Shown here piece after piece: positions 1-64,000 of a DNA stretch of 64,000 nucleotides (positions are counted from its first letter, which is position 1; every line of letters starts with the position of its first letter). The DNA comes from Bacteroidales bacterium (lineage in GTDB: Bacteria > Bacteroidota > Bacteroidia > Bacteroidales > WRLA01): contig OY781463.1 in assembly GCA_963676725.1 (NCBI GenBank), positions 4,332,640-4,396,639 on the forward strand. The letters run 5' to 3'. A model generated the notes under the pieces. That model did no database searches and had not been told where the DNA came from. It worked only from the letters and a program-made list of their open reading frames with translations. The translations under genes were made by a program, and so were the position numbers.

Positions 1-1
1 A

Positions 2-508
2 TACGCCGTTAAGGCATTTAGATACAGCGCTATAGACTATTTATTAAAGCCAATAGAACCAAATCAACTCATTCATGCAATCAACAAGATTAGCACGAAC
101 AAAGCCAAAGAGGATTTGATTGATAAAATAAATCAATTTTTAGCGAAATATCCAGCAGATCTATTTGTTAAGAAAAAAATCCAAATATCAACATCTACAG
201 CTACTTTTTTCATTGATTTAGAAAAACTGATACATGCTGAAACAGAAAACAAATATGCCCGTCTTATTTTTAAAGACAGGGACGATATTGTAATTTCTAA
301 ATCCCTCAGTGACTTTGAAAAAATGGCAAAAGACTATAAGAATATCTTTCGTGTGCACAAATCGCACCTTATTAATTTGGATCATGTCGTGTCCTTGGAT
401 CGAAAATCAAATTCAATGCTCGTAACAATGATCGACAACACAAAAGTAGAAGTATCAAACAGAAGGCGTGAATTACTCATTAATGCATTAATGGAACAAG
501 TTGAATAA
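2..508 (+). CDS. LytTR-family response regulator, 5' end cut by window edge
   Basis: The frame of ORF 116..508 stays open back to nt 2. The upstream part reads AVKAFRYSAIDYLLKPIEPNQL, the end of a CheY-type receiver. The downstream part has a LytTR-type DNA-binding signature (IFRVHKSHLINLDHV). Confidence 0.8.
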   Translation, partial: YAVKAFRYSAIDYLLKPIEPNQLIHAINKISTNKAKEDLIDKINQFLAKYPADLFVKKKIQISTSTATFFIDLEKLIHAETENKYARLIFKDRDDIVISKSLSDFEKMAKDYKNIFRVHKSHLINLDHVVSLDRKSNSMLVTMIDNTKVEVSNRRRELLINALMEQVE

Positions 509-1598
509 TATTGGCATGACAACAGCTGAATCACGTTCAAGACACGTTCTCTATGACGATCCACTTCATTATTATAATGATCTTCTGTTTAATATTCAAA
601 GAGCCAGAAAATACATATATATAGAGGTGTATCGCTTTGGCCATGATGCTATTGGCAAGAAAATCAGAGAAGCCCTAAGAAAGAAACTACTCGAGAACGT
701 TGAAGTAAAGCTTCTTGTAGATTCTTGGGGCACAGCAAATGTGGATCCTTTTTTTTCTTCATTAAAAGAACTCAATGCAGAAGTTCGGGCATTTTCTCGA
801 ATTAAACTGAACCTCAACTTTTTCACAAATAGTCATCGACGTAACCATCAAAAAATTATTATTATTGATGACCGCATAAGTTATTTGGGCTCGTGTAACC
901 TAACCGGATATAACCTTTCTTGGCGCGAGCTGGTTCTCAAATCAACAAATATTGATATTGCACTGGCATTAAAAAATGTCTTTCTGCAAATGTTTCATCT
1001 GTACAATAAATACCTGCTCGAAAAATCCATATATACACGTCCCATAAATGTAGCCGGCATGACCATCCTGCGTGACGTTCCATCAATCAGAAGGCAGCCG
1101 GTCAAAAAAAAGTACTTGAGGCTAATTAGAAACGCGCGAAAAAGTATAATTATTGAAACCCCTTATTTTCTGCCCAGCTTTTTGCTGAGAAAGGCTTTAA
1201 TGGCAGCTGCAGAACGAGGGGTAAAAGTCACGGTCATTACACCAAAAAATTCTGATGTAAAAATGGTTGATATACTCAGAAATAAATATCTGGGAATGCT
1301 CCATAAAAAAGGGGTTTCAATCCAATATTATACACCGGAGAACCTCCACGCAAAGCTATTATTTGTTGATAACACTATTTTTTCTATAGGATCCCCAAAT
1401 TTCGATTATCGTAGCTTTCGCTTTCAGCATGAAATAATTATCGTTGGAAAAAACAAACAAATCGTACGCAAATTGCAGCGGCATATTGAAGGAAGCTTAG
1501 AAAATTCAATTGCTTTTGATTATGATCTATGGCTGAACCGTTCACAAATTGAAAAATTCTTTTCTTGGCTTATCGTTCCATTTCGCCATCTGTTATAG
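501..1598 (+). CDS. Phospholipase D superfamily / cardiolipin-synthase-like protein
   Basis: Two HKD motifs are present: HRRNHQKIIIIDD and NLHAKLLFVDN followed by GSPNFD. The ORF opens with TTG at 501, and the first ATG is at 516. It overlaps the upstream regulator by 8 nt if the TTG is used. Confidence 0.8.
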   Translation: MNNIGMTTAESRSRHVLYDDPLHYYNDLLFNIQRARKYIYIEVYRFGHDAIGKKIREALRKKLLENVEVKLLVDSWGTANVDPFFSSLKELNAEVRAFSRIKLNLNFFTNSHRRNHQKIIIIDDRISYLGSCNLTGYNLSWRELVLKSTNIDIALALKNVFLQMFHLYNKYLLEKSIYTRPINVAGMTILRDVPSIRRQPVKKKYLRLIRNARKSIIIETPYFLPSFLLRKALMAAAERGVKVTVITPKNSDVKMVDILRNKYLGMLHKKGVSIQYYTPENLHAKLLFVDNTIFSIGSPNFDYRSFRFQHEIIIVGKNKQIVRKLQRHIEGSLENSIAFDYDLWLNRSQIEKFFSWLIVPFRHLL

Positions 1599-2514
1599 CA
1601 GTCTTTCCTTTGTTTTTATTTACAATATAAACACCTGTAAAAATCAAAATTCCAGCAGCCAGCTGAATAATATCCAAATTTTCAAGCCCTGTCGCCCAGG
1701 CAATAAATGCCGCGATTAGTGGCTGCAGGTATATATAATAGGCTGTTGTACTGGCTTCTAAAAACTTCAGTGCCCAAGCTGTTAACAAAAACGCCAGAAA
1801 AGTAACAATAAATATAATATATCCCAATGACATCCAGGCACTTATTGTTAAATGCGCGGCATTAAACCCTGATAAGGCAGGAATAGTTAAAGGAGCCCCG
1901 AAGAGAAAACCGAAGGTAAAAGCCCATTTCATTACGGTAACCGGGTGATATTTTGCCATCATTGGTTTTACAACAACCAAATAAAGACCATATGCACTGA
2001 TATTTAGAAAAATAAGAAAATTACCAAGCATGCCTGAAGCATTAAAATCCATCTCTTTACCATGAAGAATCAAAATGATGGAGCCACAAAAGCCAAGAAT
2101 AACACCAATACTTTTAGTCAGGCTCACCTTTTCATGAACAATTAAAGCAGCAAAAATGAGTACCAATATGGGACTTGTGCTGTGAATAATGGATGCATCC
2201 ACAGCCGTGGTTAAATTCAGCCCGACAAACATTGCAATTTGATTCACAGTAATGCCAACAAAACCACAAAAAGCGAGGCGAGCCAAATCCTTTTTCTGTA
2301 CCTTTTCCTTCACAAAAAAAGCATGCATCAGCCATAAAAGAACAGCAGTGATACTTACCCTAAAAAAAATAAGTTGTAATGGACTTAAATATCCGGGCAT
2401 CAAACTCTTGGCAATAAAATAATTTAACCCAAAAATCAGGCTAACGGCCAATAATGCCATATGCGGAAGCCATCGTACTATTTTAATACTGCCCATAATA
2501 CAAATGAACAACAA
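1570..2514 (-). CDS. EamA/DMT-family membrane transporter
   Basis: The 314-aa product is almost entirely hydrophobic, with about 10 TM segments in two similar halves, as is typical of EamA-domain permeases. It converges on the PLD gene with a 29-nt overlap. Confidence 0.7.
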   Translation of the reverse strand: MLFICIMGSIKIVRWLPHMALLAVSLIFGLNYFIAKSLMPGYLSPLQLIFFRVSITAVLLWLMHAFFVKEKVQKKDLARLAFCGFVGITVNQIAMFVGLNLTTAVDASIIHSTSPILVLIFAALIVHEKVSLTKSIGVILGFCGSIILILHGKEMDFNASGMLGNFLIFLNISAYGLYLVVVKPMMAKYHPVTVMKWAFTFGFLFGAPLTIPALSGFNAAHLTISAWMSLGYIIFIVTFLAFLLTAWALKFLEASTTAYYIYLQPLIAAFIAWATGLENLDIIQLAAGILIFTGVYIVNKNKGKTAITDGEMER

Positions 2515-2562
2515 TTATTTTAAAATGGCTTGATCAAACAAAAGCAAAAAACCCCTTTCTGA

Positions 2563-4101
2563 TTAAAGAGGAATATTTCCATGCTTTTTGGGCGGATTTG
2601 ATTTGCTCTTTGTCTGGGTCATATCCAATGCCTGAATCAATTTTTTTCTTGTGTCTCGTGGATAAATAATCTCATCAATATAACCCAGGGAAGCCGCTTT
2701 ATAAGGGCTTGCAAAGCGCGCTTTATAATCTTCTACTGCTTTTTGCCGCTCTTCTTCAGTCAGTTTGCCTTTATAAATAATATTTACTGCACCTTCAGGG
2801 CCCATTACTGCTATTTCAGCTGTTGGATAAGCAAAATTCACATCGGCGCCTATATGCTTGCTCGACATTACATCATATGCACCCCCATAAGCTTTGCGGG
2901 TAATGAGCGTAATTTTAGGAACAGTTGCTTCGGCATATGCATAAAGCAATTTAGCACCATGTTTGATGATACCACCATATTCCTGTTCTGTTCCGGGTAA
3001 AAATCCAGGAACATCTTCCAATGTAATCAAGGGGATATTAAAGGAATCGCAAAAACGCACGAAACGAGCTGCTTTTACAGAAGCATCAATATTGAGGACA
3101 CCGGCCAGCACTGAAGGTTGGTTGGCAATTATTCCAACAGGTTTCCCGTTCAGCCTTGCAAAGCCAATAATAATATTCTGTGCATAATGAGCCTGAATTT
3201 CGAAGAAATGCTGATCATCAACGACATTCGTAATGATCTCTTTCATATCATACGGCTTATTGGGGTCAACCGGAACAATTTCATCAAGCGCTTTAATGCT
3301 TCGGTTTGGATCGTCAGTGCACACTTTCACAGGAGGGTCTTCCATATTGTTCAAAGGCAGAAAGCTCATCAGCTCGCGCAGCATCATCATTGCCATTTCG
3401 TCGTCGTCAGCCATCAGGTGAGCCACACCACTTTTGCTGTTATGGGTCATCGCCCCTCCAAGATCCTCTTTACTCACTTCTTCGTGGGTGACAGTTTTAA
3501 TAACATCCGGACCCGTTACAAACATATAACTGGTTTTTTGCACCATCATAATAAAATCGGTAATGGCAGGAGAATAGACAGCCCCTCCGGCACAAGGGCC
3601 AAGAATTGCCGAGATTTGAGGAATAACGCCTGAACTCATTACGTTCCGATAAAAAATATCAGCATAACCTCCGAGGCTTTCCACTCCTTCTTGAATTCTG
3701 GCGCCTCCGGAATCATTTAAACCAATAACAGGTGCACCCATTTTCATGGCGAGATCCATTATTTTTATAATTTTATCAGCATTCGCACGACTCAGACTCC
3801 CGCCGAAGACAGTAAAATCCTGAGCAAAAACATACATCAAGCGACCATCAATTTTTCCATAACCTGTTACGACGCCATCACCGATAATCTTGTTCTTTTC
3901 CATTCCAAAATCGTGGGTACGATGCGTAACAAATCGATCCATTTCAACAAAGGTTCCCGGATCTAATAATGATTTTAATCGTTCACGAGCTGTTTTTCTT
4001 CCGGCTTTATGTTGTTTTTCAATACGATCTATACCTCCACCGAGCAGAGCCTTTTCGTTATTTGCTTCGAGCTCTTGATATTTTTCTTCTCTTGTTCCCA
4101 T
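2563..4101 (-). CDS. Acyl-CoA carboxylase carboxyltransferase (beta) subunit, propionyl-CoA carboxylase / methylmalonyl-CoA carboxyltransferase family
   Basis: The 512-aa product shows typical family blocks ([58 protein letters not shown]). It is the last gene of a three-gene carboxylase operon. Confidence 0.9.
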
Positions 4102-4117
4102 AGTCTAAAATTCTGTT

Positions 4118-4624
4118 TTATTCCAAAATAATTAATGGCTGATTGGCTGTAATTGCCTGGCCTTCCTCTACAAGGATTTCTTGAATGTGTCGATCCGTTT
4201 TTGCTTTGTATTCGCTTTGCATTTTCATAGCCTCAACAATAATTAAAGTTGTTCCGGCATTCACTTCATCACCGGGCTTCACTAATATTTTAACAACTTT
4301 TCCGGGCATTGGTGTTGAAATTATTTTGCCCTCATCCTCATCATTGCCTTGATTTCTGCTGTTTAAATATTTGGTTTCAGCATCAATAATCTGCACATCA
4401 TAAGAGTCCTTATAGGTATTTACGGTGAATTTTTTGGCTTCTTTTGTTTTGATGAGCTCGATATTATACGATTTCCCTTGATAAAGAAGGGAATAAACAT
4501 CCTGCTCAACCATCACGATATCGACCTCATAGGTTTTTCCATCAACAATAATTCTTGCTTTATTTCCGTCACGTCCCAAAAATTCAGTTTCCGCGATTCT
4601 ATCGCCAATTTTAATCTCAAGCAT
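4118..4624 (-). CDS. Biotin carboxyl carrier (biotin/lipoyl attachment) protein
   Basis: The C-terminal biotinyl domain carries the EAMKMQ biotinylation motif. The gene lies between the biotin carboxylase and the carboxyltransferase. Confidence 0.85.
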   Translation of the reverse strand: MLEIKIGDRIAETEFLGRDGNKARIIVDGKTYEVDIVMVEQDVYSLLYQGKSYNIELIKTKEAKKFTVNTYKDSYDVQIIDAETKYLNSRNQGNDEDEGKIISTPMPGKVVKILVKPGDEVNAGTTLIIVEAMKMQSEYKAKTDRHIQEILVEEGQAITANQPLIILE

Positions 4625-4633
4625 ATCTGGTAT

Positions 4634-6142
4634 TTAAAATCGTAAAACACTTTTTTTGCGGCCAAAATCCTTCCAATTATTTCCAAGCTGAGCCGGGATT
4701 TTGCTGGGCTGAAGTTTCTCGAGCCGGTCTGTATAATCGATAAGAGCTGTTATTATAGCCATATCCTCGCAAACATCGCTGCAGGCATCTTTCTGAAGCA
4801 GGCTTTCCAAATGATCCTCTATAAAATGGGTGTTGTAGTTCCCTTGAACAAAAACAGGATGTTGCATAATTTTTTCGAGAAATTTGATCGAGGTTTTCAC
4901 GCCAGTAATTTTATATGCATAAAGCGCCCTGTTCATTCTTCGGATCGCCTCATTACGACTACTGGCCCAAACAATCAACTTAGAGATCATTGGGTCATAA
5001 TGGATTGGTATTTCATAATCCTGATACACATATCCATCGTGGCGCACACCAAGCCCAAGTGGCTCAGTAATATGACTAATGATGCCGGGGCTGGGCATAA
5101 AATTCTGATCCGTATCTTCCGCATAAATACGGCACTCAATTGCATGACCATTTTGTTTCAGGTCTTGCTGAGCAAAGGGCAAATCCATTCCTTGAGCAAT
5201 ATTAATCTGTTCTTTTACAAGGTCGACACCCACAACTCGTTCGGTAATAGGATGTTCCACCTGCAGTCGTGTATTCATTTCAAGGAAATAATAATTGAGG
5301 TTGTCGTCCATAATAAACTCAATCGTTCCGGCGCCATGGTATTGCACCGCCTTTGCAGCAGCAACAGCATCTTGACCCATTTGCGCCCTGATTGCCTCAT
5401 TGAGCAGGGGTGATGGCGTTTCTTCGACTACTTTTTGATGGCGCCTTTGCACGGAGCATTCTCTTTCAAAAAGATGCACAGTATGGCCTGCTTTATCGGC
5501 AAGAATCTGAAATTCTATATGGTGAGGCGATGAGATATATTTTTCAATATACACCGCATCATTACCAAAAGCAGCTTTTGCTTCTGAGCGCGCAGAGCGC
5601 AAACTGTCTAAAATATCTTCTTGCTTTTTTACCAGCCTCATCCCTTTTCCACCACCTCCGGCAGAGGCTTTAATCATCACAGGCAAGCCAATCTCCATAA
5701 TGGTTTTTAGAGCATCTTCTTCGCTAAGGATGGGTTCCGATGTTCCGGGAACAACAGGAACCCCTGCTTTAATCATTGTTTTTCGTGCTGTAATTTTATC
5801 GCCCATTGTTTTAATGGCGTAGGGGTCCGGGCCAATAAACACAATACCTTCATCAGAACATCTTTGGGCAAAATCAGCATTTTCCGATAAAAACCCATAA
5901 CCTGGATGAATTGCGTCGGCTTGGCATTTTTTTGCAACATCAATTATTTTTTCAATTTTCAAATAACTTTCTGTTGATGGAGGTGCACCAATACAATAAG
6001 CCTCATCCGCATAGCGAACATGCATCGAAGTGCGGTCTGCTTCCGAGAACACAGCGACCGAACGAATATCCATTTCGCGGCAAGAACGCATGATCCTTAT
6101 TGCAATTTCTCCTCTGTTTGCTACTAATACTTTCCTAATCAT
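4634..6142 (-). CDS. accC: Biotin carboxylase subunit of acetyl/propionyl-CoA carboxylase
   Basis: The N-terminus MIRKVLVANRGEIAIRIMR, the ATP-grasp glycine loop (KASAGGGGKGMR) and EMNTRLQVEHPITE are all hallmarks of biotin carboxylase. Confidence 0.9.
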   Translation of the reverse strand: MIRKVLVANRGEIAIRIMRSCREMDIRSVAVFSEADRTSMHVRYADEAYCIGAPPSTESYLKIEKIIDVAKKCQADAIHPGYGFLSENADFAQRCSDEGIVFIGPDPYAIKTMGDKITARKTMIKAGVPVVPGTSEPILSEEDALKTIMEIGLPVMIKASAGGGGKGMRLVKKQEDILDSLRSARSEAKAAFGNDAVYIEKYISSPHHIEFQILADKAGHTVHLFERECSVQRRHQKVVEETPSPLLNEAIRAQMGQDAVAAAKAVQYHGAGTIEFIMDDNLNYYFLEMNTRLQVEHPITERVVGVDLVKEQINIAQGMDLPFAQQDLKQNGHAIECRIYAEDTDQNFMPSPGIISHITEPLGLGVRHDGYVYQDYEIPIHYDPMISKLIVWASSRNEAIRRMNRALYAYKITGVKTSIKFLEKIMQHPVFVQGNYNTHFIEDHLESLLQKDACSDVCEDMAIITALIDYTDRLEKLQPSKIPAQLGNNWKDFGRKKSVLRF

Positions 6143-6228
6143 TGCTTATATTTGTAACTTATAACAATTTAAGAGCGTAAAAGTACTAAGTTATTTTTAA
6201 ATTCCAAGGATTTACATATGTATTTTAT

Positions 6229-6236
6229 TATATTTG
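6229..6236 (+). promoter_or_regulatory. Bacteroidetes-type -7 box (TATATTTG = TAnnTTTG)
   Basis: An exact TAnnTTTG match lies 5 nt upstream of the ATG at 6241. This would give a leaderless or near-leaderless transcript. Confidence 0.3.
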
Positions 6237-6240
6237 TCGG

Positions 6241-6399
6241 ATGAACACAGATCAATTTAAACTTGATAAAGAACAAGCAAAAAAGAGACCTACGATTGAT
6301 AGGGTCTTAACCATAATATTTATTGGAGAACAAATTCTACTTATGCTCTACATTATTTTTAAAAAGGGGAATGATATTTTAGAGTTTTTCTTTGGCTAA
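6241..6399 (+). CDS. Possible small membrane protein (52 aa), below the ORF-track cutoff
   Basis: The ATG..TAA ORF reads MNTDQFKLDKEQAKKRPTIDRVLTIIFIGEQILLMLYIIFKKGNDILEFFFG and has one hydrophobic helix. It is preceded by a TAnnTTTG box and followed by a strong hairpin. I have no homology evidence. Confidence 0.3.
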   Translation: MNTDQFKLDKEQAKKRPTIDRVLTIIFIGEQILLMLYIIFKKGNDILEFFFG

Positions 6400-6406
6400 A
6401 AAAACC

Positions 6407-6431
6407 AAACCCTCCGGGGGGTGGAGGGTTT
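6407..6431. terminator. Intrinsic-terminator-like hairpin (AAACCCTCC / GGAGGGTTT)
   Basis: A perfect 9-bp GC-rich stem has a 7-nt loop. The A-run on the + side becomes TTTGGTTTTTTT after the hairpin on the - strand. It therefore fits best as the terminator of minus-strand transcription leaving the NRPS operon, and may also stop the small + ORF. Confidence 0.5.
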
Positions 6432-6719
6432 AATAGTATGGAAAACCTATGAAATAATAATAAAAGAAGTATTAATATAAGGGGTTGTATTTTGGTTTAT
6501 TGAATAAACCTGATTTAAGAGCCAATTGCTAAAAGAACGTTTTACTATTAATACCCTTTCGTTTAGGCAATATTCACAAATCATGCCTTTCTATAAATGC
6601 CTATAAATCATATTATTGCCATTTTTACATTCCCAAGAAAATGTCCAACTTTCATAAAGTTTCTATATTTTGGAATGCTTGTGGTTTTTGAAAAAGCCGG
6701 GTGAATATGTCGCAGAACT

Positions 6720-7547
6720 CTAATAAACAGTTATTTTAGCGCTTGTTTTACTAAATAAAGCCCTGATATTCCTCGGCAGCATCTTCAATAAAAAATAAAT
6801 ATGCTGAAAAAAACCGGGGAAACTATAAACTTTGCCATAATTATCAAGTGTCTTAAATTTGGAATCCGCTTGATATATTCGCTCTACAGCAATCACCATC
6901 ATATCTTCAGAAGCTCTCAATTGCCTGTCATTTAATGTTTTTAAAGTATCCGACAAAAATACAGGGACTTGCTTTTCACAGATTGGAATGCCACAATCCA
7001 CACCGGCTCCAATGCACTGAACGGTAATACCTGCAAATTTCTCCCCAAAATACAACTCCCAATAACCCGGGGGCTGCCCTCTGTACTTACGCATATCTCC
7101 ATAATGGAACGATAGAATTCCTCGGGGAAAAAGATCAATTAGGGTTTTTCGTACAATTTTATGATATCCAAAAAGGATCGCCAAATCGGCATTTAGACTT
7201 TGAATAAAACAAAGTGCTTCTGGCGTATACAATTTTTCAAAGTGAGTGATCGGCAAGCCTTTCTTTTCTCCAAGCTCCAATCTTATATTATATAAGGCAG
7301 CCGCGTCCCTATTTTTTTGAAAACAGTTTTTTACCTTCCTCCAAAAAAGCCCGAAGGCCATAATCATCATATATCCACCCCTTTTTTTTCGAAAGCTCGT
7401 CTTTATCATTTCTTTTAAGGGCTTTTTTTGTCGGGGGTTAATAATTACCCCCACTATTTCATATCGGGGATTGTCCCAAATTGGACTAAAAACCTCATAG
7501 TTATATTTTCCAAAAACAGGATGTTCAGTAATAAACAGAATTTTCAT
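6720..7547 (-). CDS. Formyltransferase-fold protein (Fmt/PurN N-terminal domain-like), last gene of the NRPS operon
   Basis: The block LNADLAILFGYHKIVRKTLIDLFPRGILSFHYGDMRKYRGQPPGYWELYFGEKFAGITVQCIGAGVDCGIPI aligns by eye to the Fmt core (..INVHGSLLPRWRGAAPIQ..GVTIMQMDVGLDTGDML). The His and Asp are kept, and the Asn position reads Ser. It overlaps the upstream gene by 4 nt. Confidence 0.55.
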   Translation of the reverse strand: MKILFITEHPVFGKYNYEVFSPIWDNPRYEIVGVIINPRQKKPLKEMIKTSFRKKRGGYMMIMAFGLFWRKVKNCFQKNRDAAALYNIRLELGEKKGLPITHFEKLYTPEALCFIQSLNADLAILFGYHKIVRKTLIDLFPRGILSFHYGDMRKYRGQPPGYWELYFGEKFAGITVQCIGAGVDCGIPICEKQVPVFLSDTLKTLNDRQLRASEDMMVIAVERIYQADSKFKTLDNYGKVYSFPGFFQHIYFLLKMLPRNIRALFSKTSAKITVY

Positions 7548-8365
7548 AAACCATTCTTTTGGATAAATTGATTAATTTTTTCGCCAAACTCTTTTCTTGC
7601 AGTAAGATTCGTATGCCCCGCATTTTTAATGAAATATAGCTCATCATTCTCTCCTAAATACTCTTTGATCCGGCTAATTTCTCCTTTGTCTATACTATTA
7701 TCCAACTCTCCATGAAGAAAAAGAACGGGACATTTTGCCTCTTCTACATATCTATAGACAGGTATATCGAAACGACGCCAACCAAAAGGAACCCAGGCAA
7801 ATTTTCGTCCAAGCAAGTCATCAAAACTAAAATAACCACTTACGATAACCAAAGCACCAACAGGATGTTGCGAAGCGATCCAGGCGGCTTGACCTGCTCC
7901 AAAACTGATCGAATAGCATATAATTTTATCAGACGGCCATACATTATTCACGTATTGATATATCGATTCCGCATCATTTTTAAAGTCTTCAAAAGAGTTA
8001 TAGCTTCCTCTGCTTTTCCCGTTTGCACGATGATCGATCACATAAATATCCTTAGCTGCCCGATAAAATGGATTGTCTTCAAAACGTATATTTTTCAACA
8101 TAGCACCGGACGATCGAAAATAGATCACAGCGCCATTGCTCTCAGGATGAGAAAAATGTAACCCCTTGAGTACGGTTTCACTATCGGGCTTAATTGTGAT
8201 TTCTTCGAATGGAATATCAAAACTATATTCAAAATCATCAGCAATCGGCCTGTGGTACATAATTAATTTTTCTTCAAAAGAATAAAACAGCACCGAAGCT
8301 ATAATATAAATTACAGCAGCTGCACTCAAAATCAGGAGCACTATTTTAAGGTTTCTATTTCTCAT
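7544..8365 (-). CDS. Membrane-anchored alpha/beta-fold hydrolase
   Basis: There is an N-terminal TM helix (LKIVLLILSAAAVIYIIASVLF). A nucleophile-elbow-like SISFGAG is present, followed by LHGELD and GHTN, giving the Ser/Asp/His order of the alpha/beta hydrolase fold. It overlaps the PPTase gene by 11 nt. Confidence 0.6.
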   Translation of the reverse strand: MRNRNLKIVLLILSAAAVIYIIASVLFYSFEEKLIMYHRPIADDFEYSFDIPFEEITIKPDSETVLKGLHFSHPESNGAVIYFRSSGAMLKNIRFEDNPFYRAAKDIYVIDHRANGKSRGSYNSFEDFKNDAESIYQYVNNVWPSDKIICYSISFGAGQAAWIASQHPVGALVIVSGYFSFDDLLGRKFAWVPFGWRRFDIPVYRYVEEAKCPVLFLHGELDNSIDKGEISRIKEYLGENDELYFIKNAGHTNLTARKEFGEKINQFIQKNGL

Positions 8366-9128
8366 TATTTAGGAGCAAGTTTACAAAATCGTTTAAACCT
8401 GCAACAAAAAGAATATTCGGCTCTATCTTGTCCGATTTTTGACAATAAGAAAGGGCATAGTCCTCCATATCAATTGTTTGTATAGAAAAACACTCCTCTT
8501 TTCTATCGAACAAAAGAGGATCTTCCATGCCAATTTTGCGTCGGCCATGAAGCAAATTTAAACTGTTCAAATCTGTACTAATACCGATTCCTGTTGCTTT
8601 CAGGAAAGCCTCTTTTCTTGTCCAGATGCAAAAAAAACGTTCTGTAAGTGCGTCCTCACTATCGTTTACCCAGTTTTCTTCTTCCGGGTGAAAATAGTGT
8701 TTACTTATATTTTTAAGGCTTCGTTTCTTTTTCATCTGTTCTACATCCACTCCGCATTCTTGATTAGAAATAAAAAAAGCGACCCGTTGTCCTGAATGGG
8801 AATAATTAAACTGTATTTGAGGATAATCTGGCAAAAAAGGCTTCCCTTTTGCAGTAGTAGCAATATTTATATCTAAAGCATTTAATTTCAATATTTTAGA
8901 AAGCATAAGCCGTAAAACGGCATGAGCAGTTAAATGCCTTTTTTGATCTGCTTCAAATTTATAGCGTTCCATTCGCTCAATTTCCTCCTTGCGAAGAAAA
9001 GCCTTAAGGTTTGGCGGAGCCTCTCCCTCAATGTTCAGACATAAAAGAATATTTTTGGCGTTTAAAAAGCCTGCGCCACTTAAATCCATTTTAACAACTT
9101 GCCCCACAGAAACCTGAACTAGTGCCAT
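8355..9128 (-). CDS. Sfp-type 4'-phosphopantetheinyl transferase
   Basis: Sfp-family motifs are present: FNYSHSGQ, CGVDVE and WTRKEAFLKATG. The gene starts 5 nt after the NRPS stop. Confidence 0.85.
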   Translation of the reverse strand: MALVQVSVGQVVKMDLSGAGFLNAKNILLCLNIEGEAPPNLKAFLRKEEIERMERYKFEADQKRHLTAHAVLRLMLSKILKLNALDINIATTAKGKPFLPDYPQIQFNYSHSGQRVAFFISNQECGVDVEQMKKKRSLKNISKHYFHPEEENWVNDSEDALTERFFCIWTRKEAFLKATGIGISTDLNSLNLLHGRRKIGMEDPLLFDRKEECFSIQTIDMEDYALSYCQKSDKIEPNILFVAGLNDFVNLLLNNEK

Positions 9129-9133
9129 TTGTT

Positions 9134-12100
9134 TTATTTCTTCAATTCGTTGTCAATGCATGATTGCAGTATTCGAGCGAAATCATAATCGTTTGGTGGT
9201 GCAAAGATAGCAGAATGCTCCCCTGGTATATCAAAGATTTTCACGCCTTTTTGTGCATATTTATCCCATGAATATGTTTTAAAGTCTTCAATATAGAATG
9301 TTTTTCGCTTTGCTTTAAACAGGAATATTTTAATTGGGCAGGGACGCAACACATAATTATCTCCGGCCCTGTTATTTGCTTCATGCACACTTAGCACATA
9401 ATCCTGTAATTTTTCTTTATCACCATCAATAAAAGCTTTCTTGTATTTTCTGTTCGATTTAATATTAGCAATCATTCTATGGACAGATTTTATTTTCCAC
9501 CCAATTACCTGCTTCTTATCGGGATCGCGGATTAAGAGCCAAAATGCAAAAGCGGCCTGATTTACCCGAATTTTAAGTCTTCTGAGTTTTTTTCTCCATG
9601 GATTCAAATAATTATCTGAAGTATAGGCAACGGTATCGAACAAACCCGTAAAGGCAACTTTTTCATGATTCTTCAGTAATTGGCAACTCATTTCATAAGC
9701 AATAATACCTCCCAGCGAATAACCGGCCAATAAATATGGTCCTTCAGCTTGAACGGTTTTAATTTCACTGATATAATGAGCTGCAATTTCTTCCATCGTT
9801 TCCAGTGGCTTTGTTTTCCCATCCAAGCCTTTTGCTTGCAAACCATAAACGGGTTGTTCTGGATCAAGATGTGTTGATAATGATTTATACAACAGCAAGT
9901 TAAGCCCGGCGCCATGCACTACAAACAAAGGTGTTTTATTGCCTTTGGGTTTAATTGCAACCAAACTTCTCCAGGTCTGCTCTTCCTTACAACTCAAGTG
10001 TTTTGATAGTTTTTCAATACTCGAATCAGAGAACAAAACTGCCAATGGTAACCTCTGCCCGAAGGTTTCTTCAATTTTATTCATCATCTGAACTGCCATC
10101 AGGCTATGCCCACCAATGGTGAAGAAATCGTCCTCAATACTTAATTGGACATGTGGCAATAATGCCTGCCAAATATCCAATAATTTTCGTTGCAATTTTG
10201 TTTGTGGCAGCACAATTTCCCTGTCCGAAACAAATAGGTCTGCAGACTGCTCCGGTTTTGGAAGCCGTTTTCTGTCAATCTTCCCGTTGGGTGTCAATGG
10301 GATTTCATCAACTATAGAAAAGCTTGCCGGCAGCATATAATCAGGAAGCTGCTGCATAAGATCTTTTCGTAGTTTTTTGATGTCTGTTTTGGTGTTTTTC
10401 TCTTTTAAATATGCTGCAATATACTTGTTTCCCGGAACATCTTCCCTTACAATTACAACACATTGCTCCACAAAAGTCGACTTAAGAATACAGGCCTCAA
10501 TTTCATCCAGCTCTATTCTAAACCCCCTAATTTTAACCTGATTATCCATTCTGTTCAGGAATTCAAGGTTTCCATTAGCATGCATTTTAACCAAATCTCC
10601 GGTTTTATAAACCATTGCTCCATCCTCATGGGTAAAAGGATCCGGTAAAAATACAGAGCGACTAAGTTCTTTATTATTAAAATATCCCTTTCCAACCCCG
10701 AGTCCGCCAATAAGCAATTCTCCTGCTGTTTCTATTGGCTGAAGGCTCATGCATTCATTAACAACATAAACCTGAGTATTATCAATTGGGTATCCGATAG
10801 ATTCATTAGAACCTTCCTTTAGGAGATTGTTTACCTCAACAGTTGTTGACCAGATCGTAGTTTCAGTCGGGCCGTACATATTCCATAGGCTTTGGCATTT
10901 CCCACATAATTTATATGCAAGATCCGAGGACAAAGCTTCTCCTCCTGCCAAGGCTTTTAGGTCTTGCTTCCCTTCCCAACCACTCAATATCAGCATTTGC
11001 CAACTTACCGGAGTTGCCTGCATCATTGTTATATTCTCTTTATCAATGAGCATTGCTATTTGATCCGGATCCAGCATTTGATCTGCACCGGCAAGAACCA
11101 GTGTTGCTCCGGACATCAGCGGCAAATAGATTTCCAATCCGGCAATATCAAAACTAATAGTTGTTAGCCCAAGCATTTTATCCTGCTCCTGAATGCCGGG
11201 CTTTTTTTGCATTGAATACAAAAAATTAATCAGGTTTTTATGGGAGATAACAACACCTTTTGGATTTCCTGTAGATCCCGATGTATAAATAATATATGCT
11301 ATTGCTTTGGCATTTGGCTTTGGTAAAACAGTGCTTTTTTCTGCCTCAAGAAGCAGTTCATTAATATCAACATGTTTCGTGTTTTCTCCCAGCAATGTTG
11401 CCGCATCATCCTTATGGCAAATCAGAAAACCGGCATTCGAATCATTCAGAATATATCGAATTCGATCATTTGGATAAACAGGGTCAAGCGGAATATAAGC
11501 ACCTCCCGCCTTCATCACAGCAAGAAGGCTAAAAATTAAATCTTCATTTCGGTCAAGGAAAATTGCAGCAAGATCACCCGGTTTAAAGCCTTTATTTATA
11601 AGATTTCGGGCAATTAATGAGCTTCGGGCATCAAGCTCTGCATAAGAAATCCTCTGACCGTTTTGCGTAATAAGGGCAATCTTATCGGGCTGAGCCATTT
11701 TTGCCAGATCAAACGCATTTAAAAAATGAGCATTGTCGGCAAGAAAAGTATTGGTATTGTTGATATTATGAAATAACCAAGATTTCTCTTTGTCTGTTAG
11801 CAAGTTAAAGCTCCCCAAAGCTGTCCCCGGATTTTTTAGCACTTCCTGTATGAGTTGCACATAATGATCCGCAAAAGCCCTGATAAAACTATGATCAAAT
11901 AGATCTGTATTATAATTAAAATTCAGGCATAGTCCATTATTTTGCTCATATACAACGAGGCTTAAATCAAAAATACTCGACTTCACGGACCAATGTACAT
12001 AGGTGCATTCAGCACCCTCAAATTTGAAGGAATCGGAATGCGCATTTAGATAGTTAAAAATACATTGAAAAACAGGAGTGTAGCTAAGATCACGCCTGAG

Positions 12101-15100
12101 TTTTAGGCGATCAACAATGCGCTCAAATGCTGTATCCTGATGCTCAAAGACCTGAAGTAATCCGTCAGAAAAATCAGCGAGATAATCTGTGAAAGCTTTT
12201 TGAGGATCAATCTGCGAACGAACCGGTAAATTATTGATTAATGTACCAAATAGCGCTTCTGTTTGCGCAAAATTCCGGTTTGCCAATGGGGTTCCGGTAA
12301 CGAGATCAAGCGCTCCGGTATACCTGTGCAAAAGAATATTGAAGACTGAATAAAGGCACATATTCAGACTCCGGTTTTGTTCCTGACAAAAAACTTTCAA
12401 ATCACCAAACACTTCGTTATCAATATGTTTGCAGATTTCTTCACCACGAAATGTTTGCCGTGCAGGCCTTTTGTTTTGTATGGGAAGGCTGGTCTGCTCC
12501 GGGGCTCCTTGAAGATATTCTGCCCAGAAATCCAGCTTTGCCTCTACTTCAGCACTATTTATGTATTGGTTATGCCATGAAATATAATCGGTATAGGATA
12601 TTGCTTGAGAATTTAAAACAATCGAACTGCCTGCCTTTATGTGTGCGTAGGCTTCGTTTATTTCCCGAATAAAAACGCCAACAGACCAATTATCAGCAAT
12701 CAAATGGTGAAAATTCAAAAGAAGCCTATATTCTTGCGCTCCATATTTGATGATTGAAATTCTAAAAAGCGGGGGTTTTTCGAAATCGAAGCGGTGATCA
12801 AAAAATTTCGCTTCATAATCAATCAGTTCCTTTTGAGGATTTGGTTTTGTGGTAAGATCAAAATATTCCGGATTAAATGTCTTAAGGTCATGTATTTTCA
12901 GTTTTGGAAAACCTTTTTGCGCAATGATTGAAGCACGAAGCATTTGATGTTTCATCATCATAAACTGCACACTTTTTGCAAAAAGTACGGTGCTAAATTC
13001 ACCCTGAATATTATAAGAAATTGGGATATTATATGCCGTACCCGGATCCTCCAATTGATATAAAAACCATATCCTTTTTTGCGAAGCAGATAGTTCAGAC
13101 AATTCATTATCGCCCAAATGTTTTATGATAATTTGGCTTGTCTCATCCGCTTTTTGTTGTTGAACAAGAGTAACAAGTTGTTTCAGGCTGGGATTTTCAA
13201 GAAATGCTTTAAGGGATATTTTTTTTGATGTCTTGCTTCGTATCCTCGACAATAATTGAGTTGCCAGCAAACTATGACCGCCATAATCAAAAAAGTTATC
13301 GTTCAAAAAAGCCTGTTCAAGCTTTAAGGCTTGGCACCACAATTGACTGAGCTCTATTTCATCTTTTGTTTTTGGGGGCTCTTCTGTTTTCGATAAAGGG
13401 ATGCGCTTGCCTTTGGGGCGAGGCAGGGCCTTTTTGTCCACTTTTTTATTGCTTGTTCTTGGGAAAGCCTCCATATAAATAATAAATGAAGGCATCATAT
13501 ACTGAGGCAGCCTCTTTTCGAGGAATAATCGCAACTCCCTTTCATCCAATGGTTTATTACTTACATAATAGGCCGCAAGAACAAGTGTTTTTCCATGATC
13601 ATGATAAGGGACAACAGCCACTTCACTAATGGATTCATGTTCGCTCAACTTTTGCTCAATTTCTTCCGGCTCAATCCTAAACCCATTAATTTTTAATTGA
13701 TTATCGACCCGACCTACAAATTCTAAGCGTTTATTCAAATTCCAATATGCCAGATCTCCGGTCTTATAGTAGCGTTCACCATCAATAAAAACAAACTTTT
13801 GTTGCGTAAGCTCCTGTCGACCAATATAAGCATCCGCTAAGCCTAAGCCTCCGATAAGCAGCTCTCCCTTTGCTCCCGCAGGAAGCAGTCTTCCATATTT
13901 ATCGCAAATTCTTGCCGTTGCATTGCATATTGGGCCTCCAATGGGCATTTTGTCGGGCGTGTCGGCTTTTAGCACTTCATAAGTAGCAACAACAGTAGTT
14001 TCTGTAGGGCCATAAGTATTATATAATAGAGGATATTCAGGGTACATTTTTCTCCATGTCCTGATGCTTCCCGGCAAAGCAGCTTCCCCACCAATAATAA
14101 CTTCGCGGACATGATCTGGCAAACTCAACTTCTCACTATGCAATACATCTGTAAGATAATGCCAATATGCTGTTGGTAAGTCTAACTGAGTGATTCCAAA
14201 CTCTTTTACTTTTTCGATAAAAGCCTGAACAGAATCAAGCCAGGAATCATCACGAATAACTAGTTCAGCAGCTGATGCAAGTGTGGGATAAATTTCTTCG
14301 ATACAGGTGTCAAAATGAATGCTGGCAAATTGAAGCATCTTATCCTGATGTGTTGTTTTGAAGGCTTGACATGAATGCTGCACAAAATTATTTAAGGCCT
14401 TTCTGCTAATTTCTACGCCTTTTGGAGTTCCTGTTGTTCCACTGGTATAAATCGCATAGGCCTTCGTTGCCGGAATAAAATCACACAGCAGATCCTCATC
14501 AACAACCTTCTGTATTTTCGGTGGCGCAATTATTTTTAATCCGCTTAATATCTCTCTTTTAGAGAACATTGGGTCGGCAATTACCCTATCGATTTGTGCA
14601 TCCTTCAAGATAAAACTGAGGCGCTCCTCAGGCAAAGACGGATCAAGAACAACAAATGCATTAGCTGAAGCCAAAACTGCCAATTGACTAATAATAAGCT
14701 CAATACCTCTAGGAAGAAGTATGCCAATATATTGGTTTTCTGTTCGGCCATTTTCCAATAACAACTGCTTGAAACAACACACGGAAGCAGATAATTGCCT
14801 ATATGACAGACTTGTATTCTGATAACGTAGAGCCGTTTTATTGGGATAATTTATATAAGAATATTCAAAGCCATTAAAAAACCCTCCATTTTTCGCGAAA
14901 TGATGCTCATTTGTCCCACAATCTTCCAAGAGCTTTCGTTCTTGCGGATTAATAAGCAAAAAACTCTGTAATTGCTTTTGAGGATTCTGGATTGCTTGAT
15001 CAAGAAAAAACATCAGGTTTTGATGCAGGTTCTCTATGGTTTTTCGGCAGAAGACATCCGTATTATATTCTATTTCTGCAATTAATCCTGTATTGGTTTC

Positions 15101-18055
15101 AAAAACATTATAGGTAATATCAAGTTTTGAGCCTTGATATGCCGTAGGGGAAAAGTGGGTTTTGCATGCATCAAGTTTTAGTATTTCAAGATCCATACTT
15201 TGGTAAATGAACATCAACTGATAAATTGGATTATACGCGCCGGTTCGCTCCTTCTGTATTTCATTTGCGATAAGCTCATACGGATATTCCTGGTTTTCAG
15301 AAGCTATACTTGCAATATCATTTTGTCTTTTCAAAAAATCTAAAAAACTCAACTCGTGTACAATATCCATTGGTAAAAGCACAACTTGAGTCAAAAAACC
15401 TGCAATATTTCTTGTTTCGGCCTGTCTGCGGTTAGCCATCATCGTGCCTATAAGAAATTGCTCCTGACTACACCAGCACGAAACACAATAAGAAAAGGCG
15501 GATAAAAACAGATTAAACGGGCTAGTTTTAAGAATTTTACTGACTTCCAAAATACGTTCTCCAAAACTCTTTTCAATCGCAAAACTTAAGGTTTCTCCAC
15601 TCATGCTAAGGTTTTTAGGCCTTGGATAATCCAGAGGAAATTCCAGATATTGTGGATAATCTTTCAATTTTTGACACCAATAATCCCTTTGGCTATTCCA
15701 TACACCGCTTTCTACGCAATCTATCTGCCAATTGGTATAGGCTCTATAGGAAAAAACGGCCTGATGTTCCGGCAAAGGCAAATCATAAACCATGGCATTA
15801 TAAACGGACGACAGTTCCTGTATAAGCAATGAAATGGATGATCCATCACTAATAATATGATGAATGAGCAAGAAAAAAGTGTATTGATTTTCATGGGATT
15901 TAAGCAAATAAATCCTGAAAAGGGGAGCTTTACGTAGGTCAAAAGGCTTATTTGTCTCCGTTTTTATAAATGCCGGGATTGCTTCAGCCTTTTCAGAAAA
16001 ATCAATCACTTGAAATGGGAAACTACTGGATTTTGTTTCTTTTTGCCAAATCTCTCCATCAGATTCAACAAAATAAGACCTAAGGCTTTGATGCCTTCGC
16101 ATTAGATGCTGAATGCTCAAATTAAACTTTTCGGTATTGAGTGAGCCATCAATATGATAAACCACTGGAATATTATAAGCCGGGGAATTACTATCCATCT
16201 GGTAGAACAGCCATGGTCTTTGCTGGTTAAAAGACAAAGGAACAAGGCCGGAAGGTTCTAATAATTTTGGCATTTTCGACTTATGCAGAGGCATACGATC
16301 AATAAATGCACTAAGTTGTTCCAAACTTTCTGCAGACAGAAACTCAATAAAACTAATGCGTTTAAACAGTTGTTCTTCAATATCACTAATAATTTTTGCT
16401 GCAATCAGCGAATGCCCTCCTATTTCAATGAAATGATCATCTAAACCTGGTGTTTCATCAAGGTTTAGTTCATTTTTCCAAAATGCTGCTATAACTTTTT
16501 CCGTTGATGTTTTCGGCAGGCGTTTAAAATTTCTTAGCGGATTGATCCCTGAAATATTTTTAATTTTCTCTCGGTTCACCTTGCCGTTTGCATTTAAAGG
16601 CACATCATCAATAAACAAGAAACGGGCAGGAACCATATAAGCAGGAAGTTGCTCTCTACATTTGGCCCGAAGTGTGCATGCCAGGTTTTGAATATTTGCC
16701 CCTGGGCTTTCTTTGATTAAAGCGGATATACTTTTGCCGGCCCCTTCCCCTTCGAGCCGAATAAATGCGTTATGAACGCCCACGACCTGATTCAAACAAC
16801 TCTCTATTTCCCCTGTTTCTATCCTTAGTCCCCGAATTTTAAATTGGTCATCCATGCGGCCATGAAACTCCAAATTACCGTCCGGCATAATACAGCCAAG
16901 GTCACCGCTTCGATACATTCTTTCATTTGGGAGAAATGGGTCTGCAACAAATTTTTTCTCTGTTTCTTCCGGTAAATAGAGATATCCTTCACCCAGTCCT
17001 TCCCCAGCAATACATATTTCCCCTATTTTCCCGTCGGGGACTTTTTCGAGTTTATCATCAAGTATATAAATGCGTGTCTTGGCAACAGCTTTCCCTATTG
17101 GGATATTATCTACTTGTCCCTCAAGCAGATAAGCTGTAGCATATACAGTGCACTCTGCCGGCCCGTATACATTCAGCATTTGATAGTCCTGATTCTTAAA
17201 CTTTTGAAGTTTATCTCCACCTGTATAAAGCATAGTGAGGGATGTGCTTCCCTTTATTTCAACAAATTGCTCAAAAAGCTGCGTAGGGAGGAAGGCAATA
17301 CGTATTCCATTTTGGACAAAATAGTCATATATACGCACTACAGATAAGCGGATATTTTCCGAAATCATATGTAATTCAGCGCCCACAGGAAAAGACGAGA
17401 AGAGTTCGCCTATGGTGGCGTCGAATCCATAACCAGCATATTTTGACATTGGAATACCGGGCCCGGCACCGATTCTGTGAATCATATCCATCATGCGTTC
17501 ATATAATGCTTTATGACTTACCATCACGCCTTTTGGCTTTCCTGTGCTCCCACTGGTAAAAATCACATAGGCAATATCTGATGGTTTCGGCCGCCCCTCC
17601 TCAGGCAAAGACGTATCCTGAGCGTGTGTTAGATCATCCAAAGTAACAATAGATCCGGTGAACCAGGTCAGTTTTGTGCTAAAATCACTTGTTGTGATAA
17701 TCACTTTTGCCCGGCTGTGCTCAATAATATAGCGAATACGAGCTTCCGGATATTGATAGTCAACAGGCAGAAATACGCCCCCAATTTTGAGCAAAGCCAA
17801 AGGCCCGGCAACTTGCGCCAAATGAGGCTCACAAATAACTGCTCCAATATCTGATTTTTTGAAACCACTATCAAGAATGCGCAGGGCAAGTGCATTGCTT
17901 AATGTGTTCAGTTCGCATATGCTGATGCTTTTATTTTCCCAAACAACAGCTTTGTTATTTGGGTGCTTCCTCAATGTTCTTTGAAATACATCGAGAATAG
18001 TCTCTCCAACGAAACGATCCATCTTTACTATAGACATTAACTTATAATCCAACAA
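9134..18055 (-). CDS. Trimodular non-ribosomal peptide synthetase, A-T-C-A-T-C-A-T-TE (2973 aa)
   Basis: Three adenylation cores are present (FTSGSTGKPKG, YTSGTTGTPKG, YTSGSTGNPKG). Three carrier GGHS motifs have their Ser at aa 549, 1595 and 2651. Two condensation His motifs occur (HHIISDG at aa 732, HHLIADN at aa 1783). The terminal thioesterase has GYSLGG with Ser at aa 2780. The ORF opens with TTG at 18055, and in-frame ATGs at 18037 and 18022 are alternative starts. Confidence 0.95.
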   Translation of the reverse strand: MLDYKLMSIVKMDRFVGETILDVFQRTLRKHPNNKAVVWENKSISICELNTLSNALALRILDSGFKKSDIGAVICEPHLAQVAGPLALLKIGGVFLPVDYQYPEARIRYIIEHSRAKVIITTSDFSTKLTWFTGSIVTLDDLTHAQDTSLPEEGRPKPSDIAYVIFTSGSTGKPKGVMVSHKALYERMMDMIHRIGAGPGIPMSKYAGYGFDATIGELFSSFPVGAELHMISENIRLSVVRIYDYFVQNGIRIAFLPTQLFEQFVEIKGSTSLTMLYTGGDKLQKFKNQDYQMLNVYGPAECTVYATAYLLEGQVDNIPIGKAVAKTRIYILDDKLEKVPDGKIGEICIAGEGLGEGYLYLPEETEKKFVADPFLPNERMYRSGDLGCIMPDGNLEFHGRMDDQFKIRGLRIETGEIESCLNQVVGVHNAFIRLEGEGAGKSISALIKESPGANIQNLACTLRAKCREQLPAYMVPARFLFIDDVPLNANGKVNREKIKNISGINPLRNFKRLPKTSTEKVIAAFWKNELNLDETPGLDDHFIEIGGHSLIAAKIISDIEEQLFKRISFIEFLSAESLEQLSAFIDRMPLHKSKMPKLLEPSGLVPLSFNQQRPWLFYQMDSNSPAYNIPVVYHIDGSLNTEKFNLSIQHLMRRHQSLRSYFVESDGEIWQKETKSSSFPFQVIDFSEKAEAIPAFIKTETNKPFDLRKAPLFRIYLLKSHENQYTFFLLIHHIISDGSSISLLIQELSSVYNAMVYDLPLPEHQAVFSYRAYTNWQIDCVESGVWNSQRDYWCQKLKDYPQYLEFPLDYPRPKNLSMSGETLSFAIEKSFGERILEVSKILKTSPFNLFLSAFSYCVSCWCSQEQFLIGTMMANRRQAETRNIAGFLTQVVLLPMDIVHELSFLDFLKRQNDIASIASENQEYPYELIANEIQKERTGAYNPIYQLMFIYQSMDLEILKLDACKTHFSPTAYQGSKLDITYNVFETNTGLIAEIEYNTDVFCRKTIENLHQNLMFFLDQAIQNPQKQLQSFLLINPQERKLLEDCGTNEHHFAKNGGFFNGFEYSYINYPNKTALRYQNTSLSYRQLSASVCCFKQLLLENGRTENQYIGILLPRGIELIISQLAVLASANAFVVLDPSLPEERLSFILKDAQIDRVIADPMFSKREILSGLKIIAPPKIQKVVDEDLLCDFIPATKAYAIYTSGTTGTPKGVEISRKALNNFVQHSCQAFKTTHQDKMLQFASIHFDTCIEEIYPTLASAAELVIRDDSWLDSVQAFIEKVKEFGITQLDLPTAYWHYLTDVLHSEKLSLPDHVREVIIGGEAALPGSIRTWRKMYPEYPLLYNTYGPTETTVVATYEVLKADTPDKMPIGGPICNATARICDKYGRLLPAGAKGELLIGGLGLADAYIGRQELTQQKFVFIDGERYYKTGDLAYWNLNKRLEFVGRVDNQLKINGFRIEPEEIEQKLSEHESISEVAVVPYHDHGKTLVLAAYYVSNKPLDERELRLFLEKRLPQYMMPSFIIYMEAFPRTSNKKVDKKALPRPKGKRIPLSKTEEPPKTKDEIELSQLWCQALKLEQAFLNDNFFDYGGHSLLATQLLSRIRSKTSKKISLKAFLENPSLKQLVTLVQQQKADETSQIIIKHLGDNELSELSASQKRIWFLYQLEDPGTAYNIPISYNIQGEFSTVLFAKSVQFMMMKHQMLRASIIAQKGFPKLKIHDLKTFNPEYFDLTTKPNPQKELIDYEAKFFDHRFDFEKPPLFRISIIKYGAQEYRLLLNFHHLIADNWSVGVFIREINEAYAHIKAGSSIVLNSQAISYTDYISWHNQYINSAEVEAKLDFWAEYLQGAPEQTSLPIQNKRPARQTFRGEEICKHIDNEVFGDLKVFCQEQNRSLNMCLYSVFNILLHRYTGALDLVTGTPLANRNFAQTEALFGTLINNLPVRSQIDPQKAFTDYLADFSDGLLQVFEHQDTAFERIVDRLKLRRDLSYTPVFQCIFNYLNAHSDSFKFEGAECTYVHWSVKSSIFDLSLVVYEQNNGLCLNFNYNTDLFDHSFIRAFADHYVQLIQEVLKNPGTALGSFNLLTDKEKSWLFHNINNTNTFLADNAHFLNAFDLAKMAQPDKIALITQNGQRISYAELDARSSLIARNLINKGFKPGDLAAIFLDRNEDLIFSLLAVMKAGGAYIPLDPVYPNDRIRYILNDSNAGFLICHKDDAATLLGENTKHVDINELLLEAEKSTVLPKPNAKAIAYIIYTSGSTGNPKGVVISHKNLINFLYSMQKKPGIQEQDKMLGLTTISFDIAGLEIYLPLMSGATLVLAGADQMLDPDQIAMLIDKENITMMQATPVSWQMLILSGWEGKQDLKALAGGEALSSDLAYKLCGKCQSLWNMYGPTETTIWSTTVEVNNLLKEGSNESIGYPIDNTQVYVVNECMSLQPIETAGELLIGGLGVGKGYFNNKELSRSVFLPDPFTHEDGAMVYKTGDLVKMHANGNLEFLNRMDNQVKIRGFRIELDEIEACILKSTFVEQCVVIVREDVPGNKYIAAYLKEKNTKTDIKKLRKDLMQQLPDYMLPASFSIVDEIPLTPNGKIDRKRLPKPEQSADLFVSDREIVLPQTKLQRKLLDIWQALLPHVQLSIEDDFFTIGGHSLMAVQMMNKIEETFGQRLPLAVLFSDSSIEKLSKHLSCKEEQTWRSLVAIKPKGNKTPLFVVHGAGLNLLLYKSLSTHLDPEQPVYGLQAKGLDGKTKPLETMEEIAAHYISEIKTVQAEGPYLLAGYSLGGIIAYEMSCQLLKNHEKVAFTGLFDTVAYTSDNYLNPWRKKLRRLKIRVNQAAFAFWLLIRDPDKKQVIGWKIKSVHRMIANIKSNRKYKKAFIDGDKEKLQDYVLSVHEANNRAGDNYVLRPCPIKIFLFKAKRKTFYIEDFKTYSWDKYAQKGVKIFDIPGEHSAIFAPPNDYDFARILQSCIDNELKK
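9137..9958 (-). other. NRPS terminal thioesterase domain
   Basis: PLFVVHGAGLN, GYSLGG (Ser codon 9716..9718) and a C-terminal IPGEHSAIF His motif are present. A long basic lid-like insertion lies between them (WRKKLRRLKIRVNQ...KSNRKYKK). Confidence 0.8.
10001..10213 (-). other. NRPS carrier (T/PCP) domain 3
   Basis: FFTIGGHSLMAVQM, with the Ser codon at 10103..10105. Confidence 0.85.
10256..11743 (-). other. NRPS adenylation domain A3, glycine-type specificity code (approximate bounds)
   Basis: Approximately aa 2105-2600. Pocket residues read from FDIAGL / MMQATP / ALAGGE / NMYGPTETTIW give D I L Q L G M I W (K). This is the classical Gly code family DILQLG(L/M)(I/V)WK. Confidence 0.8.
11786..13108 (-). 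other. NRPS condensation domain C2 (approximate bounds)
   Basis: It starts near LSASQKRIWFLYQ. The active-site motif reads HHLIADNWS, so the usual Gly of HHxxxDG is Asn. The His-His codons are at 12704..12709. Confidence 0.8.
13166..13372 (-). other. NRPS carrier (T/PCP) domain 2
   Basis: FFDYGGHSLLATQL, with the Ser codon at 13271..13273. Confidence 0.85.
13421..14908 (-). other. NRPS adenylation domain A2 (approximate bounds)
   Basis: Approximately aa 1050-1545. Pocket residues read from FDTCIE / QLDLPT / VIIGGE / NTYGPTETTVV give D T E D I G T V V (K). Confidence 0.8.
14951..16243 (-). other. NRPS condensation domain C1 (approximate bounds)
   Basis: It starts near LVPLSFNQQRPWLFYQ and has a canonical HHIISDG active-site motif encoded at 15842..15862. 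Confidence 0.8.
16286..16492 (-). other. NRPS carrier (T/PCP) domain 1
   Basis: FIEIGGHSLIAAKI, with the phosphopantetheine Ser codon at 16409..16411. Confidence 0.85.
16511..17998 (-). other. NRPS adenylation domain A1 (approximate bounds)
   Basis: Approximately aa 20-515. Pocket residues were read against the GrsA numbering from FDATIG / AFLPT / LYTGGD / NVYGPAECTVY. They give D A G F Y G V V Y (K). Confidence 0.8.
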
Positions 18056-18279
18056 GACGACATTTGTCGCTAATAAACTGAATTACACATTTTTAACACG
18101 TAATTTTTAAAAACCTTGACCTCTTTTCCCTTATAAGGACGCCAAAATACTAAATAATTACACATTAGTGGCTCAGTGGTCAATGTTTTTTTTGAAATTT
18201 ATTAATGAACATGCGAAACATTTGAAATACCATAGTGTTTCCCCATCAATTAAAAACCTTTCACTAAGCAGGATTTTTA

Positions 18280-18287
18280 TAATTTTG
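18280..18287 (+). promoter_or_regulatory. Bacteroidetes-type -7 box (TAATTTTG)
   Basis: An exact TAnnTTTG match lies 55 nt upstream of the ATG at 18342. It sits inside the longer ORF-track reading frame 18168.., which argues for the shorter gene model. Confidence 0.35.
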
Positions 18288-18341
18288 ATCAATGCAAAAT
18301 GCCTCATCAAAAAAAGAGGTGGTTCCTCTAAGCGAAACATA

Positions 18342-19214
18342 ATGAAAAATAAACAGCATACATTTATTATTCGGGGCATCATGTTCAATGAGCAAACGCC
18401 ATATTATATTTTAGAAGGTGAAGATGGATACAGGCGCTTAATGGAAAAAGCCCCATATGAAGACTATCAAATAAAAGTAGGTTCAAAAATAAATTGCCGT
18501 ATTGATAAAATAAATTGCAATGGGCGCTATTTTTTTGAACCCATACATCCAAAATATAAAGTCGGAAAATCATTTGAATTTAAAATCGCAAAAGTTTTTT
18601 CATTTCATTGGTCTCCATATCTAATTTATCTAATGGAATATGGGAGTGGGCATCATTTTACTTATTACAGCACAAAAGAAAACCCAAAGGGAGTCGGAGA
18701 AAATATTTCTGTTCCCATTGTTCGTATAAGCAAGGGACGGATTTATCCTGCCGATTCGTTTCAAAAAACGAATATTCCCAAAAAACAATCCCTTATTTTA
18801 CAAGGTTTTATACAATATGACAGTCAGTCATTCCATGTGTTTTCGGGGGAAGACCAATCACCCGTGCTTGTACAAAGTGATGCATATCTATTTTTGCCAA
18901 AATATGTCGGAAGTCGCCAGGTTTTCTATTTTTTCCGAGACAAGCATCACAAAAACATCATTTATAAAGAACCTGCAGACCCTCTTTTTCTTCCCGGGGA
19001 CAAGCATCAGCTTCAGTTTTTATCTTATGAAATAAAGGATGATTTATTACGAGGATTAAAACACTACATCTATTTAAGGCACGCAATAAGTGGCCGAACA
19101 TTTCGAGTAAATGTGCAAAATTCAAAGACCTATAAAGATTTTAAAATTGGATCGATTATAAATTGCTGTGTAAGCAGATATAAAAAAGGGCGAATTTACT
19201 GGGATGTCCTGTAA
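18342..19214 (+). CDS. Hypothetical protein divergent from the NRPS operon
   Basis: The ORF track gives 18168..19214. The first 58 codons are low-complexity and contain the promoter-like box, so I prefer the ATG at 18342 (MKNKQHTF...). The motif G-x-x-I-...-(K/N)GR(I/Y)(Y/F) occurs three times (GSKINCRIDKINCNGRYFF, GENISVPIVRISKGRIYP, GSIINCCVSRYKKGRIYW). I did not recognise a family. Confidence 0.6.
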   Translation: MKNKQHTFIIRGIMFNEQTPYYILEGEDGYRRLMEKAPYEDYQIKVGSKINCRIDKINCNGRYFFEPIHPKYKVGKSFEFKIAKVFSFHWSPYLIYLMEYGSGHHFTYYSTKENPKGVGENISVPIVRISKGRIYPADSFQKTNIPKKQSLILQGFIQYDSQSFHVFSGEDQSPVLVQSDAYLFLPKYVGSRQVFYFFRDKHHKNIIYKEPADPLFLPGDKHQLQFLSYEIKDDLLRGLKHYIYLRHAISGRTFRVNVQNSKTYKDFKIGSIINCCVSRYKKGRIYWDVL

Positions 19215-19246
19215 AATCAACCTATAATCTATTTGTTGTAAGCTAT

Positions 19247-19921
19247 TTACACACTCGAAAGCATTCTTCTCAGGTTGTCGAATTTATGCTGGTAATCCTG
19301 CATAGAAAATTTAATTACTTCATGAGCTTCCTCTGCTCCGTAGGTATGAGTAATTTCTGCATTTCTGTCTCTCCCGGGGAGATCTTTATAGGTCAGGAAA
19401 TAATGTTTAAGGCGTTCGATAACCAAAGGGCTCATATCTGTTAAGTCCTTATATTCACCATAAACCATATCGTTATCCAAAACAGCAATAATTTTATCAT
19501 CCGCTTCATTGCCATCAATCATACGGAAACCACCAATTGGGCGTGCTCGAACCAAAATATCACCATGGGTAATGTCCTTTTCGGTCATAATGCAAATATC
19601 GAGGGGATCTTCATCACCTTTAATTTCAGAACGATCTGTTTTTTCCATACAAAATTTCGCTACTTGTTCGGCACAGAATGTTTGTGGAATAAAGCCATAA
19701 AGGGCCGGCACCGTATTTGAATATTTCTGTGGCCGATCCAAGCGTAGATAACCACTTGTTTTATCCACTTCATATTTTACAGTATCTGTTGGCACCATTT
19801 CGATATAGCACATTACTGTTTCCGGGGCATCTTCCCCTATATCCACTCCATGCCAAGGATGTGATTTATACCTTAATCCCATCAGGCGTCCGATTGGGTC
19901 CATTAAATTATTACTCATCAT
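19247..19921 (-). CDS. ppa: Inorganic diphosphatase (family I)
   Basis: Family I pyrophosphatase blocks are present: YIEMVPTDTVKYEVDKTSGYLRLDRP, YGFIPQT, GDEDPLD and IDGNEADDKIIAV. Confidence 0.85.
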   Translation of the reverse strand: MMSNNLMDPIGRLMGLRYKSHPWHGVDIGEDAPETVMCYIEMVPTDTVKYEVDKTSGYLRLDRPQKYSNTVPALYGFIPQTFCAEQVAKFCMEKTDRSEIKGDEDPLDICIMTEKDITHGDILVRARPIGGFRMIDGNEADDKIIAVLDNDMVYGEYKDLTDMSPLVIERLKHYFLTYKDLPGRDRNAEITHTYGAEEAHEVIKFSMQDYQHKFDNLRRMLSSV

Positions 19922-20039
19922 TCTCTGCTTTTTTTATTTTAGCGTTCAACAACTGGCCGCAAAAATGGTTTAATCTATTATGATTTGGTATTTAAACGTC
20001 AAATCATTGGTTTAGTTGCATTATTCTTTCATTAAGGCT

Positions 20040-20070
20040 TTTGACAAATTATTAAAATGAATTACATTTG
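20040..20070 (+). promoter_or_regulatory. Bacteroidetes sigma-A type promoter (TTTG-N19-TACATTTG)
   Basis: TTTG at 20040..20043 and TAnnTTTG at 20063..20070 are separated by 19 nt. The promoter lies 55 nt upstream of the wza-like start codon. Confidence 0.45.
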
Positions 20071-20124
20071 CAGCTTGATTGATTCAAATTTCTAAGCATT
20101 TTCAATATTAAGTAGTTATTTAGG

Positions 20125-20916
20125 ATGAAAAAAATCTATGGTTTGCTATTAAGAAAAGGAGCATTATTGCTTCTCCTTGCGGCTTTAATGGCCTCTTGTG
20201 TTCCTCAAAAACGTATCCGTTACCTGCAGCAAGTCAGTGAAACTGATTCAACCCTTATTTATGATTATGCCGCTCAGGTTGATTATAAAGTGAAATCGGG
20301 AGATAATTTATATATAAAAGTCTCCAGTCTGGACGAAAAAACATATGATTTTTTCAATACAGCAAAAAGTTCAAATAATAGTGGAAACTATTATAATGAA
20401 GCAGGTATTTACCTAAATTCGTATTCTGTAAGCGATTCCGGAAATATTGATTTTCCTTTTATTGGAAAAATATATGTCCGCGGCATGAATACGGAACAAA
20501 TTACCGCCAAACTGCAAAATATCATTGATGAGTACCTGATTGAAACAACCGTTATTGTGAAATTGGTAAACTTCAGGATTACTTTTATCGGCGAAATAAA
20601 GCAACCCGGGCAACTTCAAATTTATCAGGATAAAATCAATATTTTTGAAGCCATTGCCAAAGCCGGAGACCTGACCGATTTTGCCAATAGAAATAATGTA
20701 AAAATCATTAGAAAAGAAAGCGGGCAAGCGGTAATCCACGAAGTTGACCTCACAAAACGGGACATTCTTGCCTCCGATCTTTACTATATGAAACCCAATG
20801 ACATCGTATATGTAGAGCCTTTGAGGGGCAAGCAGTTTACATTTGCTAATTTCCCTTATGCTGTAATATTCTCTCTTATTAGCACAACAATACTGTTGCT
20901 GAATTATTTCAACTAA
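20125..20916 (+). CDS. Polysaccharide export outer-membrane protein (Wza/BexD family)
   Basis: A lipoprotein-type signal is present (LLLAALMASCVPQ). A Poly_export-like block (YKVKSGDNLYIKV ... GKIYVRGMNTEQITAKLQ) is followed by an SLBB-like region. The gene sits directly upstream of a Wzc-type gene. Confidence 0.8.
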   Translation: MKKIYGLLLRKGALLLLLAALMASCVPQKRIRYLQQVSETDSTLIYDYAAQVDYKVKSGDNLYIKVSSLDEKTYDFFNTAKSSNNSGNYYNEAGIYLNSYSVSDSGNIDFPFIGKIYVRGMNTEQITAKLQNIIDEYLIETTVIVKLVNFRITFIGEIKQPGQLQIYQDKINIFEAIAKAGDLTDFANRNNVKIIRKESGQAVIHEVDLTKRDILASDLYYMKPNDIVYVEPLRGKQFTFANFPYAVIFSLISTTILLLNYFN

Positions 20917-20963
20917 GCAGCGCTAAGACAAATAAATCAGACACTAAAAAATATTCATAAACT

Positions 20964-23465
20964 GTGAACGACAATCAAAATAACCATCAAAGGCCTTACG
21001 ATCAGGCGGAAGAAGAATCCATTGATTTCAGGCAATTGTTTTTTAAGTTTTATCGTTTTTGGTATTTCTTTGCAATTACAATTTTTATTGCCCTTGTTAT
21101 CGCTTTTCTCTTTAACAAATATACGAAACCAATCTATGAGGTTTCTACAACTGTATTGATTAAAGAAAACAACCGTGTAGGTGGTGGTGATGCACAGGCA
21201 CTTCTAGGTCTTGGCTTAGGGAACTCGATGCAAAATTTAAATAATGAAATTGGCATCTTAAATTCCTATACCCTGACACACAGGGCTGTAAAAGCACTTG
21301 GTTTGGATGTTTCATACTATGGCGAGAAAAATTTCATCACTTCAGAGATGTATGATGAATCACCATATACTGTTGTTTTTGACACAAACCATCCTCAACC
21401 CGTAAATCAAAAATTTCATATTACCATTATTAATGGGCAGAGTTATCACCTCGAAGCAGAAGGGGAAAATATCAAACTATACGACTTCCTTACGAATGAA
21501 ATTCTTGAGCATGACGGAAAAGATGTTACTGCGGAGAAAATTTCACTCAATAATGATTATCGATTCGACCAGATCATTGAATCAGACGATTATCGCTTTC
21601 GCATTATCCTGAACAATAATTACGAAGCAGAAACGCACAACAGCAGAAAAATGCATTTCCAGTTTAATATGCTGGATGATATGGTGAAGATGATGCGTGG
21701 TTTTGATATTGAACCTATCAACAAAGATGCTTCCATTGTTCAAATTAAACTAAAAGGAAATAACGTTAAAAAATCAGTTGATTTCCTAAACGAACTTACA
21801 AAGGAATACCTAAATCGGCAGTTGGAACACAAAAACCAAATCGCCACAAAAACCATTGAGTTTATAGATACAGAGATTGTTGGCATTCAGGACTCGCTGA
21901 CATCTGCAGAACAAAAACTGGAAAGCTTCCGTGAGCAAAATAAAATTATGGAGCTAAGCTTTGAAGCAAATCAGGTTTTTACATATATGAACCAGTTGGA
22001 CCAACAAAAAGCAGAGCTTACTGTTAAATCGAAATATTATAAGTTTATTGAGGACTATGTCAGTCAAAATAGTGATATAGGTCAAATACTTGTTCCTTCC
22101 GCAATGGGCATCGAAGACCCTCTGCTGGGTCAACTTATTGCAGAATTGGTGAAATTAAACGATGAGCGCTCTACCTTGATGATCAATTCAAAAAAGAAAA
22201 ACCCTGCTGTGGTTATGGTTGATCAAAAAATTGAAAGTGCTAAACGCAATTTGGTCGAAAATATCAGGAATATTGTAAACGGCTCTAAAATTGCCATTGA
22301 TGATATCGACTCACGCATTAGTGAATTGAATGCACGAATGATGTCCTTGCCTGCGAGCCAAAGACAACTGCTCACTTATAAGCGCGAATTTGAACTCAGC
22401 AATAAGCTGTTTACTTTCCTAACACAAAAACGTGCTGAAGCGCAAATTACAAAAGCATCCAACCTGCCGGATAACGAAATTATTGATAAAGCAATGGAAG
22501 TCGGTCAGGCCCCTGTTTATCCCAAAAAGAGCCTGAACTATATGATCGCCCTTATTCTTGGCGTGATCCTTCCTGCTGTTTATATTTATCTAAAGGATTT
22601 CTTCAACGACAAGATTAATGAGCGACGCGATGTAGAGAATGCTACAAACATTCCAATTATTGGTCATATCATTCACAGTAGCCGTGAAAGCAAAGTTGTT
22701 GTGGCCGATTCGCCAAAATCATCCATTGCTGAAAGCTTCCGCTCTGTGCGAACAAACCTGCAATATATGGCCAAAGGCAAGGAAAAACAGGTTATCCTGA
22801 TTACTTCAGATATTGTAAGTGCAGGTAAAACATTTACATCCATCAACTTAGCTTCTATTTTTGCTATGTATGGCAAAAAGACGCTCCTTATGGGTTATGA
22901 CCTTAGGAAACCTAAAATTTATCAGGATTTTGGTTTGACCAATACCGAAGGGATTAGTTCCTACCTGATTAATAAAAGCAAATTCGAGGACATTATTCAG
23001 AAGTCGCCCATTGACAATCTCGATATTATTATGGCAGGCCCGGTTCCTCCAAACCCTGCAGAGCTTATTGCTTCGGCTAAAACAGAAGAACTAATGGCTC
23101 GCCTTAAAGATATTTACGACTTTATTATCCTTGACACACCACCTGTTGGGCTTGTAACAGATGCGTTCCTGCTCATGAAGTATACCGATAGCAATGTCTT
23201 TGTTGTGCGCCAAGGTTATACAAATAAAAAAGTATTTGCAGGAGTTATTCAGGATGTGGAAAAACGAGATATCCCCAATGCCAGTATTCTGATTAATGAC
23301 GTAAAACTAAGCAAGAATGCTTATGGTTATGGATACGGATACGGCTATGGTTATGGATATGGATATGGATACGGTTATGGGTATGGATACGGTTATGGAT
23401 ATTATTCCGATGATAAAAATGCCGCTCGAGAATCTGTACTAAAGCGTATTTTCAGAAAATCATAA
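20964..23465 (+). CDS. Polysaccharide co-polymerase / BY-type tyrosine autokinase (Wzc/GumC-like)
   Basis: GTG start. The N-terminal Wzz-like region has two TM helices flanking a long coiled-coil periplasmic part. The C-terminal kinase has Walker A-like SDIVSAGKT, Walker A' YDLRKP and Walker B IILDTPP. The protein ends in a Tyr-rich tail. Confidence 0.85.
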   Translation: MNDNQNNHQRPYDQAEEESIDFRQLFFKFYRFWYFFAITIFIALVIAFLFNKYTKPIYEVSTTVLIKENNRVGGGDAQALLGLGLGNSMQNLNNEIGILNSYTLTHRAVKALGLDVSYYGEKNFITSEMYDESPYTVVFDTNHPQPVNQKFHITIINGQSYHLEAEGENIKLYDFLTNEILEHDGKDVTAEKISLNNDYRFDQIIESDDYRFRIILNNNYEAETHNSRKMHFQFNMLDDMVKMMRGFDIEPINKDASIVQIKLKGNNVKKSVDFLNELTKEYLNRQLEHKNQIATKTIEFIDTEIVGIQDSLTSAEQKLESFREQNKIMELSFEANQVFTYMNQLDQQKAELTVKSKYYKFIEDYVSQNSDIGQILVPSAMGIEDPLLGQLIAELVKLNDERSTLMINSKKKNPAVVMVDQKIESAKRNLVENIRNIVNGSKIAIDDIDSRISELNARMMSLPASQRQLLTYKREFELSNKLFTFLTQKRAEAQITKASNLPDNEIIDKAMEVGQAPVYPKKSLNYMIALILGVILPAVYIYLKDFFNDKINERRDVENATNIPIIGHIIHSSRESKVVVADSPKSSIAESFRSVRTNLQYMAKGKEKQVILITSDIVSAGKTFTSINLASIFAMYGKKTLLMGYDLRKPKIYQDFGLTNTEGISSYLINKSKFEDIIQKSPIDNLDIIMAGPVPPNPAELIASAKTEELMARLKDIYDFIILDTPPVGLVTDAFLLMKYTDSNVFVVRQGYTNKKVFAGVIQDVEKRDIPNASILINDVKLSKNAYGYGYGYGYGYGYGYGYGYGYGYGYGYYSDDKNAARESVLKRIFRKS
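23322..23405 (+). repeat. Coding hexanucleotide repeat: 13 x (TAY-GGN) + TAT-TAT encoding (YG)13-YY
   Basis: Codon-by-codon reading from 23322 gives tat ggt tat gga tac gga tac ggc ... tat gga tat tat. Synonymous codons are mixed, so the repeat is imperfect at the DNA level. Confidence 0.95.
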
Positions 23466-23486
23466 CAAAAGGACCAAGCAAATGAG

Positions 23487-23536
23487 CCAACGAATAAAAA
23501 CTCCATCTGTGAGCTTTTATTCGTTGGTTTTGTTTT
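23487..23536 (+). terminator. Strong rho-independent terminator after the wzc-like gene
   Basis: A perfect 13-bp stem pairs CCAACGAATAAAA (23487..23499) with TTTTATTCGTTGG (23515..23527). It is followed by TTTTGTTTT. Confidence 0.8.
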
Positions 23537-23586
23537 AGCTAAGCTTATTTTGTAAGTTTACCGTCCTTTGAAGAATAAGGTGCATT

Positions 23587-24102
23587 ATGTTTAAAGAATC
23601 ATTCGTTCGGTTTATTCTCTTATTACTGGTTCAGGTTTTGATTCTGAACAACATACATCTTTATCATTTTGTAACCCCCCTTATTTATATTTATTTCATT
23701 ATAAAGCTGCCATTTGATATTCCTGGTTGGTTGTTGCTACTGCTTGCTTTTTTGATTGGGTTTCTTATGGACATTTTCGTGGCAACACCGGGTTTACATG
23801 CTTCTGCTACTGTATTTGCTGCATTTATAAGGCCTCTTATTATTCGTTTGATGCGATCAGGAAGGGATTATGAACCAGGCTTAGTTCCCGGAATCAGGGA
23901 TATGGGTCCTCGCTGGTTTATTGGCTATTCAATAATAATTGTTGCTGTTCAAGTTGCTGCAATTACATTCCTTGAAAACTTAGGCAGCAGTGATTATACA
24001 CAGATTTTTTACCGCTGGTTTTATAGTACATTGGTTTCATTTACAATGATCTTAATCTTGGATTATCTTTTTCTCACTAAAAAGAAAAAAGGATACATTT
24101 AG
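23587..24102 (+). CDS. mreD: MreD-like rod-shape membrane protein
   Basis: The 171-aa polytopic membrane protein has an N-terminal half (LLLLVQVLILNNIHLYHFVTPLIYIYFIIKLP...FLIGFLMDIFVATPGLHASATVFAAFIRP) that matches the pattern I recall for Bacteroidetes MreD. The call rests on memory of the family, not on a search. Confidence 0.55.
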   Translation: MFKESFVRFILLLLVQVLILNNIHLYHFVTPLIYIYFIIKLPFDIPGWLLLLLAFLIGFLMDIFVATPGLHASATVFAAFIRPLIIRLMRSGRDYEPGLVPGIRDMGPRWFIGYSIIIVAVQVAAITFLENLGSSDYTQIFYRWFYSTLVSFTMILILDYLFLTKKKKGYI

Positions 24103-24238
24103 AGCAAACCGGCAATATATGTTGGAGGTTCTTCATAATTATAAGCTTATTCAGAGGTAATGTAAATCGTCGAGATCTGCAATTAGAATGAATGCTTTTT
24201 TTAACTTCGCGCTCTGATTTTGATGAAATATACGACAC

Positions 24239-25660
24239 ATGGTTTTTAGCAGTGCGTTATTTTTATTGTATTTTCTGCCCATTTTTATTGTGGCTTACTT
24301 TTTTGTTGCCCAAAGGTTCAGAAATATCCTCACTCTCGCCTTCAGCATTTTCTTTTATGCCTGGGGGGCTCCCCGTTTTCTCTTTTTAGTAATTCTTTCA
24401 ACGGTGCTTACTTTTTATCTTGTACAGGCACTGCATAAAGAAAGCCGTAGAAAGCAACGTCGGTGGCTGCTTACATCTGCTGTTGGGCTTAATCTTGGTT
24501 TATTGCTCTATTTCAAATATGCCAATTTCTTCGTCGAAAACCTGAATGAATTGCTAAGCGGGCTTGGAATGACCAACCTGGAATGGACTGCTGTTGCTTT
24601 GCCTATTGGAATTTCATTTTTCACTTTTCAATCCCTGACCTATGCCGTGGATGTGTACAGAAAAGTGCATGACCCTCTGCGAAAGCTCACCGATTATATG
24701 CTCTATATCATGATGTTCCCACAAATGATAGCCGGGCCAATTGTTCGTTTTAACACCATTGCCGATCAAATTGAACATAGAAACACCACCGCTGAAGATC
24801 GTCTTTTGGGCTTTTACCGCTTTACCATTGGTCTTGCAAAAAAAGTACTAATCGCCAATGTAATGGGAGCGGTTGCCGATGATATTCTGGCCAGGGAATT
24901 TGTGCATATGAATTCCACAACAGCATGGATAGGTATTTTGGCATATACATTTCAGATCTACTTCGATTTTAGCGGATACTCGGATATGGCGATTGGGATT
25001 GGTCGTATGATCGGTTTTCGTTTCCCTGAAAACTTTAATAACCCCTATATTTCACAATCCATTACTGAATTCTGGCGTCGTTGGCATATGACTCTTGGCG
25101 CATGGATGAAAGATTATCTCTACATCCCGCTTGGCGGTAACCGAGTAAAATCAAAGACTCGGCTCTATTTCAATCTTGGCTTTGTTTTTCTTCTCTCCGG
25201 ATTATGGCATGGAGCATCATGGAATTTTGTGCTTTGGGGTGCATTTCATGGTGTTTTCCTGATCCTAGACCGTATATTCCTAATTCGAATACTGAATAAA
25301 TTAGGCAAATACCCATCCGTTTTGATTACTTTTTTCCTTGCAGTGATGGGCTGGGTGCTTTTCCGCATCGAAGATTTTAATGCCGCAATGACATTTTACG
25401 GACGCCTTTTTGCTTTTGATTTCTCAAGCTTATCTTTAAATGATTCAGGGCGCTTTTTCTTGATATTGCCTTTTGCACTCATTTTTTCCTGGATTACACT
25501 CAGTAAATACGGGCTCCGCTTGCAGGATAAAGTGTTCTACAGCTCCTATTCAATAAAAGGCAGCTTGATTATGTTGATTGTCGTCATCGTATTATTAGGT
25601 TTTTCATTGGCCTCGGTAACAAGTTCTGGATTTAATCCGTTTATCTATTTCAGGTTTTAA
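24239..25660 (+). CDS. MBOAT-family membrane-bound O-acyltransferase (AlgI/DltB-like)
   Basis: The N-terminus MVFSSALFLLYFLP, ISFFTFQSLTYAVDVYR, FWRRWHMTLGAWMKDYLYIPLGGNR and the WHGASWNFVLWG block with the conserved His are all present. Confidence 0.9.
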   Translation: MVFSSALFLLYFLPIFIVAYFFVAQRFRNILTLAFSIFFYAWGAPRFLFLVILSTVLTFYLVQALHKESRRKQRRWLLTSAVGLNLGLLLYFKYANFFVENLNELLSGLGMTNLEWTAVALPIGISFFTFQSLTYAVDVYRKVHDPLRKLTDYMLYIMMFPQMIAGPIVRFNTIADQIEHRNTTAEDRLLGFYRFTIGLAKKVLIANVMGAVADDILAREFVHMNSTTAWIGILAYTFQIYFDFSGYSDMAIGIGRMIGFRFPENFNNPYISQSITEFWRRWHMTLGAWMKDYLYIPLGGNRVKSKTRLYFNLGFVFLLSGLWHGASWNFVLWGAFHGVFLILDRIFLIRILNKLGKYPSVLITFFLAVMGWVLFRIEDFNAAMTFYGRLFAFDFSSLSLNDSGRFFLILPFALIFSWITLSKYGLRLQDKVFYSSYSIKGSLIMLIVVIVLLGFSLASVTSSGFNPFIYFRF

Positions 25661-25663
25661 CGC

Positions 25664-26971
25664 ATGAAAAAGGAACAACTACATAGCACCCTCTTTATCG
25701 CTTTGATAGCCGTTTTGCTTTTGCCTGCATTTCAGCAAATGTTCCATTTGTTCCCTGAACCGACTCTTGCTGGAGCTTCCATTAAAGCAGATTACAAACC
25801 ATTAAACACTAAATATTGGCTCGACGGGTCTTATCAGGAAAATACAGACAAATGGTTGAATGAAAATTTTGGCTTTAGGCCAGCCTTCGTTCGGCTTAAT
25901 AATCAACTGGAATACAGTTTACTGGGAAAGATAAATGCAAAAAATGTTTATGAAGGCAGCAATCATTTCTTATATCGTTTTTATGCTCCAGGTATGAAAT
26001 ACAATACAAATTTTCGCGGCAAAGAATGGCTCAGCGAGAAAACCGATAAGCTAAAATTTGTACAAGACACCCTCGAAAAATTAGGCAAACACATCATCAT
26101 TGCCATTGCTCCCGCGAAACATTATTATCACGCAGCCAATTTACCTCCGGAAAACAGTAGCCCAGACACTCTGCCCAATAATTATAAGCAAATTGTATCA
26201 TCGCTGATTGAGCAAAATGCAAATATGATTGATCTGAACGATTGGTTTCTCAAAGCACAGGACACTATAAAAATCCCGGTCTATGCTAAAGGCGGCATTC
26301 ACTGGACGCAACTAGCATCATTTGTTGCCATGGACTCAATAATGCATTATATGCAACATCTGAGTAATGAAAAATATCCTGAGATATCGTGGCAACCGCC
26401 TGTAATAAGAAAAAAGCCTTGGGCTCCGGATGTGGACATCTATAATGCATTAAACATTTATACACAATGGGATGAGTTTCCTTTGCAATACGGCGCCTTA
26501 ATCGAAGACTCTTCAGCTACACAGAAGCCAAAAGTTATTGTAATCGCTGACAGCTATTTTCATGCACCATCATGGAGTAGCATCCCTAAAAAATATTTTT
26601 CGGAAAATTCTGAATTCTGGTATTACAACAAAGAAGTATATAATAATGACAATCAGAAAATTGGAATGGTTGCCGACCTTGATCTTGGCACGCAAATTAA
26701 TGATCACAACTATTTTATTGTATTATCAACAGTGATGAACCTTGAAAATTTTGCCTGGAATTTTATCGATCAAATGTATGATTACTATACAGGCAAAAGA
26801 AAAAAACCAATAGAATCAGACAAACAAAAGGAAGAAATCCAAAAAATTATCAGGAAAATCAAAGCCGACAAAAACTGGTTAAATTCTGTTAATAATAAAG
26901 CAAAACGAAGGGGTATTCCCTTAGATTCCATGCTGATTTTAGACGCCCAATATATGCTAAACAACCGTTAA
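25664..26971 (+). CDS. AlgJ/AlgX-like (SGNH-type) periplasmic partner of the MBOAT acyltransferase
   Basis: It starts 4 nt after the MBOAT stop. There is an N-terminal signal anchor, a GGIHWT block resembling the D-x-HW catalytic block of AlgJ/AlgX, and a later VIVIADSYF block. The assignment rests on motifs and context only. Confidence 0.5.
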   Translation: MKKEQLHSTLFIALIAVLLLPAFQQMFHLFPEPTLAGASIKADYKPLNTKYWLDGSYQENTDKWLNENFGFRPAFVRLNNQLEYSLLGKINAKNVYEGSNHFLYRFYAPGMKYNTNFRGKEWLSEKTDKLKFVQDTLEKLGKHIIIAIAPAKHYYHAANLPPENSSPDTLPNNYKQIVSSLIEQNANMIDLNDWFLKAQDTIKIPVYAKGGIHWTQLASFVAMDSIMHYMQHLSNEKYPEISWQPPVIRKKPWAPDVDIYNALNIYTQWDEFPLQYGALIEDSSATQKPKVIVIADSYFHAPSWSSIPKKYFSENSEFWYYNKEVYNNDNQKIGMVADLDLGTQINDHNYFIVLSTVMNLENFAWNFIDQMYDYYTGKRKKPIESDKQKEEIQKIIRKIKADKNWLNSVNNKAKRRGIPLDSMLILDAQYMLNNR

Positions 26972-27068
26972 CAATCCAATAGGTCTTAATTCCTTTCTTT
27001 AAGAAAAAGAACATTAATTTGGAATTAATGCCAGCTTATTCTATTTTTGGTAAAAATCTACGTTTCTG

Positions 27069-29183
27069 ATGAAATTAAAACGTATCCCCAGATTTTACGG
27101 ATTTCGAATTTATGCAGCTTCCACTGTCATATATATGCTTTTGGTTTTCCCTTCACTGCTGATTGTTCTTATTCAGAACATGCCAAAGATGGACGAGATT
27201 TCTTCGGTGCTCACTAATGTTTCGGTGCATAATGATAGTCTTGTTAACCAAAGTGACACAACATTCAACCCCAATGATACATCCCTAAGGATCAACCCAT
27301 TTACTCTTCAGGTTGATACGATGGTAAATACTGGCGATACTCTGGTAGGGGGCTTCAGGCAACAAAGAAGCATAAACCAAGATGATAGCGAATCCCTTCT
27401 TGGTAAAGCGATTAACCTCTTTTTTATGTTGCTTACCATTTCTTTTCTGCTGGGATGGATTTTCAATTACCCTTTTAAACGCTACATCAATAGAAAACGA
27501 AAAAATAAAAAAATCTCCCCGGGGCTCTATCGGTTTTGCAAATCGCTGCTCCTTAAAGTGCCTTTAATTAATACCGGCATTTTATTGATTACTTATGGAA
27601 TCAGTAATGCGAATATGCTGTATTATGTGCAGCAACAATCAGCTTTTGAGAACGAATTTGAATTCCTGATCTATAAGCAATTTTTTTATGTCTCTTTCAT
27701 TGCCAGTATCATGGCATTGCTGTTTGTGTATTTCTGGACAAAACACCGCGTACACCTCAAACACCTCCATTGTTTCTTTACTGAAGGCGAATTAAGACGA
27801 CGTATTTTTCGTGAAAAAGCGGGAAAAATAAGCACACGTCTTTGGATTTCTTCCGCTATGACCACCCTCCTTCCGTTAATTATTGTGATTATATATCTCT
27901 ACCGCAGCGTTACTTCATTATCGGATATTGGGCTTACAGTCGATGTATTGTCAGAGGATCAGATAAAAATCCTTTTTGGGGAATATTCACGATTTTCTTG
28001 GATGCTGGACATTACAGAAAAGATGAACCCAGAAAACCTAAGTTACGTAAATATTACAGACAGGGTATTGATGTTTGCCGGTATCTATTCGGGTATTTTT
28101 GTCTCACTTCTTTATATCCTTTTCTTTGTTAAATGGACTACTGATGATATCGTATATCCTGTAAAAGAGCTACTTGCAAACATGCAAAAAACCGGCGAAG
28201 GCGACCTAAGCAGCTTTAGTATGGTACGAACCAATGATGAAATTGGGGAGCTTACAGAGGGATACAATGAAATGGCCCAACGCCTACGCGATTATATCGC
28301 CAACATCAGCAGAATGAATGAAGCATACTACCGTTTTGTTCCCCGGCAATTCCTCGAATTTCTTGGAAAAGAGAGTGTTGTAGATGTAAAATTAGGCGAT
28401 CAGGTGCAAAAAGAAATGTCGGTGCTTTTTACTGACATCCGCTCATTCACTAGCCTCTCAGAACAAATGACCCCTGCGGAAAACTTTAATTTTATCAATA
28501 ATTACCTCGGGTTGATGGAGCCTGTAATTACACATCATGGAGGTTTTATTGATAAATTTATGGGCGATTCAATCATGGCCCTCTTTCCCGGAAAAGTGGA
28601 AGAAGCCCTGAATGCCGCCATTGAAATGAAACGCACGCTGAACGACTACAACCAAATCCGAGAGACAGAAGGGAATACTCCGATTAAAACAGGAATCGGT
28701 ATTCATACCGGCAACCTTATGCTGGGCGTTGTTGGCGGAATAGGCCGTATGGAAGGAACCGTTATTTCTGATGCAGTAAACCTTGCTTCCCGCTTAGAAG
28801 GGCTTACAAAGCTTTATGGAACATCAATAATTATCAGTCAGGATACACTGATAAAACTCGATAATCCCACTCTATATTCATACCGCTTCCTTGATGTGGT
28901 AAAAGTACGGGGGAAAAAAGAATCTGTCTATATTTTTGAAATATTGGACGGACTGCCCGACCAGGCCAAGCAATTACGCATTAAAACCCGCAAAGAATTT
29001 GGAATCGGGCTCGATGCTTATAAAATCCGTGATTTTGAAAAGGCCAAAGAAACCTTTGAAAAAATCCTGGAAATAAACCCACATGATCAGGCAGTTCAGC
29101 TGTATATATCACGTTGTGATGATATTATGGAAAACGGAATTTCTGATGATTGGGATGGCGTTGAAGTCATCAACACCAAATAG
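27069..29183 (+). CDS. Membrane-bound class III adenylate/guanylate cyclase with HAMP domain and C-terminal TPR-like tail
   Basis: The protein has several TM helices and a HAMP-like linker (VYPVKELLANMQKTGEGDLS...EIGELTEGYNEMAQRL). The cyclase homology domain blocks are VLFTDIRSFTSLSE, KFMGDSIMALF, GIHTGNLMLGVVGG and VISDAVNLASRLEGL. Confidence 0.85.
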   Translation: MKLKRIPRFYGFRIYAASTVIYMLLVFPSLLIVLIQNMPKMDEISSVLTNVSVHNDSLVNQSDTTFNPNDTSLRINPFTLQVDTMVNTGDTLVGGFRQQRSINQDDSESLLGKAINLFFMLLTISFLLGWIFNYPFKRYINRKRKNKKISPGLYRFCKSLLLKVPLINTGILLITYGISNANMLYYVQQQSAFENEFEFLIYKQFFYVSFIASIMALLFVYFWTKHRVHLKHLHCFFTEGELRRRIFREKAGKISTRLWISSAMTTLLPLIIVIIYLYRSVTSLSDIGLTVDVLSEDQIKILFGEYSRFSWMLDITEKMNPENLSYVNITDRVLMFAGIYSGIFVSLLYILFFVKWTTDDIVYPVKELLANMQKTGEGDLSSFSMVRTNDEIGELTEGYNEMAQRLRDYIANISRMNEAYYRFVPRQFLEFLGKESVVDVKLGDQVQKEMSVLFTDIRSFTSLSEQMTPAENFNFINNYLGLMEPVITHHGGFIDKFMGDSIMALFPGKVEEALNAAIEMKRTLNDYNQIRETEGNTPIKTGIGIHTGNLMLGVVGGIGRMEGTVISDAVNLASRLEGLTKLYGTSIIISQDTLIKLDNPTLYSYRFLDVVKVRGKKESVYIFEILDGLPDQAKQLRIKTRKEFGIGLDAYKIRDFEKAKETFEKILEINPHDQAVQLYISRCDDIMENGISDDWDGVEVINTK

Positions 29184-29273
29184 CAATTATCAGTAAATGC
29201 CTAAAAGCTCCCCAAAATAAGCAGTGCTGCTAGATTAAGTCATGGTACAACAGAAATTTCATGTCTGATTTTG

Positions 29274-29281
29274 TAAGTTTG
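29274..29281 (+). promoter_or_regulatory. Bacteroidetes-type -7 box (TAAGTTTG)
   Basis: An exact TAnnTTTG match lies 11 nt upstream of the ispG ATG. Confidence 0.35.
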
Positions 29282-29292
29282 CAAAAAAAATC

Positions 29293-30975
29293 ATGGCAAA
29301 AGATTACCGTCAATATATCAGCAGGGAAATTTCTATAGGATCACTAAAGCTAGGCGGAAACCAACCCGTACGCCTCCAATCCATGACCTCTGCCAATACT
29401 ATGGACACCAATGCAATAATGGCGCAATGCAGGAAAATGCTTGCAGCAGGTTGTGCGCTTATCCGCATCACAGCACCTGGTGTAAAAGAAGCTGGGCATT
29501 TATCTGTGATAAAAAAGAACCTCATCGAATCCGGTTATGATGTACCCCTGATTGCAGATATTCACTACAGTCCAAAAGCTGCTGAAATTGCCGCCACTAT
29601 TGTAGAAAAAGTGCGCATCAACCCGGGAAATTATACAGATAAAAAACGAGGCAAAACCCATTGGACAGAGGAAGAATATCAAGACGATATTAAAAAAATT
29701 GAAAGCCGCCTGCTTCCTCTAATCGAAATCTGCAAAAAACATAATACAGCAATGCGCATTGGCGCAAACCATGGCTCACTGTCCGAACGAATCATGGCAA
29801 GATATGGTGATACAGCAGATGGTATGGTAGAATCTGCACTCGAATTTGTGCGTATCTGCCGAAAAAACAATTACCACCAATTGGTGCTTTCAATGAAATC
29901 GAGCAATACAGGCATTATGATTTATGCCAGCCGCTTATTGGTACAAAAAATGATGGAAGAAGGCATGGATTATCCATTGCACCTTGGTGTTACCGAAGCC
30001 GGTGAAGGAGCTGATGGAAGAATAAAATCTGCCCTGGGCATCGGTACTTTGCTGGCTGAAGGAATTGGCAATACAATTCGCGTTAGCCTGACCGAAGACC
30101 CTGAATTTGAACTGCCCGTAGCGAAAAAAATCGTTGACCAAAACAGAACCGATAACAATCAAATTTACAGCCTGTTTTTTAATCCCTTTGGCTTTGAACG
30201 CAGAAAAAGCAGACAAGTCTTAGTTATTGGAGGCGATCAGATTCCCCGGGTTTTCTCTACGAAAGCAAACACAAAACCCCAACCCGACTATGAATTAATT
30301 GAGCAGCAGCAAGATAAAATTACTTTCCGCTCCCACCAAAATGAAAACATAAAAGGTTTATACATCACAAAAACAGATATTATTCCGGACAAAGACGCAA
30401 CCCTTTTGATTGCGGCTTTTAATAATGTATCTCAATATTATCAGTTTTTTGAACATCTACATCAGCACAAAATTGATACAGCTGTTGTACTTGCACCAAT
30501 CATTCATTCAGCGGATGAAGAAAATTACCAATTAAAGCTTGCTTCCATTGCCGGAAATTTATTCAGTAATGGCTTTGGTGATGGCATTTGGCTGCACAAC
30601 GAATTCTTACATACTCCTTTTTTAACGCAAACGGCATTTGCTGTTTTACAGGCAGCGCGCCGGCGCTTCTCAAGAACAGAATACATCAGTTGCCCTTCCT
30701 GTGGGAGAACACAGTATAATATTCAGGACGCTGTTCAAAAAGTCAAGGCAGCAACATCTCATCTAAGCGGCATCACTATTGGTGTAATGGGTTGTATTGT
30801 AAATGGTCCCGGGGAAATGGCCGGAGCTGATTATGGCTATGTTGGCGCAGGAAATAAAACGATAGTGCTGTTTAAGGGCAAGGAAGCCGTTAGCGAAAAA
30901 ATCCCCGAACATGAAGCCGTTCAACGATTAGTAGAATTGATAAAAGCCAATGGCGATTGGAAAGAAGCCGAATAA
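29293..30975 (+). CDS. ispG: 4-hydroxy-3-methylbut-2-en-1-yl diphosphate synthase, long (insert-containing) form
   Basis: The blocks GSLKLGGNQPVRLQSMT, RINPGN and GANHGSL are present, along with the C-terminal Fe-S motif SCPSCGRT ... GCIVNGPGE. An insert of about 130 aa lies between the TIM-barrel and the Fe-S domain, as in Bacteroidetes, Chlamydia and plant-type enzymes. Confidence 0.9.
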   Translation: MAKDYRQYISREISIGSLKLGGNQPVRLQSMTSANTMDTNAIMAQCRKMLAAGCALIRITAPGVKEAGHLSVIKKNLIESGYDVPLIADIHYSPKAAEIAATIVEKVRINPGNYTDKKRGKTHWTEEEYQDDIKKIESRLLPLIEICKKHNTAMRIGANHGSLSERIMARYGDTADGMVESALEFVRICRKNNYHQLVLSMKSSNTGIMIYASRLLVQKMMEEGMDYPLHLGVTEAGEGADGRIKSALGIGTLLAEGIGNTIRVSLTEDPEFELPVAKKIVDQNRTDNNQIYSLFFNPFGFERRKSRQVLVIGGDQIPRVFSTKANTKPQPDYELIEQQQDKITFRSHQNENIKGLYITKTDIIPDKDATLLIAAFNNVSQYYQFFEHLHQHKIDTAVVLAPIIHSADEENYQLKLASIAGNLFSNGFGDGIWLHNEFLHTPFLTQTAFAVLQAARRRFSRTEYISCPSCGRTQYNIQDAVQKVKAATSHLSGITIGVMGCIVNGPGEMAGADYGYVGAGNKTIVLFKGKEAVSEKIPEHEAVQRLVELIKANGDWKEAE

Positions 30976-31068
30976 AAATCGCCCTTTTGCTCATTCTTTC
31001 TAATTTTTCAACAATTGTGCAGTATCCCTGTTTCTTTAGTCTAAGATATACGATACAAAACGATTTTT

Positions 31069-32130
31069 ATGGGTTTCTTTAGTAATCTTCTCCATATACC
31101 CCAATTGGGTGCAAGTGCATCCCAAAAAGAAATAGCCGAATTTAAAAAACTCGACTATTTTAAACACAATCGTTTTGTAAATCCGGTGGAAACAATGATG
31201 ACCCCACCACCTGCAAAAATTATGTGGGACTTTGCTTTTCGAAAAGAAAACCGCTATCCATCAGCCCCAATACCAAGTATTGCTCCCAACCATGAAGAAT
31301 ACAATCAGGCAGTGTCAAATGAATTTCCCGTTTCCTCCTGGCTTGGTCATTCTTCCATATTTCTGAATATGGCCGGTTTGAATATTCTTATCGACCCTGT
31401 TTTTTCAAAAAGGGCGTCCCTCTTTTCGTTTTTGGGGCCATCAGCATTTCCTTATTCATCGCCTATTAGCCTAAGCAATTTTCCAAATATCGATTTGGCA
31501 CTAATCTCTCACGACCATTACGACCATCTGGATTATCACACAATAAAGCAATTAAAATCAACGCATTTTATTGTCCCATTAGGGGTTGGCGCCCATCTGC
31601 GGACATGGGGCATTCAAAAGGACAAAATTATTGAACTGGGCCGATGGCAGGAAACTGATTTTAAAAGCCTCAAAATCACACTAACGCCTACCAGACATTT
31701 TAGCGGACGCGGCCTCAAAGACCGCTTCAAAAGCCTTTGGGGAGGATTTGCTTTAAAAGGGGATGATAAAAATGTATTCTTTAGTGGTGATTCAGGATAT
31801 TTTCAAGGCTTTAAAGAGATTGGAAAGCGCTTGGGGCCTTTTGATCTTGCTTTTATTGAAAACGGCCAATACAACAAATATTGGTCAAATATCCATATGA
31901 TGCCGGAAGAAACAGCCCTAGTTGGGGAAGATATTGGCGCAAGCTATGTTGTTCCTGTTCATTGGGGGAAATTTTCATTAAGCCTACATTCCTGGTATGA
32001 GCCTGCAGAGCGTTTTTTAAAAGCCTCAAATTCATATAGTTATAAAACACTTTACCCTCTTCCGGGAGCTATTATCTCGCCGGCTGACAGAAACAATTAT
32101 TGGTGGCGAAATAATTTATTCAGCCGATGA
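31069..32130 (+). CDS. MBL-fold metallo-hydrolase (NAPE-PLD-like)
   Basis: The metal-binding motif ISHDHYDHLD is present. Later His and Asp residues (TPTRHFSGR, FSGDSGY, VPVHWG) follow the order typical of beta-lactamase-fold hydrolases. Confidence 0.7.
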   Translation: MGFFSNLLHIPQLGASASQKEIAEFKKLDYFKHNRFVNPVETMMTPPPAKIMWDFAFRKENRYPSAPIPSIAPNHEEYNQAVSNEFPVSSWLGHSSIFLNMAGLNILIDPVFSKRASLFSFLGPSAFPYSSPISLSNFPNIDLALISHDHYDHLDYHTIKQLKSTHFIVPLGVGAHLRTWGIQKDKIIELGRWQETDFKSLKITLTPTRHFSGRGLKDRFKSLWGGFALKGDDKNVFFSGDSGYFQGFKEIGKRLGPFDLAFIENGQYNKYWSNIHMMPEETALVGEDIGASYVVPVHWGKFSLSLHSWYEPAERFLKASNSYSYKTLYPLPGAIISPADRNNYWWRNNLFSR

Positions 32131-32198
32131 TACAAAACTTAGGTTGTGTGTTTTAAAACGCATCAGTACTTTTTCCAACAAAATGATTTTTTTTCTAC

Positions 32199-32206
32199 TA
32201 CCTTTG
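32199..32206 (+). promoter_or_regulatory. Bacteroidetes-type -7 box (TACCTTTG)
   Basis: An exact TAnnTTTG match lies 45 nt upstream of the peptidase ATG. Confidence 0.35.
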
Positions 32207-32250
32207 TGTTAATCAATTTATCAAGCAACTAAACCCAAATTATTTATCGT

Positions 32251-34194
32251 ATGAAAAAACAAGGATCAATGTTCATGGCTACATTGCTGATGATGGCATC
32301 TTTAACGATGTTGTTTTCATGCAATTGCCCAACTCAAGACAAAGAAATGGTTATTGAAAAAGCAAAACAAATCCCTTTGGAGGATTTCTTCAAAAATCCG
32401 GAGAAAACCAGTTATCAAATTTCGCCCGACGGCAAATATTACAGCTATAAAGCGCCTTACGAAAACAGGCTAAATGTATTTGTTGTGCCTGTTGATGGCG
32501 GAGAAGCTGTTCGTTTAACATCAGAAACCGACCGTGCTATTTCCGGTTACTTCTGGGCCAATAACAATCGCATCCTCTATCTAAAAGACAATGGCGGCGA
32601 TGAAAATTTCAAGCTTTATGGCGTAAATATTGACGGATCAAACCAAGTTTGTTTTACTGATTTTAAAGACGTAAGAACACAAATTATTGATGATCTGGAA
32701 GATATTCCTGATGAAGTAATTATTGGGCTCAACAAGCGAAACCCAATGGTTTTTGATCCATACCGCCTGAATATCGTAACCGGTGAAATGACTATGCTCT
32801 ATGAAAACCCAGGAAATATCCAGGGATGGATGACTGACCATGATGGCAAACTCCGTATAGCCTATGTTCTTGATGGTGTAAATACAAGTATGCTCTATCG
32901 TGAAACTGAAAAGGACGAATTCAAAACGATCTTAACAACAAGTTTTAAAGATCAGCTTTCTCCTATGTTCTTTACCTTCGATAATAAAAACCTTTATGCC
33001 ACTTCCAATCTGGAACGCGACAAATCTGCTGCCGTAATTTTTGATCTGGAAACAGCAAAAGTGAGTGAAGTGCTGTATGAAAACCCAAATTATGACGTGA
33101 GTGGCATCAGCTATTCCCGCAAGCGCAAGGTAATTACTGCTGCATATTATACAGGATACAAGCAAGAATACAAATTCTTTGATAAGACTTCAGAAGAAGC
33201 TTTTACGGATCTTATGACAAAACTGCCCGGTTATGAGATTGCTGTAACATCGCGCAACAAAGAAGAGGATAAGTACATCGTTCGTACATACAGCGACCGT
33301 TCTTTAGGTGCTTATTACTTATATGATGTTGCAACAAAATCTTTGGACAAAATTACTGATGTAAGCCCTTGGATTGATGAAAATGAAATGGCAAATGTAT
33401 TCCCAATCAAATATGAAGCCCGTGATGGTCTGAAAATAGAGGGATACCTTACACTTCCCAAAGGATATACTATGGAAAACGCCAAGAACCTTCCGGTTGT
33501 TGTAAATCCTCACGGAGGACCTTGGGCACGTGATTCATGGGGTTTTAATCCTGAAATCCAATTCCTTGCAAACAGAGGCTATGCTATTCTACAAATGAAT
33601 TTCAGAGGCTCTACCGGCTTTGGAAAAGACTTCTGGGAAAAAAGCTTTAAGCAATGGGGCCTTACAATGCAGGACGACATCACTGATGGTGTAAATTGGC
33701 TGGTTGAAAAAGGTATTGCAGATGAAAGCAGAATAGCTATCTATGGCGCAAGCTATGGCGGTTATGCTACATTACAAGGTATCGTGGTTACGCCTGAGCT
33801 TTATGCCGCTGCTATTGATTATGTTGGTGTTTCCAATCTATTTTCCTTTATGAAAACCATTCCTCCATATTGGAAGCCCATGCTTGATATGATGTATGAA
33901 ATGGTTGGAAACCCTGTTACTGATAGCGTTCAGTTGGCTGCAACTTCTCCAGCCCTCAATGCTGATAAAATTATCACACCTCTCTTTATTGCACAAGGCG
34001 CAAACGACCCACGTGTAAACAAAGATGAATCTGATCAAATGGTTGCTGCTTTAAAAGCCAGAAATGTTGCCGTGGAATATATGGTGAAAGACAACGAAGG
34101 CCATGGTTTCCATAACAAAGAAAACCAATTTGAATTTTATGGCGCTATGGAAAAATTCCTTGCAAAACAAATGCAAATAGAAAGCCCAGAATAA
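32251..34194 (+). CDS. S9-family serine peptidase (prolyl oligopeptidase / dipeptidyl aminopeptidase-like) lipoprotein
   Basis: A lipoprotein signal is present (LTMLFSCNC). The N-terminal half is a beta-propeller-like region. The C-terminal catalytic domain has the GASYGGY nucleophile elbow, GANDPRV and EGHGF. Confidence 0.85.
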   Translation: MKKQGSMFMATLLMMASLTMLFSCNCPTQDKEMVIEKAKQIPLEDFFKNPEKTSYQISPDGKYYSYKAPYENRLNVFVVPVDGGEAVRLTSETDRAISGYFWANNNRILYLKDNGGDENFKLYGVNIDGSNQVCFTDFKDVRTQIIDDLEDIPDEVIIGLNKRNPMVFDPYRLNIVTGEMTMLYENPGNIQGWMTDHDGKLRIAYVLDGVNTSMLYRETEKDEFKTILTTSFKDQLSPMFFTFDNKNLYATSNLERDKSAAVIFDLETAKVSEVLYENPNYDVSGISYSRKRKVITAAYYTGYKQEYKFFDKTSEEAFTDLMTKLPGYEIAVTSRNKEEDKYIVRTYSDRSLGAYYLYDVATKSLDKITDVSPWIDENEMANVFPIKYEARDGLKIEGYLTLPKGYTMENAKNLPVVVNPHGGPWARDSWGFNPEIQFLANRGYAILQMNFRGSTGFGKDFWEKSFKQWGLTMQDDITDGVNWLVEKGIADESRIAIYGASYGGYATLQGIVVTPELYAAAIDYVGVSNLFSFMKTIPPYWKPMLDMMYEMVGNPVTDSVQLAATSPALNADKIITPLFIAQGANDPRVNKDESDQMVAALKARNVAVEYMVKDNEGHGFHNKENQFEFYGAMEKFLAKQMQIESPE

Positions 34195-34212
34195 AGGCTT
34201 GCCAGATTTAAT

Positions 34213-34247
34213 AAAAAAGCCGGGCCTTTTTTGGTTCCGGCTTTTTT
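34213..34247 (+). terminator. Rho-independent terminator of the S9 peptidase gene
   Basis: AAAAAAGCCGG ... CCGGCTTTTTT forms a hairpin (GCCGG 34219..34223 pairs with CCGGC 34237..34241) followed by a T6 run. Confidence 0.7.
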
Positions 34248-34571
34248 GCGTCAATAATCATAAAGATACCGACCATATGCAAACTGACCCGTCGTCATTT
34301 TATAGATAAGCCGTAGGCCTTTTGGAAGCAGTTCACTTTTTTTAATTGCAAAATTTGACATCTAAAAACCGCCAGAACTTTATATGTGATTCCATTAATT
34401 TTTCCAATAATATATATAACCATTTTTATACTTCTGAATATCTACATATTATGATATAGTGACTTTTGGTTTACTCTGGAAAATTTGCAAATTGTGTGAA
34501 GTGTTTTCTTTCTTTTAGCGTTTAAGGTGCTATTGCTCGAAAACCAATACCTTTACACGCAAAAAAGCATT

Positions 34572-37241
34572 ATGGGTTTATTCAGACATCAGATAGTAAC
34601 AATTTTGTTGGGCCTTTTATGTGTTTCCGCTACGGCGCAAAACATAACTGAGGTGCTAACCTATAGGGCGCTTGGTCCCTACCGCGCCGGTTCGTGGATT
34701 TCGGCTATTGCCGTTCCCGAAGGCAATCAGCCCCAATCTGACTACACCTTCTTCATCGGTGCTCGTCATGGTGGTGTCTGGAAAACCGAAAACCGGGGCA
34801 TCACTTTTTTTCCGGTCTTCGATTCAACGGAAGTAATGAGCATCGGCGATATTGCCATTGCAAAAACGAATCCTGAAATCGTTTGGGTGGGCACAGGCGA
34901 AGCTTCTAATGCCAGAAGCTCACATGCAGGAAAAGGTGTATATAAATCAGACGACGGAGGGAAATCCTGGGTCTGCAAAGGCCTTGAGGACTCCCAGCAT
35001 ATTTCAAAAGTGATCATCCACCCCAAAAACCCACAAATCGTTTGGGTCGCAGCAATGGGCCATTTGTTTTCTCCCAACGATATACGCGGAATTTTTAAAA
35101 CCACTGACGGAGGTGAAAGCTGGGAAAAAGTCTTGTATATCGATGAAAACACCGGTGTAATCGATATGATCATCAACCCCGAAAATCCCAATATCCTGTA
35201 TGCGTCGACTTATGAAAAATACCGGCTGCCATGGCATTATGAAGCCGGAGGCAACAATAGCGACATCTTCAAATCGATCGATGGGGGAGAGAATTGGACA
35301 AGGCTAGCTAACGGTTTACCAGACGGTAAGCTCGGCAGGATAGGTCTAGCACTCTGCTACAGCAAACCGGAGATCGTCTATGCTGTAATTGAAAACCTAA
35401 ACCCCAAACCTGGTGTCACTATCAACGAATCTGTTGGAATGAATCATCTCCGCGACAGCTATTTTGACCAGATGATTGGCGGCGAACTATACCGTTCATC
35501 CGACAATGGCCAGAGTTGGGAAAAACGCAACGATACCAGTTACAACCTGTCGGCAAAGGCAGCATATTCTTTCAACAAAATCATGGTGGCATCTGACAAT
35601 CCTGACATCGTATATGTTTCAAGCGACTTGATGATGTATTCAGAGGATGGGGGCAAAACCTGGCCCGATTATTTATGGCCACCCACGGTGCTCAGTGCTA
35701 AAATCTTCGGGGACCACCGCTGTATGTGGATGGATCCAAAGGACGGACGCCACCTCATGTTTGGCAGCGATGGCGGTGCTTATGAGTCTTTCGACCGTGG
35801 CAAGACTTTTATCCATCATGAAAACATTCCTCTTGGCGGTATTTATAGCGTTGAAACCGATAATGCTTTTCCTTACAATATTTACTTTGGGTTACAGGAT
35901 CATGAAGTCTGGAAAGGGCCATCAAACAGCTGGTCAGGCGAAATAGGCCCTGAAGATTGGGTAATCACCGGGATGTGGGATGGTATGTACACCAAAGTTG
36001 ACCCACAGGACTGTCGCTGGCTTTATACTACTACGCAGTTTGGATCACACCTGCGTGTGGATCAATTTCTGGGCGAACGAGTAAGTATCGAACCCAAAGC
36101 CCCGGAAGGCACTGCTGACTATCGTTTTTGCTGGACCACCCCCTTGGAGCTTTCGCCACACAATCCGAGGGTGATTTATACCGGCGGGCAGATGCTGCTG
36201 CGTTCACCTGATAGGGGCAATAGCTGGGAGGAAATCAGTCCGGATCTTACCAGCAATGATGCTGAAAAAATTGCTGGAAAAGGCCATATGATGTATTGCA
36301 GCATCACCACCATTTCCGAATCCACCTTGCAGGAAGGTCTGATTTGGGTTGGAACCGACGACGGGCATGTATGGGCTACTCTCGATAATGGTGCTACATG
36401 GCAGGAATTTACCGCTGATATTGAAAATTGCGGAGGTAAGGCTGAAGAATGGGTTTCTAGAGTGCTGGCTTCACCTCACCAGGCAGGGAAAGCTTTTGTT
36501 TGCAAATCAGGCTATCGCAGTGATGATTTCAGGGCGATGGTTTTTAAAACCACAGACTTTGGCCAGAACTGGACAAACATCAGCGCAGGATTACCTGAAG
36601 CCCCGGTGAACGTGATTGCAGAAGATCCTCAGCGCGAAGGATTATTATACCTAGGTAACGATCAAGGTGTCTTTATCAGTTTTGATGACGGAGACAGCTG
36701 GCAAGCATTTAAAAACAATATGCCTGCAGCTCCGGTAAAAGACCTAAAAATCCATCCGCAGGCAAATGATCTGGTGGTTGGAACATACGGTCGTGGTGGG
36801 TTTATTACTGACACCTGGCCTTTGCAGCATTTCTCGCCCGACATCACCGAAAAGCCTATGCATCTATTCCCGATAGAAAGCAAGCCACAAAGAAACTATT
36901 CGCAACGCGCTCTGTGGGGAAACTATGAACATACTGGAGATAACTATCTCAGGTCTCCCAATGAACCCAACGGTCTGGCCATTTATTACTTCCTGAAAGA
37001 AACACCTGCAAGCAAAGCCTGGCTGCAAATTTTCGACGCGGAGGGTCATTCCCTCGACACCTTATCGATTGATCAGCAAAAAGGCTTTCACCTTGTTTAT
37101 TGGGATACACAGGATATAGAACCCGGAAAATACCTGATCAGGCTGATCACGGGAAAGCAACAAATGGAACAAAGTGCTGAAATTCTGGTTTCACCGATTT
37201 GGCCTGTGGGACATGGACCATGGTACAAAAAAGCAGAATAA
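34572..37241 (+). CDS. Secreted BNR/Asp-box repeat protein (sortilin/VPS10-like beta-propeller)
   Basis: Ten S/T-x-D-x-G-x-(S/T)-(W/F) Asp-boxes are present: SDDGGKSW, TTDGGESW, SIDGGENW, SSDNGQSW, SEDGGKTW, SFDRGKTF, SPDRGNSW, TLDNGATW, TTDFGQNW and SFDDGDSW. The ORF track starts at GTG 34527. I prefer the ATG at 34572, which gives a clean signal peptide (MGLFRHQIVTILLGLLCVSATAQ). Confidence 0.75.
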   Translation: MGLFRHQIVTILLGLLCVSATAQNITEVLTYRALGPYRAGSWISAIAVPEGNQPQSDYTFFIGARHGGVWKTENRGITFFPVFDSTEVMSIGDIAIAKTNPEIVWVGTGEASNARSSHAGKGVYKSDDGGKSWVCKGLEDSQHISKVIIHPKNPQIVWVAAMGHLFSPNDIRGIFKTTDGGESWEKVLYIDENTGVIDMIINPENPNILYASTYEKYRLPWHYEAGGNNSDIFKSIDGGENWTRLANGLPDGKLGRIGLALCYSKPEIVYAVIENLNPKPGVTINESVGMNHLRDSYFDQMIGGELYRSSDNGQSWEKRNDTSYNLSAKAAYSFNKIMVASDNPDIVYVSSDLMMYSEDGGKTWPDYLWPPTVLSAKIFGDHRCMWMDPKDGRHLMFGSDGGAYESFDRGKTFIHHENIPLGGIYSVETDNAFPYNIYFGLQDHEVWKGPSNSWSGEIGPEDWVITGMWDGMYTKVDPQDCRWLYTTTQFGSHLRVDQFLGERVSIEPKAPEGTADYRFCWTTPLELSPHNPRVIYTGGQMLLRSPDRGNSWEEISPDLTSNDAEKIAGKGHMMYCSITTISESTLQEGLIWVGTDDGHVWATLDNGATWQEFTADIENCGGKAEEWVSRVLASPHQAGKAFVCKSGYRSDDFRAMVFKTTDFGQNWTNISAGLPEAPVNVIAEDPQREGLLYLGNDQGVFISFDDGDSWQAFKNNMPAAPVKDLKIHPQANDLVVGTYGRGGFITDTWPLQHFSPDITEKPMHLFPIESKPQRNYSQRALWGNYEHTGDNYLRSPNEPNGLAIYYFLKETPASKAWLQIFDAEGHSLDTLSIDQQKGFHLVYWDTQDIEPGKYLIRLITGKQQMEQSAEILVSPIWPVGHGPWYKKAE

Positions 37242-37344
37242 ACTAATGCTTTTCATTTGTGTCCGTTTAAAGATATTTCGCCCCCGGCGAGACGTTTCTG
37301 CCTGATTTATGCGTTCGTTGTTCCGAATTCCTCATTTGTTGTTG

Positions 37345-37449
37345 ATGAATCAATGGATTAGGTTGAATAAAGAAAATCCATTTGCATTTTATGGCTCAAT
37401 GAAAAAAAAATTTCTCTCTAAACAAATGCAAATAAGACATTCTGAACAT
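37345..37449 (+). pseudogene. Decayed copy of the last ~30 codons of the S9 peptidase gene
   Basis: The region translates as LNKENPFAFYGSMKKKFLSKQMQIRHSE, against HNKENQFEFYGAMEKFLAKQMQIESPE* at 34111..34194. It carries a 3-nt insertion and has lost the stop codon. There is no upstream peptidase body, only an accidental ORF (37309..37557). Confidence 0.7.
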
Positions 37450-37472
37450 CTAAAATTTCAAATAAAAGCACA

Positions 37473-37506
37473 AAAAAGCCGGAACTTTATTCGTTTCGGC
37501 TTTTTT
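37473..37506. terminator. Bidirectional terminator hairpin, homologous to the 34213..34247 terminator
   Basis: AAAAAAGCCG ... CGGCTTTTTT has A/T runs on both sides. It lies 20 nt downstream of the minus-strand gene ending at 37526 and at the end of the peptidase 3' relic. Confidence 0.6.
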
Positions 37507-37525
37507 AATGTCAAACAGAATCTGT

Positions 37526-37918
37526 TTATAATTTCCCCGTTTCCCAAGCGATTTTAAGCTCGTCAAGAAAAGCATGGATATTGGGGATGCTGTAATAAAC
37601 GCTATCTTCATTCAAAACAATAACTGGGTAAGAAAAACCACCAGCTTTATTATTGCGGGCTTTATTCACCCATTGCTGCATTTCAGAACGGTTTTCGGCT
37701 ACGCCGATATTTTTTCCAAGATATGGGATTTCATTCTCGTCCAAAAACTCTTTTGCAACATGGCATTTCCCACAGCCATCATTATGAAATAAAATAATTT
37801 TCTGAATACTGGTGCTATCCATTTGCACAGTTTCGCTTCCTGAATTTGCGGGGCTTTGCGCTTTAAGCCCTGTATATGAGAACAGGCCAAAAATTAGTAG
37901 GGCGATAAAATATTTCAT
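37526..37918 (-). CDS. Secreted glutaredoxin/thioredoxin-fold protein (CxxC)
   Basis: The redox motif is HNDGCGKCHVAKEFL. The ORF track starts at 37945, but those first 9 codons overlap the ferritin terminator hairpin. The ATG at 37918 gives a signal peptide (MKYFIALLIFGLFSYTGLKAQ). Confidence 0.65.
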   Translation of the reverse strand: MKYFIALLIFGLFSYTGLKAQSPANSGSETVQMDSTSIQKIILFHNDGCGKCHVAKEFLDENEIPYLGKNIGVAENRSEMQQWVNKARNNKAGGFSYPVIVLNEDSVYYSIPNIHAFLDELKIAWETGKL

Positions 37919-37930
37919 TTTAAATAATTT

Positions 37931-37967
37931 TAAAAAAAGCTGCATGGAATAATCCTCCAGGCAGCTT
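37931..37967 (-). terminator. Terminator after the ferritin gene
   Basis: On the minus strand, GAAGCTGC...GCAGCTT forms a 7-bp stem (37937..37943 pairs with 37961..37967) followed by T7. Confidence 0.5.
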
Positions 37968-37991
37968 CATTAATCAATACTTTAATTCATT

Positions 37992-38504
37992 TTAAGCAGT
38001 AGTCTCAGGGCGGGCAGCTGCCATTGTATTTAATTCTTTATCCATATGGAAATATCCTCCTTTTGCATCGCCGATAAGACGGATTTTATCGAGGATATCA
38101 GACATAGTGCTTTCCTCTTCAATTTGCTCATTAATAAACCACTGAAGGAAAATACCTGTTGTATAGTCTTTTTCATCCAAGGTAATGCTGTACAACTCAT
38201 TAATAGATGCTGTGATATAGCGCTCGTGCTCCAGCACTTGTTCAAAAACATCTAAAAGTGATTTGTATTCAAAAGCCGGCTTTTCTAATTCCGCCAATGT
38301 TGAATATCCGCCCCTATCGTTCAAATAATGCACAAACTTCATCATATGGTCGCGTTCTTCAACACTTTGTTCATACAAAAAAGCGGCAGCGCCGGGAAAA
38401 CCATTTGTTTCACACCAAGATGCCATAGCAAGATAAAGGCGTGAAGAATGTTCTTCTTTCTTTATTTGCTCATTAATTGCTTCTTCTAATTTTTTAGAAA
38501 TCAT
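37992..38504 (-). CDS. Non-heme bacterial ferritin
   Basis: The ferroxidase-centre pattern is present (EEHSSRLYLAMASW ... EERDHMMKF ... EHERYITASINELY ... FLQWFINEQIEEE), and the 170-aa size fits. Confidence 0.85.
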   Translation of the reverse strand: MISKKLEEAINEQIKKEEHSSRLYLAMASWCETNGFPGAAAFLYEQSVEERDHMMKFVHYLNDRGGYSTLAELEKPAFEYKSLLDVFEQVLEHERYITASINELYSITLDEKDYTTGIFLQWFINEQIEEESTMSDILDKIRLIGDAKGGYFHMDKELNTMAAARPETTA

Positions 38505-38531
38505 ATCTCTGTGATTTTTTTTGTTAATAAA

Positions 38532-39413
38532 CTATCCATTAAGTGCTTCCGCCCCGCTAACTATTTCTACAATTTCGGTAGTAATCGCAGCCTGACGGGC
38601 TTTATTGTAGGCCAGATTCAGGTCTGACAACATCTGTGTTGCGTTGTCTGTAGCCTGATGCATGGCCGTCATACGTGCACCATGTTCTGAAGCATAAGAA
38701 TTGAGAAATGCTTTATACAATTGCACTTTTAATATTTTAGGTATCAATTCTTTAACAATAATTTCCCTGTTTGGTTCAAAAATATAATCTGTATTTTGGG
38801 TTTCATTCTGATTTACTTCTGCATCTGATACAGGTAAAAATTGTTCATCAACAACATTCTGTGTTCCCGGATTAACAAATTGATTGTAGATTACGATTAC
38901 TTTATCGTATTTAGAGGAAGTAAACATGTCCATAATCTGTTGTGCAAAAGCAGCGACATCATCAAAATTCAGGCGGTCGAACAAGTCATCATGCCTACTG
39001 ATTACAGGGTAAGCTAGTTTTTGCATCAGTTCACCCACTTTTCTACCGGAACAGATAATTCCGATATTTCCGGCATCGAGCTGCTGTTTATAGGTTTCAT
39101 CAATAAGTTTTCGTGCTCTTTTATACACATTTGCATTAAAAGCGCCACAGAGTCCCTTATTTGAAGAAAGCAAAACAAAAAGCACTTTATTTTCGGCGCG
39201 TTTGGTGCTGTATGGGCTTTGTTGCTCTTCTGGAAGGCTCGCCATAATATTCTGCATGATCCGACTTAATCGGTTTGAATAAGGCCGGAGTGTAAGCACT
39301 GCATTTTGGGCTTTCCTCAATTTTGATGCAGCAACCATTTTCATGGCGCTGGTAATCTGTTTTGTGGATTTTACCGATTCGATGCGTGTACGTACTTCCT
39401 TAAGGTTTGCCAT
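38532..39413 (-). CDS. atpG: F1 ATP synthase gamma subunit
   Basis: The N-terminus MANLKEVRTRIESVKSTKQITSAMKMVAASKLRKAQ and the C-terminus ITTEIVEIVSGAEAL are present. The gene follows atpA. Confidence 0.95.
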   Translation of the reverse strand: MANLKEVRTRIESVKSTKQITSAMKMVAASKLRKAQNAVLTLRPYSNRLSRIMQNIMASLPEEQQSPYSTKRAENKVLFVLLSSNKGLCGAFNANVYKRARKLIDETYKQQLDAGNIGIICSGRKVGELMQKLAYPVISRHDDLFDRLNFDDVAAFAQQIMDMFTSSKYDKVIVIYNQFVNPGTQNVVDEQFLPVSDAEVNQNETQNTDYIFEPNREIIVKELIPKILKVQLYKAFLNSYASEHGARMTAMHQATDNATQMLSDLNLAYNKARQAAITTEIVEIVSGAEALNG

Positions 39414-39445
39414 TGTATATCTTCCTTAAATTCGAAATAGGATTA

Positions 39446-41026
39446 TTAAATCTTGTAGGAGGCCGAAATCTCTGCTGCCACTGTTTCCAGTGTTTTGGCA
39501 AGTTCATCGCCCCATTTACCGGAAGCTAATGCCTCAAGGGTATCACTATACTTTTGCTCAAGATATCCCAAAAATTCTTCTTCAAAATCGCGCACTTTGT
39601 CCACAGGAACATCGCGCAGCAAGCCTTTTGTTCCGGCATAAATAATAGCGACCTGCTTCCCAATTGGCACCGGTGAATATTGTGGTTGCTTCAGGATTTC
39701 CACATTCCTTTTTCCTTTATCAAGAACGGCAAGTGTTGAAGCATCCAAATCAGAACCAAATTTTGCAAAGGCTTCAAGTTCACGATATTGAGCCTGATCC
39801 AATTTAAGCGTTCCTGATACCTTTTTCATGGATTTCACCTGAGCATTCCCTCCAACGCGCGAAACCGAAATTCCCACATTAATCGCAGGGCGAATGCCGG
39901 CATTAAACAAATTGGTTTCAAGGAAAATCTGTCCATCAGTAATAGAAATCACATTCGTAGGAATATATGCAGAAACATCACCGGCCTGAGTTTCAATAAT
40001 TGGAAGTGCCGTAAGCGATCCGCCGCCTTTTACTAATGGCCTTAAACATTCTGGCAGGTCATTCATTTTCGATGCTATTTCATCGGATTGAATAATCTTC
40101 GCAGCACGTTCCAACAAACGTGAGTGTAAGTAGAATACATCACCGGGATATGCTTCACGACCCGGAGGGCGACGCAGCAAGAGAGAAACTTCACGATAAG
40201 AAACAGCTTGTTTTGAAAGGTCATCATAAATCACCAAAGCATCGCGGCCTGTGTCGCGGAAATACTCACCAATGGCAGCTCCAGCAAAAGGCGCATAAAA
40301 CTGCATTGCTGCAGGATCAGATGCTGTTGCTGCTACCACAATAGTATAGGCCATTGCGCCATGTTTTTCAAGCGTATCAACAATATTGGCAACAGTAGAG
40401 CCTTTTTGTCCAATCGCTACATAAACACAATAAATTGGTGTGCCTTTATCGTAGTATTCTTTTTGGTTAATGATGGTGTCAACAGCGATGGCTGATTTTC
40501 CTGTCTGTCGGTCACCAATAATAAGTTCACGCTGGCCTCTTCCGATAGGGATCATCGCGTCGATGGCTTTAAGCCCTGTTTGTAATGGTTGACTTACAGG
40601 TTGGCGAAAGATTACGCCGGGAGCCTTACGTTCCAGAGGCATTGTGAATTTCTTTCCACCAATTTCCCCTTTTCCGTCAATTGCATTTCCAAGTGTATCA
40701 ACAACGCGTCCGAGCATCCCTTCTGAAAAATCGATAGAAGCAATTTTTCCGGTACGTTTTACTGTATCTCCTTCTTTTAGCAGGGATGTTTCCCCGAGCA
40801 GTACAGCTCCAACATTATCTTCCTCAAGGTTCATGGCAATACCCATTACATTGCTACCAAAATCGAGAAGTTCGCCGGATTCAACATTATTCAGTCCATA
40901 AACACGAGCAATACCATCACCCACTTGTAATATAGTGCCTACTTCCTGCAATTCGCTTTCGCTTTGATAATCGCCCAGTTGTTGGCGCAATATTGCGGAT
41001 ACCTCAGCGGCTTTAATTTTTGCCAT
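39446..41026 (-). CDS. atpA: F1 ATP synthase alpha subunit
   Basis: Walker A GDRQTGKS and typical alpha-subunit blocks ([23 protein letters not shown]) are present. Confidence 0.95.
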
Positions 41027-41062
41027 AATATCTATTTTCTACTGTTAATACTCTTTATGTAT

Positions 41063-41602
41063 TTATCTTGAAACCAATTCATTGCGCAGCTTTTCCAATT
41101 CGGAGCGCACACTGGCATCAACCCTTTTATCTTCAAAATTCAAAACAAAGCCACCGATAAGATCCGGATCGGTTTTTTCTGTCAGCTCTATTTCTTTTCC
41201 TGTATATGATGCTAATAAGCTGATAATTTCCTTGCGGCTTTTTTGATCAACAGCCACAGCACTAATAATCTCGGAGCTCAGTATTCCTTTCAGCTTTTTG
41301 TATTCAGAAATAAACTGTGCAGCAATTTCAGGGATAAAAGAATCGCGCCCTTTTTGGATAATAATCCTTAAAAACCTCAAGCTTATTTCGCTAATTTTTG
41401 ATCCAAAAATGGCATCAACGATTTTAATTTTTCTGCTTTCACGTATTACCGGGCTTTTGAACAGCGCAATCAATTCACGCGATTCTTTGCAGGTATTGAG
41501 CACCAATTCCATATCTCCGGCAACTGCGTCCTCATTTTTCCCTTCGACAACAAAATCCAGAAGGGCTTTGGCGTAGGGCCGTGCTATATGTGTTGATTTC
41601 AT
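41063..41602 (-). CDS. atpH: F1 ATP synthase delta (OSCP) subunit
   Basis: The gene lies between atpF and atpA, and the N-terminus ARPYAKALLDF is typical of OSCP/delta. Confidence 0.85.
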   Translation of the reverse strand: MKSTHIARPYAKALLDFVVEGKNEDAVAGDMELVLNTCKESRELIALFKSPVIRESRKIKIVDAIFGSKISEISLRFLRIIIQKGRDSFIPEIAAQFISEYKKLKGILSSEIISAVAVDQKSRKEIISLLASYTGKEIELTEKTDPDLIGGFVLNFEDKRVDASVRSELEKLRNELVSR

Positions 41603-41690
41603 ACGAATAAATTATCTGAACCGATAAAACAAGAATAAATGTTTCCTGTGCAAAGTGATGAAGCTGCAAACATTCTTCTGTTTTATTGAT

Positions 41691-42185
41691 TTAATTAAAA
41701 TTCACTTCCTTAATAAGTTTGGCGATGAGTTCCTGTTGTTTTTTATCGTCCGATAATTTTTCTTTCAGGATCTGTTCTGCGATTTTCAGTGAGAATTCAG
41801 CCAATTGATTTTTCAAGTCTTCTTTTGCTGCTGAAATTTCTCTGGCAGCATTTTCGTTTGCCATTTCGAGAATACGCTGGCCTTCAATAACAGCTTTCGC
41901 TTTAGCATCTTCGATCATTTGGTCGCGCGCAGCACGTGCTTCTTTCATGAGTATTTCACGATCTGCGCGGGCTTCTTTGAGGAGCTCATCGTTTTTCGAT
42001 TTCAGTTGTGCCATTTCTTCTCTGGCTTTTTCGGCCATTTTTAGGGCATCATCAATACTGTCTTCACGTTGCTTCAAAGCCAGAAGAATAGGTGCCCAAG
42101 CGAATTTACGTAATAAGAACAGAAGGATGAGAAAAGAAACAGTCATCCAAAAAATCAATCCCAAACCCGGATTCACAAGTTCCAT
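41691..42185 (-). CDS. atpF: F0 ATP synthase subunit b
   Basis: A single N-terminal TM helix is followed by a long charged coiled coil. The operon position fits. Confidence 0.85.
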   Translation of the reverse strand: MELVNPGLGLIFWMTVSFLILLFLLRKFAWAPILLALKQREDSIDDALKMAEKAREEMAQLKSKNDELLKEARADREILMKEARAARDQMIEDAKAKAVIEGQRILEMANENAAREISAAKEDLKNQLAEFSLKIAEQILKEKLSDDKKQQELIAKLIKEVNFN

Positions 42186-42266
42186 AACAATATATTATTT
42201 AATTTTTTTTCAAAAAAAGCTTTGCATCCCGGCCAATCGCAGGGATGCAAAGACAAAATCCATTGC

Positions 42267-42536
<270 letters not shown>

Positions 42537-42569
42537 TTATTTAAGTGAGTACATGGAGATCCATAAATA

Positions 42570-43769
42570 TTAATGATGCTCTTCGATGGCCATGCCAAAA
42601 TACAAAGCCGAAAGGAGCGTGAAAACATATGCTTGAATAAATGCGACCAAAAGCTCGAGTACGCTCATAAAAACGCTAAAGAGCAGAGAAACCACGCTAA
42701 CGCCCATTCCAAGCCATGCATTGATGCCGCCAAAGATAAAAATCAAGCTCATAAAGCCCAGAACGATAATATGGCCTGCCGCAATATTGGCAAAAAGCCG
42801 CACCATCAAAACAAAAGGCTTCGTGAATACGCCAATAATTTCAACAATAGGCATTAAAGGAATCGGGAATTTTAACCACCAAGGCACTCCCGGTGCATTT
42901 ATAATGTGCATCCAGTAGTTCTTATTGCCGCTAAACGTTGTGATTACAAAAGTGAATACGGCAAGCACCATTGTAACGGCTACATTACCGGTAACATTTG
43001 CCCCAAACGGGAAAATAGGTATGAGTCCCAATAAATTGTTCAGAAAAATAAAAAAGAACAAAGTGAGCAAATAGGGCATGTATTTCTCATATTTTTTCTC
43101 GCCAATACTGGCTTTAGCAATATCATCGCGGATAAAAAGAATAATCGGTTCAAGCAGCGATTGCATTCCTTTTGGCGCTTTGCCTTCTCTGCGGCTGTAT
43201 GCTTTAGCAATTCCAATAAATAACCATAAAAGGATAATCATGCTGACGAAAATGGCCATTACATTTTTTGTGATGGAAAAATCGTATGGTAGTGTTGAGG
43301 ATGTATCTTCCGTGATAATGCCTCTTTCGAGGAAATCGTTGTCAACAATCTTTACGAATTTGCCGGCATTATCGCCTGTATGTGCAATGGCAAAACCTTT
43401 ATAAGCAGCATGTCCATGCTCAATATGTTTTGAAGAAAAAACAGTAATTTGAGCATCGTGAATTAAAATAACCGGAAGATATACTGTTATATGCGTATGG
43501 CCAAAATCGGCAATATGCCATTCGTGCGCATCAACAATGTGCTCGATAATCATCTCTCCGGCATTGTATTCTCCCTCATAAATCTCTTCGTAGGGAGCAT
43601 CAGCTTCAGGCAGCGCAGCTTCATTATTTTGCTCATTATGATGAGTTTGAGCCAATAATATTGGGGTCGTCCATTGATACAAAAAGACGGTAATAAGCAG
43701 TGCCGCAGTTAGGAACTGCAGTATATTTTTGACGGTAATTTTGCTCTTCTTTTTCATAAAATCAACCAA
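42570..43769 (-). CDS. atpB: F0 ATP synthase subunit a (with long N-terminal extension)
   Basis: The C-terminal helices contain the essential Arg block (LMVRLFANIAAGHI). It is the first gene of the atpBEFHAG operon. Confidence 0.9.
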   Translation of the reverse strand: MVDFMKKKSKITVKNILQFLTAALLITVFLYQWTTPILLAQTHHNEQNNEAALPEADAPYEEIYEGEYNAGEMIIEHIVDAHEWHIADFGHTHITVYLPVILIHDAQITVFSSKHIEHGHAAYKGFAIAHTGDNAGKFVKIVDNDFLERGIITEDTSSTLPYDFSITKNVMAIFVSMIILLWLFIGIAKAYSRREGKAPKGMQSLLEPIILFIRDDIAKASIGEKKYEKYMPYLLTLFFFIFLNNLLGLIPIFPFGANVTGNVAVTMVLAVFTFVITTFSGNKNYWMHIINAPGVPWWLKFPIPLMPIVEIIGVFTKPFVLMVRLFANIAAGHIIVLGFMSLIFIFGGINAWLGMGVSVVSLLFSVFMSVLELLVAFIQAYVFTLLSALYFGMAIEEHH

Positions 43770-43806
43770 TTAACCGGATTTCCGTGCAAGTTTATAAAAT
43801 ATTCTC

Positions 43807-43814
43807 CAAATTTA
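43807..43814 (-). promoter_or_regulatory. Bacteroidetes-type -7 box on the minus strand (TAAATTTG)
   Basis: The plus strand reads CAAATTTA, an exact TAnnTTTG on the minus strand. It lies 38 nt upstream of the atpB start. Confidence 0.35.
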
Positions 43815-43985
43815 TCCGCTTTTGCCCTGATTTTTATTCAGGACTTAGTTTGCTCAATTAAAGATTTTTCTTCCATCGATGCATGTCTTATGCTCCTTTT
43901 CGTGCAAAAAAACAAATATCAAAAAGATTAATCGTATAATACGGCCGCCCCCTCTAAGAACGATCTTAATTTTAAAAAACTAATT

Positions 43986-44345
43986 TCAGGCTGTTGATGT
44001 AGCATAGTCAATATCCTTTTTTCCGGCCTGGGTTCTACTTCTCTCGCGTATATCATCTGTAATTTGATGGGAAAGCAGTTCGGCAACCATCATCAAAACA
44101 CTTAAATCGTCGGTAAAACCCATGCCTACAATAAAATCGGGAATAAGATCTGCAGGAAGAATAAAATAGCCAAGGGCTGCAGCAATGAGAGCCTTGCTTT
44201 TAATGGGCACTTCCTTCGATTTCATAATATTCATCAAAAGAAACACCATATAAAGCAGCTTTTCCTTCCCTTTATTGCCAAGGCTTTTCAGCTTGTCAAC
44301 CAAAGCCTTCACTGAATAATATTTATCAAAACCTGCTAAATCCAT
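43986..44345 (-). CDS. DUF1232 (YkvA-like) small membrane protein
   Basis: Family signature: YFILPADLIPDFIVGMGFTDDLSV. Confidence 0.7.
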   Translation of the reverse strand: MDLAGFDKYYSVKALVDKLKSLGNKGKEKLLYMVFLLMNIMKSKEVPIKSKALIAAALGYFILPADLIPDFIVGMGFTDDLSVLMMVAELLSHQITDDIRERSRTQAGKKDIDYATSTA

Positions 44346-44518
44346 CTCCCTATTTATTTGCTAAAACGATGCCCATAGATACATTAGTACATGAATCCTT
44401 AAAAAAAATGAAAGCCATTCTTCTATCGTCTCTAAAACCGAACCGCTGTTTTGGTTTAATGTTCATACATCAAAAGAATAAGGCAGTAAAAAACATCATC
44501 ACCCATATCTACTTATTT

Positions 44519-45952
44519 TTATTCTTCCCCGACCACAGTCACCTTAAGCGAATTTGTCTTTCCTTTCACATAAAATGGCATGCTGGCAGTATTGATCAAC
44601 AAATCGCCATCCTTAACAATATTTTTTTGTTTTAGCTGGTCAATTGTATTATTCACTATTTCAACCGATGTTTTGATATCGCCTTCGATGAGCAAACCTG
44701 TAATACCCCACACTAAGCTAAGCTGCTGCAATAAGTATCTATCATAGGTTAGGGCGAATATTCTGGCCTCTGGTCTGTGGCTAGCCATTTTTAGTGCAGA
44801 AAAACCGCTATGAGTAATTGGGAACAATACTTTTGCATTTATTTGGCGTGCCAATTTACATGCATCAAAAATAATAGCCTCAGATAAATATCTTTCACTC
44901 TCCGGGTGCTCAGGCTTATTGTGTTTATAATAAATCGATTGAAAGCTTTCCACATCTTCAATGATCCGGTTCATGGTAACCACGGCCTCAACAGGATGCT
45001 CCCCTACGGATGTTTCTCCGCTCAGCATCAGTGTATCCGCTCCATCCATAACAGAATTTGCAACATCGCTGGCTTCTGCGCGTGTTGGTCTGCTGCTATT
45101 AATCATGCCTTCGAGCATTTGCGTGGCAACAACAATTGGCTTGCCGGCTTGGATGCATTTTTTAATCAATTTTTTTTGCAACATCGGGACTTTCTGAAGC
45201 GGGATTTCCACTCCAAGGTCGCCACGGGCAACCATAATTCCTTCGCTCACTTCAATGATCTTGTCAATATCGTTGATGGCTTCCGGCTTCTCAATTTTTG
45301 CCATAACCCAAGGCATTCGATCAGGATTCGCATTTTTCATCAATTGCTTTAGGTCAATAATATCTTTTGCTTTTCGCACAAAGGAGAGGGCAATCCAATG
45401 AACGTCCTGAGTCAGGATAAAAGCAAGGTCATGGCGGTCTTTATCGGTCATAGATGGCAGAGACAGCAAAGTGTTTGGCATATTCACCCCTTTTTTTGGA
45501 CGCACCGGTCCGCCTTCAATCACCTCTACTTCAATATTTTCAACTCCATCTGATTGTACAACACGCACACAAATCTTCCCATCATCAATAAGAAGATGTT
45601 CCCCGGGACGCACGTCCTGAGCCAATTTACTATAGCTCACATACATTTTTTCCTTCGTCCCTAAACAGGGTTTTGACGTAAAAAGCAACTTCATGCCCTG
45701 ATGGAGCATTACTTCCCCGTTTTCAATATCGCCAAGCCTGATTTTCGGCCCTTGCAGGTCTGCAAGTATGGCAATATTGCTGTTCATCTCAATATTTAAT
45801 TCCTTGATGGTTTGTATTAGTTTTCCATGTTCTTCATGTGTGCCATGTGAAAAATTCAGGCGACAAACATCCATCCCACTTTTTATCAACTGCTTTAAAA
45901 CAGTTCTGTCTGCAGATGCCGGGCCAATTGTGGCAATAATTTTTGTTCTCAT
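44519..45952 (-). CDS. pyk: Pyruvate kinase
   Basis: The blocks MRTKIIATIGPAS, RLNFSHG, MVARGDLGVEIP and ATQMLEGM are present. Confidence 0.95.
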   Translation of the reverse strand: MRTKIIATIGPASADRTVLKQLIKSGMDVCRLNFSHGTHEEHGKLIQTIKELNIEMNSNIAILADLQGPKIRLGDIENGEVMLHQGMKLLFTSKPCLGTKEKMYVSYSKLAQDVRPGEHLLIDDGKICVRVVQSDGVENIEVEVIEGGPVRPKKGVNMPNTLLSLPSMTDKDRHDLAFILTQDVHWIALSFVRKAKDIIDLKQLMKNANPDRMPWVMAKIEKPEAINDIDKIIEVSEGIMVARGDLGVEIPLQKVPMLQKKLIKKCIQAGKPIVVATQMLEGMINSSRPTRAEASDVANSVMDGADTLMLSGETSVGEHPVEAVVTMNRIIEDVESFQSIYYKHNKPEHPESERYLSEAIIFDACKLARQINAKVLFPITHSGFSALKMASHRPEARIFALTYDRYLLQQLSLVWGITGLLIEGDIKTSVEIVNNTIDQLKQKNIVKDGDLLINTASMPFYVKGKTNSLKVTVVGEE

Positions 45953-46473
45953 TAGTTTAATGTTATTTTCTTTCTGGGTTTTCCTTTATAAGAAGTCTTT
46001 GCAGAATTCTTTTTTTGTAGCTCAATGAGATGGTATTCCAAATCATTGATAATAAAGTTCATTTGATTAAAAAGCTTACGCATTGAGGCTCCGGTGTTTT
46101 TTGTATACCGTAGCTCGTGGCAACTGATTACCTGATCGAGGCAAGAAATCTGATCAATCATTGAATTGACATTGTCTTTTGTAAAAATTCCCTTAAGTAA
46201 AAGATAATAAGACGGCATTAAAACAGAATATTGGCCTACTTCCGAAATCAGAAAATAGTCGTGATGCCTGTTGGGGCTCCAATTGTAGAGTGAATAAAGC
46301 ACATCTTCTTTATTTCTCGCCTGATATACACGCAGGTCTTTCAAGCGGTGCAGGCCAAAACGCATATTTTTATTTAAGCGATAGCATAGACCATAATCAG
46401 GAAGTAATGTGCTTATTTCCAACACAATATATTCATCCTGAAAGTCAAATCCGCTATTAATCTTGTTTTTCAT
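45952..46473 (-). CDS. Conserved hypothetical protein translationally coupled to pyk (possibly the Bacteroidetes IPExxxVDY family)
   Basis: Its stop and the pyk start share one base (TAATG on the minus strand). The LLPDYGLCY segment loosely resembles the IPExxxVDY signature that I recall occurring next to pyk in Bacteroidetes. I did not verify this. Confidence 0.4.
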   Translation of the reverse strand: MKNKINSGFDFQDEYIVLEISTLLPDYGLCYRLNKNMRFGLHRLKDLRVYQARNKEDVLYSLYNWSPNRHHDYFLISEVGQYSVLMPSYYLLLKGIFTKDNVNSMIDQISCLDQVISCHELRYTKNTGASMRKLFNQMNFIINDLEYHLIELQKKNSAKTSYKGKPRKKITLN

Positions 46474-46509
46474 ATGCTTTAATTACACGCTCAAATTACA
46501 AAAAGCTCC

Positions 46510-49500
46510 TTAATCTTGTGAAAATTGTTCTACTTTTTTTTCAATTTTTCTTCTTTCAAAACCGATGCTTGTCTTTATTCCGCTTAGTACCAGTTTCACC
46601 CAATAGTTGAAGACTGATTTCGTCGTATTGCGCTCATAGAATACAGGACCTTTCCGCACAAGAAGCAGAGTGGGGTTGCTTTTCTTTACAACAAAAGTGT
46701 TTGCAAAAAACCCAAGCAAGGCGTCGCCAAAATTCATCTTTAGTGTTTTGCGATCGATAACCCGAATTTTTAGATCATTGTATAAAAACTCCATCTCACC
46801 CCAAGCCTTCATTGCATTCCCTTGGGCAGAACATTTCATCTGTTGTAATTCTCCACTACGGATGCTCAGAAAGGCAAGATTTTCGAGCGATTTATTCATA
46901 TGATCCAATTGCATTGTACCCAGACGACACTCCATCCGAAAAGGCTGGGCTGTATCTGTTAATGACAAAGATACTTCAATATCTGCCCTTGCCTGCCCCA
47001 TTAGCCTGCCTGAAGCAGATACGCTTAGGTCGGGATTGTTGCCTTGCTGCTGCTTTATATTGCATATATTCCTCAGCAAGATATCCATAGAATCAAAAAA
47101 GACTGTTCCCGGCTCTGGCGCAAAAGACTCATGCTCTGTATATTGAATAAATGCATTAGGGGCAATAAGGCTATCCACACACAATTGAAATGGCAATGAA
47201 TGAATTAGGTCTGCCGGTAGCTTTGGAAAATGATTCTTTGGCATCGGTAAGCGCTTATCGCGATAATCATCGAGAATAAAAGAGCGGATATCAATACTGT
47301 TCACACACAATTGAAAAGCGCTCTGATTCAGGGATGCATCGATGCCTTTGGCTGTGATCCGATCTGTTTTTAAGCTAGTCCAATCGCTTTGAAAACCATT
47401 CATTTCCCCCCATAACTCTTTATTGACCAAAGGTTTCAATTGCAGGCTATCCAAAACAAATAGTTGGTTTTCCCCAGAAAAAACACCCCCATAAAAATTT
47501 AAAGCCATTCGTGATTTTGTATGCAATCCGGCTTCCTCGAATTCAATTTTATGTATCTGATCCTGAATCAGTTCCTTATTCACAAAAGAGGCTGGATTAT
47601 CCAATTCGCAGGAAAAATCATTCAACCATATCATGCTGCTATCGTGATCTAGCAAAGCAAAATGCGCATCCTCCATCCTCAGTATAGGTTTAAAATTCCT
47701 GAGGTAGTCCGGCATGAGAAAGGAAGAATGTTTTTGCTTTGCCTTATGCAGCAATAAATCCAGTGAAAAGCCTTCAAAATCGAGGAATTTTCCAATAAAG
47801 CCCTTTTTATCATTCCAAGAAAAGCTCTCACAAAAAATTTCAACCGCTTTAAAATCTATTGTTTTCGCATTATTGCTTGGATTTTTCCTCTGAAAGCTAA
47901 TGTTTTTGCTCAACAAAATTCTTCTATTCAAGCAAATCTCCAATGTGTCCAAACGAGCAAAAACGGGTGTATTTCCCCCCTCAAAATTTAATGCGGACAA
48001 TTGTAAAAACGGGAATGGTTCTTTTAGGGATTTTGAAGTTCCTGCTTTGTCCAATAAAAACCGAACAGACAATTCCTCAGCCGAATCATTGATCCAAGCT
48101 ATTTCTGTATTGATGTCTTCCAAAATGAAACGCGAATCCTGAAATCTGTCCAGAAATTCCTGCATCTTGAATTTCGATTTTTGCTTATTTCCCGATTTCC
48201 TGCTTTTTACCTTCATTTGCCCATGAGCAAAAAGAATTTGCTTCGGTAGTTTTTTTGTTTTCAGAAGCCCTAAATTTACTCCATCAAGCAATAGCTTCTT
48301 AAAATCTGCTTTAATATCCAAAGGCTGGTCTGTGCCAATTGGAAACACACTTAAATCATGAATAATTGCTTTTTTAGATTGCCCTGAAAAGCTCAAGGAT
48401 GACAATCCAATGCCGTGCTCAAATTTATATGCACTGAAACCAATGGAATCGGTTTTGAAAGTGCCAAGGTGAATATCACCCCCATGAATTTCAAGGTTTT
48501 TTATAAAAGGATGTACACAAAACACTGTGAATTGTTTCTCTTCAGAGCCATCTTTTAGCCTTAAATAATCGAAATCGACCTCATCAAACTGGAAAGACAA
48601 CCTTTGTTTTCCTGATGCTTTCTGTTTTGCGGCTGCAGGCTTTATCACAAGGCTTAGATCACCCAGTTTTACGCTTTTGCATTTCATATATTGGGTCGGT
48701 TCTTTTTCAAAATCAGGCCAAGCGATGGTAATATGATCAGAAGAAACATCAAAAATGTTGGCACCTTCCTGAAAAGAAAACCGTGGATGAAACAGATGAA
48801 ACTGTTTGTTTTCATCCAAGCTTGCTTGCTTCGCTTTAATTGTTATATCACCACGAATGCTGATTTCACCACAGGCAAAATCACGCACAGAAAGCTTGCT
48901 TAAATTTTCCGAAATACTTGCCGAATTAAAATCCTCAATCTTTACGCTCAGGTTTTTAATATCGCTTTTATAGGAAGCTGAAGCCAAGGAAATTTCTGTC
49001 TTGTTAATGCGCATCTGCTTGATTGTGAAATTATTCCACCTCCCTTTCTGATGTTTTTGCGACACATCATCCAACGAAAGGCTAATGGACGCTCCATCCA
49101 GCTCAAGGACATCCGGATTAAAGGATTTTTCCCTCAATAAATCTTTAAAAAACAAAGCATGAATTGCAAGTCGCTCCCCTGAAAACGCCTGCTTTTTCTG
49201 ATATGTGGCAGAAAAATCCTTTAACTCAAGATCACCTTCTTTTGATGAATAAGTAAGCGCATTAAAGGAAGCATCCACATCAAATAAATTATGCACCACC
49301 TGAGGGCCAAGTCTTAAATTAATTTTTTCGGGAATCCAAAAATCGCTATCACTACTATTTCCGGAAAAAGACAGGTCAATATCTTCTATTCTATTCGTTT
49401 CGTGATGATGTTGGTTTAAAAGGATAATATTTAGGTGATTGATGTCTACTTCAAGGGGGAAAAGGTTCTTTGGAAAATGGCTTTTTTGTGCTTTCTTTTT

Positions 49501-50355
49501 TATCATGAAATCCTGCAAAAGGCTAATTTCTGCACCATCAGCTTGTAAGCGGAAATAAAAAGCGCCATTTTTTTCCCTATAGATATCCTTCAGCATCAAA
49601 TCCGTAAGCTTCATACTTTGAAAATTTGCCAAAGAATCATTTGCCTGAAAATTCAGCTTTTTTGCATCAATATTCCCCTCGGGAAAAAGACGCAATGATG
49701 CAAAAGCCAATTGTCCACCGGGGACTTGAATTTCATTTGCACCAAGCCGAATTTGAGCGTTTTTCAATAAATACGGAATCAAATCATCGCTGAACAAGGA
49801 ATCGGCAAAAAGCGGGTCGAGGGAAAAATCAATATGGCGCACACTATCGGAAAAATGCTCCGTTTGCAGAAATACAGAGGCATCACGAATATAGAGCCGT
49901 TTTACCTCAAGATCTTTTAGTTTATTGATAATAAATCCTGTAGCCTGATGTTTGCTGTTTTCAGGCTGATTATGGCTTAGAAAAGGTTTGACAATCTCCA
50001 GTTCCAGAACCTTTATTTCCTGGTTGGAAATGATTTGCCAAAAACTCACCCCTTTAATAGAAAGCAGCTCAAAGGAAAGCTTTGTTTGTGTACTATCGGA
50101 CTCTGCTTTAGCCAAATCCATTTGAAATCCACGAACTTCAAGAAGGCCTTTATAATAGGTATATTGAATGTCTTCAAAAGAGATGTTCAGGTTTTTGTTT
50201 TCCTTAGCTAATATTTTTCGCAAAACGCCATCAAGAAAATGTTGCCCAAAAAATGTGAAATAGACATGTACACTCAGAAGGAGAAGCAAAGGCAATAGAA
50301 TAAAGGCCAAAAGCCTTTTCCTCAGTTTTCCATTGTCTATAGGTTTTTTTGCCAT
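46510..50355 (-). CDS. Large (1281 aa) N-terminally anchored protein of unknown function, AsmA/TamB-like by architecture only
   Basis: There is a single N-terminal TM helix (LLAFILLPLLLLLSVHVYFTFF). It is followed by more than 1200 aa of beta-rich, low-identity sequence with no catalytic motif I can see. Confidence 0.4.
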   Translation of the reverse strand: MAKKPIDNGKLRKRLLAFILLPLLLLLSVHVYFTFFGQHFLDGVLRKILAKENKNLNISFEDIQYTYYKGLLEVRGFQMDLAKAESDSTQTKLSFELLSIKGVSFWQIISNQEIKVLELEIVKPFLSHNQPENSKHQATGFIINKLKDLEVKRLYIRDASVFLQTEHFSDSVRHIDFSLDPLFADSLFSDDLIPYLLKNAQIRLGANEIQVPGGQLAFASLRLFPEGNIDAKKLNFQANDSLANFQSMKLTDLMLKDIYREKNGAFYFRLQADGAEISLLQDFMIKKKAQKSHFPKNLFPLEVDINHLNIILLNQHHHETNRIEDIDLSFSGNSSDSDFWIPEKINLRLGPQVVHNLFDVDASFNALTYSSKEGDLELKDFSATYQKKQAFSGERLAIHALFFKDLLREKSFNPDVLELDGASISLSLDDVSQKHQKGRWNNFTIKQMRINKTEISLASASYKSDIKNLSVKIEDFNSASISENLSKLSVRDFACGEISIRGDITIKAKQASLDENKQFHLFHPRFSFQEGANIFDVSSDHITIAWPDFEKEPTQYMKCKSVKLGDLSLVIKPAAAKQKASGKQRLSFQFDEVDFDYLRLKDGSEEKQFTVFCVHPFIKNLEIHGGDIHLGTFKTDSIGFSAYKFEHGIGLSSLSFSGQSKKAIIHDLSVFPIGTDQPLDIKADFKKLLLDGVNLGLLKTKKLPKQILFAHGQMKVKSRKSGNKQKSKFKMQEFLDRFQDSRFILEDINTEIAWINDSAEELSVRFLLDKAGTSKSLKEPFPFLQLSALNFEGGNTPVFARLDTLEICLNRRILLSKNISFQRKNPSNNAKTIDFKAVEIFCESFSWNDKKGFIGKFLDFEGFSLDLLLHKAKQKHSSFLMPDYLRNFKPILRMEDAHFALLDHDSSMIWLNDFSCELDNPASFVNKELIQDQIHKIEFEEAGLHTKSRMALNFYGGVFSGENQLFVLDSLQLKPLVNKELWGEMNGFQSDWTSLKTDRITAKGIDASLNQSAFQLCVNSIDIRSFILDDYRDKRLPMPKNHFPKLPADLIHSLPFQLCVDSLIAPNAFIQYTEHESFAPEPGTVFFDSMDILLRNICNIKQQQGNNPDLSVSASGRLMGQARADIEVSLSLTDTAQPFRMECRLGTMQLDHMNKSLENLAFLSIRSGELQQMKCSAQGNAMKAWGEMEFLYNDLKIRVIDRKTLKMNFGDALLGFFANTFVVKKSNPTLLLVRKGPVFYERNTTKSVFNYWVKLVLSGIKTSIGFERRKIEKKVEQFSQD

Positions 50356-50363
50356 TGCTTTTC

Positions 50364-50723
50364 TTATTCAGGATAAAAAGCGTCTTCAATATGATTAATA
50401 CTTGTCCCTTCCGGTGTAATAAGCACGCCCAACACATCGAAACGGGTTTCACCCAAATGATTGATTTGGTAAATATACTCATTTGCTGCACGAATCAAGT
50501 ACTTTTGTTTTTTTCGCGTTACGGCAGTTTCCGGTTCGCCAAAAAAAGCAGACGAACGTGTTTTTACTTCCGCGATAACAAGAAATTCACCATCACGGGC
50601 AATAATATCTATTTCATCTTTCTGGTAGCGCCAATTGCATTTGATGATTTCGAAGCCTTTTTTGCGCAAATATTCCATTGCAACTTCTTCTCCCTTTTTC
50701 CCTAATTCATTATGCTCTGCCAT
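50364..50723 (-). CDS. YraN-family (UPF0102) endonuclease-like protein
   Basis: GKKGEEVAMEYLRKKGFEIIKCNWRYQKDEIDIIARDGEFLVIAEVKTR matches the YraN pattern (E..A..YL...G..IL..N.R....EIDII...VFVEVK.R). Confidence 0.8.
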   Translation of the reverse strand: MAEHNELGKKGEEVAMEYLRKKGFEIIKCNWRYQKDEIDIIARDGEFLVIAEVKTRSSAFFGEPETAVTRKKQKYLIRAANEYIYQINHLGETRFDVLGVLITPEGTSINHIEDAFYPE

Positions 50724-50724
50724 T

Positions 50725-51612
50725 TTATAGAAATTCTAAAGAAGTTCCTTTTTCGTTTACAACAAATTGTACTTCCGAGCCCATAATTAATGCCCTATTA
50801 TCGCTGATATGGCCGGCAGGAAAATCAAAACAAACCGGAATCTCTTTGTTTGGAAGGGCTTCGAGAATGATTTCCTCAACGCGCTTTCCAAAATCGGTAT
50901 CATAATCTTTCATATCAGAAAAGCCTCCGGCAATCAGCCCATGAATTGCATCGAGTTTTCCACTTCGCCTTAGCTGATGCATCATGCGATCGAGATGGTA
51001 GAGATGCTCGTTCAGATCTTCAATAAACAAAATTTTTCTCCTAGTATCGAGATCAGAAACGGAACCCGAAAGGCTACATAAAACACTCAGGTTGCCACCT
51101 GTTAAGACAGCCTTCGCTGATCCGAATATATTGTCAGGATGCGGTGGTAGGGAATACGATTTAAGAGTGCCCGTAATTGCCTGAAAAAGGCTTTCGGTTC
51201 CATCAGGAAAATTACGTGGCATTGTGGCATGCAGACTTTGGATACCTAGTTTTGAAAGATGGTTGTGAAATACCGTTATATCGCTATATCCAATAATCCA
51301 TTTGGGCTCATTTAATAAAGGACTAAAGTCGATATGATCCACAATTCGCACACAACCGTAGCCGCCACGTGCGCACAAAATTGCTTTGATCTCCGGATTA
51401 TTAATCATTGCCTGCATGGCGCTGATGCGTTGCTGGTCGGTACCGGCAAACTGATGGTATTTCTCCTGCACCTGTGGGTCGATGTGCCCTTTCATCTTCC
51501 AGTTTTGGCTGATAAAACCGGCTGCTTTTTCAATTTCTTTATAATCAATACGCCCTGCAGGGGCAATAATGCCAATCATATCCCCTTCTTTAAGTGCTTT
51601 GGATTGAATCAT
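50725..51612 (-). CDS. LD-carboxypeptidase (peptidase S66, muramoyltetrapeptide carboxypeptidase-like)
   Basis: The nucleophile block GYSDITVFH is present, and GDMIGIIAPAG lies near the N-terminus. The C-terminal FPAGH block holds the catalytic His. Confidence 0.8.
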   Translation of the reverse strand: MIQSKALKEGDMIGIIAPAGRIDYKEIEKAAGFISQNWKMKGHIDPQVQEKYHQFAGTDQQRISAMQAMINNPEIKAILCARGGYGCVRIVDHIDFSPLLNEPKWIIGYSDITVFHNHLSKLGIQSLHATMPRNFPDGTESLFQAITGTLKSYSLPPHPDNIFGSAKAVLTGGNLSVLCSLSGSVSDLDTRRKILFIEDLNEHLYHLDRMMHQLRRSGKLDAIHGLIAGGFSDMKDYDTDFGKRVEEIILEALPNKEIPVCFDFPAGHISDNRALIMGSEVQFVVNEKGTSLEFL

Positions 51613-51648
51613 AGTGTATCTATAAGGCTGTTTTCAGTATCAAATTTT

Positions 51649-51656
51649 TATCTTTG
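51649..51656 (+). promoter_or_regulatory. Bacteroidetes-type -7 box (TATCTTTG)
   Basis: An exact TAnnTTTG match lies 60 nt upstream of the metG ATG. Confidence 0.35.
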
Positions 51657-51715
51657 CCGAAATTAACAAAACAAGCCCAAAATAAAAAATTACTCACACA
51701 AAATATCTTCAATTT

Positions 51716-53776
51716 ATGAGCGCAGAAAAAAACGTAAAACGATATACAATTACCTCAGCCCTTCCCTATGCAAATGGACCAATTCATATCGGCCATCTTG
51801 CCGGGGTTTATATCCCTGCCGATATTTATGCACGCTATCTTCGTTCAATTGGGGAGGAAGTGCTGTTTATCGGTGGTTCTGACGAACATGGCGTGCCCAT
51901 CACCATCAAAGCACGAAAAGAGGGCGTTCATCCTCAGGATATTGTTGATAAATACCATCATATCATCGAAGAAAGTTTTAAAGATCTGGGCGTTTCTTTT
52001 GATGTCTATTCGAGAACATCAAAAGAAATTCACCACAAAACAGCTGCAGATTTCTTTAAAAAACTCTATGATGGCGGCAAATTTATCGAAAAGACATCGC
52101 AGCAATATTATGATCCTGAAGCCAATCAATTTCTTGCCGACCGATACATCACAGGTACATGCCCCCATTGCAATTACGATAAAGCCTATGGCGATCAATG
52201 CGAAAGCTGCGGCACATCACTCAGTCCAACAGATCTAATCAATCCGGTTTCTGCCCTTACAGGCAATATCCCGGAATTGCGTGAGACAAAACATTGGTTT
52301 CTTCCACTGAACGACTATGAAGATTTTCTGCGCGAATGGATACTCAAAGGACATAAAAACGACTGGAAGTCAAACGTTTATGGACAATGCAAGTCTTGGC
52401 TCGATTTAGGTTTGCAGCCACGCGCCGTAACACGCGACCTAAACTGGGGCGTTCAAGTTCCTGTTGAAGGTGCCGACGGAAAAGTGCTTTATGTTTGGTT
52501 TGATGCTCCCATTGGCTATATCTCTGCCACAAGGGAATGGGGGCAAAGCAATAATCAGGATTGGGAAAAATGGTGGAAAGACCCGGAATCGAAATTGGTG
52601 CATTTTATTGGGAAAGACAATATTGTATTCCATTGCATAGTTTTTCCATCCATGCTTCAGGCAGAAGGCAGTTATATATTGCCCGATAATGTGCCTGCCA
52701 ATGAATTCCTGAACCTTGAAGGCGACAAAATCTCTACTTCCCGCAATTGGGCCGTTTGGCTTCATGAATACCTAAAGGATTTTCCAAACAAACAGGATGT
52801 GTTGCGCTATGTGCTTTGTGCAAATGCTCCTGAATCGAAAGACAATGATTTTACCTGGAAAGATTTTCAGGCGCGTAATAATAATGAACTCCTCGCTATT
52901 TTCGGAAACTTCGTGAACCGCACGGTTGTGCTAACGCATAAATATTTTGGGGGAACGGTTCCGGAAATTACACAACTTGAAGCAGCAGACGAAGAAGTTT
53001 TCCGTCGTATTGCCGAATTCCCTGCCAGCATTGGACAATCCATTGAGCATTATAAATTCCGTGAAGCGCTGAGTGAGATGATGAATCTGGCACGCCTTGG
53101 AAACAAATATCTTACCGATCAGGAGCCCTGGAAAATATTTAAGACAAATCCCGAGCGCGTAAAAACAGTATTGAATGTCTCTCTGCAGATTTGCGCCAAC
53201 CTCAGCATCCTGTGTGCTCCATTTCTGCCCTTTACATCAGAAAAATTAAAAACGATCCTTCAATTGGGCGAACATCAATGGGCAGATGCAGGGCGTCATG
53301 ACCTTATCGAGGCGAACCATCTATTAAATCCGGCCAGCTTCTTATTCGAGAAAATAGAAGACAAAGAGATTGAAGCACAGGTTCAGCGCCTGCTCGACAT
53401 CAAAAAACAGAATGAAATTGCCAATAAATCGGCAAGCCCTGCAAAAGAAAATATTAGTTTTGAGGACTTTGCAAAGATAGACATTAGAACAGGCACCATT
53501 CTTGAGGCCGAAAAAGTTGCTAAAACAAAGAAGCTACTGAAGCTGAAAGTGGATACAGGAATTGATACGCGCACCATTGTTTCGGGCATTGCAGAATACT
53601 ACGAACCACAAAATATTATTGGCAAGAAGGTAAGCGTTTTAGTGAACCTAGCGCCAAAGCAATTGCGCGGCATCGAATCTCAAGGCATGATTTTGATGGC
53701 AGAAAACGCCGATGGCAGCCTTCATTTTGTTCTTCCCGATAGCGATGAAATTAAAAATGGCAGCGAAATTCGTTAA
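51716..53776 (+). CDS. metG: Methionine--tRNA ligase with C-terminal tRNA-binding (EMAP/Trbp111-like) domain
   Basis: The HIGH motif (PIHIGHLAG), the zinc knuckle ([18 protein letters not shown]), the KMSKS variant (KISTSR) and a C-terminal OB-fold tail ([12 protein letters not shown]...KLKVDTG) are all present. Confidence 0.95.
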
Positions 53777-53794
53777 AAACTCAAGCAAATACTG

Positions 53795-54628
53795 ATGTAC
53801 CGCCTTTTTCAGTTTCTGTACCGATATTCATTTTTCTTTCTCTTTTTGGGACTGGAACTGGCATCCTTAATGCTACTCATCAATTATAATCCCTATCAGG
53901 GAAGCATGTATACAAATACAATGAACCAATTTAGGGGAAGCACTTTCTCGGCGCTGAGTAATATTAGCCAATATTTTGGCCTTGTAGAAGAAAATGAACG
54001 CCTTGCCGAACAAAACAGGCTTTTACTCAATCAGCAGCATTCTTCCTTTATTATGTATGACACTTTGCAAGTAGATGTTGGCGACAGCCTGCAAGGCTAC
54101 AGTTATTTACACGCCCAGGTCATCAGCAATAGTGTGCACAAACGCAATAATGTGATGATGCTGAATAAAGGAAAAAAGAAGGGTGTCGAAAAAGAAATGG
54201 GTGTTCTTGGCCCACATGGCATCGTGGGTATTGTAGTGCAAGCATCTGATAACTATTCACTAGTAATGCCAATACTGCATAAAGCCTTTCTAGTAAGTGC
54301 CCGTATCCAAAAAAACGGACAAGTAGGCAGCGTTGTTTGGAACGGACAGGAAACGGGCATGGTGAGCATGAAAGATGTACCCGGACATGTTGCTGTTGAA
54401 AAAGGAGATACCGTTGTAACCAGCGGATTTAGTATGGTTTTTCCTCCTGGATTGATGATTGGCACCATAGAAGAAATAAGGATTCTGCCGGGGAACAGTT
54501 ATTATGAACTGGATATAAAACTATCGACCGACTTTAATGCTTTGGAATGGGTATATGTCATTCATAATATACATAAGCAAGAGCAAGACAGTCTTTTGAA
54601 TCGCTTTGAAACTGTTTTTGGTGAATAA
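53795..54628 (+). CDS. mreC: Rod shape-determining protein MreC
   Basis: There is an N-terminal anchor (FFFLFLGLELASLMLLINYNPYQ), a coiled-coil segment (ENERLAEQNRLL), and the C-terminal blocks GIVGIVVQASDNYSLVMPIL and GDTVVTSGFSMVFPPGLMIGTI typical of Bacteroidetes MreC. Confidence 0.85.
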   Translation: MYRLFQFLYRYSFFFLFLGLELASLMLLINYNPYQGSMYTNTMNQFRGSTFSALSNISQYFGLVEENERLAEQNRLLLNQQHSSFIMYDTLQVDVGDSLQGYSYLHAQVISNSVHKRNNVMMLNKGKKKGVEKEMGVLGPHGIVGIVVQASDNYSLVMPILHKAFLVSARIQKNGQVGSVVWNGQETGMVSMKDVPGHVAVEKGDTVVTSGFSMVFPPGLMIGTIEEIRILPGNSYYELDIKLSTDFNALEWVYVIHNIHKQEQDSLLNRFETVFGE

Positions 54629-54643
54629 TAAATCAGATTGAAA

Positions 54644-55810
54644 ATGAGCAAAGACAGCTCCAAAAACAGGGTTTATGGTCTAGATGTTTTAAGAGCCATT
54701 GCTATTCTTATTGTGGTGCATGTACATGGTGCATGGATGCTGCAAGGCTCCTTTCTCGAAAAATTTCCTTGGATACCCCTCGTTGATGGTGTGGAGCTAT
54801 TCTTTGTCTTAAGTGGCTTCCTGATTGGCGGCATCCTATTAAGGATGATCCGGAAAAACGAAGGTTCATTTTCGTTCAAATTAGTGCTTCAATTTTGGAA
54901 AAGACGTTGGTTCAGAACCTTACCCAATTATTATCTAATTCTTTTTATAAACATCCTCTTTGCATATCTCCATTTTAACGGGAATGATTATCACCAATTC
55001 AACTGGAAATTTATTCTATTTCTGCAAAATTTTTCATGGCCTTTCCATAGCTTTTTCTGGGAATCATGGAGCCTTACCATTGAAGAATGGTTTTATATCC
55101 TGCTTCCTTTAGGGTTTTTTACCTCTCTTCCTTTTTTGAAGGAAAAGAAAGCGATTCTCAGTATTATTCTATTATTGCTTTTTGCCCCACTCTTTTTCCG
55201 TTTACTGCAATCAGGGCATAAAGTAGACGGATATGGATGGGATGTGTTATTTCGTAAAGTTGTTGTGATGCGTTTAGATGCAATTATTTACGGAGTCCTT
55301 GCTGCATATATTCATTTTTACCATATAAAATTCTGGCAAAAATATGCTCGCCTTTTCTTCGTTTTTGGCTTAATTATTATAATAGGAATTGGATTTGTTC
55401 CCATGGCGCCAAACGACTTTTTTGTGAAAACATTTTATTTTAGCATTATTTCATTTGGTGCAATGTGCCTTTTACCGGCAGCTGAAATGACACGCTCTTA
55501 TAAAGGCCAAATAGGAAAAATGATAACGCACATCAGCTTAATATCTTATTCGATGTACCTTGTTAACTTAGGACTGGTGTCGCAAGTGATAAAAAAGCAT
55601 TTTACTCTGGAAAGTCCTCAAGAAGGAATTCTGAAATACTTTCTCTATTGGTTAATTGTTATAGGGGTTTCCAGCCTGCTTTATGCTTATTTTGAGCGAC
55701 CACTTATGAATTTGCGCGACCGAAAATTATTCCCCTTTTTAAAACCCGGAAACAGAAAAGCAAATCCAGCCCAAAACTCTATTGAACAAGCCGATAAAAA
55801 AACTGTTTAA
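54644..55810 (+). CDS. Acyltransferase family 3 (OafA-like) membrane protein
   Basis: The N-terminal signature is GLDVLRAIAILIVVHVHG, followed by about 10 TM helices. The ORF track starts at TTG 54638, and an ATG lies at 54644. Confidence 0.8.
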   Translation: MSKDSSKNRVYGLDVLRAIAILIVVHVHGAWMLQGSFLEKFPWIPLVDGVELFFVLSGFLIGGILLRMIRKNEGSFSFKLVLQFWKRRWFRTLPNYYLILFINILFAYLHFNGNDYHQFNWKFILFLQNFSWPFHSFFWESWSLTIEEWFYILLPLGFFTSLPFLKEKKAILSIILLLLFAPLFFRLLQSGHKVDGYGWDVLFRKVVVMRLDAIIYGVLAAYIHFYHIKFWQKYARLFFVFGLIIIIGIGFVPMAPNDFFVKTFYFSIISFGAMCLLPAAEMTRSYKGQIGKMITHISLISYSMYLVNLGLVSQVIKKHFTLESPQEGILKYFLYWLIVIGVSSLLYAYFERPLMNLRDRKLFPFLKPGNRKANPAQNSIEQADKKTV

Positions 55811-55860
55811 TCCTTACTGATCAGTCTGTCTGTAAAAACAACTTTCTGACTGAATATGCT

Positions 55861-55868
55861 TATATTTG
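55861..55868 (+). promoter_or_regulatory. Bacteroidetes-type -7 box (TATATTTG)
   Basis: An exact TAnnTTTG match lies 70 nt upstream of the ATG at 55938. Confidence 0.35.
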
Positions 55869-55937
55869 TTCTAAGAAACAGTTGAAAATCAAGCAAAATC
55901 AAAATAGTTTCCGGTAATCCCCTAAAAACAGTTTATT

Positions 55938-57683
55938 ATGAGAATTTATCACAAGCAGGTCCCACAAAAAAAGCCAACTCTATTTTCAATTTTATTTAAT
56001 GCTTTCTTGTTGATTGGGCTATTTGCAGGCAGTTTTACCGCTTCAGCTGATACTGACGAGGACGCCCTAAATGCGGGGATTGAAGCCCTTAAAGAAGGAA
56101 TCCAAAATGTATCGACCGACAAGACAACCTATAACCAAGATCTTACAATATTAGGACCCGCGGCTTATATTTTGAACTATAAAGTAGATGAAATAAGTTC
56201 AAAAGGGAAATCGAAGCAGACAGTCTACACTTTCAATTTGGCCGATCTTGATGAAAACCTGATCAGCAGGCAATCTTCGGGCAGCCAAATGTATGTAAGC
56301 CTTCGGTCAAAGAACCAGCAAAAGCTCTTTAAATACAGCGAAGATGGCGAACAAAAAGGCTATGCAAACGAATTTAGGATTTATGTAAATGATGTAGATA
56401 ATGCACGCATTATTATCGACAAACTGAAAGAAACTGTGCCCCTTGCCAATAAATTAATGAAAAACAGACTTCAGCTGTCTTCCTACGAACAAATGCAGGA
56501 ATGGTTAAAAAACAATATCGGCACTGTAATTCTAGGAAGCGATACATACAATCAGGAATTGGTTTTCAATCCGGATGTTGTAGGAAAAGTCTCCATGAAA
56601 TTGGTTCACTCGACCGGAAAAAAAGTAGAGTCCTTTTTATATGAATTTAACCTTGCAGATTTAAGTACTCATCTATTAAAATTTGATGTTTCGGGCAATA
56701 AACTGGAAATCAATGTGCAGGTGGAGCGCTCATTAAAATTGATTAAAACCTTTGAAGACGGCCAATTAAAAAACTACCGCAACGACATCGAAATATATGC
56801 CGAAAGCATTGATCAGGCACGCGATATTACCAATGTGTTTAAAATGGCGATTGAAAAAGCCGGTCCATTGGTAGAAGCAGCATTGCCTGTGCTTCCGGAT
56901 CAAGCATCACTGATAATTGAAGCCATTAATGCAGATGTGAAAGCCGTAGACCTAAACACAGAGCAAATTAGTCAATCTTTTACAAAAGACTGTGTTACAG
57001 AATTCAGATTTCAGAAAGTAACATCAAAATCGAGCACTGAAGAAAGTTATAGCTTTAATTTTAACGACTTAAACGCAAATCTAGTCGCCTATAAAGTAAA
57101 AGGGAACGAGCTCCTAATTGAGCTCTTTACGGAAAGTGCACAAAAGTTGATCAAGGTTACGGCAGATGGCCAAATTAAAGAATACAGCAAGCAAATGAGC
57201 ATTTATGTAAATGATCCGGAGGCTGCCCGTTTGACTGTATACCGCTTAAAAGCACTTATAGAACTGTGCAAAAACACATATCAAAGTCCGGTTCCAGAAG
57301 GAACAATGACGGAAAAAATCAGTTGGCTTTCTGAGCGTATCCCGGATGTTACTAAAGGCGATGCAACTTATACACAAAAACTCGAAATAAAAGACGGGGA
57401 CGACATCCGTTTTGAGCTAACAACATCAGGCAAAAAAAGCAGCACCTATGAGGTTTTTGAATTTAACTTATGCGATATTGATCCCAATATGGTCGAATTC
57501 TCCATCAAAGGAAAAGACCTTTTTGTAAAACTCACTACAAAATTCAAACAAAAAATCATCAAAAGCTATAAAGACGGAAAGACTCAAAAATTCACTGATG
57601 AGGTCCTTATTCGTGAAAACGATATCGAATCGGCACGGATAGTTATTGAAACAATAAAAGCGGCCATTGCCCAATGTGAGTAA
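55938..57683 (+). CDS. Secreted protein made of four tandem ~136-aa repeats, family unknown
   Basis: A signal peptide is present (LFSILFNAFLLIGLFAGSFTASA). The anchor motif F-N-(L/F)-x-D-(L/I) recurs at aa 99, 237, 373 and 509 (FNLADLD, FNLADLS, FNFNDLN, FNLCDID). Each is followed by a (S/K)G(N/K)xL strand, then Y..E(F/I).IY(V/A).(D/S)...AR. Confidence 0.8.
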   Translation: MRIYHKQVPQKKPTLFSILFNAFLLIGLFAGSFTASADTDEDALNAGIEALKEGIQNVSTDKTTYNQDLTILGPAAYILNYKVDEISSKGKSKQTVYTFNLADLDENLISRQSSGSQMYVSLRSKNQQKLFKYSEDGEQKGYANEFRIYVNDVDNARIIIDKLKETVPLANKLMKNRLQLSSYEQMQEWLKNNIGTVILGSDTYNQELVFNPDVVGKVSMKLVHSTGKKVESFLYEFNLADLSTHLLKFDVSGNKLEINVQVERSLKLIKTFEDGQLKNYRNDIEIYAESIDQARDITNVFKMAIEKAGPLVEAALPVLPDQASLIIEAINADVKAVDLNTEQISQSFTKDCVTEFRFQKVTSKSSTEESYSFNFNDLNANLVAYKVKGNELLIELFTESAQKLIKVTADGQIKEYSKQMSIYVNDPEAARLTVYRLKALIELCKNTYQSPVPEGTMTEKISWLSERIPDVTKGDATYTQKLEIKDGDDIRFELTTSGKKSSTYEVFEFNLCDIDPNMVEFSIKGKDLFVKLTTKFKQKIIKSYKDGKTQKFTDEVLIRENDIESARIVIETIKAAIAQCE

Positions 57684-57718
57684 AACAGGGGCTACGACTC
57701 CTTTTTAATTTAAAGATC

Positions 57719-57755
57719 AAATGCGGATGCCTCAGGGTTTTTCCGCATTTTTTAT
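57719..57755 (+). terminator. Rho-independent terminator after the repeat-protein gene
   Basis: AAATGCGGA (57719..57727) pairs with TCCGCATTT (57742..57750), and T-residues follow. Confidence 0.65.
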
Positions 57756-57862
57756 GAATCCCCGCATTTATTCCTCTGTTTTTTATACCTTTAAGGCATA
57801 GAAAAACATGCTGTAAAAAAATACAGCATCAATGTTCCTTGCACAATTTTCTTTTGTAAGCT

Positions 57863-57887
57863 GTAACCCGGCAAAGGCTACTGCGTC
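57863..57887 (+). promoter_or_regulatory. ECF-type promoter candidate (GTAACC-N15-CGTC, i.e. AAC-N16-CGT)
   Basis: AAC at 57865..57867 and CGTC at 57884..57887 are separated by 16 nt. The site ends 13 nt before the ATG at 57901 of the ECF sigma gene, which would be consistent with autoregulation. Confidence 0.35.
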
Positions 57888-57900
57888 ATATGAAACAGAG

Positions 57901-58476
57901 ATGAGCTATCAAGACGACCATATATACATTCAGCGCATTCGATTGGGCGACAAACAAGCATTTTCATGCCTGGTGGAAAAGCATAAAGCGATGGTATTTA
58001 CTATGGTTTTCGGTATATTGAAAAGCCGTGAAGATGCAGAAGAAGTGGCACAGGACGCATTTATTAAGGCGTATAAATCATTAGCAGGATTTAAAGGCAC
58101 AGCAAAATTCTCTACATGGTTATACCGGATTGCTTATACAACCGCTATTAGCCGAACACGCAGGAAGGTTCATGAATATACTGCCATCAGCAATGATATG
58201 GTTGAACGCTATTCGACAGATGATATTCATGAAAATATGCACAATTTAGATGATGAAGAGCGTTATAAAATTGTGGAAATGGTGTTAAGCCAACTAACCG
58301 ATGGTGATCAATTGTTGATACAGCTTTTCTACCATAAAAGCCAAAGCATTGAAGAAATTGCATCAATCACCGGATTATCAAGCTCCAATGTTAAGGTAAA
58401 ACTTTTTCGTATTCGAAGAAAAATGGCTGTGGAGATACAAGGGATTTTGGATGAACAAAAAAAAGAATTGGCCTAA
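57901..58476 (+). CDS. ECF (group IV) sigma-70 family RNA polymerase sigma factor
   Basis: Region 2 is present (DAEEVAQDAFIKAYKSLAGFKGTAKFSTWLYRIAYTTAIS), as is region 4 (SIEEIASITGLSSSNVKVKLFRIRRKM). The ORF track starts at 57832, but the ATG at 57901 lies just after the ECF-like promoter and gives a normal length. Confidence 0.85.
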   Translation: MSYQDDHIYIQRIRLGDKQAFSCLVEKHKAMVFTMVFGILKSREDAEEVAQDAFIKAYKSLAGFKGTAKFSTWLYRIAYTTAISRTRRKVHEYTAISNDMVERYSTDDIHENMHNLDDEERYKIVEMVLSQLTDGDQLLIQLFYHKSQSIEEIASITGLSSSNVKVKLFRIRRKMAVEIQGILDEQKKELA

Positions 58477-58916
58477 TGGAACAGACAAACGACATAAACG
58501 ATAAATTATTTAAGGAATTATTTTCTTCACTTCCGATGATGGAACCCTCTGCTGATTTTACCGACCGCGTAATGAACGGAATTGGTGTTTCGTCTGAGAA
58601 AGTTTCACTCAATGTGGTAGACACTCCCTCGAAGCTTATTTGGTACATACTTATGAGCATTTCAGGCTTTGTGGCCATTATTTTGCTTTATATGCAGTTC
58701 CCACTAAGCAGATGGTTTTCTGCACTTACCGGCGGCGGGGAAATCGAATTTGGCTTGCTGATTTATGTGCATCGTATGGCACAAACAATGATGGATAAGG
58801 TTTCTGCTTTTGAACCAAATACGCTTATATTTACTGTCCTTTTTGCTTTGCTTAGTTTATTCCTTCTCGACAAACTGCTCAAATCGAGGACAAGCGCAGG
58901 GTTTTTTCTAGCGTAG
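58476..58916 (+). CDS. Putative membrane anti-sigma factor (hypothetical)
   Basis: The start overlaps the sigma stop codon (TAATG). A short cytoplasmic N-terminus is followed by TM helices. The role is assigned by context only. Confidence 0.45.
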   Translation: MEQTNDINDKLFKELFSSLPMMEPSADFTDRVMNGIGVSSEKVSLNVVDTPSKLIWYILMSISGFVAIILLYMQFPLSRWFSALTGGGEIEFGLLIYVHRMAQTMMDKVSAFEPNTLIFTVLFALLSLFLLDKLLKSRTSAGFFLA

Positions 58917-59097
58917 GAACACCTTCCCCTGCGGCATTAAGCACAGAACTTCATCCTTTTTTTTGCTATATTTGAACAATAAACAGCCTGTCTTTTTGCA
59001 TCTAAGAAAAGAGCTGTTTTTCGAATAAAACGGCCAATAAGCCGGGTTTTCTGCCCTTCTTGCTGTGAAAACCAGGTTTTATCAACGTACTATCATC

Positions 59098-59967
59098 ATG
59101 AAAAAAGAACTTCAAGAACAAGCAGAAAAAATACTTCAGGAAAAAATATCGGCAAAAACCCAAATTCTCGAAAGTAGGAGTATAGGCGGTGGTGATATCA
59201 ATCATGCATCACTGTTAAAAACAAATTCAGGAAATTACTTTCTAAAAAGCAATAAGCGTTCGCTCTATCCGAAAATGTTTGAACGCGAAGCTGAGGGACT
59301 CCAGCTAATACGGTCAAATACTTCACTGAAGGTGCCTGATGTTATTGGCTTTGGCGAAACATCAGAAGATGCCTTTTTGATTTTAGAATACTTAGCTCCG
59401 GCCACTGCAGGTTTGGACTATCATCGCAATCTGGGAAAAGGCCTTGCCGAGCTTCATCGCAGCACATCCGATTCTTTTGGGTTGGATACAGATAATTATA
59501 TCGGTTCCCTACATCAAAGCAATAGCAGACATGAAGATTGGATCCCATTTTTTATTCATGAGCGCATCGAACCTATGCTGCGTAAAGCACGAGATGCAAA
59601 AGCAATAGACAAAGAATTAGTGCGGAATTTTGATCGCTTATTCCTAAGGCTTGAAAGCATTTTTCCGGAGGAGAAAGCGGCATTATTGCATGGCGATTTA
59701 TGGAGCGGTAATGTGCACAATAATGGCGGACCATGCCTTATTGATCCCGCTGTATATTATGGGCATAGGGAGATGGATCTGGCCATGACACACTTATTCG
59801 GAGGTTTCTCTTCAGGATTTTATGAAGCATACAATTCCTTCTTCCCACTAGAACCCGGTTGGAATAAGCGTTTGGATATCTGTAATTTATACCCACTATT
59901 GGTTCATGTAAACCTTTTTGGGGGCGGATATGTCCAATCAATTCATAGGATTCTTAAAATATTTTAG
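59098..59967 (+). CDS. Fructosamine/ketosamine-3-kinase family protein
   Basis: IGGGDINHASLLKTNSGNYFLKSN and the catalytic block ALLHGDLWSGN are present. The ORF track starts at GTG 59065, and an ATG lies at 59098. Confidence 0.8.
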   Translation: MKKELQEQAEKILQEKISAKTQILESRSIGGGDINHASLLKTNSGNYFLKSNKRSLYPKMFEREAEGLQLIRSNTSLKVPDVIGFGETSEDAFLILEYLAPATAGLDYHRNLGKGLAELHRSTSDSFGLDTDNYIGSLHQSNSRHEDWIPFFIHERIEPMLRKARDAKAIDKELVRNFDRLFLRLESIFPEEKAALLHGDLWSGNVHNNGGPCLIDPAVYYGHREMDLAMTHLFGGFSSGFYEAYNSFFPLEPGWNKRLDICNLYPLLVHVNLFGGGYVQSIHRILKIF

Positions 59968-60055
59968 GATAAAACTGAAGTTTTTTCAGCATTTTTATTT
60001 ATTTTTACCCTTTGGATATGAGTTATTTTGATGTTCATTATACAAATTTTATACT

Positions 60056-60592
60056 ATGAAAAAAGCAGGAATTATATATTGGCCCCTCGGTGGAAACACA
60101 GAAACTGTGAGTGAAAAAATTCAAGAAAAGCTCCAGGGATTTTCAGAAAGAGTGAAATGTGAAAGCGTCCATATCAATCAATTAAACGAAGACAAACTTA
60201 ATTCTTTCGATTTCTTAATTGTAGGCGGACCAACTGTTGGCGCCGATAACTGGCAAAATACAGACGACAACAATGAATGGCACAGCTTTTATGCCTTAAT
60301 CCACTCGATGGATCTTACAGGAAAAAAAGTTGCTCTTTTTGGTCTAGGCGATCAGGTTCTTTATCCTGATAACTTTGTTGATAGCATGGCGATTCTTCGG
60401 GAAGAATTCCTGAAACAAGGCGCCACTATTGTTGGAGCATGGCCTACAGAAGGATACGACTTCTCCGACTCCAAAGCCGTTGATGGGGATTATTTCTTTG
60501 GATTGGCCATTGATGAAGATCAACAATCGGAATTAACCGAAGAACGTATTTTGGGTTGGATTGATATTCTCTTGGAAGAATTTGATGTCTAA
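60056..60592 (+). CDS. Long-chain flavodoxin
   Basis: The FMN phosphate loop is present (YWPLGGNTETVSEKI), with later FGLGDQ and YFFGLAIDEDQQ blocks. The 178-aa size fits. Confidence 0.8.
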   Translation: MKKAGIIYWPLGGNTETVSEKIQEKLQGFSERVKCESVHINQLNEDKLNSFDFLIVGGPTVGADNWQNTDDNNEWHSFYALIHSMDLTGKKVALFGLGDQVLYPDNFVDSMAILREEFLKQGATIVGAWPTEGYDFSDSKAVDGDYFFGLAIDEDQQSELTEERILGWIDILLEEFDV

Positions 60593-60651
60593 TACGATTA
60601 ATAAAAACATAATCAATTATAATATAGCGTTTAACAAAAATCAGGAAAATT

Positions 60652-61089
60652 ATGTCGGAACTAAATTTTAAGCAAATTGTTTATGCTGGCTTGGTTGCAG
60701 TTGCCGGAGAAGACGAAGATGTAACAAAAACCGAAAAAAAACGAATCGATAAAGTTTTTGATCACTTCATTAAAATGTCATCCAAAGAAAAAAAACAGGT
60801 TTTTGAGCGTTGGGACAAAATGAACGAAAACGACTTTGTTCAAATGATCGTTGATGAGCTAAGGCAATTTCCGAAACAAGATCAACTCGAGGCCTGGAAA
60901 CGCATCGCCCAATACATCAATTTCACAAAAAACGAATACGACAAAAGCTCGAAAGTCGTTATGAAAGATGGTGTAGATATTCAACGCATCGAAATTTCAA
61001 AATATTGGGATAAGGCAAATGTAATCAGGGAAAAACTTGATTTTACAGCAGCAGAATATAATGCTTTTGTAAAAGCCGGACGTCGATAG
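60652..61089 (+). CDS. Hypothetical cytoplasmic protein (145 aa), faint TerB-like flavour
   Basis: This is a clean ORF with a charged helical composition. I cannot name a diagnostic motif. Confidence 0.5.
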   Translation: MSELNFKQIVYAGLVAVAGEDEDVTKTEKKRIDKVFDHFIKMSSKEKKQVFERWDKMNENDFVQMIVDELRQFPKQDQLEAWKRIAQYINFTKNEYDKSSKVVMKDGVDIQRIEISKYWDKANVIREKLDFTAAEYNAFVKAGRR

Positions 61090-61223
61090 TTTCTATCCAC
61101 AAAGTTCAATCCCCGAATAGGTTTCTGCTGGGCATTATGTGGCGCTCAGCCTGTGCTGTGTTGTGATGCATTATTCTGTTTTGCGCCGTGAAACCCGAAC
61201 GAAGCTTGTCGAAATACTTGCTC

Positions 61224-61267
61224 AAAATCCAAACCGGATCTAATAAGATATTAAAGGTTTGGATTTT
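61224..61267. terminator. Perfect 12-bp inverted repeat (AAAATCCAAACC / GGTTTGGATTTT), 20-nt loop
   Basis: It lies in the 285-bp gap between the convergent genes ending at 61089 (+) and 61374 (-). A/T runs are built into both stem ends, so it could act as a bidirectional terminator. Confidence 0.4.
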
Positions 61268-61373
61268 GGGTATTAGGGCTTACGGTTTTCTGTAGATTTG
61301 ATGCACTTCAGAGAGGCTAAAGCTTAGAATTATACTCCATTTTTGGAAGTGCATCCACAGTAAAGGTAAAAAA

Positions 61374-61637
61374 TTACCATATCATTGTCCAATAAACTAT
61401 AATATTTTCTTTTTCTGATGTTGCAAAACCTTTGGAATAGCCATGTTTCCACTCTTTTAAGCTTTCCGGACGATATTCGTTGCAATCATTTTTCCAAAAA
61501 TTGCCCGCCCTGGCATCCACAACATGGACTTGCAGGTCTGAGGGGACATAATATGTATCAACAACATATTGGTCTTTATCAACGGTAACCTCCATTCTAT
61601 TGCATACGCTATCTGCGAATATATAATTCCTTTCAAA
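61374..61637. repeat. 264-bp direct repeat, copy 1
   Basis: Manual alignment to 63102..63365 shows no indels and 6 mismatches. Identity begins exactly at the stop codon. Confidence 0.9.
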
Positions 61638-61703
61638 ACTCTTGGTGAGACCATATCTAATAAAGTACATTAATAAATCTCTTTTTGTGCTAATTTGTGC
61701 CAA
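61374..61703 (-). pseudogene. Truncated paralog (C-terminal 83 aa) of the lipoprotein gene 63102..63800
   Basis: The last 264 nt are a near-identical copy of 63102..63365. The 5' 26 codons are unrelated. The ORF opens with TTG and lacks the signal peptide and lipobox of the full-length copy. Confidence 0.55.
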
Positions 61704-61751
61704 ACACCAACTTAAACTGCTGTTTTTCAGGATTTCAGATAGTTTTGACTA

Positions 61752-62555
61752 TTATTCCAAATTAGAGCATGACACAAAAAAACCTTTAAAAAAATAAATA
61801 TCTTCTTTAAGATATTCGTCTGGTATCATTAAACGGCCAACTATATTACTATTCCCCGGTCTTTGTTCTGTATAGTAAAAAGAATAGTAATCTGGCAAAG
61901 TGTCGAAGGACACATATTGCAAAGTGTCAAAACAATTAAATGAATTGTCAAACTCACCAATGAGTATCTTGGCCCCTTCAACAGCTTCTGGAAAGGTAAT
62001 ATCAAGCTTCACCTGTGTTTCTTCATTAACAAAAATCGTATCATCCATTACCACATCTACATACATGCCTTGGATTATTTCGTCGGAAGAGGTGCTATCA
62101 CGTAAATAAAAGTATAATTCCCCAGCCCAAAAAACCTTACCATTTAGCTTCCCAAAAACTCTTTTTCTGCCAATAGTTGTGTCTTCTTTAACCATATTAT
62201 CGTAATAAAGTGCTTGAAAATTATTAATATAAAGGGAACTCCTAATCCAACCGCCATTTTCATTATAAACCATATTTACACCATGAACCAAACCTTTATT
62301 AAAGTTCGTTCGAATACTTGCATCTCCATTTGGAAAGTAGGCGACAACTTCACCTTCTGGCACCCCATTTTTTAATGGGGTTTTCGAACAAAGAATCCCA
62401 TTAAGAAATCTATACCGTTCACTATTTAATGTGTCGCTACCATTTTCGCAGATATACTTGTAAATAAGAGTATCAGATTTAGTTACGACAACCTCATTGT
62501 CATTACATGATATAAAAAACAATGAACAAAATAATAAAATTGAAAAAGATTTCAT
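61752..62555 (-). CDS. Lipoprotein with MORN-variant / YwqK-like repeats
   Basis: A lipobox is present (LFFISCNDN). G-x-x-x-G-x-x-x-x-Y-x-x-N-G type repeats (NGVPEGEVVAYFPNGD, KGLVHGVNMVYNENGG) occur as in YwqK-family antitoxin/immunity-like proteins. Confidence 0.45.
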   Translation of the reverse strand: MKSFSILLFCSLFFISCNDNEVVVTKSDTLIYKYICENGSDTLNSERYRFLNGILCSKTPLKNGVPEGEVVAYFPNGDASIRTNFNKGLVHGVNMVYNENGGWIRSSLYINNFQALYYDNMVKEDTTIGRKRVFGKLNGKVFWAGELYFYLRDSTSSDEIIQGMYVDVVMDDTIFVNEETQVKLDITFPEAVEGAKILIGEFDNSFNCFDTLQYVSFDTLPDYYSFYYTEQRPGNSNIVGRLMIPDEYLKEDIYFFKGFFVSCSNLE

Positions 62556-62626
62556 GTCGCTAAACTATTTTATGGATTATAATTATATCATTATTGTCAG
62601 ACAAAACCAAAATATAGTCAAATTGA

Positions 62627-63061
62627 TTAGCTGTTTTTATTTTGCTTTAATCTGCTTTTATAAAATTTAACAGGAATCGCATATTCTTTTATCTTTATAG
62701 GGTTGCCTCTTTGTTTTGCGGGCTTATCAAATTCAATTAGCCGAGAAATCCTCAGGGCTTCTCTGTCAATGTCATCCCGACTATTATTAAGAATATAATG
62801 TAAAGAGGTTTTCCCATGAGTATCCACCGTACAGCTGATAAATATTGTAATATCATTTTTAATTTCTTCAATAGAATCATAACGAATTTGGTCTTGAATA
62901 AATTTATGCATTTTTTCTGTTCCTCCTCTAAAATAGGGCATATCCTCCACTACGCCATATCCAACTTCCTCTAAAACAGCAGAATCCGATGTACTGGATT
63001 GTGCTAAAACCTGACTTGTTGTGAAAAGGAAGACAAGTACTATAATTATGTTTTTTTTCAT
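62627..63061 (-). CDS. Secreted TonB-C-terminal-domain-like protein
   Basis: The ATG at 63061 gives a signal peptide (MKKNIIIVLVFLFTTSQVLAQS). VEDMPYFRGGTEKMHKFIQDQIRY resembles the start of the TonB_C domains common in small Bacteroidetes proteins. Confidence 0.45.
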   Translation of the reverse strand: MKKNIIIVLVFLFTTSQVLAQSSTSDSAVLEEVGYGVVEDMPYFRGGTEKMHKFIQDQIRYDSIEEIKNDITIFISCTVDTHGKTSLHYILNNSRDDIDREALRISRLIEFDKPAKQRGNPIKIKEYAIPVKFYKSRLKQNKNS

Positions 63062-63101
63062 GATGTTAATAATATTTTCAAACAATATGCCAAACTTCGC
63101 T

Positions 63102-63365
63102 TTACCATATCATTGTCCAATAAACTATAATATTTTCTTTTTTTGATGTTGCAAATCCTTTGGAATAGCCATGTTTCCACTCTTTTAAGCTTTCCGGACG
63201 ATATTCGTTGCAATCATTTTTCCAAAAATTGCCCGCCCTGGCATCCACAACATGTACTTGCAGGTCTGAGGGGACATAATATGTATCAACAACATATTGG
63301 TCTTTATCAACGGTAACCTCCATTCTATTGCATACGCTATCTGAAAATATATAATTCATTTCAAA
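63102..63365. repeat. 264-bp direct repeat, copy 2
   Basis: See copy 1. The repeats are spaced 1728 bp apart, start to start. Confidence 0.9.
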
Positions 63366-63800
63366 GCAAGGAACGGGAAGAAGGCCTTTTTCAAATACAT
63401 TATATCTTTTTGCAGTATCAATAAGCTGTGCGCTTCTGCCCAAATATATTATACAATTTTTAGCTGAATAATAGTCAGCCTCATACAAAATATGGTCTGA
63501 GTTATAATTTTGTCCCTCATCACTTTTGTCTAATGATTTTAATGTAACTATCCCCCATTGTATGTGCCGCTTACAATCCTCAGTAACCGAAGGGGGGGAG
63601 GCAAAATAACCATATTTTTTACTTGAAAGATTCCTTGGGAATACATCAAACAAATTTTCTTCAACGCAATACTCCTCAAAATTATATTTTTGGGTTTTTA
63701 GATTATCTCTTATTCGCGCATTCATCATTCTTTGCTCAATAGACTCGCAGCTAAAAAGCGTGATACAAATAAAAAAGAAGCATATTTTAGTTCTTTTCAT
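63102..63800 (-). CDS. Lipoprotein of unknown function (full-length copy of the duplicated C-terminal module)
   Basis: A lipobox is present (ICITLFSCESIEQ). The 232-aa product ends in an 83-aa C-terminal module shared with 61374..61703. Confidence 0.7.
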   Translation of the reverse strand: MKRTKICFFFICITLFSCESIEQRMMNARIRDNLKTQKYNFEEYCVEENLFDVFPRNLSSKKYGYFASPPSVTEDCKRHIQWGIVTLKSLDKSDEGQNYNSDHILYEADYYSAKNCIIYLGRSAQLIDTAKRYNVFEKGLLPVPCFEMNYIFSDSVCNRMEVTVDKDQYVVDTYYVPSDLQVHVVDARAGNFWKNDCNEYRPESLKEWKHGYSKGFATSKKENIIVYWTMIW

Positions 63801-63825
63801 ACCTATAATTATTCAATAAAACACC

Positions 63826-63999
63826 TTAATCATAGTAATACAGCCAGCAAACGGCATATTTATTATCCTTGGTCAAATACACACCAAGTGTGTAATTTTG
63901 TTGTTGATGTGATTTTGTTAATTCGCATCTAAATATTTCGACTTCACCATATTGAATAATATATGGCACAAAATCATTGCGCTTATATTTCTTTGTTGT
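63826..63999 (-). CDS. 3' end of a further minus-strand gene running off the window (hypothetical)
   Basis: An open frame runs from the window edge to the TAA at 63826..63828 (..KRNDFVPYIIQYGEVEIFRCELTKSHQQQNYTLGVYLTKDNKYAVCWLYYYD*). It is not in the ORF track because it has no start codon inside the window. Confidence 0.4.
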   Translation of the reverse strand, partial: TTKKYKRNDFVPYIIQYGEVEIFRCELTKSHQQQNYTLGVYLTKDNKYAVCWLYYYD

Positions 64000-64000
64000 C

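Follow-up and report, generated by a model that had tools for sequence, protein, structure and literature searches.

The closest described systems to the locus analyzed here are linear (type A), thioesterase (TE)-terminated multimodular non-ribosomal peptide synthetases (NRPSs), for which AusA, MxcG and EntF are the nearest curated models and LgrA, TycA and GrsA the nearest solved adenylation (A) domains. Formylation is known in NRPS pathways both in cis and in trans (PMC8949500). In LgrA (linear gramicidin), anabaenopeptilide and kolossin A synthetases, a formyltransferase-fold (F) domain accompanies an NRPS whose start module loads an amino acid and which lacks a starter C domain, while the pyoverdine (PvdF), ornibactin and malleobactin clusters carry a separate formyltransferase-fold gene downstream of the NRPS. 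CchA is the freestanding formyltransferase of the coelichelin cluster.

The window (the whole 64-kb stretch of Bacteroidales DNA analyzed) contains an operon of four co-directional minus-strand genes (6720-18055; 11.3 kb; Table 1), encoding an NRPS, an Sfp-type 4'-phosphopantetheinyl transferase (PPTase), a membrane-anchored alpha/beta hydrolase and a formyltransferase-fold protein (FT). The reading favored here, with a rough probability of 55% for the proposed mechanism as a whole, is that this is a functional, lineage-restricted operon making a small non-ribosomal peptide. Its reading frames and junctions (a 5-nt gap, an 11-nt overlap and a 4-nt overlap, in order) are exactly those given in the original prediction, and the hairpin with a minus-strand U-run noted there was located as a single terminator-like structure downstream, which supports a one-operon model. 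Annotation likewise confirms the flanks, with biotin carboxylase (BC)/BCCP/carboxyltransferase (CT) genes on one side and ppa on the other, and places no MbtH, transporter or regulator gene inside the operon; with respect to export and control, the missing transporter and regulator count against the favored reading. A search of Rfam gave no match in or around the operon, and hence no known riboswitch or leader.

Table 1. Coordinates of the operon, the domains of its NRPS and neighboring features within the window.
Feature	Position	Strand	Basis or remark
NRPS gene, A1-T1-C1-A2-T2-C2-A3-T3-TE	9134..18055	minus	Pfam and motifs
A1	16556..18022	minus	approx. aa 12-500; code DAGFYGVVYK; variant A5 motif YGPAE
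T1 carrier (approx.)	16286..16498	minus	GGHSL, Ser at aa 549
C1 condensation	14936..16243	minus	HHIISD (aa 732); N-terminal motif SFNQQRPW
A2	13421..14878	minus	code DTEDIGTVVK; acidic E239/D278 pocket, Lys/Orn-like
T2 carrier	13163..13351	minus	Pfam and motif
C2 condensation	11780..13096	minus	HHLIADN (aa 1783)
A3	10256..11695	minus	code DILQLGMIWK (Gly)
T3 carrier (approx.)	9998..10198	minus	Pfam and motif
TE	9161..9931	minus	GYSLGG (aa 2778), PGEH (aa 2944), PF00975 at 1.4e-22
Sfp-type PPTase, 257 aa	8355..9128	minus	AASDHPPT_N and ACPS
N-terminally membrane-anchored alpha/beta hydrolase, 273 aa	7544..8365	minus	lineage-specific
FT, 275 aa	6720..7547	minus	Ser-His-Asp family: S146, H148, D184
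Terminator-like hairpin and T-run	6404..6434	minus	probable operon end
wza - wzc - 171-aa ORF - MBOAT - AlgX-like genes	20125..26971	plus	neighbors of operon

With type A synthetases the operon shares the A-T-C-A-T-C-A-T-TE logic, the core motifs and an Sfp-type PPTase encoded alongside. The NRPS measures 2973 aa from a TTG codon; gene callers start at M7, and the likely start is the ATG at 18037, giving 2967 aa. Pfam detects three AMP-binding, two Condensation, three PP-binding and one Thioesterase domain, and the motif check found A3, A5, A7, A8 and A10 in all three modules, three GGHS and two HHxxxD motifs, and those of the TE, in agreement with the earlier description of an intact, trimodular, TE-terminated synthetase with an amino-acid starter. 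The phosphopantetheine-attachment serine is present in every carrier domain (GGHSL at aa 546, 1592 and 2648), A2 keeps the Lys517 equivalent while carrying a variant A10 motif (SNKKVDK), and the Ser, Asp and His columns of the TE are conserved in the family alignment. As also expected, Pfam identifies no methyltransferase or reductase domain and gives no third Condensation-type match that could represent a starter-C or epimerization domain. C1 is presumably LCL-like, judging from its N-terminal motif SFNQQRPW. Unlike AusA, MxcG and EntF, the window NRPS has no characterized product and scores far below the corresponding NCBIfam equivalog cut-offs (1621 vs 2500, 1168 vs 2300 and 999 vs 2400, respectively). 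That the product is probably undescribed, in a phylum where NRPS loci with assigned products are rare, had been anticipated, and it is supported by the failure of the cluster to reach any curated NRPS equivalog cut-off and by a survey in which 12 of 306 Bacteroidota gene-cluster families match MIBiG (PMC9248904).

Substrate codes were compared with published ones for each A domain. The A3 code is identical to a published Gly code, so that Gly is well supported as the predicted C-terminal residue of the product, as originally proposed. For A2, the closest published code is that of Lys (DGEDHGTVVK; compare DGEDHGTVTK for Orn), with little resemblance to modified-Orn (hOrn/fhOrn) codes, and residue 2 is probably Lys or Orn. 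The A1 code matches the published Ile code DGFFLGVVYK at seven of ten positions, which points weakly to an aliphatic residue 1. Literature searches gave no exact published match for the A1 and A2 codes, and this was counted against the favored reading.

The proposed pathway would begin with the PPTase, which would bring all three T domains into the holo form. For loading, A1 would then select a hydrophobic L-amino acid, probably an aliphatic one, A2 a basic residue (Lys or possibly Orn) and A3 Gly, and two LCL-type C domains would assemble X-Lys/Orn-Gly-S-T3, from which a Gly-adapted type-I TE would free the chain. FT would be a conserved tailoring partner, most likely N-acylating (formylating) a free amine of the peptide; its target may be the Lys/Orn side chain, for which pyoverdine- and ornibactin-type pathways provide precedent, or the N-terminal alpha-amine, as for the in-cis F domain of LgrA, and by analogy with the latter, formylation of the N-terminal residue while T-bound is plausible. 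In glycan clusters, relatives of FT are encoded directly after a polysaccharide deacetylase, as would fit an enzyme re-acylating a freed amine. The hydrolase would be a latecomer specific to this lineage; its catalytic domain probably lies outside the cytoplasm, and the enzyme may process the exported product. The original prediction held that the domain order specifies a TE-released tripeptide; the order itself stands, but collinearity is a rule of thumb rather than an established outcome.

Relatives of the NRPS were gathered with a T-TE query, and 80 TE-family loci out of at least 592 matches were examined for genomic context. In 38 of these 80 loci, a PPTase gene directly follows the TE. 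Because this placement is a family trait, the dedicated PPTase says little on whether the host has another Sfp-type enzyme, the lack of which had been suggested. The window PPTase has the two-half Sfp architecture, with GVDVE at aa 126 and WTRKEAFLK at aa 169, and reaches none of the NCBIfam cut-offs with which it was compared (bits; HetI 90/370, AusB 80/225, AcpT 60/174, EntD 19/169). Near the N terminus of the hydrolase lies a single hydrophobic segment, spanning about residues 7-28, and SISFG, D and H motifs are present. The protein is a near-orphan, with a single homologue at 24% identity, no informative relatives in PDB or NCBIfam and no homologue in any of the 80 related NRPS loci. Its failure to stay with the NRPS outside its own species was counted against the favored reading.

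FT matches Formyl_trans_N (PF00551) in Pfam at 2e-16, and its AF2 model (pLDDT 82.9) has the full formyltransferase fold, with Foldseek matches (E 1e-10 to 1e-14; TM about 0.55-0.62) to ArnA, FMT and the FDH hydrolase domain (all about 1e-14) and to sugar N-formyltransferases. H148 and D184 align with the His of the FMT 'INVH' motif and the Asp of 'GLDTG', are invariant in the family, and are conserved in the best structural matches, namely the ArnA N-terminal domain, WbkC, FdtF, QdtF and the hydrolase domain of FDH (ALDH1L1). However, FT is only 14-20% identical to the sugar N-formyltransferases and FDH, and differs from them in an extra C-terminal helix, an N-terminal insertion, a different folate-loop motif and the replacement of Asn by Ser. 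Two positions ahead of the His, Ser146 stands in for the catalytic Asn; among the best 149 family representatives, this position is occupied by Ser in 99 cases, by Gly in 12 and by Ala in 2 (113/149), with Asn in only five distant members. The folate loop H-x-S-L-L-P-x-x-R-G is replaced by H-Y-G-D-M-R-K-Y-R-G, a family-invariant signature. The original description as a formyltransferase-fold protein is thus sound as to the fold, His and Asp, but the formyltransferase label is uncertain given that the catalytic Asn and SLLP loop are missing across the family, and formyl transfer from 10-formyl-THF, a prediction from the sequence, is unproven. These same losses separate FT from LgrA-type F domains, which are fused to A1, whereas FT is freestanding, its gene being the 3'-most of the operon; A1 starts at about aa 12 with no formylation domain fused N-terminally, and is no closer to LgrA-A1 than to TycA or GrsA.

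The TE belongs to a Bacteroidota family whose members are 40-52% identical to it, and a Gly-type A code is found in almost all of the roughly 74 related loci with a readable A domain. These relatives are uncharacterized proteins of A(Gly)-T-TE or C-A(Gly)-T-TE architecture, many of them from Mucilaginibacter. With the operon they share the Gly code before the TE and, in the 38 loci mentioned, the PPTase directly downstream, and polysaccharide genes often lie in their vicinity. Most have one module and lie amid glycosyltransferase genes or behind FAAL-KS-AT-T-aminotransferase, whereas the window NRPS and its only collinear orthologue, in a Draconibacterium MAG (L012), have two extra upstream modules and a formyltransferase-fold gene. 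Polysaccharide-assembly genes (counted as GT2, Bac_transf, Wzc-like, Wzy, Wzx and Acyl_transf_3) occur within 10 kb in 53 of the 80 TE-family loci compared with 1 of 80 control loci, a count in which the loci are phylogenetically non-independent (39 of the 80 are Mucilaginibacter) and the query proteins came from these same loci; 18 of 41 loci retain the association once Mucilaginibacter is set aside. Given how frequent this context is, release may not be simple hydrolysis, which tells against the favored reading.

The leading alternative, though unlikely, is that the peptide is a building block put on a cell-surface glycan or glycolipid, with the Gly-specific TE transferring it to an acceptor sugar or lipid and with FT, the hydrolase and the wza-wzc-MBOAT-AlgX genes serving the same pathway. 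Besides the counts above, it draws on the A(Gly)-T-TE genes located between glycosyltransferase genes, on homologues of the window Wzc in 22 TE-family loci and on the position of wza/wzc, which begin 2 kb from the NRPS. FT also offers support: sugar N-formyltransferases (ArnA, WbkC, FdtF and QdtF) rank among its nearest structural matches, and relatives of FT sit in glycan clusters with AMP-binding and carrier-protein genes. However, the operon is parted from wza/wzc by ppa and an unrelated ORF, which lie on other strands, no glycosyltransferase is encoded in the 64-kb window, and neither the Draconibacterium locus nor several loci from the lineages closest to the window have polysaccharide-assembly genes within 10 kb; the non-independence of the sampled loci weakens the association further. 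A functional tie between the operon and its wza-wzc-MBOAT-AlgX neighbors is possible, and the original label of a 'self-contained' operon is doubtful, since the TE family is linked to polysaccharide genes and wza/wzc lie so close. A broader proposal, also improbable as it stands, is of an undescribed Bacteroidota-wide system in which Gly-terminating NRPS modules, served by a TE and a PPTase of their own, provide aminoacyl, peptidyl or lipopeptidyl groups for building exopolysaccharides or glycolipids. In the window, the TE would transfer a (formyl-)tripeptide to a surface polymer exported by the neighboring Wza/Wzc system, and the Ser-His-Asp FT family would be a new amine-acylating class common to glycan and NRPS pathways.

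The unity of the operon can be judged from its conservation. The same gene order is present on nine contigs from several metagenomes, but the complete four-gene set is conserved as a unit only in strains about 99% identical; between-strain substitutions (11 in the hydrolase, 9 in the PPTase and 1 in FT) are too few for dN/dS. In the Draconibacterium MAG, a 2981-aa NRPS aligning in one HSP over residues 23-2968 (36.5% identity) is followed by a PPTase gene and then an FT gene, and this is the only other locus among the 80 in which FT is linked to an NRPS. The A2 and A3 codes are common to both loci (D[T/A]EDIGTVVK; DILQLGMIWK), and the A1 codes differ, that of the Draconibacterium NRPS possibly resembling a Val code (DFESTAAVYK). 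The earlier view of one functional unit holds in part: PPTase placement and the FT gene of the Draconibacterium locus agree with it, and the hydrolase, found in 0 of 80 loci, does not.

It is quite unlikely, but consistent with some of these patterns, that the operon is not one pathway, the PPTase and FT forming an independent two-gene module co-transcribed with the NRPS, the substrates of FT and the hydrolase being unrelated to the peptide and the tripeptide staying unmodified. The FT family is rare, and its other members adjoin PPTase genes without an NRPS or sit in glycan clusters. At two loci (L002 and L092), whose FTs belong to the same subclade as that of the window, an Exo_endo_phos_3 gene precedes PPTase and FT genes with no NRPS nearby, which also counts against the favored reading, and each of the four members of this 'HYGD' subclade has a PPTase gene directly upstream of it or at a distance of one gene; when the FT-linked PPTases were compared for a clade of their own, only those of L002 and L092 paired up. 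The absence of the hydrolase from every related NRPS locus fits the same view. Against it stand the overlapping or near-abutting frames that join all four genes, the lack of any other plausible substrate gene in the operon, and the retention of FT after NRPS and PPTase in the sole collinear orthologue despite just 36% identity.

A hydroxamate-siderophore precursor, in which residue 2 would be N-formyl-N-hydroxy-Orn/Lys formylated as in pyoverdine, coelichelin and ornibactin, with the N-hydroxylase encoded elsewhere and the TE perhaps oligomerizing the product, is very improbable: known hydroxamate clusters do have a freestanding formyltransferase-fold gene behind a small NRPS, and the A2 pocket fits a basic substrate, but neither an N-hydroxylating monooxygenase nor a TonB-dependent receptor or siderophore transporter was found among the annotated ORFs, a set that spans most of the window though not all of it. 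On these absences the siderophore reading was rejected as the main model; in addition, the A2 code is Lys-like rather than modified-Orn-like, a tripeptide with a single hydroxamate would chelate poorly, and FT belongs to a different, rare family otherwise tied to glycan clusters.

The operon had been regarded as an inserted accessory one, and in agreement with this, it is missing beside the carboxylase genes of 80 loci whose BC-BCCP-CT genes are 70-76% identical to those of the window. However, no trace of a recent insertion was seen: these loci have no other neighbors in common from which an empty insertion site could be defined, no direct or inverted repeats of at least 12 nt flank the operon, and it shows no deviation in GC, GC3 or codon usage.

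The locus is a real, intact gene cluster and an ordinary orphan NRPS, with an interesting but unproven glycan link. Uncharacterized NRPS clusters of this kind are common, and as one more, from an uncultured lineage of a phylum with few assigned products, it is conceptually unsurprising; for natural-product use, the small size of the predicted product and the compactness of the operon would make it easy to express. Of wider value are two side results, namely a rare formyltransferase-fold family without the canonical Asn and a Gly-coupled TE/NRPS family found systematically in polysaccharide loci. If confirmed, the latter pattern would suggest that surface glycans in Bacteroidota are decorated or primed by way of NRPSs.

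The four minus-strand genes of the operon are best read as a functional orphan trimodular NRPS locus making X-Lys/Orn-Gly, in which X may be aliphatic. The NRPS would be primed by its own Sfp-type PPTase, the peptide freed by a Gly-adapted thioesterase (TE), and a free amine of the peptide tailored by the formyltransferase-fold protein (FT). The ORFs and their junctions (5-nt gap, 11-nt overlap, 4-nt overlap) were re-found exactly where originally predicted, and their anatomy had been accurately described. The likely start codon of the NRPS is the ATG at 18037, which yields the 2967 aa of the public annotation.

Features of the operon, its surroundings and related loci
Feature	Position	Strand	Remark
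NRPS ORF	9134-18055	-	ORF scan
PPTase ORF	8355-9128	-	ORF scan
Hydrolase ORF	7544-8365	-	ORF scan
FT ORF	6720-7547	-	ORF scan
Terminator-like hairpin and T-run	6434..6404	-	operon end
52-aa ORF	6241-6399	+	between FT gene and biotin carboxylase, adjoins hairpin; called in all strain variants
348-aa ORF	18168-19214	+	divergent from NRPS gene
wza, wzc, 171-aa unknown, MBOAT (AlgI/DltB-like), AlgX/SGNH-like	20125-26971	+	compact export and O-acylation set
1281-aa ORF	46510-50355	-	among housekeeping genes (pyruvate kinase, LD-carboxypeptidase, MetRS)
DDE transposase gene	L012:413-1987		directly upstream of NRPS; ECF sigma factor gene after FT
FAAL-KS-AT-T-aminotransferase	L081:468-7031		2187 aa, immediately 5' of C-A(Gly)-T-TE; about 27 loci have an equivalent (e.g. 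L062, L072)
Exo_endo_phos_3 - Sfp-type PPTase - FT	L002:8171-10774; L092:2136-4728		overlapping, conserved triad; L002 and L092 are unrelated metagenome contigs

Pfam finds AMP-binding/AMP-binding_C three times, Condensation twice, PP-binding three times and Thioesterase once in the NRPS, and no other domain. The motif scan agrees: there are three copies each of A3, A5, A7, A8 and GGHSL and two of HHxxxD, and the TE carries GYSLGG and PGEH; minor deviations are the A10 motif of A2 (SNKKVDK) and the active-site motif of C2 (HHLIADN). Because the N-terminus leads directly into A1, a starter C or F domain is absent. The predicted intact three-module NRPS with TE is upheld. The cluster has all structural features of a type I NRPS and scores below every curated equivalog cut-off. 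It lacks the defining feature of F-domain initiation systems, and those of hydroxamate siderophore clusters are likewise absent.

Substrate codes were read off an alignment with the GrsA-PheA pocket, for which the reference itself gave DAWTIAAICK. The A3 code, DILQLGMIWK in both the window and L012 (a Draconibacterium MAG locus with a collinear NRPS orthologue), is exactly a published Gly code, bearing out the predicted C-terminal Gly. The A2 code (DTEDIGTVVK; DAEDIGTVVK in L012) matches the Lys code DGEDHGTVVK at eight of ten positions, the two acidic pocket residues among them, and that code is itself one residue from an Orn code, so that A2 is predicted with moderate confidence to select Lys/Orn. 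For A1 (DAGFYGVVYK; DFQGTGTVYK in L012), seven of ten positions in common with the Ile code DGFFLGVVYK weakly hint at an aliphatic residue. No exact match to the A1 or A2 code turned up in the literature searched. All T domains carry GGHSL, and the N-terminal motifs of C1 and C2 are LCL-like, suggesting an all-L peptide.

The FT matches Pfam Formyl_trans_N, and its AF2 model (pLDDT 82.9) has the full formyltransferase fold, with ArnA-N, FMT, the FDH hydrolase domain and the sugar N-formyltransferases WbkC, FdtF and QdtF as best structural matches. Aligned with FMT, PurN and ArnA, it retains the catalytic His and Asp, whereas the catalytic Asn position is Ser146 and the HxSLLPxxRG loop is replaced by HYGDMRKYRG; it thus departs from canonical formyltransferases in two of four sequence features. 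The family is rare: a word-indexed search gave about 20 homologues (32-38 % identity), and an exhaustive profile search of 1.84 billion proteins about 100 representatives at E ≤ 1e-30. Its members (the window protein and relatives P0002-P0020 and P0168-P0316) share the invariant signature G-[IV]-L-S-[YF]-H-[HY]-G-D-M-R-K-Y-R-G. Among 149 representatives the Asn position holds Ser in 99, Gly in 12 and Ala in 2; the five with Asn are all distant members.

An 'HHGD' subclade occurs in glycan clusters as Polysacc_deac_1 - FT - 467-aa protein, the last without a Pfam match, together with glycosyltransferases and AMP-binding/carrier genes. Placement after a deacetylase suggests an enzyme acylating a freed amine; that the group is formyl is our assumption. 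The 'HYGD' subclade comprises the window, L012, P0002 and P0003, all with an adjacent PPTase, in two cases as Exo_endo_phos_3 - PPTase - FT without an NRPS. No NRPS or carrier gene lies near the L002 and L092 triads. In-cis F domains formylate the N-terminus of linear gramicidin, anabaenopeptilide and kolossin A, whereas freestanding formyltransferases act on internal Orn-derived side chains (PMC8949500). Since the A2 code is kept between the window and L012 and the A1 code differs, the balance tips slightly towards the Lys/Orn side chain as FT target, though the two orthologues share the α-amine just as much.

The PPTase has the two-half Sfp architecture with both signature motifs; the earlier suggestion that a dedicated PPTase means the host lacks another Sfp-type enzyme goes too far. 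The hydrolase has one strongly hydrophobic N-terminal segment preceded by basic residues, and SISFG, D and H motifs. Identical operon proteins are found on a 5.19-Mb contig and variants at ≥90 % identity on contigs of 3.95, 2.62, 1.10 and 0.11 Mb. Nine contigs, drawn from several metagenomes and about 99 % identical in nucleotide sequence, keep the order PPTase-hydrolase-FT-(52-aa ORF)-biotin carboxylase; the 52-aa ORF may be spurious.

Named relatives of the TE region are all Bacteroidota, the closest being Draconibacterium, Prolixibacteraceae and Bacteroidales MAGs. With aligned T-TE relatives as query, 80 loci from named genomes were collected, out of at least 592 relatives, and these were searched with the window proteins by tblastn. 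In 38 of the 80 the TE is followed immediately by a PPTase, and an FT gene occurs in L012 only, but the hydrolase occurs in none, so a conserved four-gene unit holds only in part. The hydrolase is a near-orphan (one homologue, 24 % identity) and a species-level addition. In L012, genes for a 257-aa PPTase and a 260-aa FT come after a 2981-aa NRPS (single HSP to residues 23-2968 of the window's NRPS, 36.5 % identity). Among the 80 loci the NRPS-PPTase-FT trio is thus kept in just one lineage besides the window's, and there over a deep divergence. Its flanking DDE transposase and ECF sigma factor hint at mobility there.

On one side the operon is flanked by biotin carboxylase (BC), BCCP and carboxyltransferase (CT) genes, and on the other by the 348-aa ORF, then ppa. 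The 348-aa ORF matches nothing in Pfam or NCBIfam, and none of the related loci has a homologue; it is probably translated from the Met at codon 59 (about 18342), which leaves about 290 nt untranslated ahead of the NRPS, a region without an Rfam match. In a separate set of 80 loci that encode biotin carboxylase at 69-76 % identity, the BC-BCCP-CT order is preserved, but the operon is never found upstream, nor is any further neighbouring gene shared. The operon's GC, GC3 and codon usage fall within the range of other window genes, and no flanking repeats were found. The operon is lineage-specific, but there is no evidence that it was acquired recently, so that the proposed insertion was over-stated. 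Elsewhere in the window, the 1281-aa ORF matches no Pfam family at E ≤ 0.001.

Almost all related loci have a Gly-code A domain ahead of the TE, and these Gly-TE proteins are usually A-T-TE (about 885 aa) or C-A-T-TE (about 1345 aa), the latter preceded by the FAAL-KS-AT-T-aminotransferase gene. Recurrent neighbours are two GT2 genes, Acyl_transf_3, Bac_transf, OEP, Wzc-like, Wzy_C, Wzx flippase, GT1 and a hexapeptide acyltransferase. Of the 80 TE loci, 53 have such polysaccharide-assembly genes no more than 10 kb away, compared with 1 of 80 controls; with Mucilaginibacter left out, 18 of 41 TE loci do. In these 53 loci, which fall among L015-L091, the TE sits within Wzx/Wzy-type clusters. In L081-type loci, PPTase, Bac_transf, OEP, a Wzc-like gene and Wzy follow C-A(Gly)-T-TE, in what looks like production of a beta-amino-fatty-acyl-glycine unit within an exopolysaccharide locus. 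No description of the association was found in the literature searched.

The operon, too strongly called self-contained, lies 2 kb from the wza-wzc set, and the window Wzc has homologues in 22 TE loci. Against a link here count the intervening ppa and another ORF, the lack of any glycosyltransferase in the window and of polysaccharide-assembly neighbours in L012. The finding is real, its object an uncharacterised NRPS cluster of an ordinary kind. More interesting as a lead are the link of the Gly-TE family with polysaccharide loci and the FT family that lacks the Asn, which both reach beyond the window and are unproven for it.

What the first reader, a model, noticed from the sequence alone, without database searches (positions are those of the whole stretch)
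37340..37513. Decayed second copy of the S9 peptidase 3' end and its terminator, 3.2 kb downstream of the intact one
Seen:
- Region 37345..37506 aligns to 34100..34247 at both levels. At the protein level, LNKENPFAFYGSMKKKFLSKQMQIRHSE aligns to HNKENQFEFYGAMEKFLAKQMQIESPE*, with 17 of 27 positions identical by my count.
- At the DNA level, the match includes ...TTTTATGGC..ATG..AAACAAATGCAAATA... and the terminator AAAAAAGCCGG...CGGCTTTTTT.
- The copy has a 3-nt insertion and a lost stop codon, and there is nothing peptidase-like upstream of it.
- The ORF-track entry 37309..37557 is therefore an accident of this relic.

Inference: the relic marks the original end of the peptidase gene, or the end of a lost paralog. 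The DNA between the two copies was inserted by homology-driven recombination, or by duplication followed by replacement.
Basis: seen in the sequence. Interest (0 to 1): 0.6.

Follow-up and report, generated by a model that had tools for sequence, protein, structure and literature searches.

The report
Leftover peptidase gene tail and terminator
A 141-base decayed copy of the last 27 codons and terminator of a peptidase gene sits 3.1 kb downstream of the intact gene in an uncultured Bacteroidales genome; it is most likely an ordinary recombination scar left when one gene was inserted, and its hairpin probably still ends transcription of both flanking genes.

Summary
Window 34114-34247 (last 27 codons, stop, spacer and terminator of the S9 peptidase gene 32251-34194) recurs at 37366-37506. 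Identity is 70.6% over 143 columns (E 3e-11; score 79 against 18-20 for shuffles). The coding and non-coding halves are each significant on their own.

Nothing peptidase-like lies upstream of the copy. Its coding part looks neutrally decayed, but its hairpin with A and T tracts is intact on both strands. It lies between the convergent BNR/sortilin-like gene (34572-37241) and a glutaredoxin-like gene (37526-37945).

The copy derives from the resident orthologue lineage, not a foreign peptidase. It shares the lineage-specific spacer and terminator, and it is closest to the allele of a conspecific strain (L086).

Synteny with the nearest relatives (83% peptidase identity) ends exactly at the peptidase terminator. 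The BNR gene has a different context in all six relatives examined.

The best reading is a 3'-end displacement scar from one-sided homologous recombination that inserted the BNR segment, with the old terminator still in use. This is not proven, because no empty site exists in the databases. It is an ordinary phenomenon of low interest.

A younger scar of the same layout (98% identity) lies at 61374-63800.

The parts
32251..34194 (+). Intact S9-family peptidase gene (647 aa)
   Evidence: Pfam Peptidase_S9 E 3e-42, covering 1-211 of 213 profile positions at residues 430-642. 80 orthologue loci at 66-83% identity.
34114..34247 (+). Proximal (resident) repeat copy: last 27 codons, stop, spacer and terminator of the peptidase gene
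   Evidence: blastn 70.6% over 143 columns to 37366-37506, E 3e-11. Conserved, terminator included, in the orthologues L001/L002/L100.
34213..34247 (+). Resident intrinsic terminator (A-tract, GC-rich hairpin, T-tract)
   Evidence: Folds at -20.5 kcal/mol, z = -4.0. Also found by the terminator scan.
34029..34586 (+). Tract that differs between conspecific strains (window haplotype A vs L086 haplotype B). It spans the peptidase's last 55 codons, the terminator, the spacer and the first BNR codons.
   Evidence: L086 differs almost only here. dS is 0.86 in the last 55 codons against 0.011 in the rest of the gene.
34249..34485 (+). 237-bp spacer block present in haplotype A and absent from L086
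   Evidence: Strain alignment. No other copy in the window or the loci. No Rfam family.
34572..37241 (+). BNR/Asp-box, sortilin-Vps10-like beta-propeller gene (889 aa): the cargo between the two repeat copies
   Evidence: Pfam Sortilin-Vps10 E 4.5e-29 and BNR. GC 47.4% and GC3 0.479, the highest of 30 long ORFs. Next-best homologues are about 70% identical, each in a different context.
37242..37365 (+). 124-bp segment of unknown origin between the BNR stop and the relic. It contains the presumed illegitimate junction at its right edge.
   Evidence: No similarity to the peptidase or to any fetched locus.
37366..37449 (+). Relic, coding-derived part (NKENPFAFYGSMKKKFLSKQMQIRHSE; the former stop is now CAT)
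   Evidence: tblastn 66.7% over 27 aa. Profile match at positions 178-198. Differences from the L086 allele fall 5/3/5 over codon positions; one 3-nt insertion; stop lost.
37450..37506 (.). Relic, non-coding part: spacer plus an intact hairpin with A-tract (37472-37477) and T-tract (37501-37506). Probable bidirectional terminator for the BNR (+) and glutaredoxin-like (-) genes.
   Evidence: Folds at -18.1 kcal/mol (+ strand, z = -5.5) and -15.7 kcal/mol (- strand, z = -3.7). Its stem differs from the resident stems only by changes that keep pairing. It lies 20 nt beyond the glutaredoxin-like gene's stop codon.
37309..37557 (+). Accidental 82-aa ORF running through the relic
   Evidence: No family hit. 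0 homologues among 1.84 billion representatives. Not called in any assembly. Overlaps the 3' end of the glutaredoxin-like gene on the opposite strand.
37526..37945 (-). Glutaredoxin-like gene convergent on the relic; first gene of the conserved glutaredoxin-like / ferritin / ATP synthase block
   Evidence: Pfam Glutaredoxin E 1.3e-5. The block is also present in L085.

Best explanation
The relic is the displaced former 3' end of the S9 peptidase gene: its last 27 codons, stop, spacer and intrinsic terminator.

Proposed history (inferred): DNA from a related lineage that carried 'peptidase 3' end - terminator - BNR gene' recombined with the chromosome through homology in the peptidase gene. The other end joined non-homologously just upstream of peptidase codon 622. 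This could have been homology-facilitated illegitimate recombination of a linear fragment, or equivalently a single crossover of a circular fragment carrying that homology.

The result is an intact peptidase gene with its own terminator, then the 3.1-kb BNR segment, then a 5'-truncated direct repeat of the gene's end.

Shown: the coding part of the distal copy has since drifted as if neutral.

Inferred: the hairpin with flanking A and T tracts has been kept because it now terminates the BNR gene on one strand and the glutaredoxin-like gene on the other.
For: - The repeat is real and has two components, coding and non-coding.
- It is 5'-truncated, with no peptidase homology further upstream. 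The proximal gene is intact.
- It belongs to the resident orthologue lineage. It shares the spacer and terminator with L086 and L001/L002/L100. It is closest to the L086 allele: p-distance 0.198 against 0.305 to the window's own allele, and closer in 100% of bootstraps. dS is 0.56 against 1.44.
- Decay looks neutral: differences fall 5/3/5 over codon positions, there is an in-frame 3-nt insertion, and the stop is lost.
- The relic is much younger than the split from L001/L002. Its distance is about 0.2 per site, against a whole-gene dS of 1.8. Those relatives lack the BNR gene downstream.
- Synteny (up171-HAMP-GcpE-...-peptidase) ends exactly at the peptidase terminator.
- The BNR gene has no conserved neighbourhood in six relatives. 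It is the GC/GC3 outlier of the window.
- Strain L086 shows a replacement tract of dS 0.86 across this very junction. So recombination with diverged DNA does occur here.
- The relic hairpin is intact on both strands. No comparably strong + strand terminator was found between the BNR stop and the relic.
- A second, 98%-identical scar of the same layout lies at 61374-63800.
- The mechanism and this kind of scar are described in PMC3240628 and PMC5361080.
Against: - No empty site was found, and no donor arrangement was found outside this species.
- High GC is partly a property of the BNR family: homologues run 3.5-8 points above their flanks. So foreign origin is not established.
- The three sequences (relic, haplotype A, haplotype B) form an unresolved trichotomy: site patterns are 3 vs 4 vs 0. 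Haplotype A's donor already had the peptidase-BNR junction. So the order of events cannot be fixed. Gene conversion between the two copies could have distorted the distances.
- Terminator function was not measured.
Confidence: 0.6

Rival explanations
1. Remnant of a lost second copy. The peptidase gene was duplicated, a full copy once lay downstream of the BNR gene, and a deletion later removed all but its last 81 nt and terminator.
For: - The sequence alone cannot exclude it.
- One BNR homologue (L095) is followed directly by an S9-family gene, and another (L096) has one 3.5 kb upstream.
Against: - Those neighbouring S9 genes belong to other subfamilies (26-27% identity) and have unrelated C-termini and downstream DNA.
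- No other peptidase-like trace exists in the window.
- None of the 80 orthologue loci has a close second copy within +/-10 kb. Only L016 has a distant 26% paralogue.
- It needs two events: a duplication across the BNR gene and then a near-complete deletion.
Confidence: 0.17
2. Decayed attL/attR of a site-specific integrative element that targeted the peptidase's 3' end and carried a replacement 3' end. Its integrase and most other genes have since been lost.
For: - Direct repeats made of a gene's 3' end flanking an insert, with the gene kept intact, are the classic layout of integrase-mediated insertion into gene ends (established knowledge).
- A second scar of the same layout lies in the window.
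Against: - The 3.1-kb insert encodes only the BNR protein. It has no integrase, excisionase or other mobile-element gene.
- No phage match. Plasmid matches are only 32-35% identical homologues on large replicons.
- The longest exact word shared by the two copies is 15 nt.
Confidence: 0.1
3. In-situ duplication without foreign DNA. A local replication or repair error inserted the BNR gene from elsewhere in the same genome and created a long (about 140 bp) target duplication.
For: The relic is closest to a conspecific allele. The BNR gene's high GC is partly intrinsic to its family.
Against: - Target duplications of about 140 bp are not typical of known bacterial insertion processes (established knowledge).
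- The process leaves no other signature that could be tested here.
- It does not explain why the repeat ends exactly where synteny with relatives ends.
Confidence: 0.1
4. Chance similarity, or a real small gene (ORF 37309-37557).
For: None beyond the existence of the ORF.
Against: - 0 of 1000 shuffles reach the observed score for either half of the repeat.
- 0 homologues among 1.84 billion representatives.
- No family hit.
Confidence: 0.02

Closest known systems
Homology-facilitated illegitimate recombination (one homologous anchor, one illegitimate join), described in Acinetobacter, Streptococcus pneumoniae, Pseudomonas stutzeri and E. coli conjugation (PMC3240628; primary references listed in PMC5361080)
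   Same: It yields an intact anchor gene, then foreign cargo, then the recipient's sequence resuming at a non-homologous junction. This matches the sharp left edge of the relic at 37366 and a repeat that ends where shared synteny ends.
   Different: The donor, the junction microhomology and the event itself are not observable here. The organism's competence is unknown. A Campbell-type single crossover of a circular fragment would give the same product.
3'-end / C-terminal displacement scars in Rhs, CDI and T6SS effector-immunity loci (PMC5361080; Jackson et al. 2009, PMC2935791, as cited there)
   Same: A new gene end plus cargo arrives, and the old 3' end is pushed downstream and persists as an orphan fragment.
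   Different: In those loci the displaced ends are variable toxin domains with immunity genes under diversifying selection. Here the old and new ends are homologous, the gene is a housekeeping-type peptidase, the cargo is one beta-propeller gene, and there is no toxin/immunity logic.
Bidirectional intrinsic (Rho-independent) terminators between convergent genes
   Same: A GC-rich hairpin flanked by an A-tract and a T-tract, placed between two convergent genes and folding on both strands.
   Different: Its origin can be traced to another gene's terminator, carried along with a fragment of that gene. Function was not measured.
Integrase-mediated insertion into the 3' ends of genes (attL/attR repeats that rebuild the target gene)
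   Same: Direct repeats of a gene's 3' end flank an insert, and the target gene remains intact.
   Different: No integrase or other element gene lies in the insert. There is no identical core longer than 15 nt.

Membership tests
Gene-fragment relic (pseudogene fragment) of the resident S9 peptidase lineage | Significant nucleotide and protein similarity to the parent gene's end | tested here: met
   E 3e-11; 0 of 1000 shuffles; 18/27 aa; profile positions 178-198.
Gene-fragment relic (pseudogene fragment) of the resident S9 peptidase lineage | Similarity continues into lineage-specific non-coding DNA (spacer and terminator), showing common descent rather than protein-level convergence | tested here: met
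   The post-stop part alone is reached by 0 of 1000 shuffles. It is shared with L086 and L001/L002/L100.
Gene-fragment relic (pseudogene fragment) of the resident S9 peptidase lineage | Loss of coding constraint | tested here: met
   Stop lost; 3-nt insertion; differences 5/3/5 over codon positions; all catalytic regions missing. Only 26 codons, so statistical power is low.
Scar of homology-anchored insertion (HFIR or Campbell-type) | Intact proximal gene, insert, then a 5'-truncated direct repeat of the gene's end with an abrupt non-homologous left junction | tested here: met
Scar of homology-anchored insertion (HFIR or Campbell-type) | Empty site (peptidase directly followed by the glutaredoxin-like gene) in a relative | tested here: inconclusive
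   No relative has both genes adjacent. The nearest peptidase orthologues (83%) have other genes downstream. The only glutaredoxin-like relative (59%) has neither the peptidase nor the BNR gene. The metagenome scan failed.
Scar of homology-anchored insertion (HFIR or Campbell-type) | Insert of foreign origin (composition, lack of synteny) | tested here: inconclusive
   The BNR gene is the GC/GC3 outlier, and its context differs in 6 of 6 relatives. But its homologues are also GC-rich relative to their flanks.
Scar of homology-anchored insertion (HFIR or Campbell-type) | Microhomology at the illegitimate junction with the donor sequence | not testable with these tools
   The donor is unknown.
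Bidirectional intrinsic terminator | Stable GC-rich hairpin followed by a T-tract on each strand, just downstream of both convergent genes | tested here: met
   -18.1 and -15.7 kcal/mol, z = -5.5 and -3.7. It lies 20 nt beyond the glutaredoxin-like stop and 231 nt beyond the BNR stop.
Bidirectional intrinsic terminator | Transcripts actually end there | not testable with these tools
   Needs Term-seq or RNA-seq.
Site-specific integrative element (att repeats) | Integrase/recombinase gene within the repeat-bounded segment | tested here: not met
   The only gene is the BNR gene. No recombinase domain was found.
Decayed tandem paralogue | A full second close copy at this position in relatives, or further fragments of it in the window | tested here: not met
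   No further fragments. No close second copy in 80 loci. The S9 genes adjacent to BNR in L095 and L096 are unrelated subfamilies.
Protein-coding small gene (ORF 37309-37557) | Homologues or a family match | tested here: not met
   0 hits among 1.84 billion representatives. No Pfam or NCBIfam hit.
Known structured RNA (Rfam) | A match reaching the gathering score | tested here: not met
   Only sub-threshold, terminator-driven matches (26-29 bits against cut-offs of 55-77).

The most novel reading that the evidence does not exclude
The two scars in this window (this one at 70-80% identity, and the one at 61374-63800 at 98% identity) could reflect a recurrent, directed way of loading cargo genes behind resident genes in this Bacteroidales lineage. 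Such a system would use the 3' end of the resident gene as the attachment sequence and would act in trans, leaving no recombinase in the insert. That would make them more than two independent accidents of general recombination.
Probability: 0.06. Interest if true: 0.6.

Novelty: new member of a known kind. Interest (0 to 1): 0.22.

Why it matters
The main value is for annotation and for reconstructing this locus's history.
- ORF 37309-37557 should not be called as a gene.
- The hairpin at 37472-37506 is probably a working bidirectional terminator that came from another gene's end.
- The BNR gene is marked as a later arrival at the edge of a conserved synteny block.

With the L086 haplotype and the second scar, the window gives a small, concrete example of how homology-anchored recombination moves single genes in uncultured Bacteroidales. 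It does not bear on any open question.

Tried and rejected
- Upstream extension of the relic. MAFFT suggested a gapped extension, but the profile search and the shuffle test (p = 0.36) show it is chance.
- Inversion hypothesis. L001/L002/L100 have ALGX/MBOAT genes downstream of the peptidase, while the window has such genes upstream. These are only paralogue-level matches (29% and 57%), and the up171-HAMP adjacency shows a simple insertion in the window instead. Rejected.
- S9 genes next to BNR homologues (L095, L096) as evidence for a lost paralogue. They belong to unrelated subfamilies.
- GC content as proof of horizontal transfer. This is weakened by the same bias in BNR homologues.
- Dating the relic against the A/B haplotype split. 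The site patterns do not resolve it.
- Search for an empty site or intermediate relatives. Nothing lies between 83% and 100% for the peptidase, 71% and 99% for the BNR gene, or 59% and 100% for the glutaredoxin-like gene.
- The metagenome-contig scan failed with a tool error and still consumed the cap.
- Rfam found nothing. Phage and plasmid searches found no mobile-element link.
- The exact-protein look-up for the second scar's gene found no record.

Full report
**Observation**

The window carries, on the + strand, the genes GcpE (29293-30975), a metallo-beta-lactamase-fold gene (31069-32130), an S9-family peptidase (32251-34194) and a BNR/sortilin-like beta-propeller gene. The BNR gene's called start is 34572 and it ends at 37241. 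Converging on these from the - strand are a glutaredoxin-like gene (37526-37945), ferritin and the ATP synthase operon.

A local alignment of 34050-34270 against 37300-37530 scores 79, against 18.3 +/- 2.4 for shuffles. blastn places the match at 34114-34247 vs 37366-37506, with 70.6% identity over 143 columns and E 3e-11. tblastn matches peptidase residues 622-647 at 18/27.

With dinucleotide-preserving shuffles, the coding-derived half and the post-stop half are each reached by 0 of 1000 shuffles.

Nothing else peptidase-like exists in the window. A profile built from 88 orthologue C-termini matches only its positions 178-198 of 199 in the six-frame translation of 37000-37560. The left flank is at chance, p = 0.36.

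**What the copy derives from**

80 orthologue loci were retrieved, with the best (L001/L002) at 83% protein identity. The resident 3' end, including its spacer and terminator, is recognisably conserved in L001/L002 and L100. The relic shares that non-coding part.

The relic therefore descends from this orthologue lineage, not from a foreign or distant S9 peptidase. S9 genes that happen to lie near BNR homologues in L095 and L096 belong to other subfamilies, with unrelated C-termini and downstream DNA.

**A second haplotype**

One conspecific contig (L086) is about 99.9% identical to the window except in a tract at about 34029-34586. That tract covers the peptidase's last 55 codons, the terminator, the spacer (L086 lacks 34249-34485) and the first BNR codons. 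dS is 0.86 in the tract against 0.011 in the rest of the gene.

Two conclusions follow. Diverged DNA has been exchanged by recombination at exactly this junction. And the source lineage already had the peptidase-BNR adjacency.

p-distances over 131 shared columns:

| Pair | p-distance |
|---|---|
| Relic vs L086 allele (haplotype B) | 0.198 |
| Relic vs window allele (haplotype A) | 0.305 |
| Relic vs L002 | 0.275 |
| Haplotype A vs haplotype B | 0.198 |

The relic is closer to B than to A in 100% of bootstraps. B has the fewest private changes (2, against 8 for A and 13 for the relic). The branching order of A, B and the relic is unresolved: site patterns are 3 vs 4 vs 0.

**State of the relic**

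Against the L086 allele, substitutions fall 5/3/5 over the three codon positions. This is consistent with neutral drift, although only 26 codons are available.

The product of the 82-aa ORF that runs through the relic has no family hit. It has no homologue among 1.84 billion representative proteins. No assembly calls it as a gene.

The hairpin, by contrast, is intact. It folds at -18.1 kcal/mol on the + strand and -15.7 kcal/mol on the - strand, each clearly better than shuffles. An A-tract lies on one side and a T-tract on the other. Its stem differs from the resident variants (A -20.5, B -13.5, L002 -17.9 kcal/mol) only by changes that keep pairing. It lies 20 nt beyond the glutaredoxin-like gene's stop and is the first strong terminator after the BNR stop. 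Rfam finds no known RNA family.

**Context in relatives**

Synteny between the window and L001/L002 (up171, HAMP/cyclase at 77%, GcpE at 63%, peptidase at 83%) ends exactly at the peptidase terminator. Downstream of it those relatives carry unrelated genes.

The glutaredoxin-like gene has a single non-self relative (59%). There the ATP synthase / ferritin / glutaredoxin-like block abuts an aminotransferase and has its own, different terminator.

The BNR gene has no homologue between 71% and 99% identity. It sits in a different neighbourhood in all six relatives inspected. It is the GC and GC3 outlier of the window: 47.4% GC, and GC3 of 0.479 against 0.364 +/- 0.041. Its homologues are also 3.5-8 GC points above their flanks, so this is weak evidence for foreign origin.

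No phage match was found, and plasmids hold only distant homologues. No empty site is available in any database searched. The metagenome scan failed.

**Timing**

The relic's distance of about 0.2 per site is small compared with the whole-gene dS of 1.8 to L001/L002. If the relic drifts neutrally, the event is therefore much younger than that split. This agrees with those relatives lacking the BNR gene downstream of the peptidase. The BNR gene and the relic are present in all sampled conspecific contigs.

**Mechanism**

The layout is an intact gene, a 3.1-kb insert, and then a 5'-truncated direct repeat that ends where shared synteny ends. This is what one-sided homologous recombination produces. 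The process could be homology-facilitated illegitimate recombination of a linear fragment (PMC3240628) or a single crossover of a circular fragment. Either would leave a displaced 3' end like those described for Rhs and T6SS loci (PMC5361080).

I rate this at about 0.6. The rivals are decay of a second gene copy (0.17), a degraded integrase-type element (0.10; no recombinase is present), an in-situ long target duplication (0.10), and chance or a real small gene (0.02).

The steps that are shown:
- the repeat itself and its boundaries;
- its descent from the resident lineage;
- neutral-looking decay of the coding part;
- an intact hairpin;
- the end of synteny at the terminator;
- exchange of diverged DNA at the junction.

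The steps that are inferred:
- the insertion event itself and its donor;
- the present terminator function.

**Verdict**

This is a real but ordinary genomic scar: a new member of a known kind, of low interest.

In passing, a younger scar of the same design was found at 61374-63800. It consists of a full 232-aa gene, two cargo ORFs, and a 98%-identical copy of the gene's last 87 codons that ends exactly at the stop codon. This suggests the process recurs in this genome.

Noticed in passing
window 61374-63800 (- strand): A second, younger scar of the same architecture. A full 232-aa lipoprotein-like gene (63102-63800) is followed by two unannotatable ORFs (62627-63085, 152 aa; 61752-62555, 267 aa). 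After them comes a 264-nt copy, 98% identical, of the gene's last ~87 codons (61374-61637, inside ORF 61374-61703). Homology starts near codon 146 and stops exactly after the TAA. No Pfam hits; the exact-protein look-up found no record.
   Followed up: partly
window 34029-34586 (compare L086 13344-13600): Within-species haplotype polymorphism across the peptidase-BNR junction. dS is 0.86 in the peptidase's last 55 codons against 0.011 in the rest of the gene. The spacer is unalignable, and a 237-bp block (34249-34485) is present in the window and absent from L086. This looks like an imported recombination tract.
   Followed up: yes
window ~30000-30900 and ~38000-38500 (compare L087): Strain L087 shows dense clusters of differences in the 3' half of GcpE (about 105 differences) and in ferritin (24 differences), against a background of about 0.1-0.5%. 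These are probably further recombination imports in this species.
   Followed up: no
window 24239-26971: An MBOAT-ALGX gene pair lies between the 171-aa gene and the HAMP/cyclase gene in the window. L001/L002 lack it at that position; there the 171-aa gene directly precedes HAMP. This is another single-block insertion within the same synteny block. L001/L002 carry paralogous MBOAT/ALGX pairs downstream of the peptidase instead.
   Followed up: partly
L085 ~10490-10760: Downstream of the glutaredoxin-like gene in the 59% relative, a unit of roughly 190 nt (GATTCAGAATGTTCGAGGTCGAGGCATTC...) appears twice in tandem. It is possibly a small repeat element. Seen by eye only.
   Followed up: no
window 34572-37241: The BNR/sortilin-like gene has the highest GC (47.4%) and GC3 (0.479) of 30 long ORFs in the window. 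Its homologues in six other genomes are also 3.5-8 GC points above their flanks, an unexplained family-wide compositional bias.
   Followed up: partly
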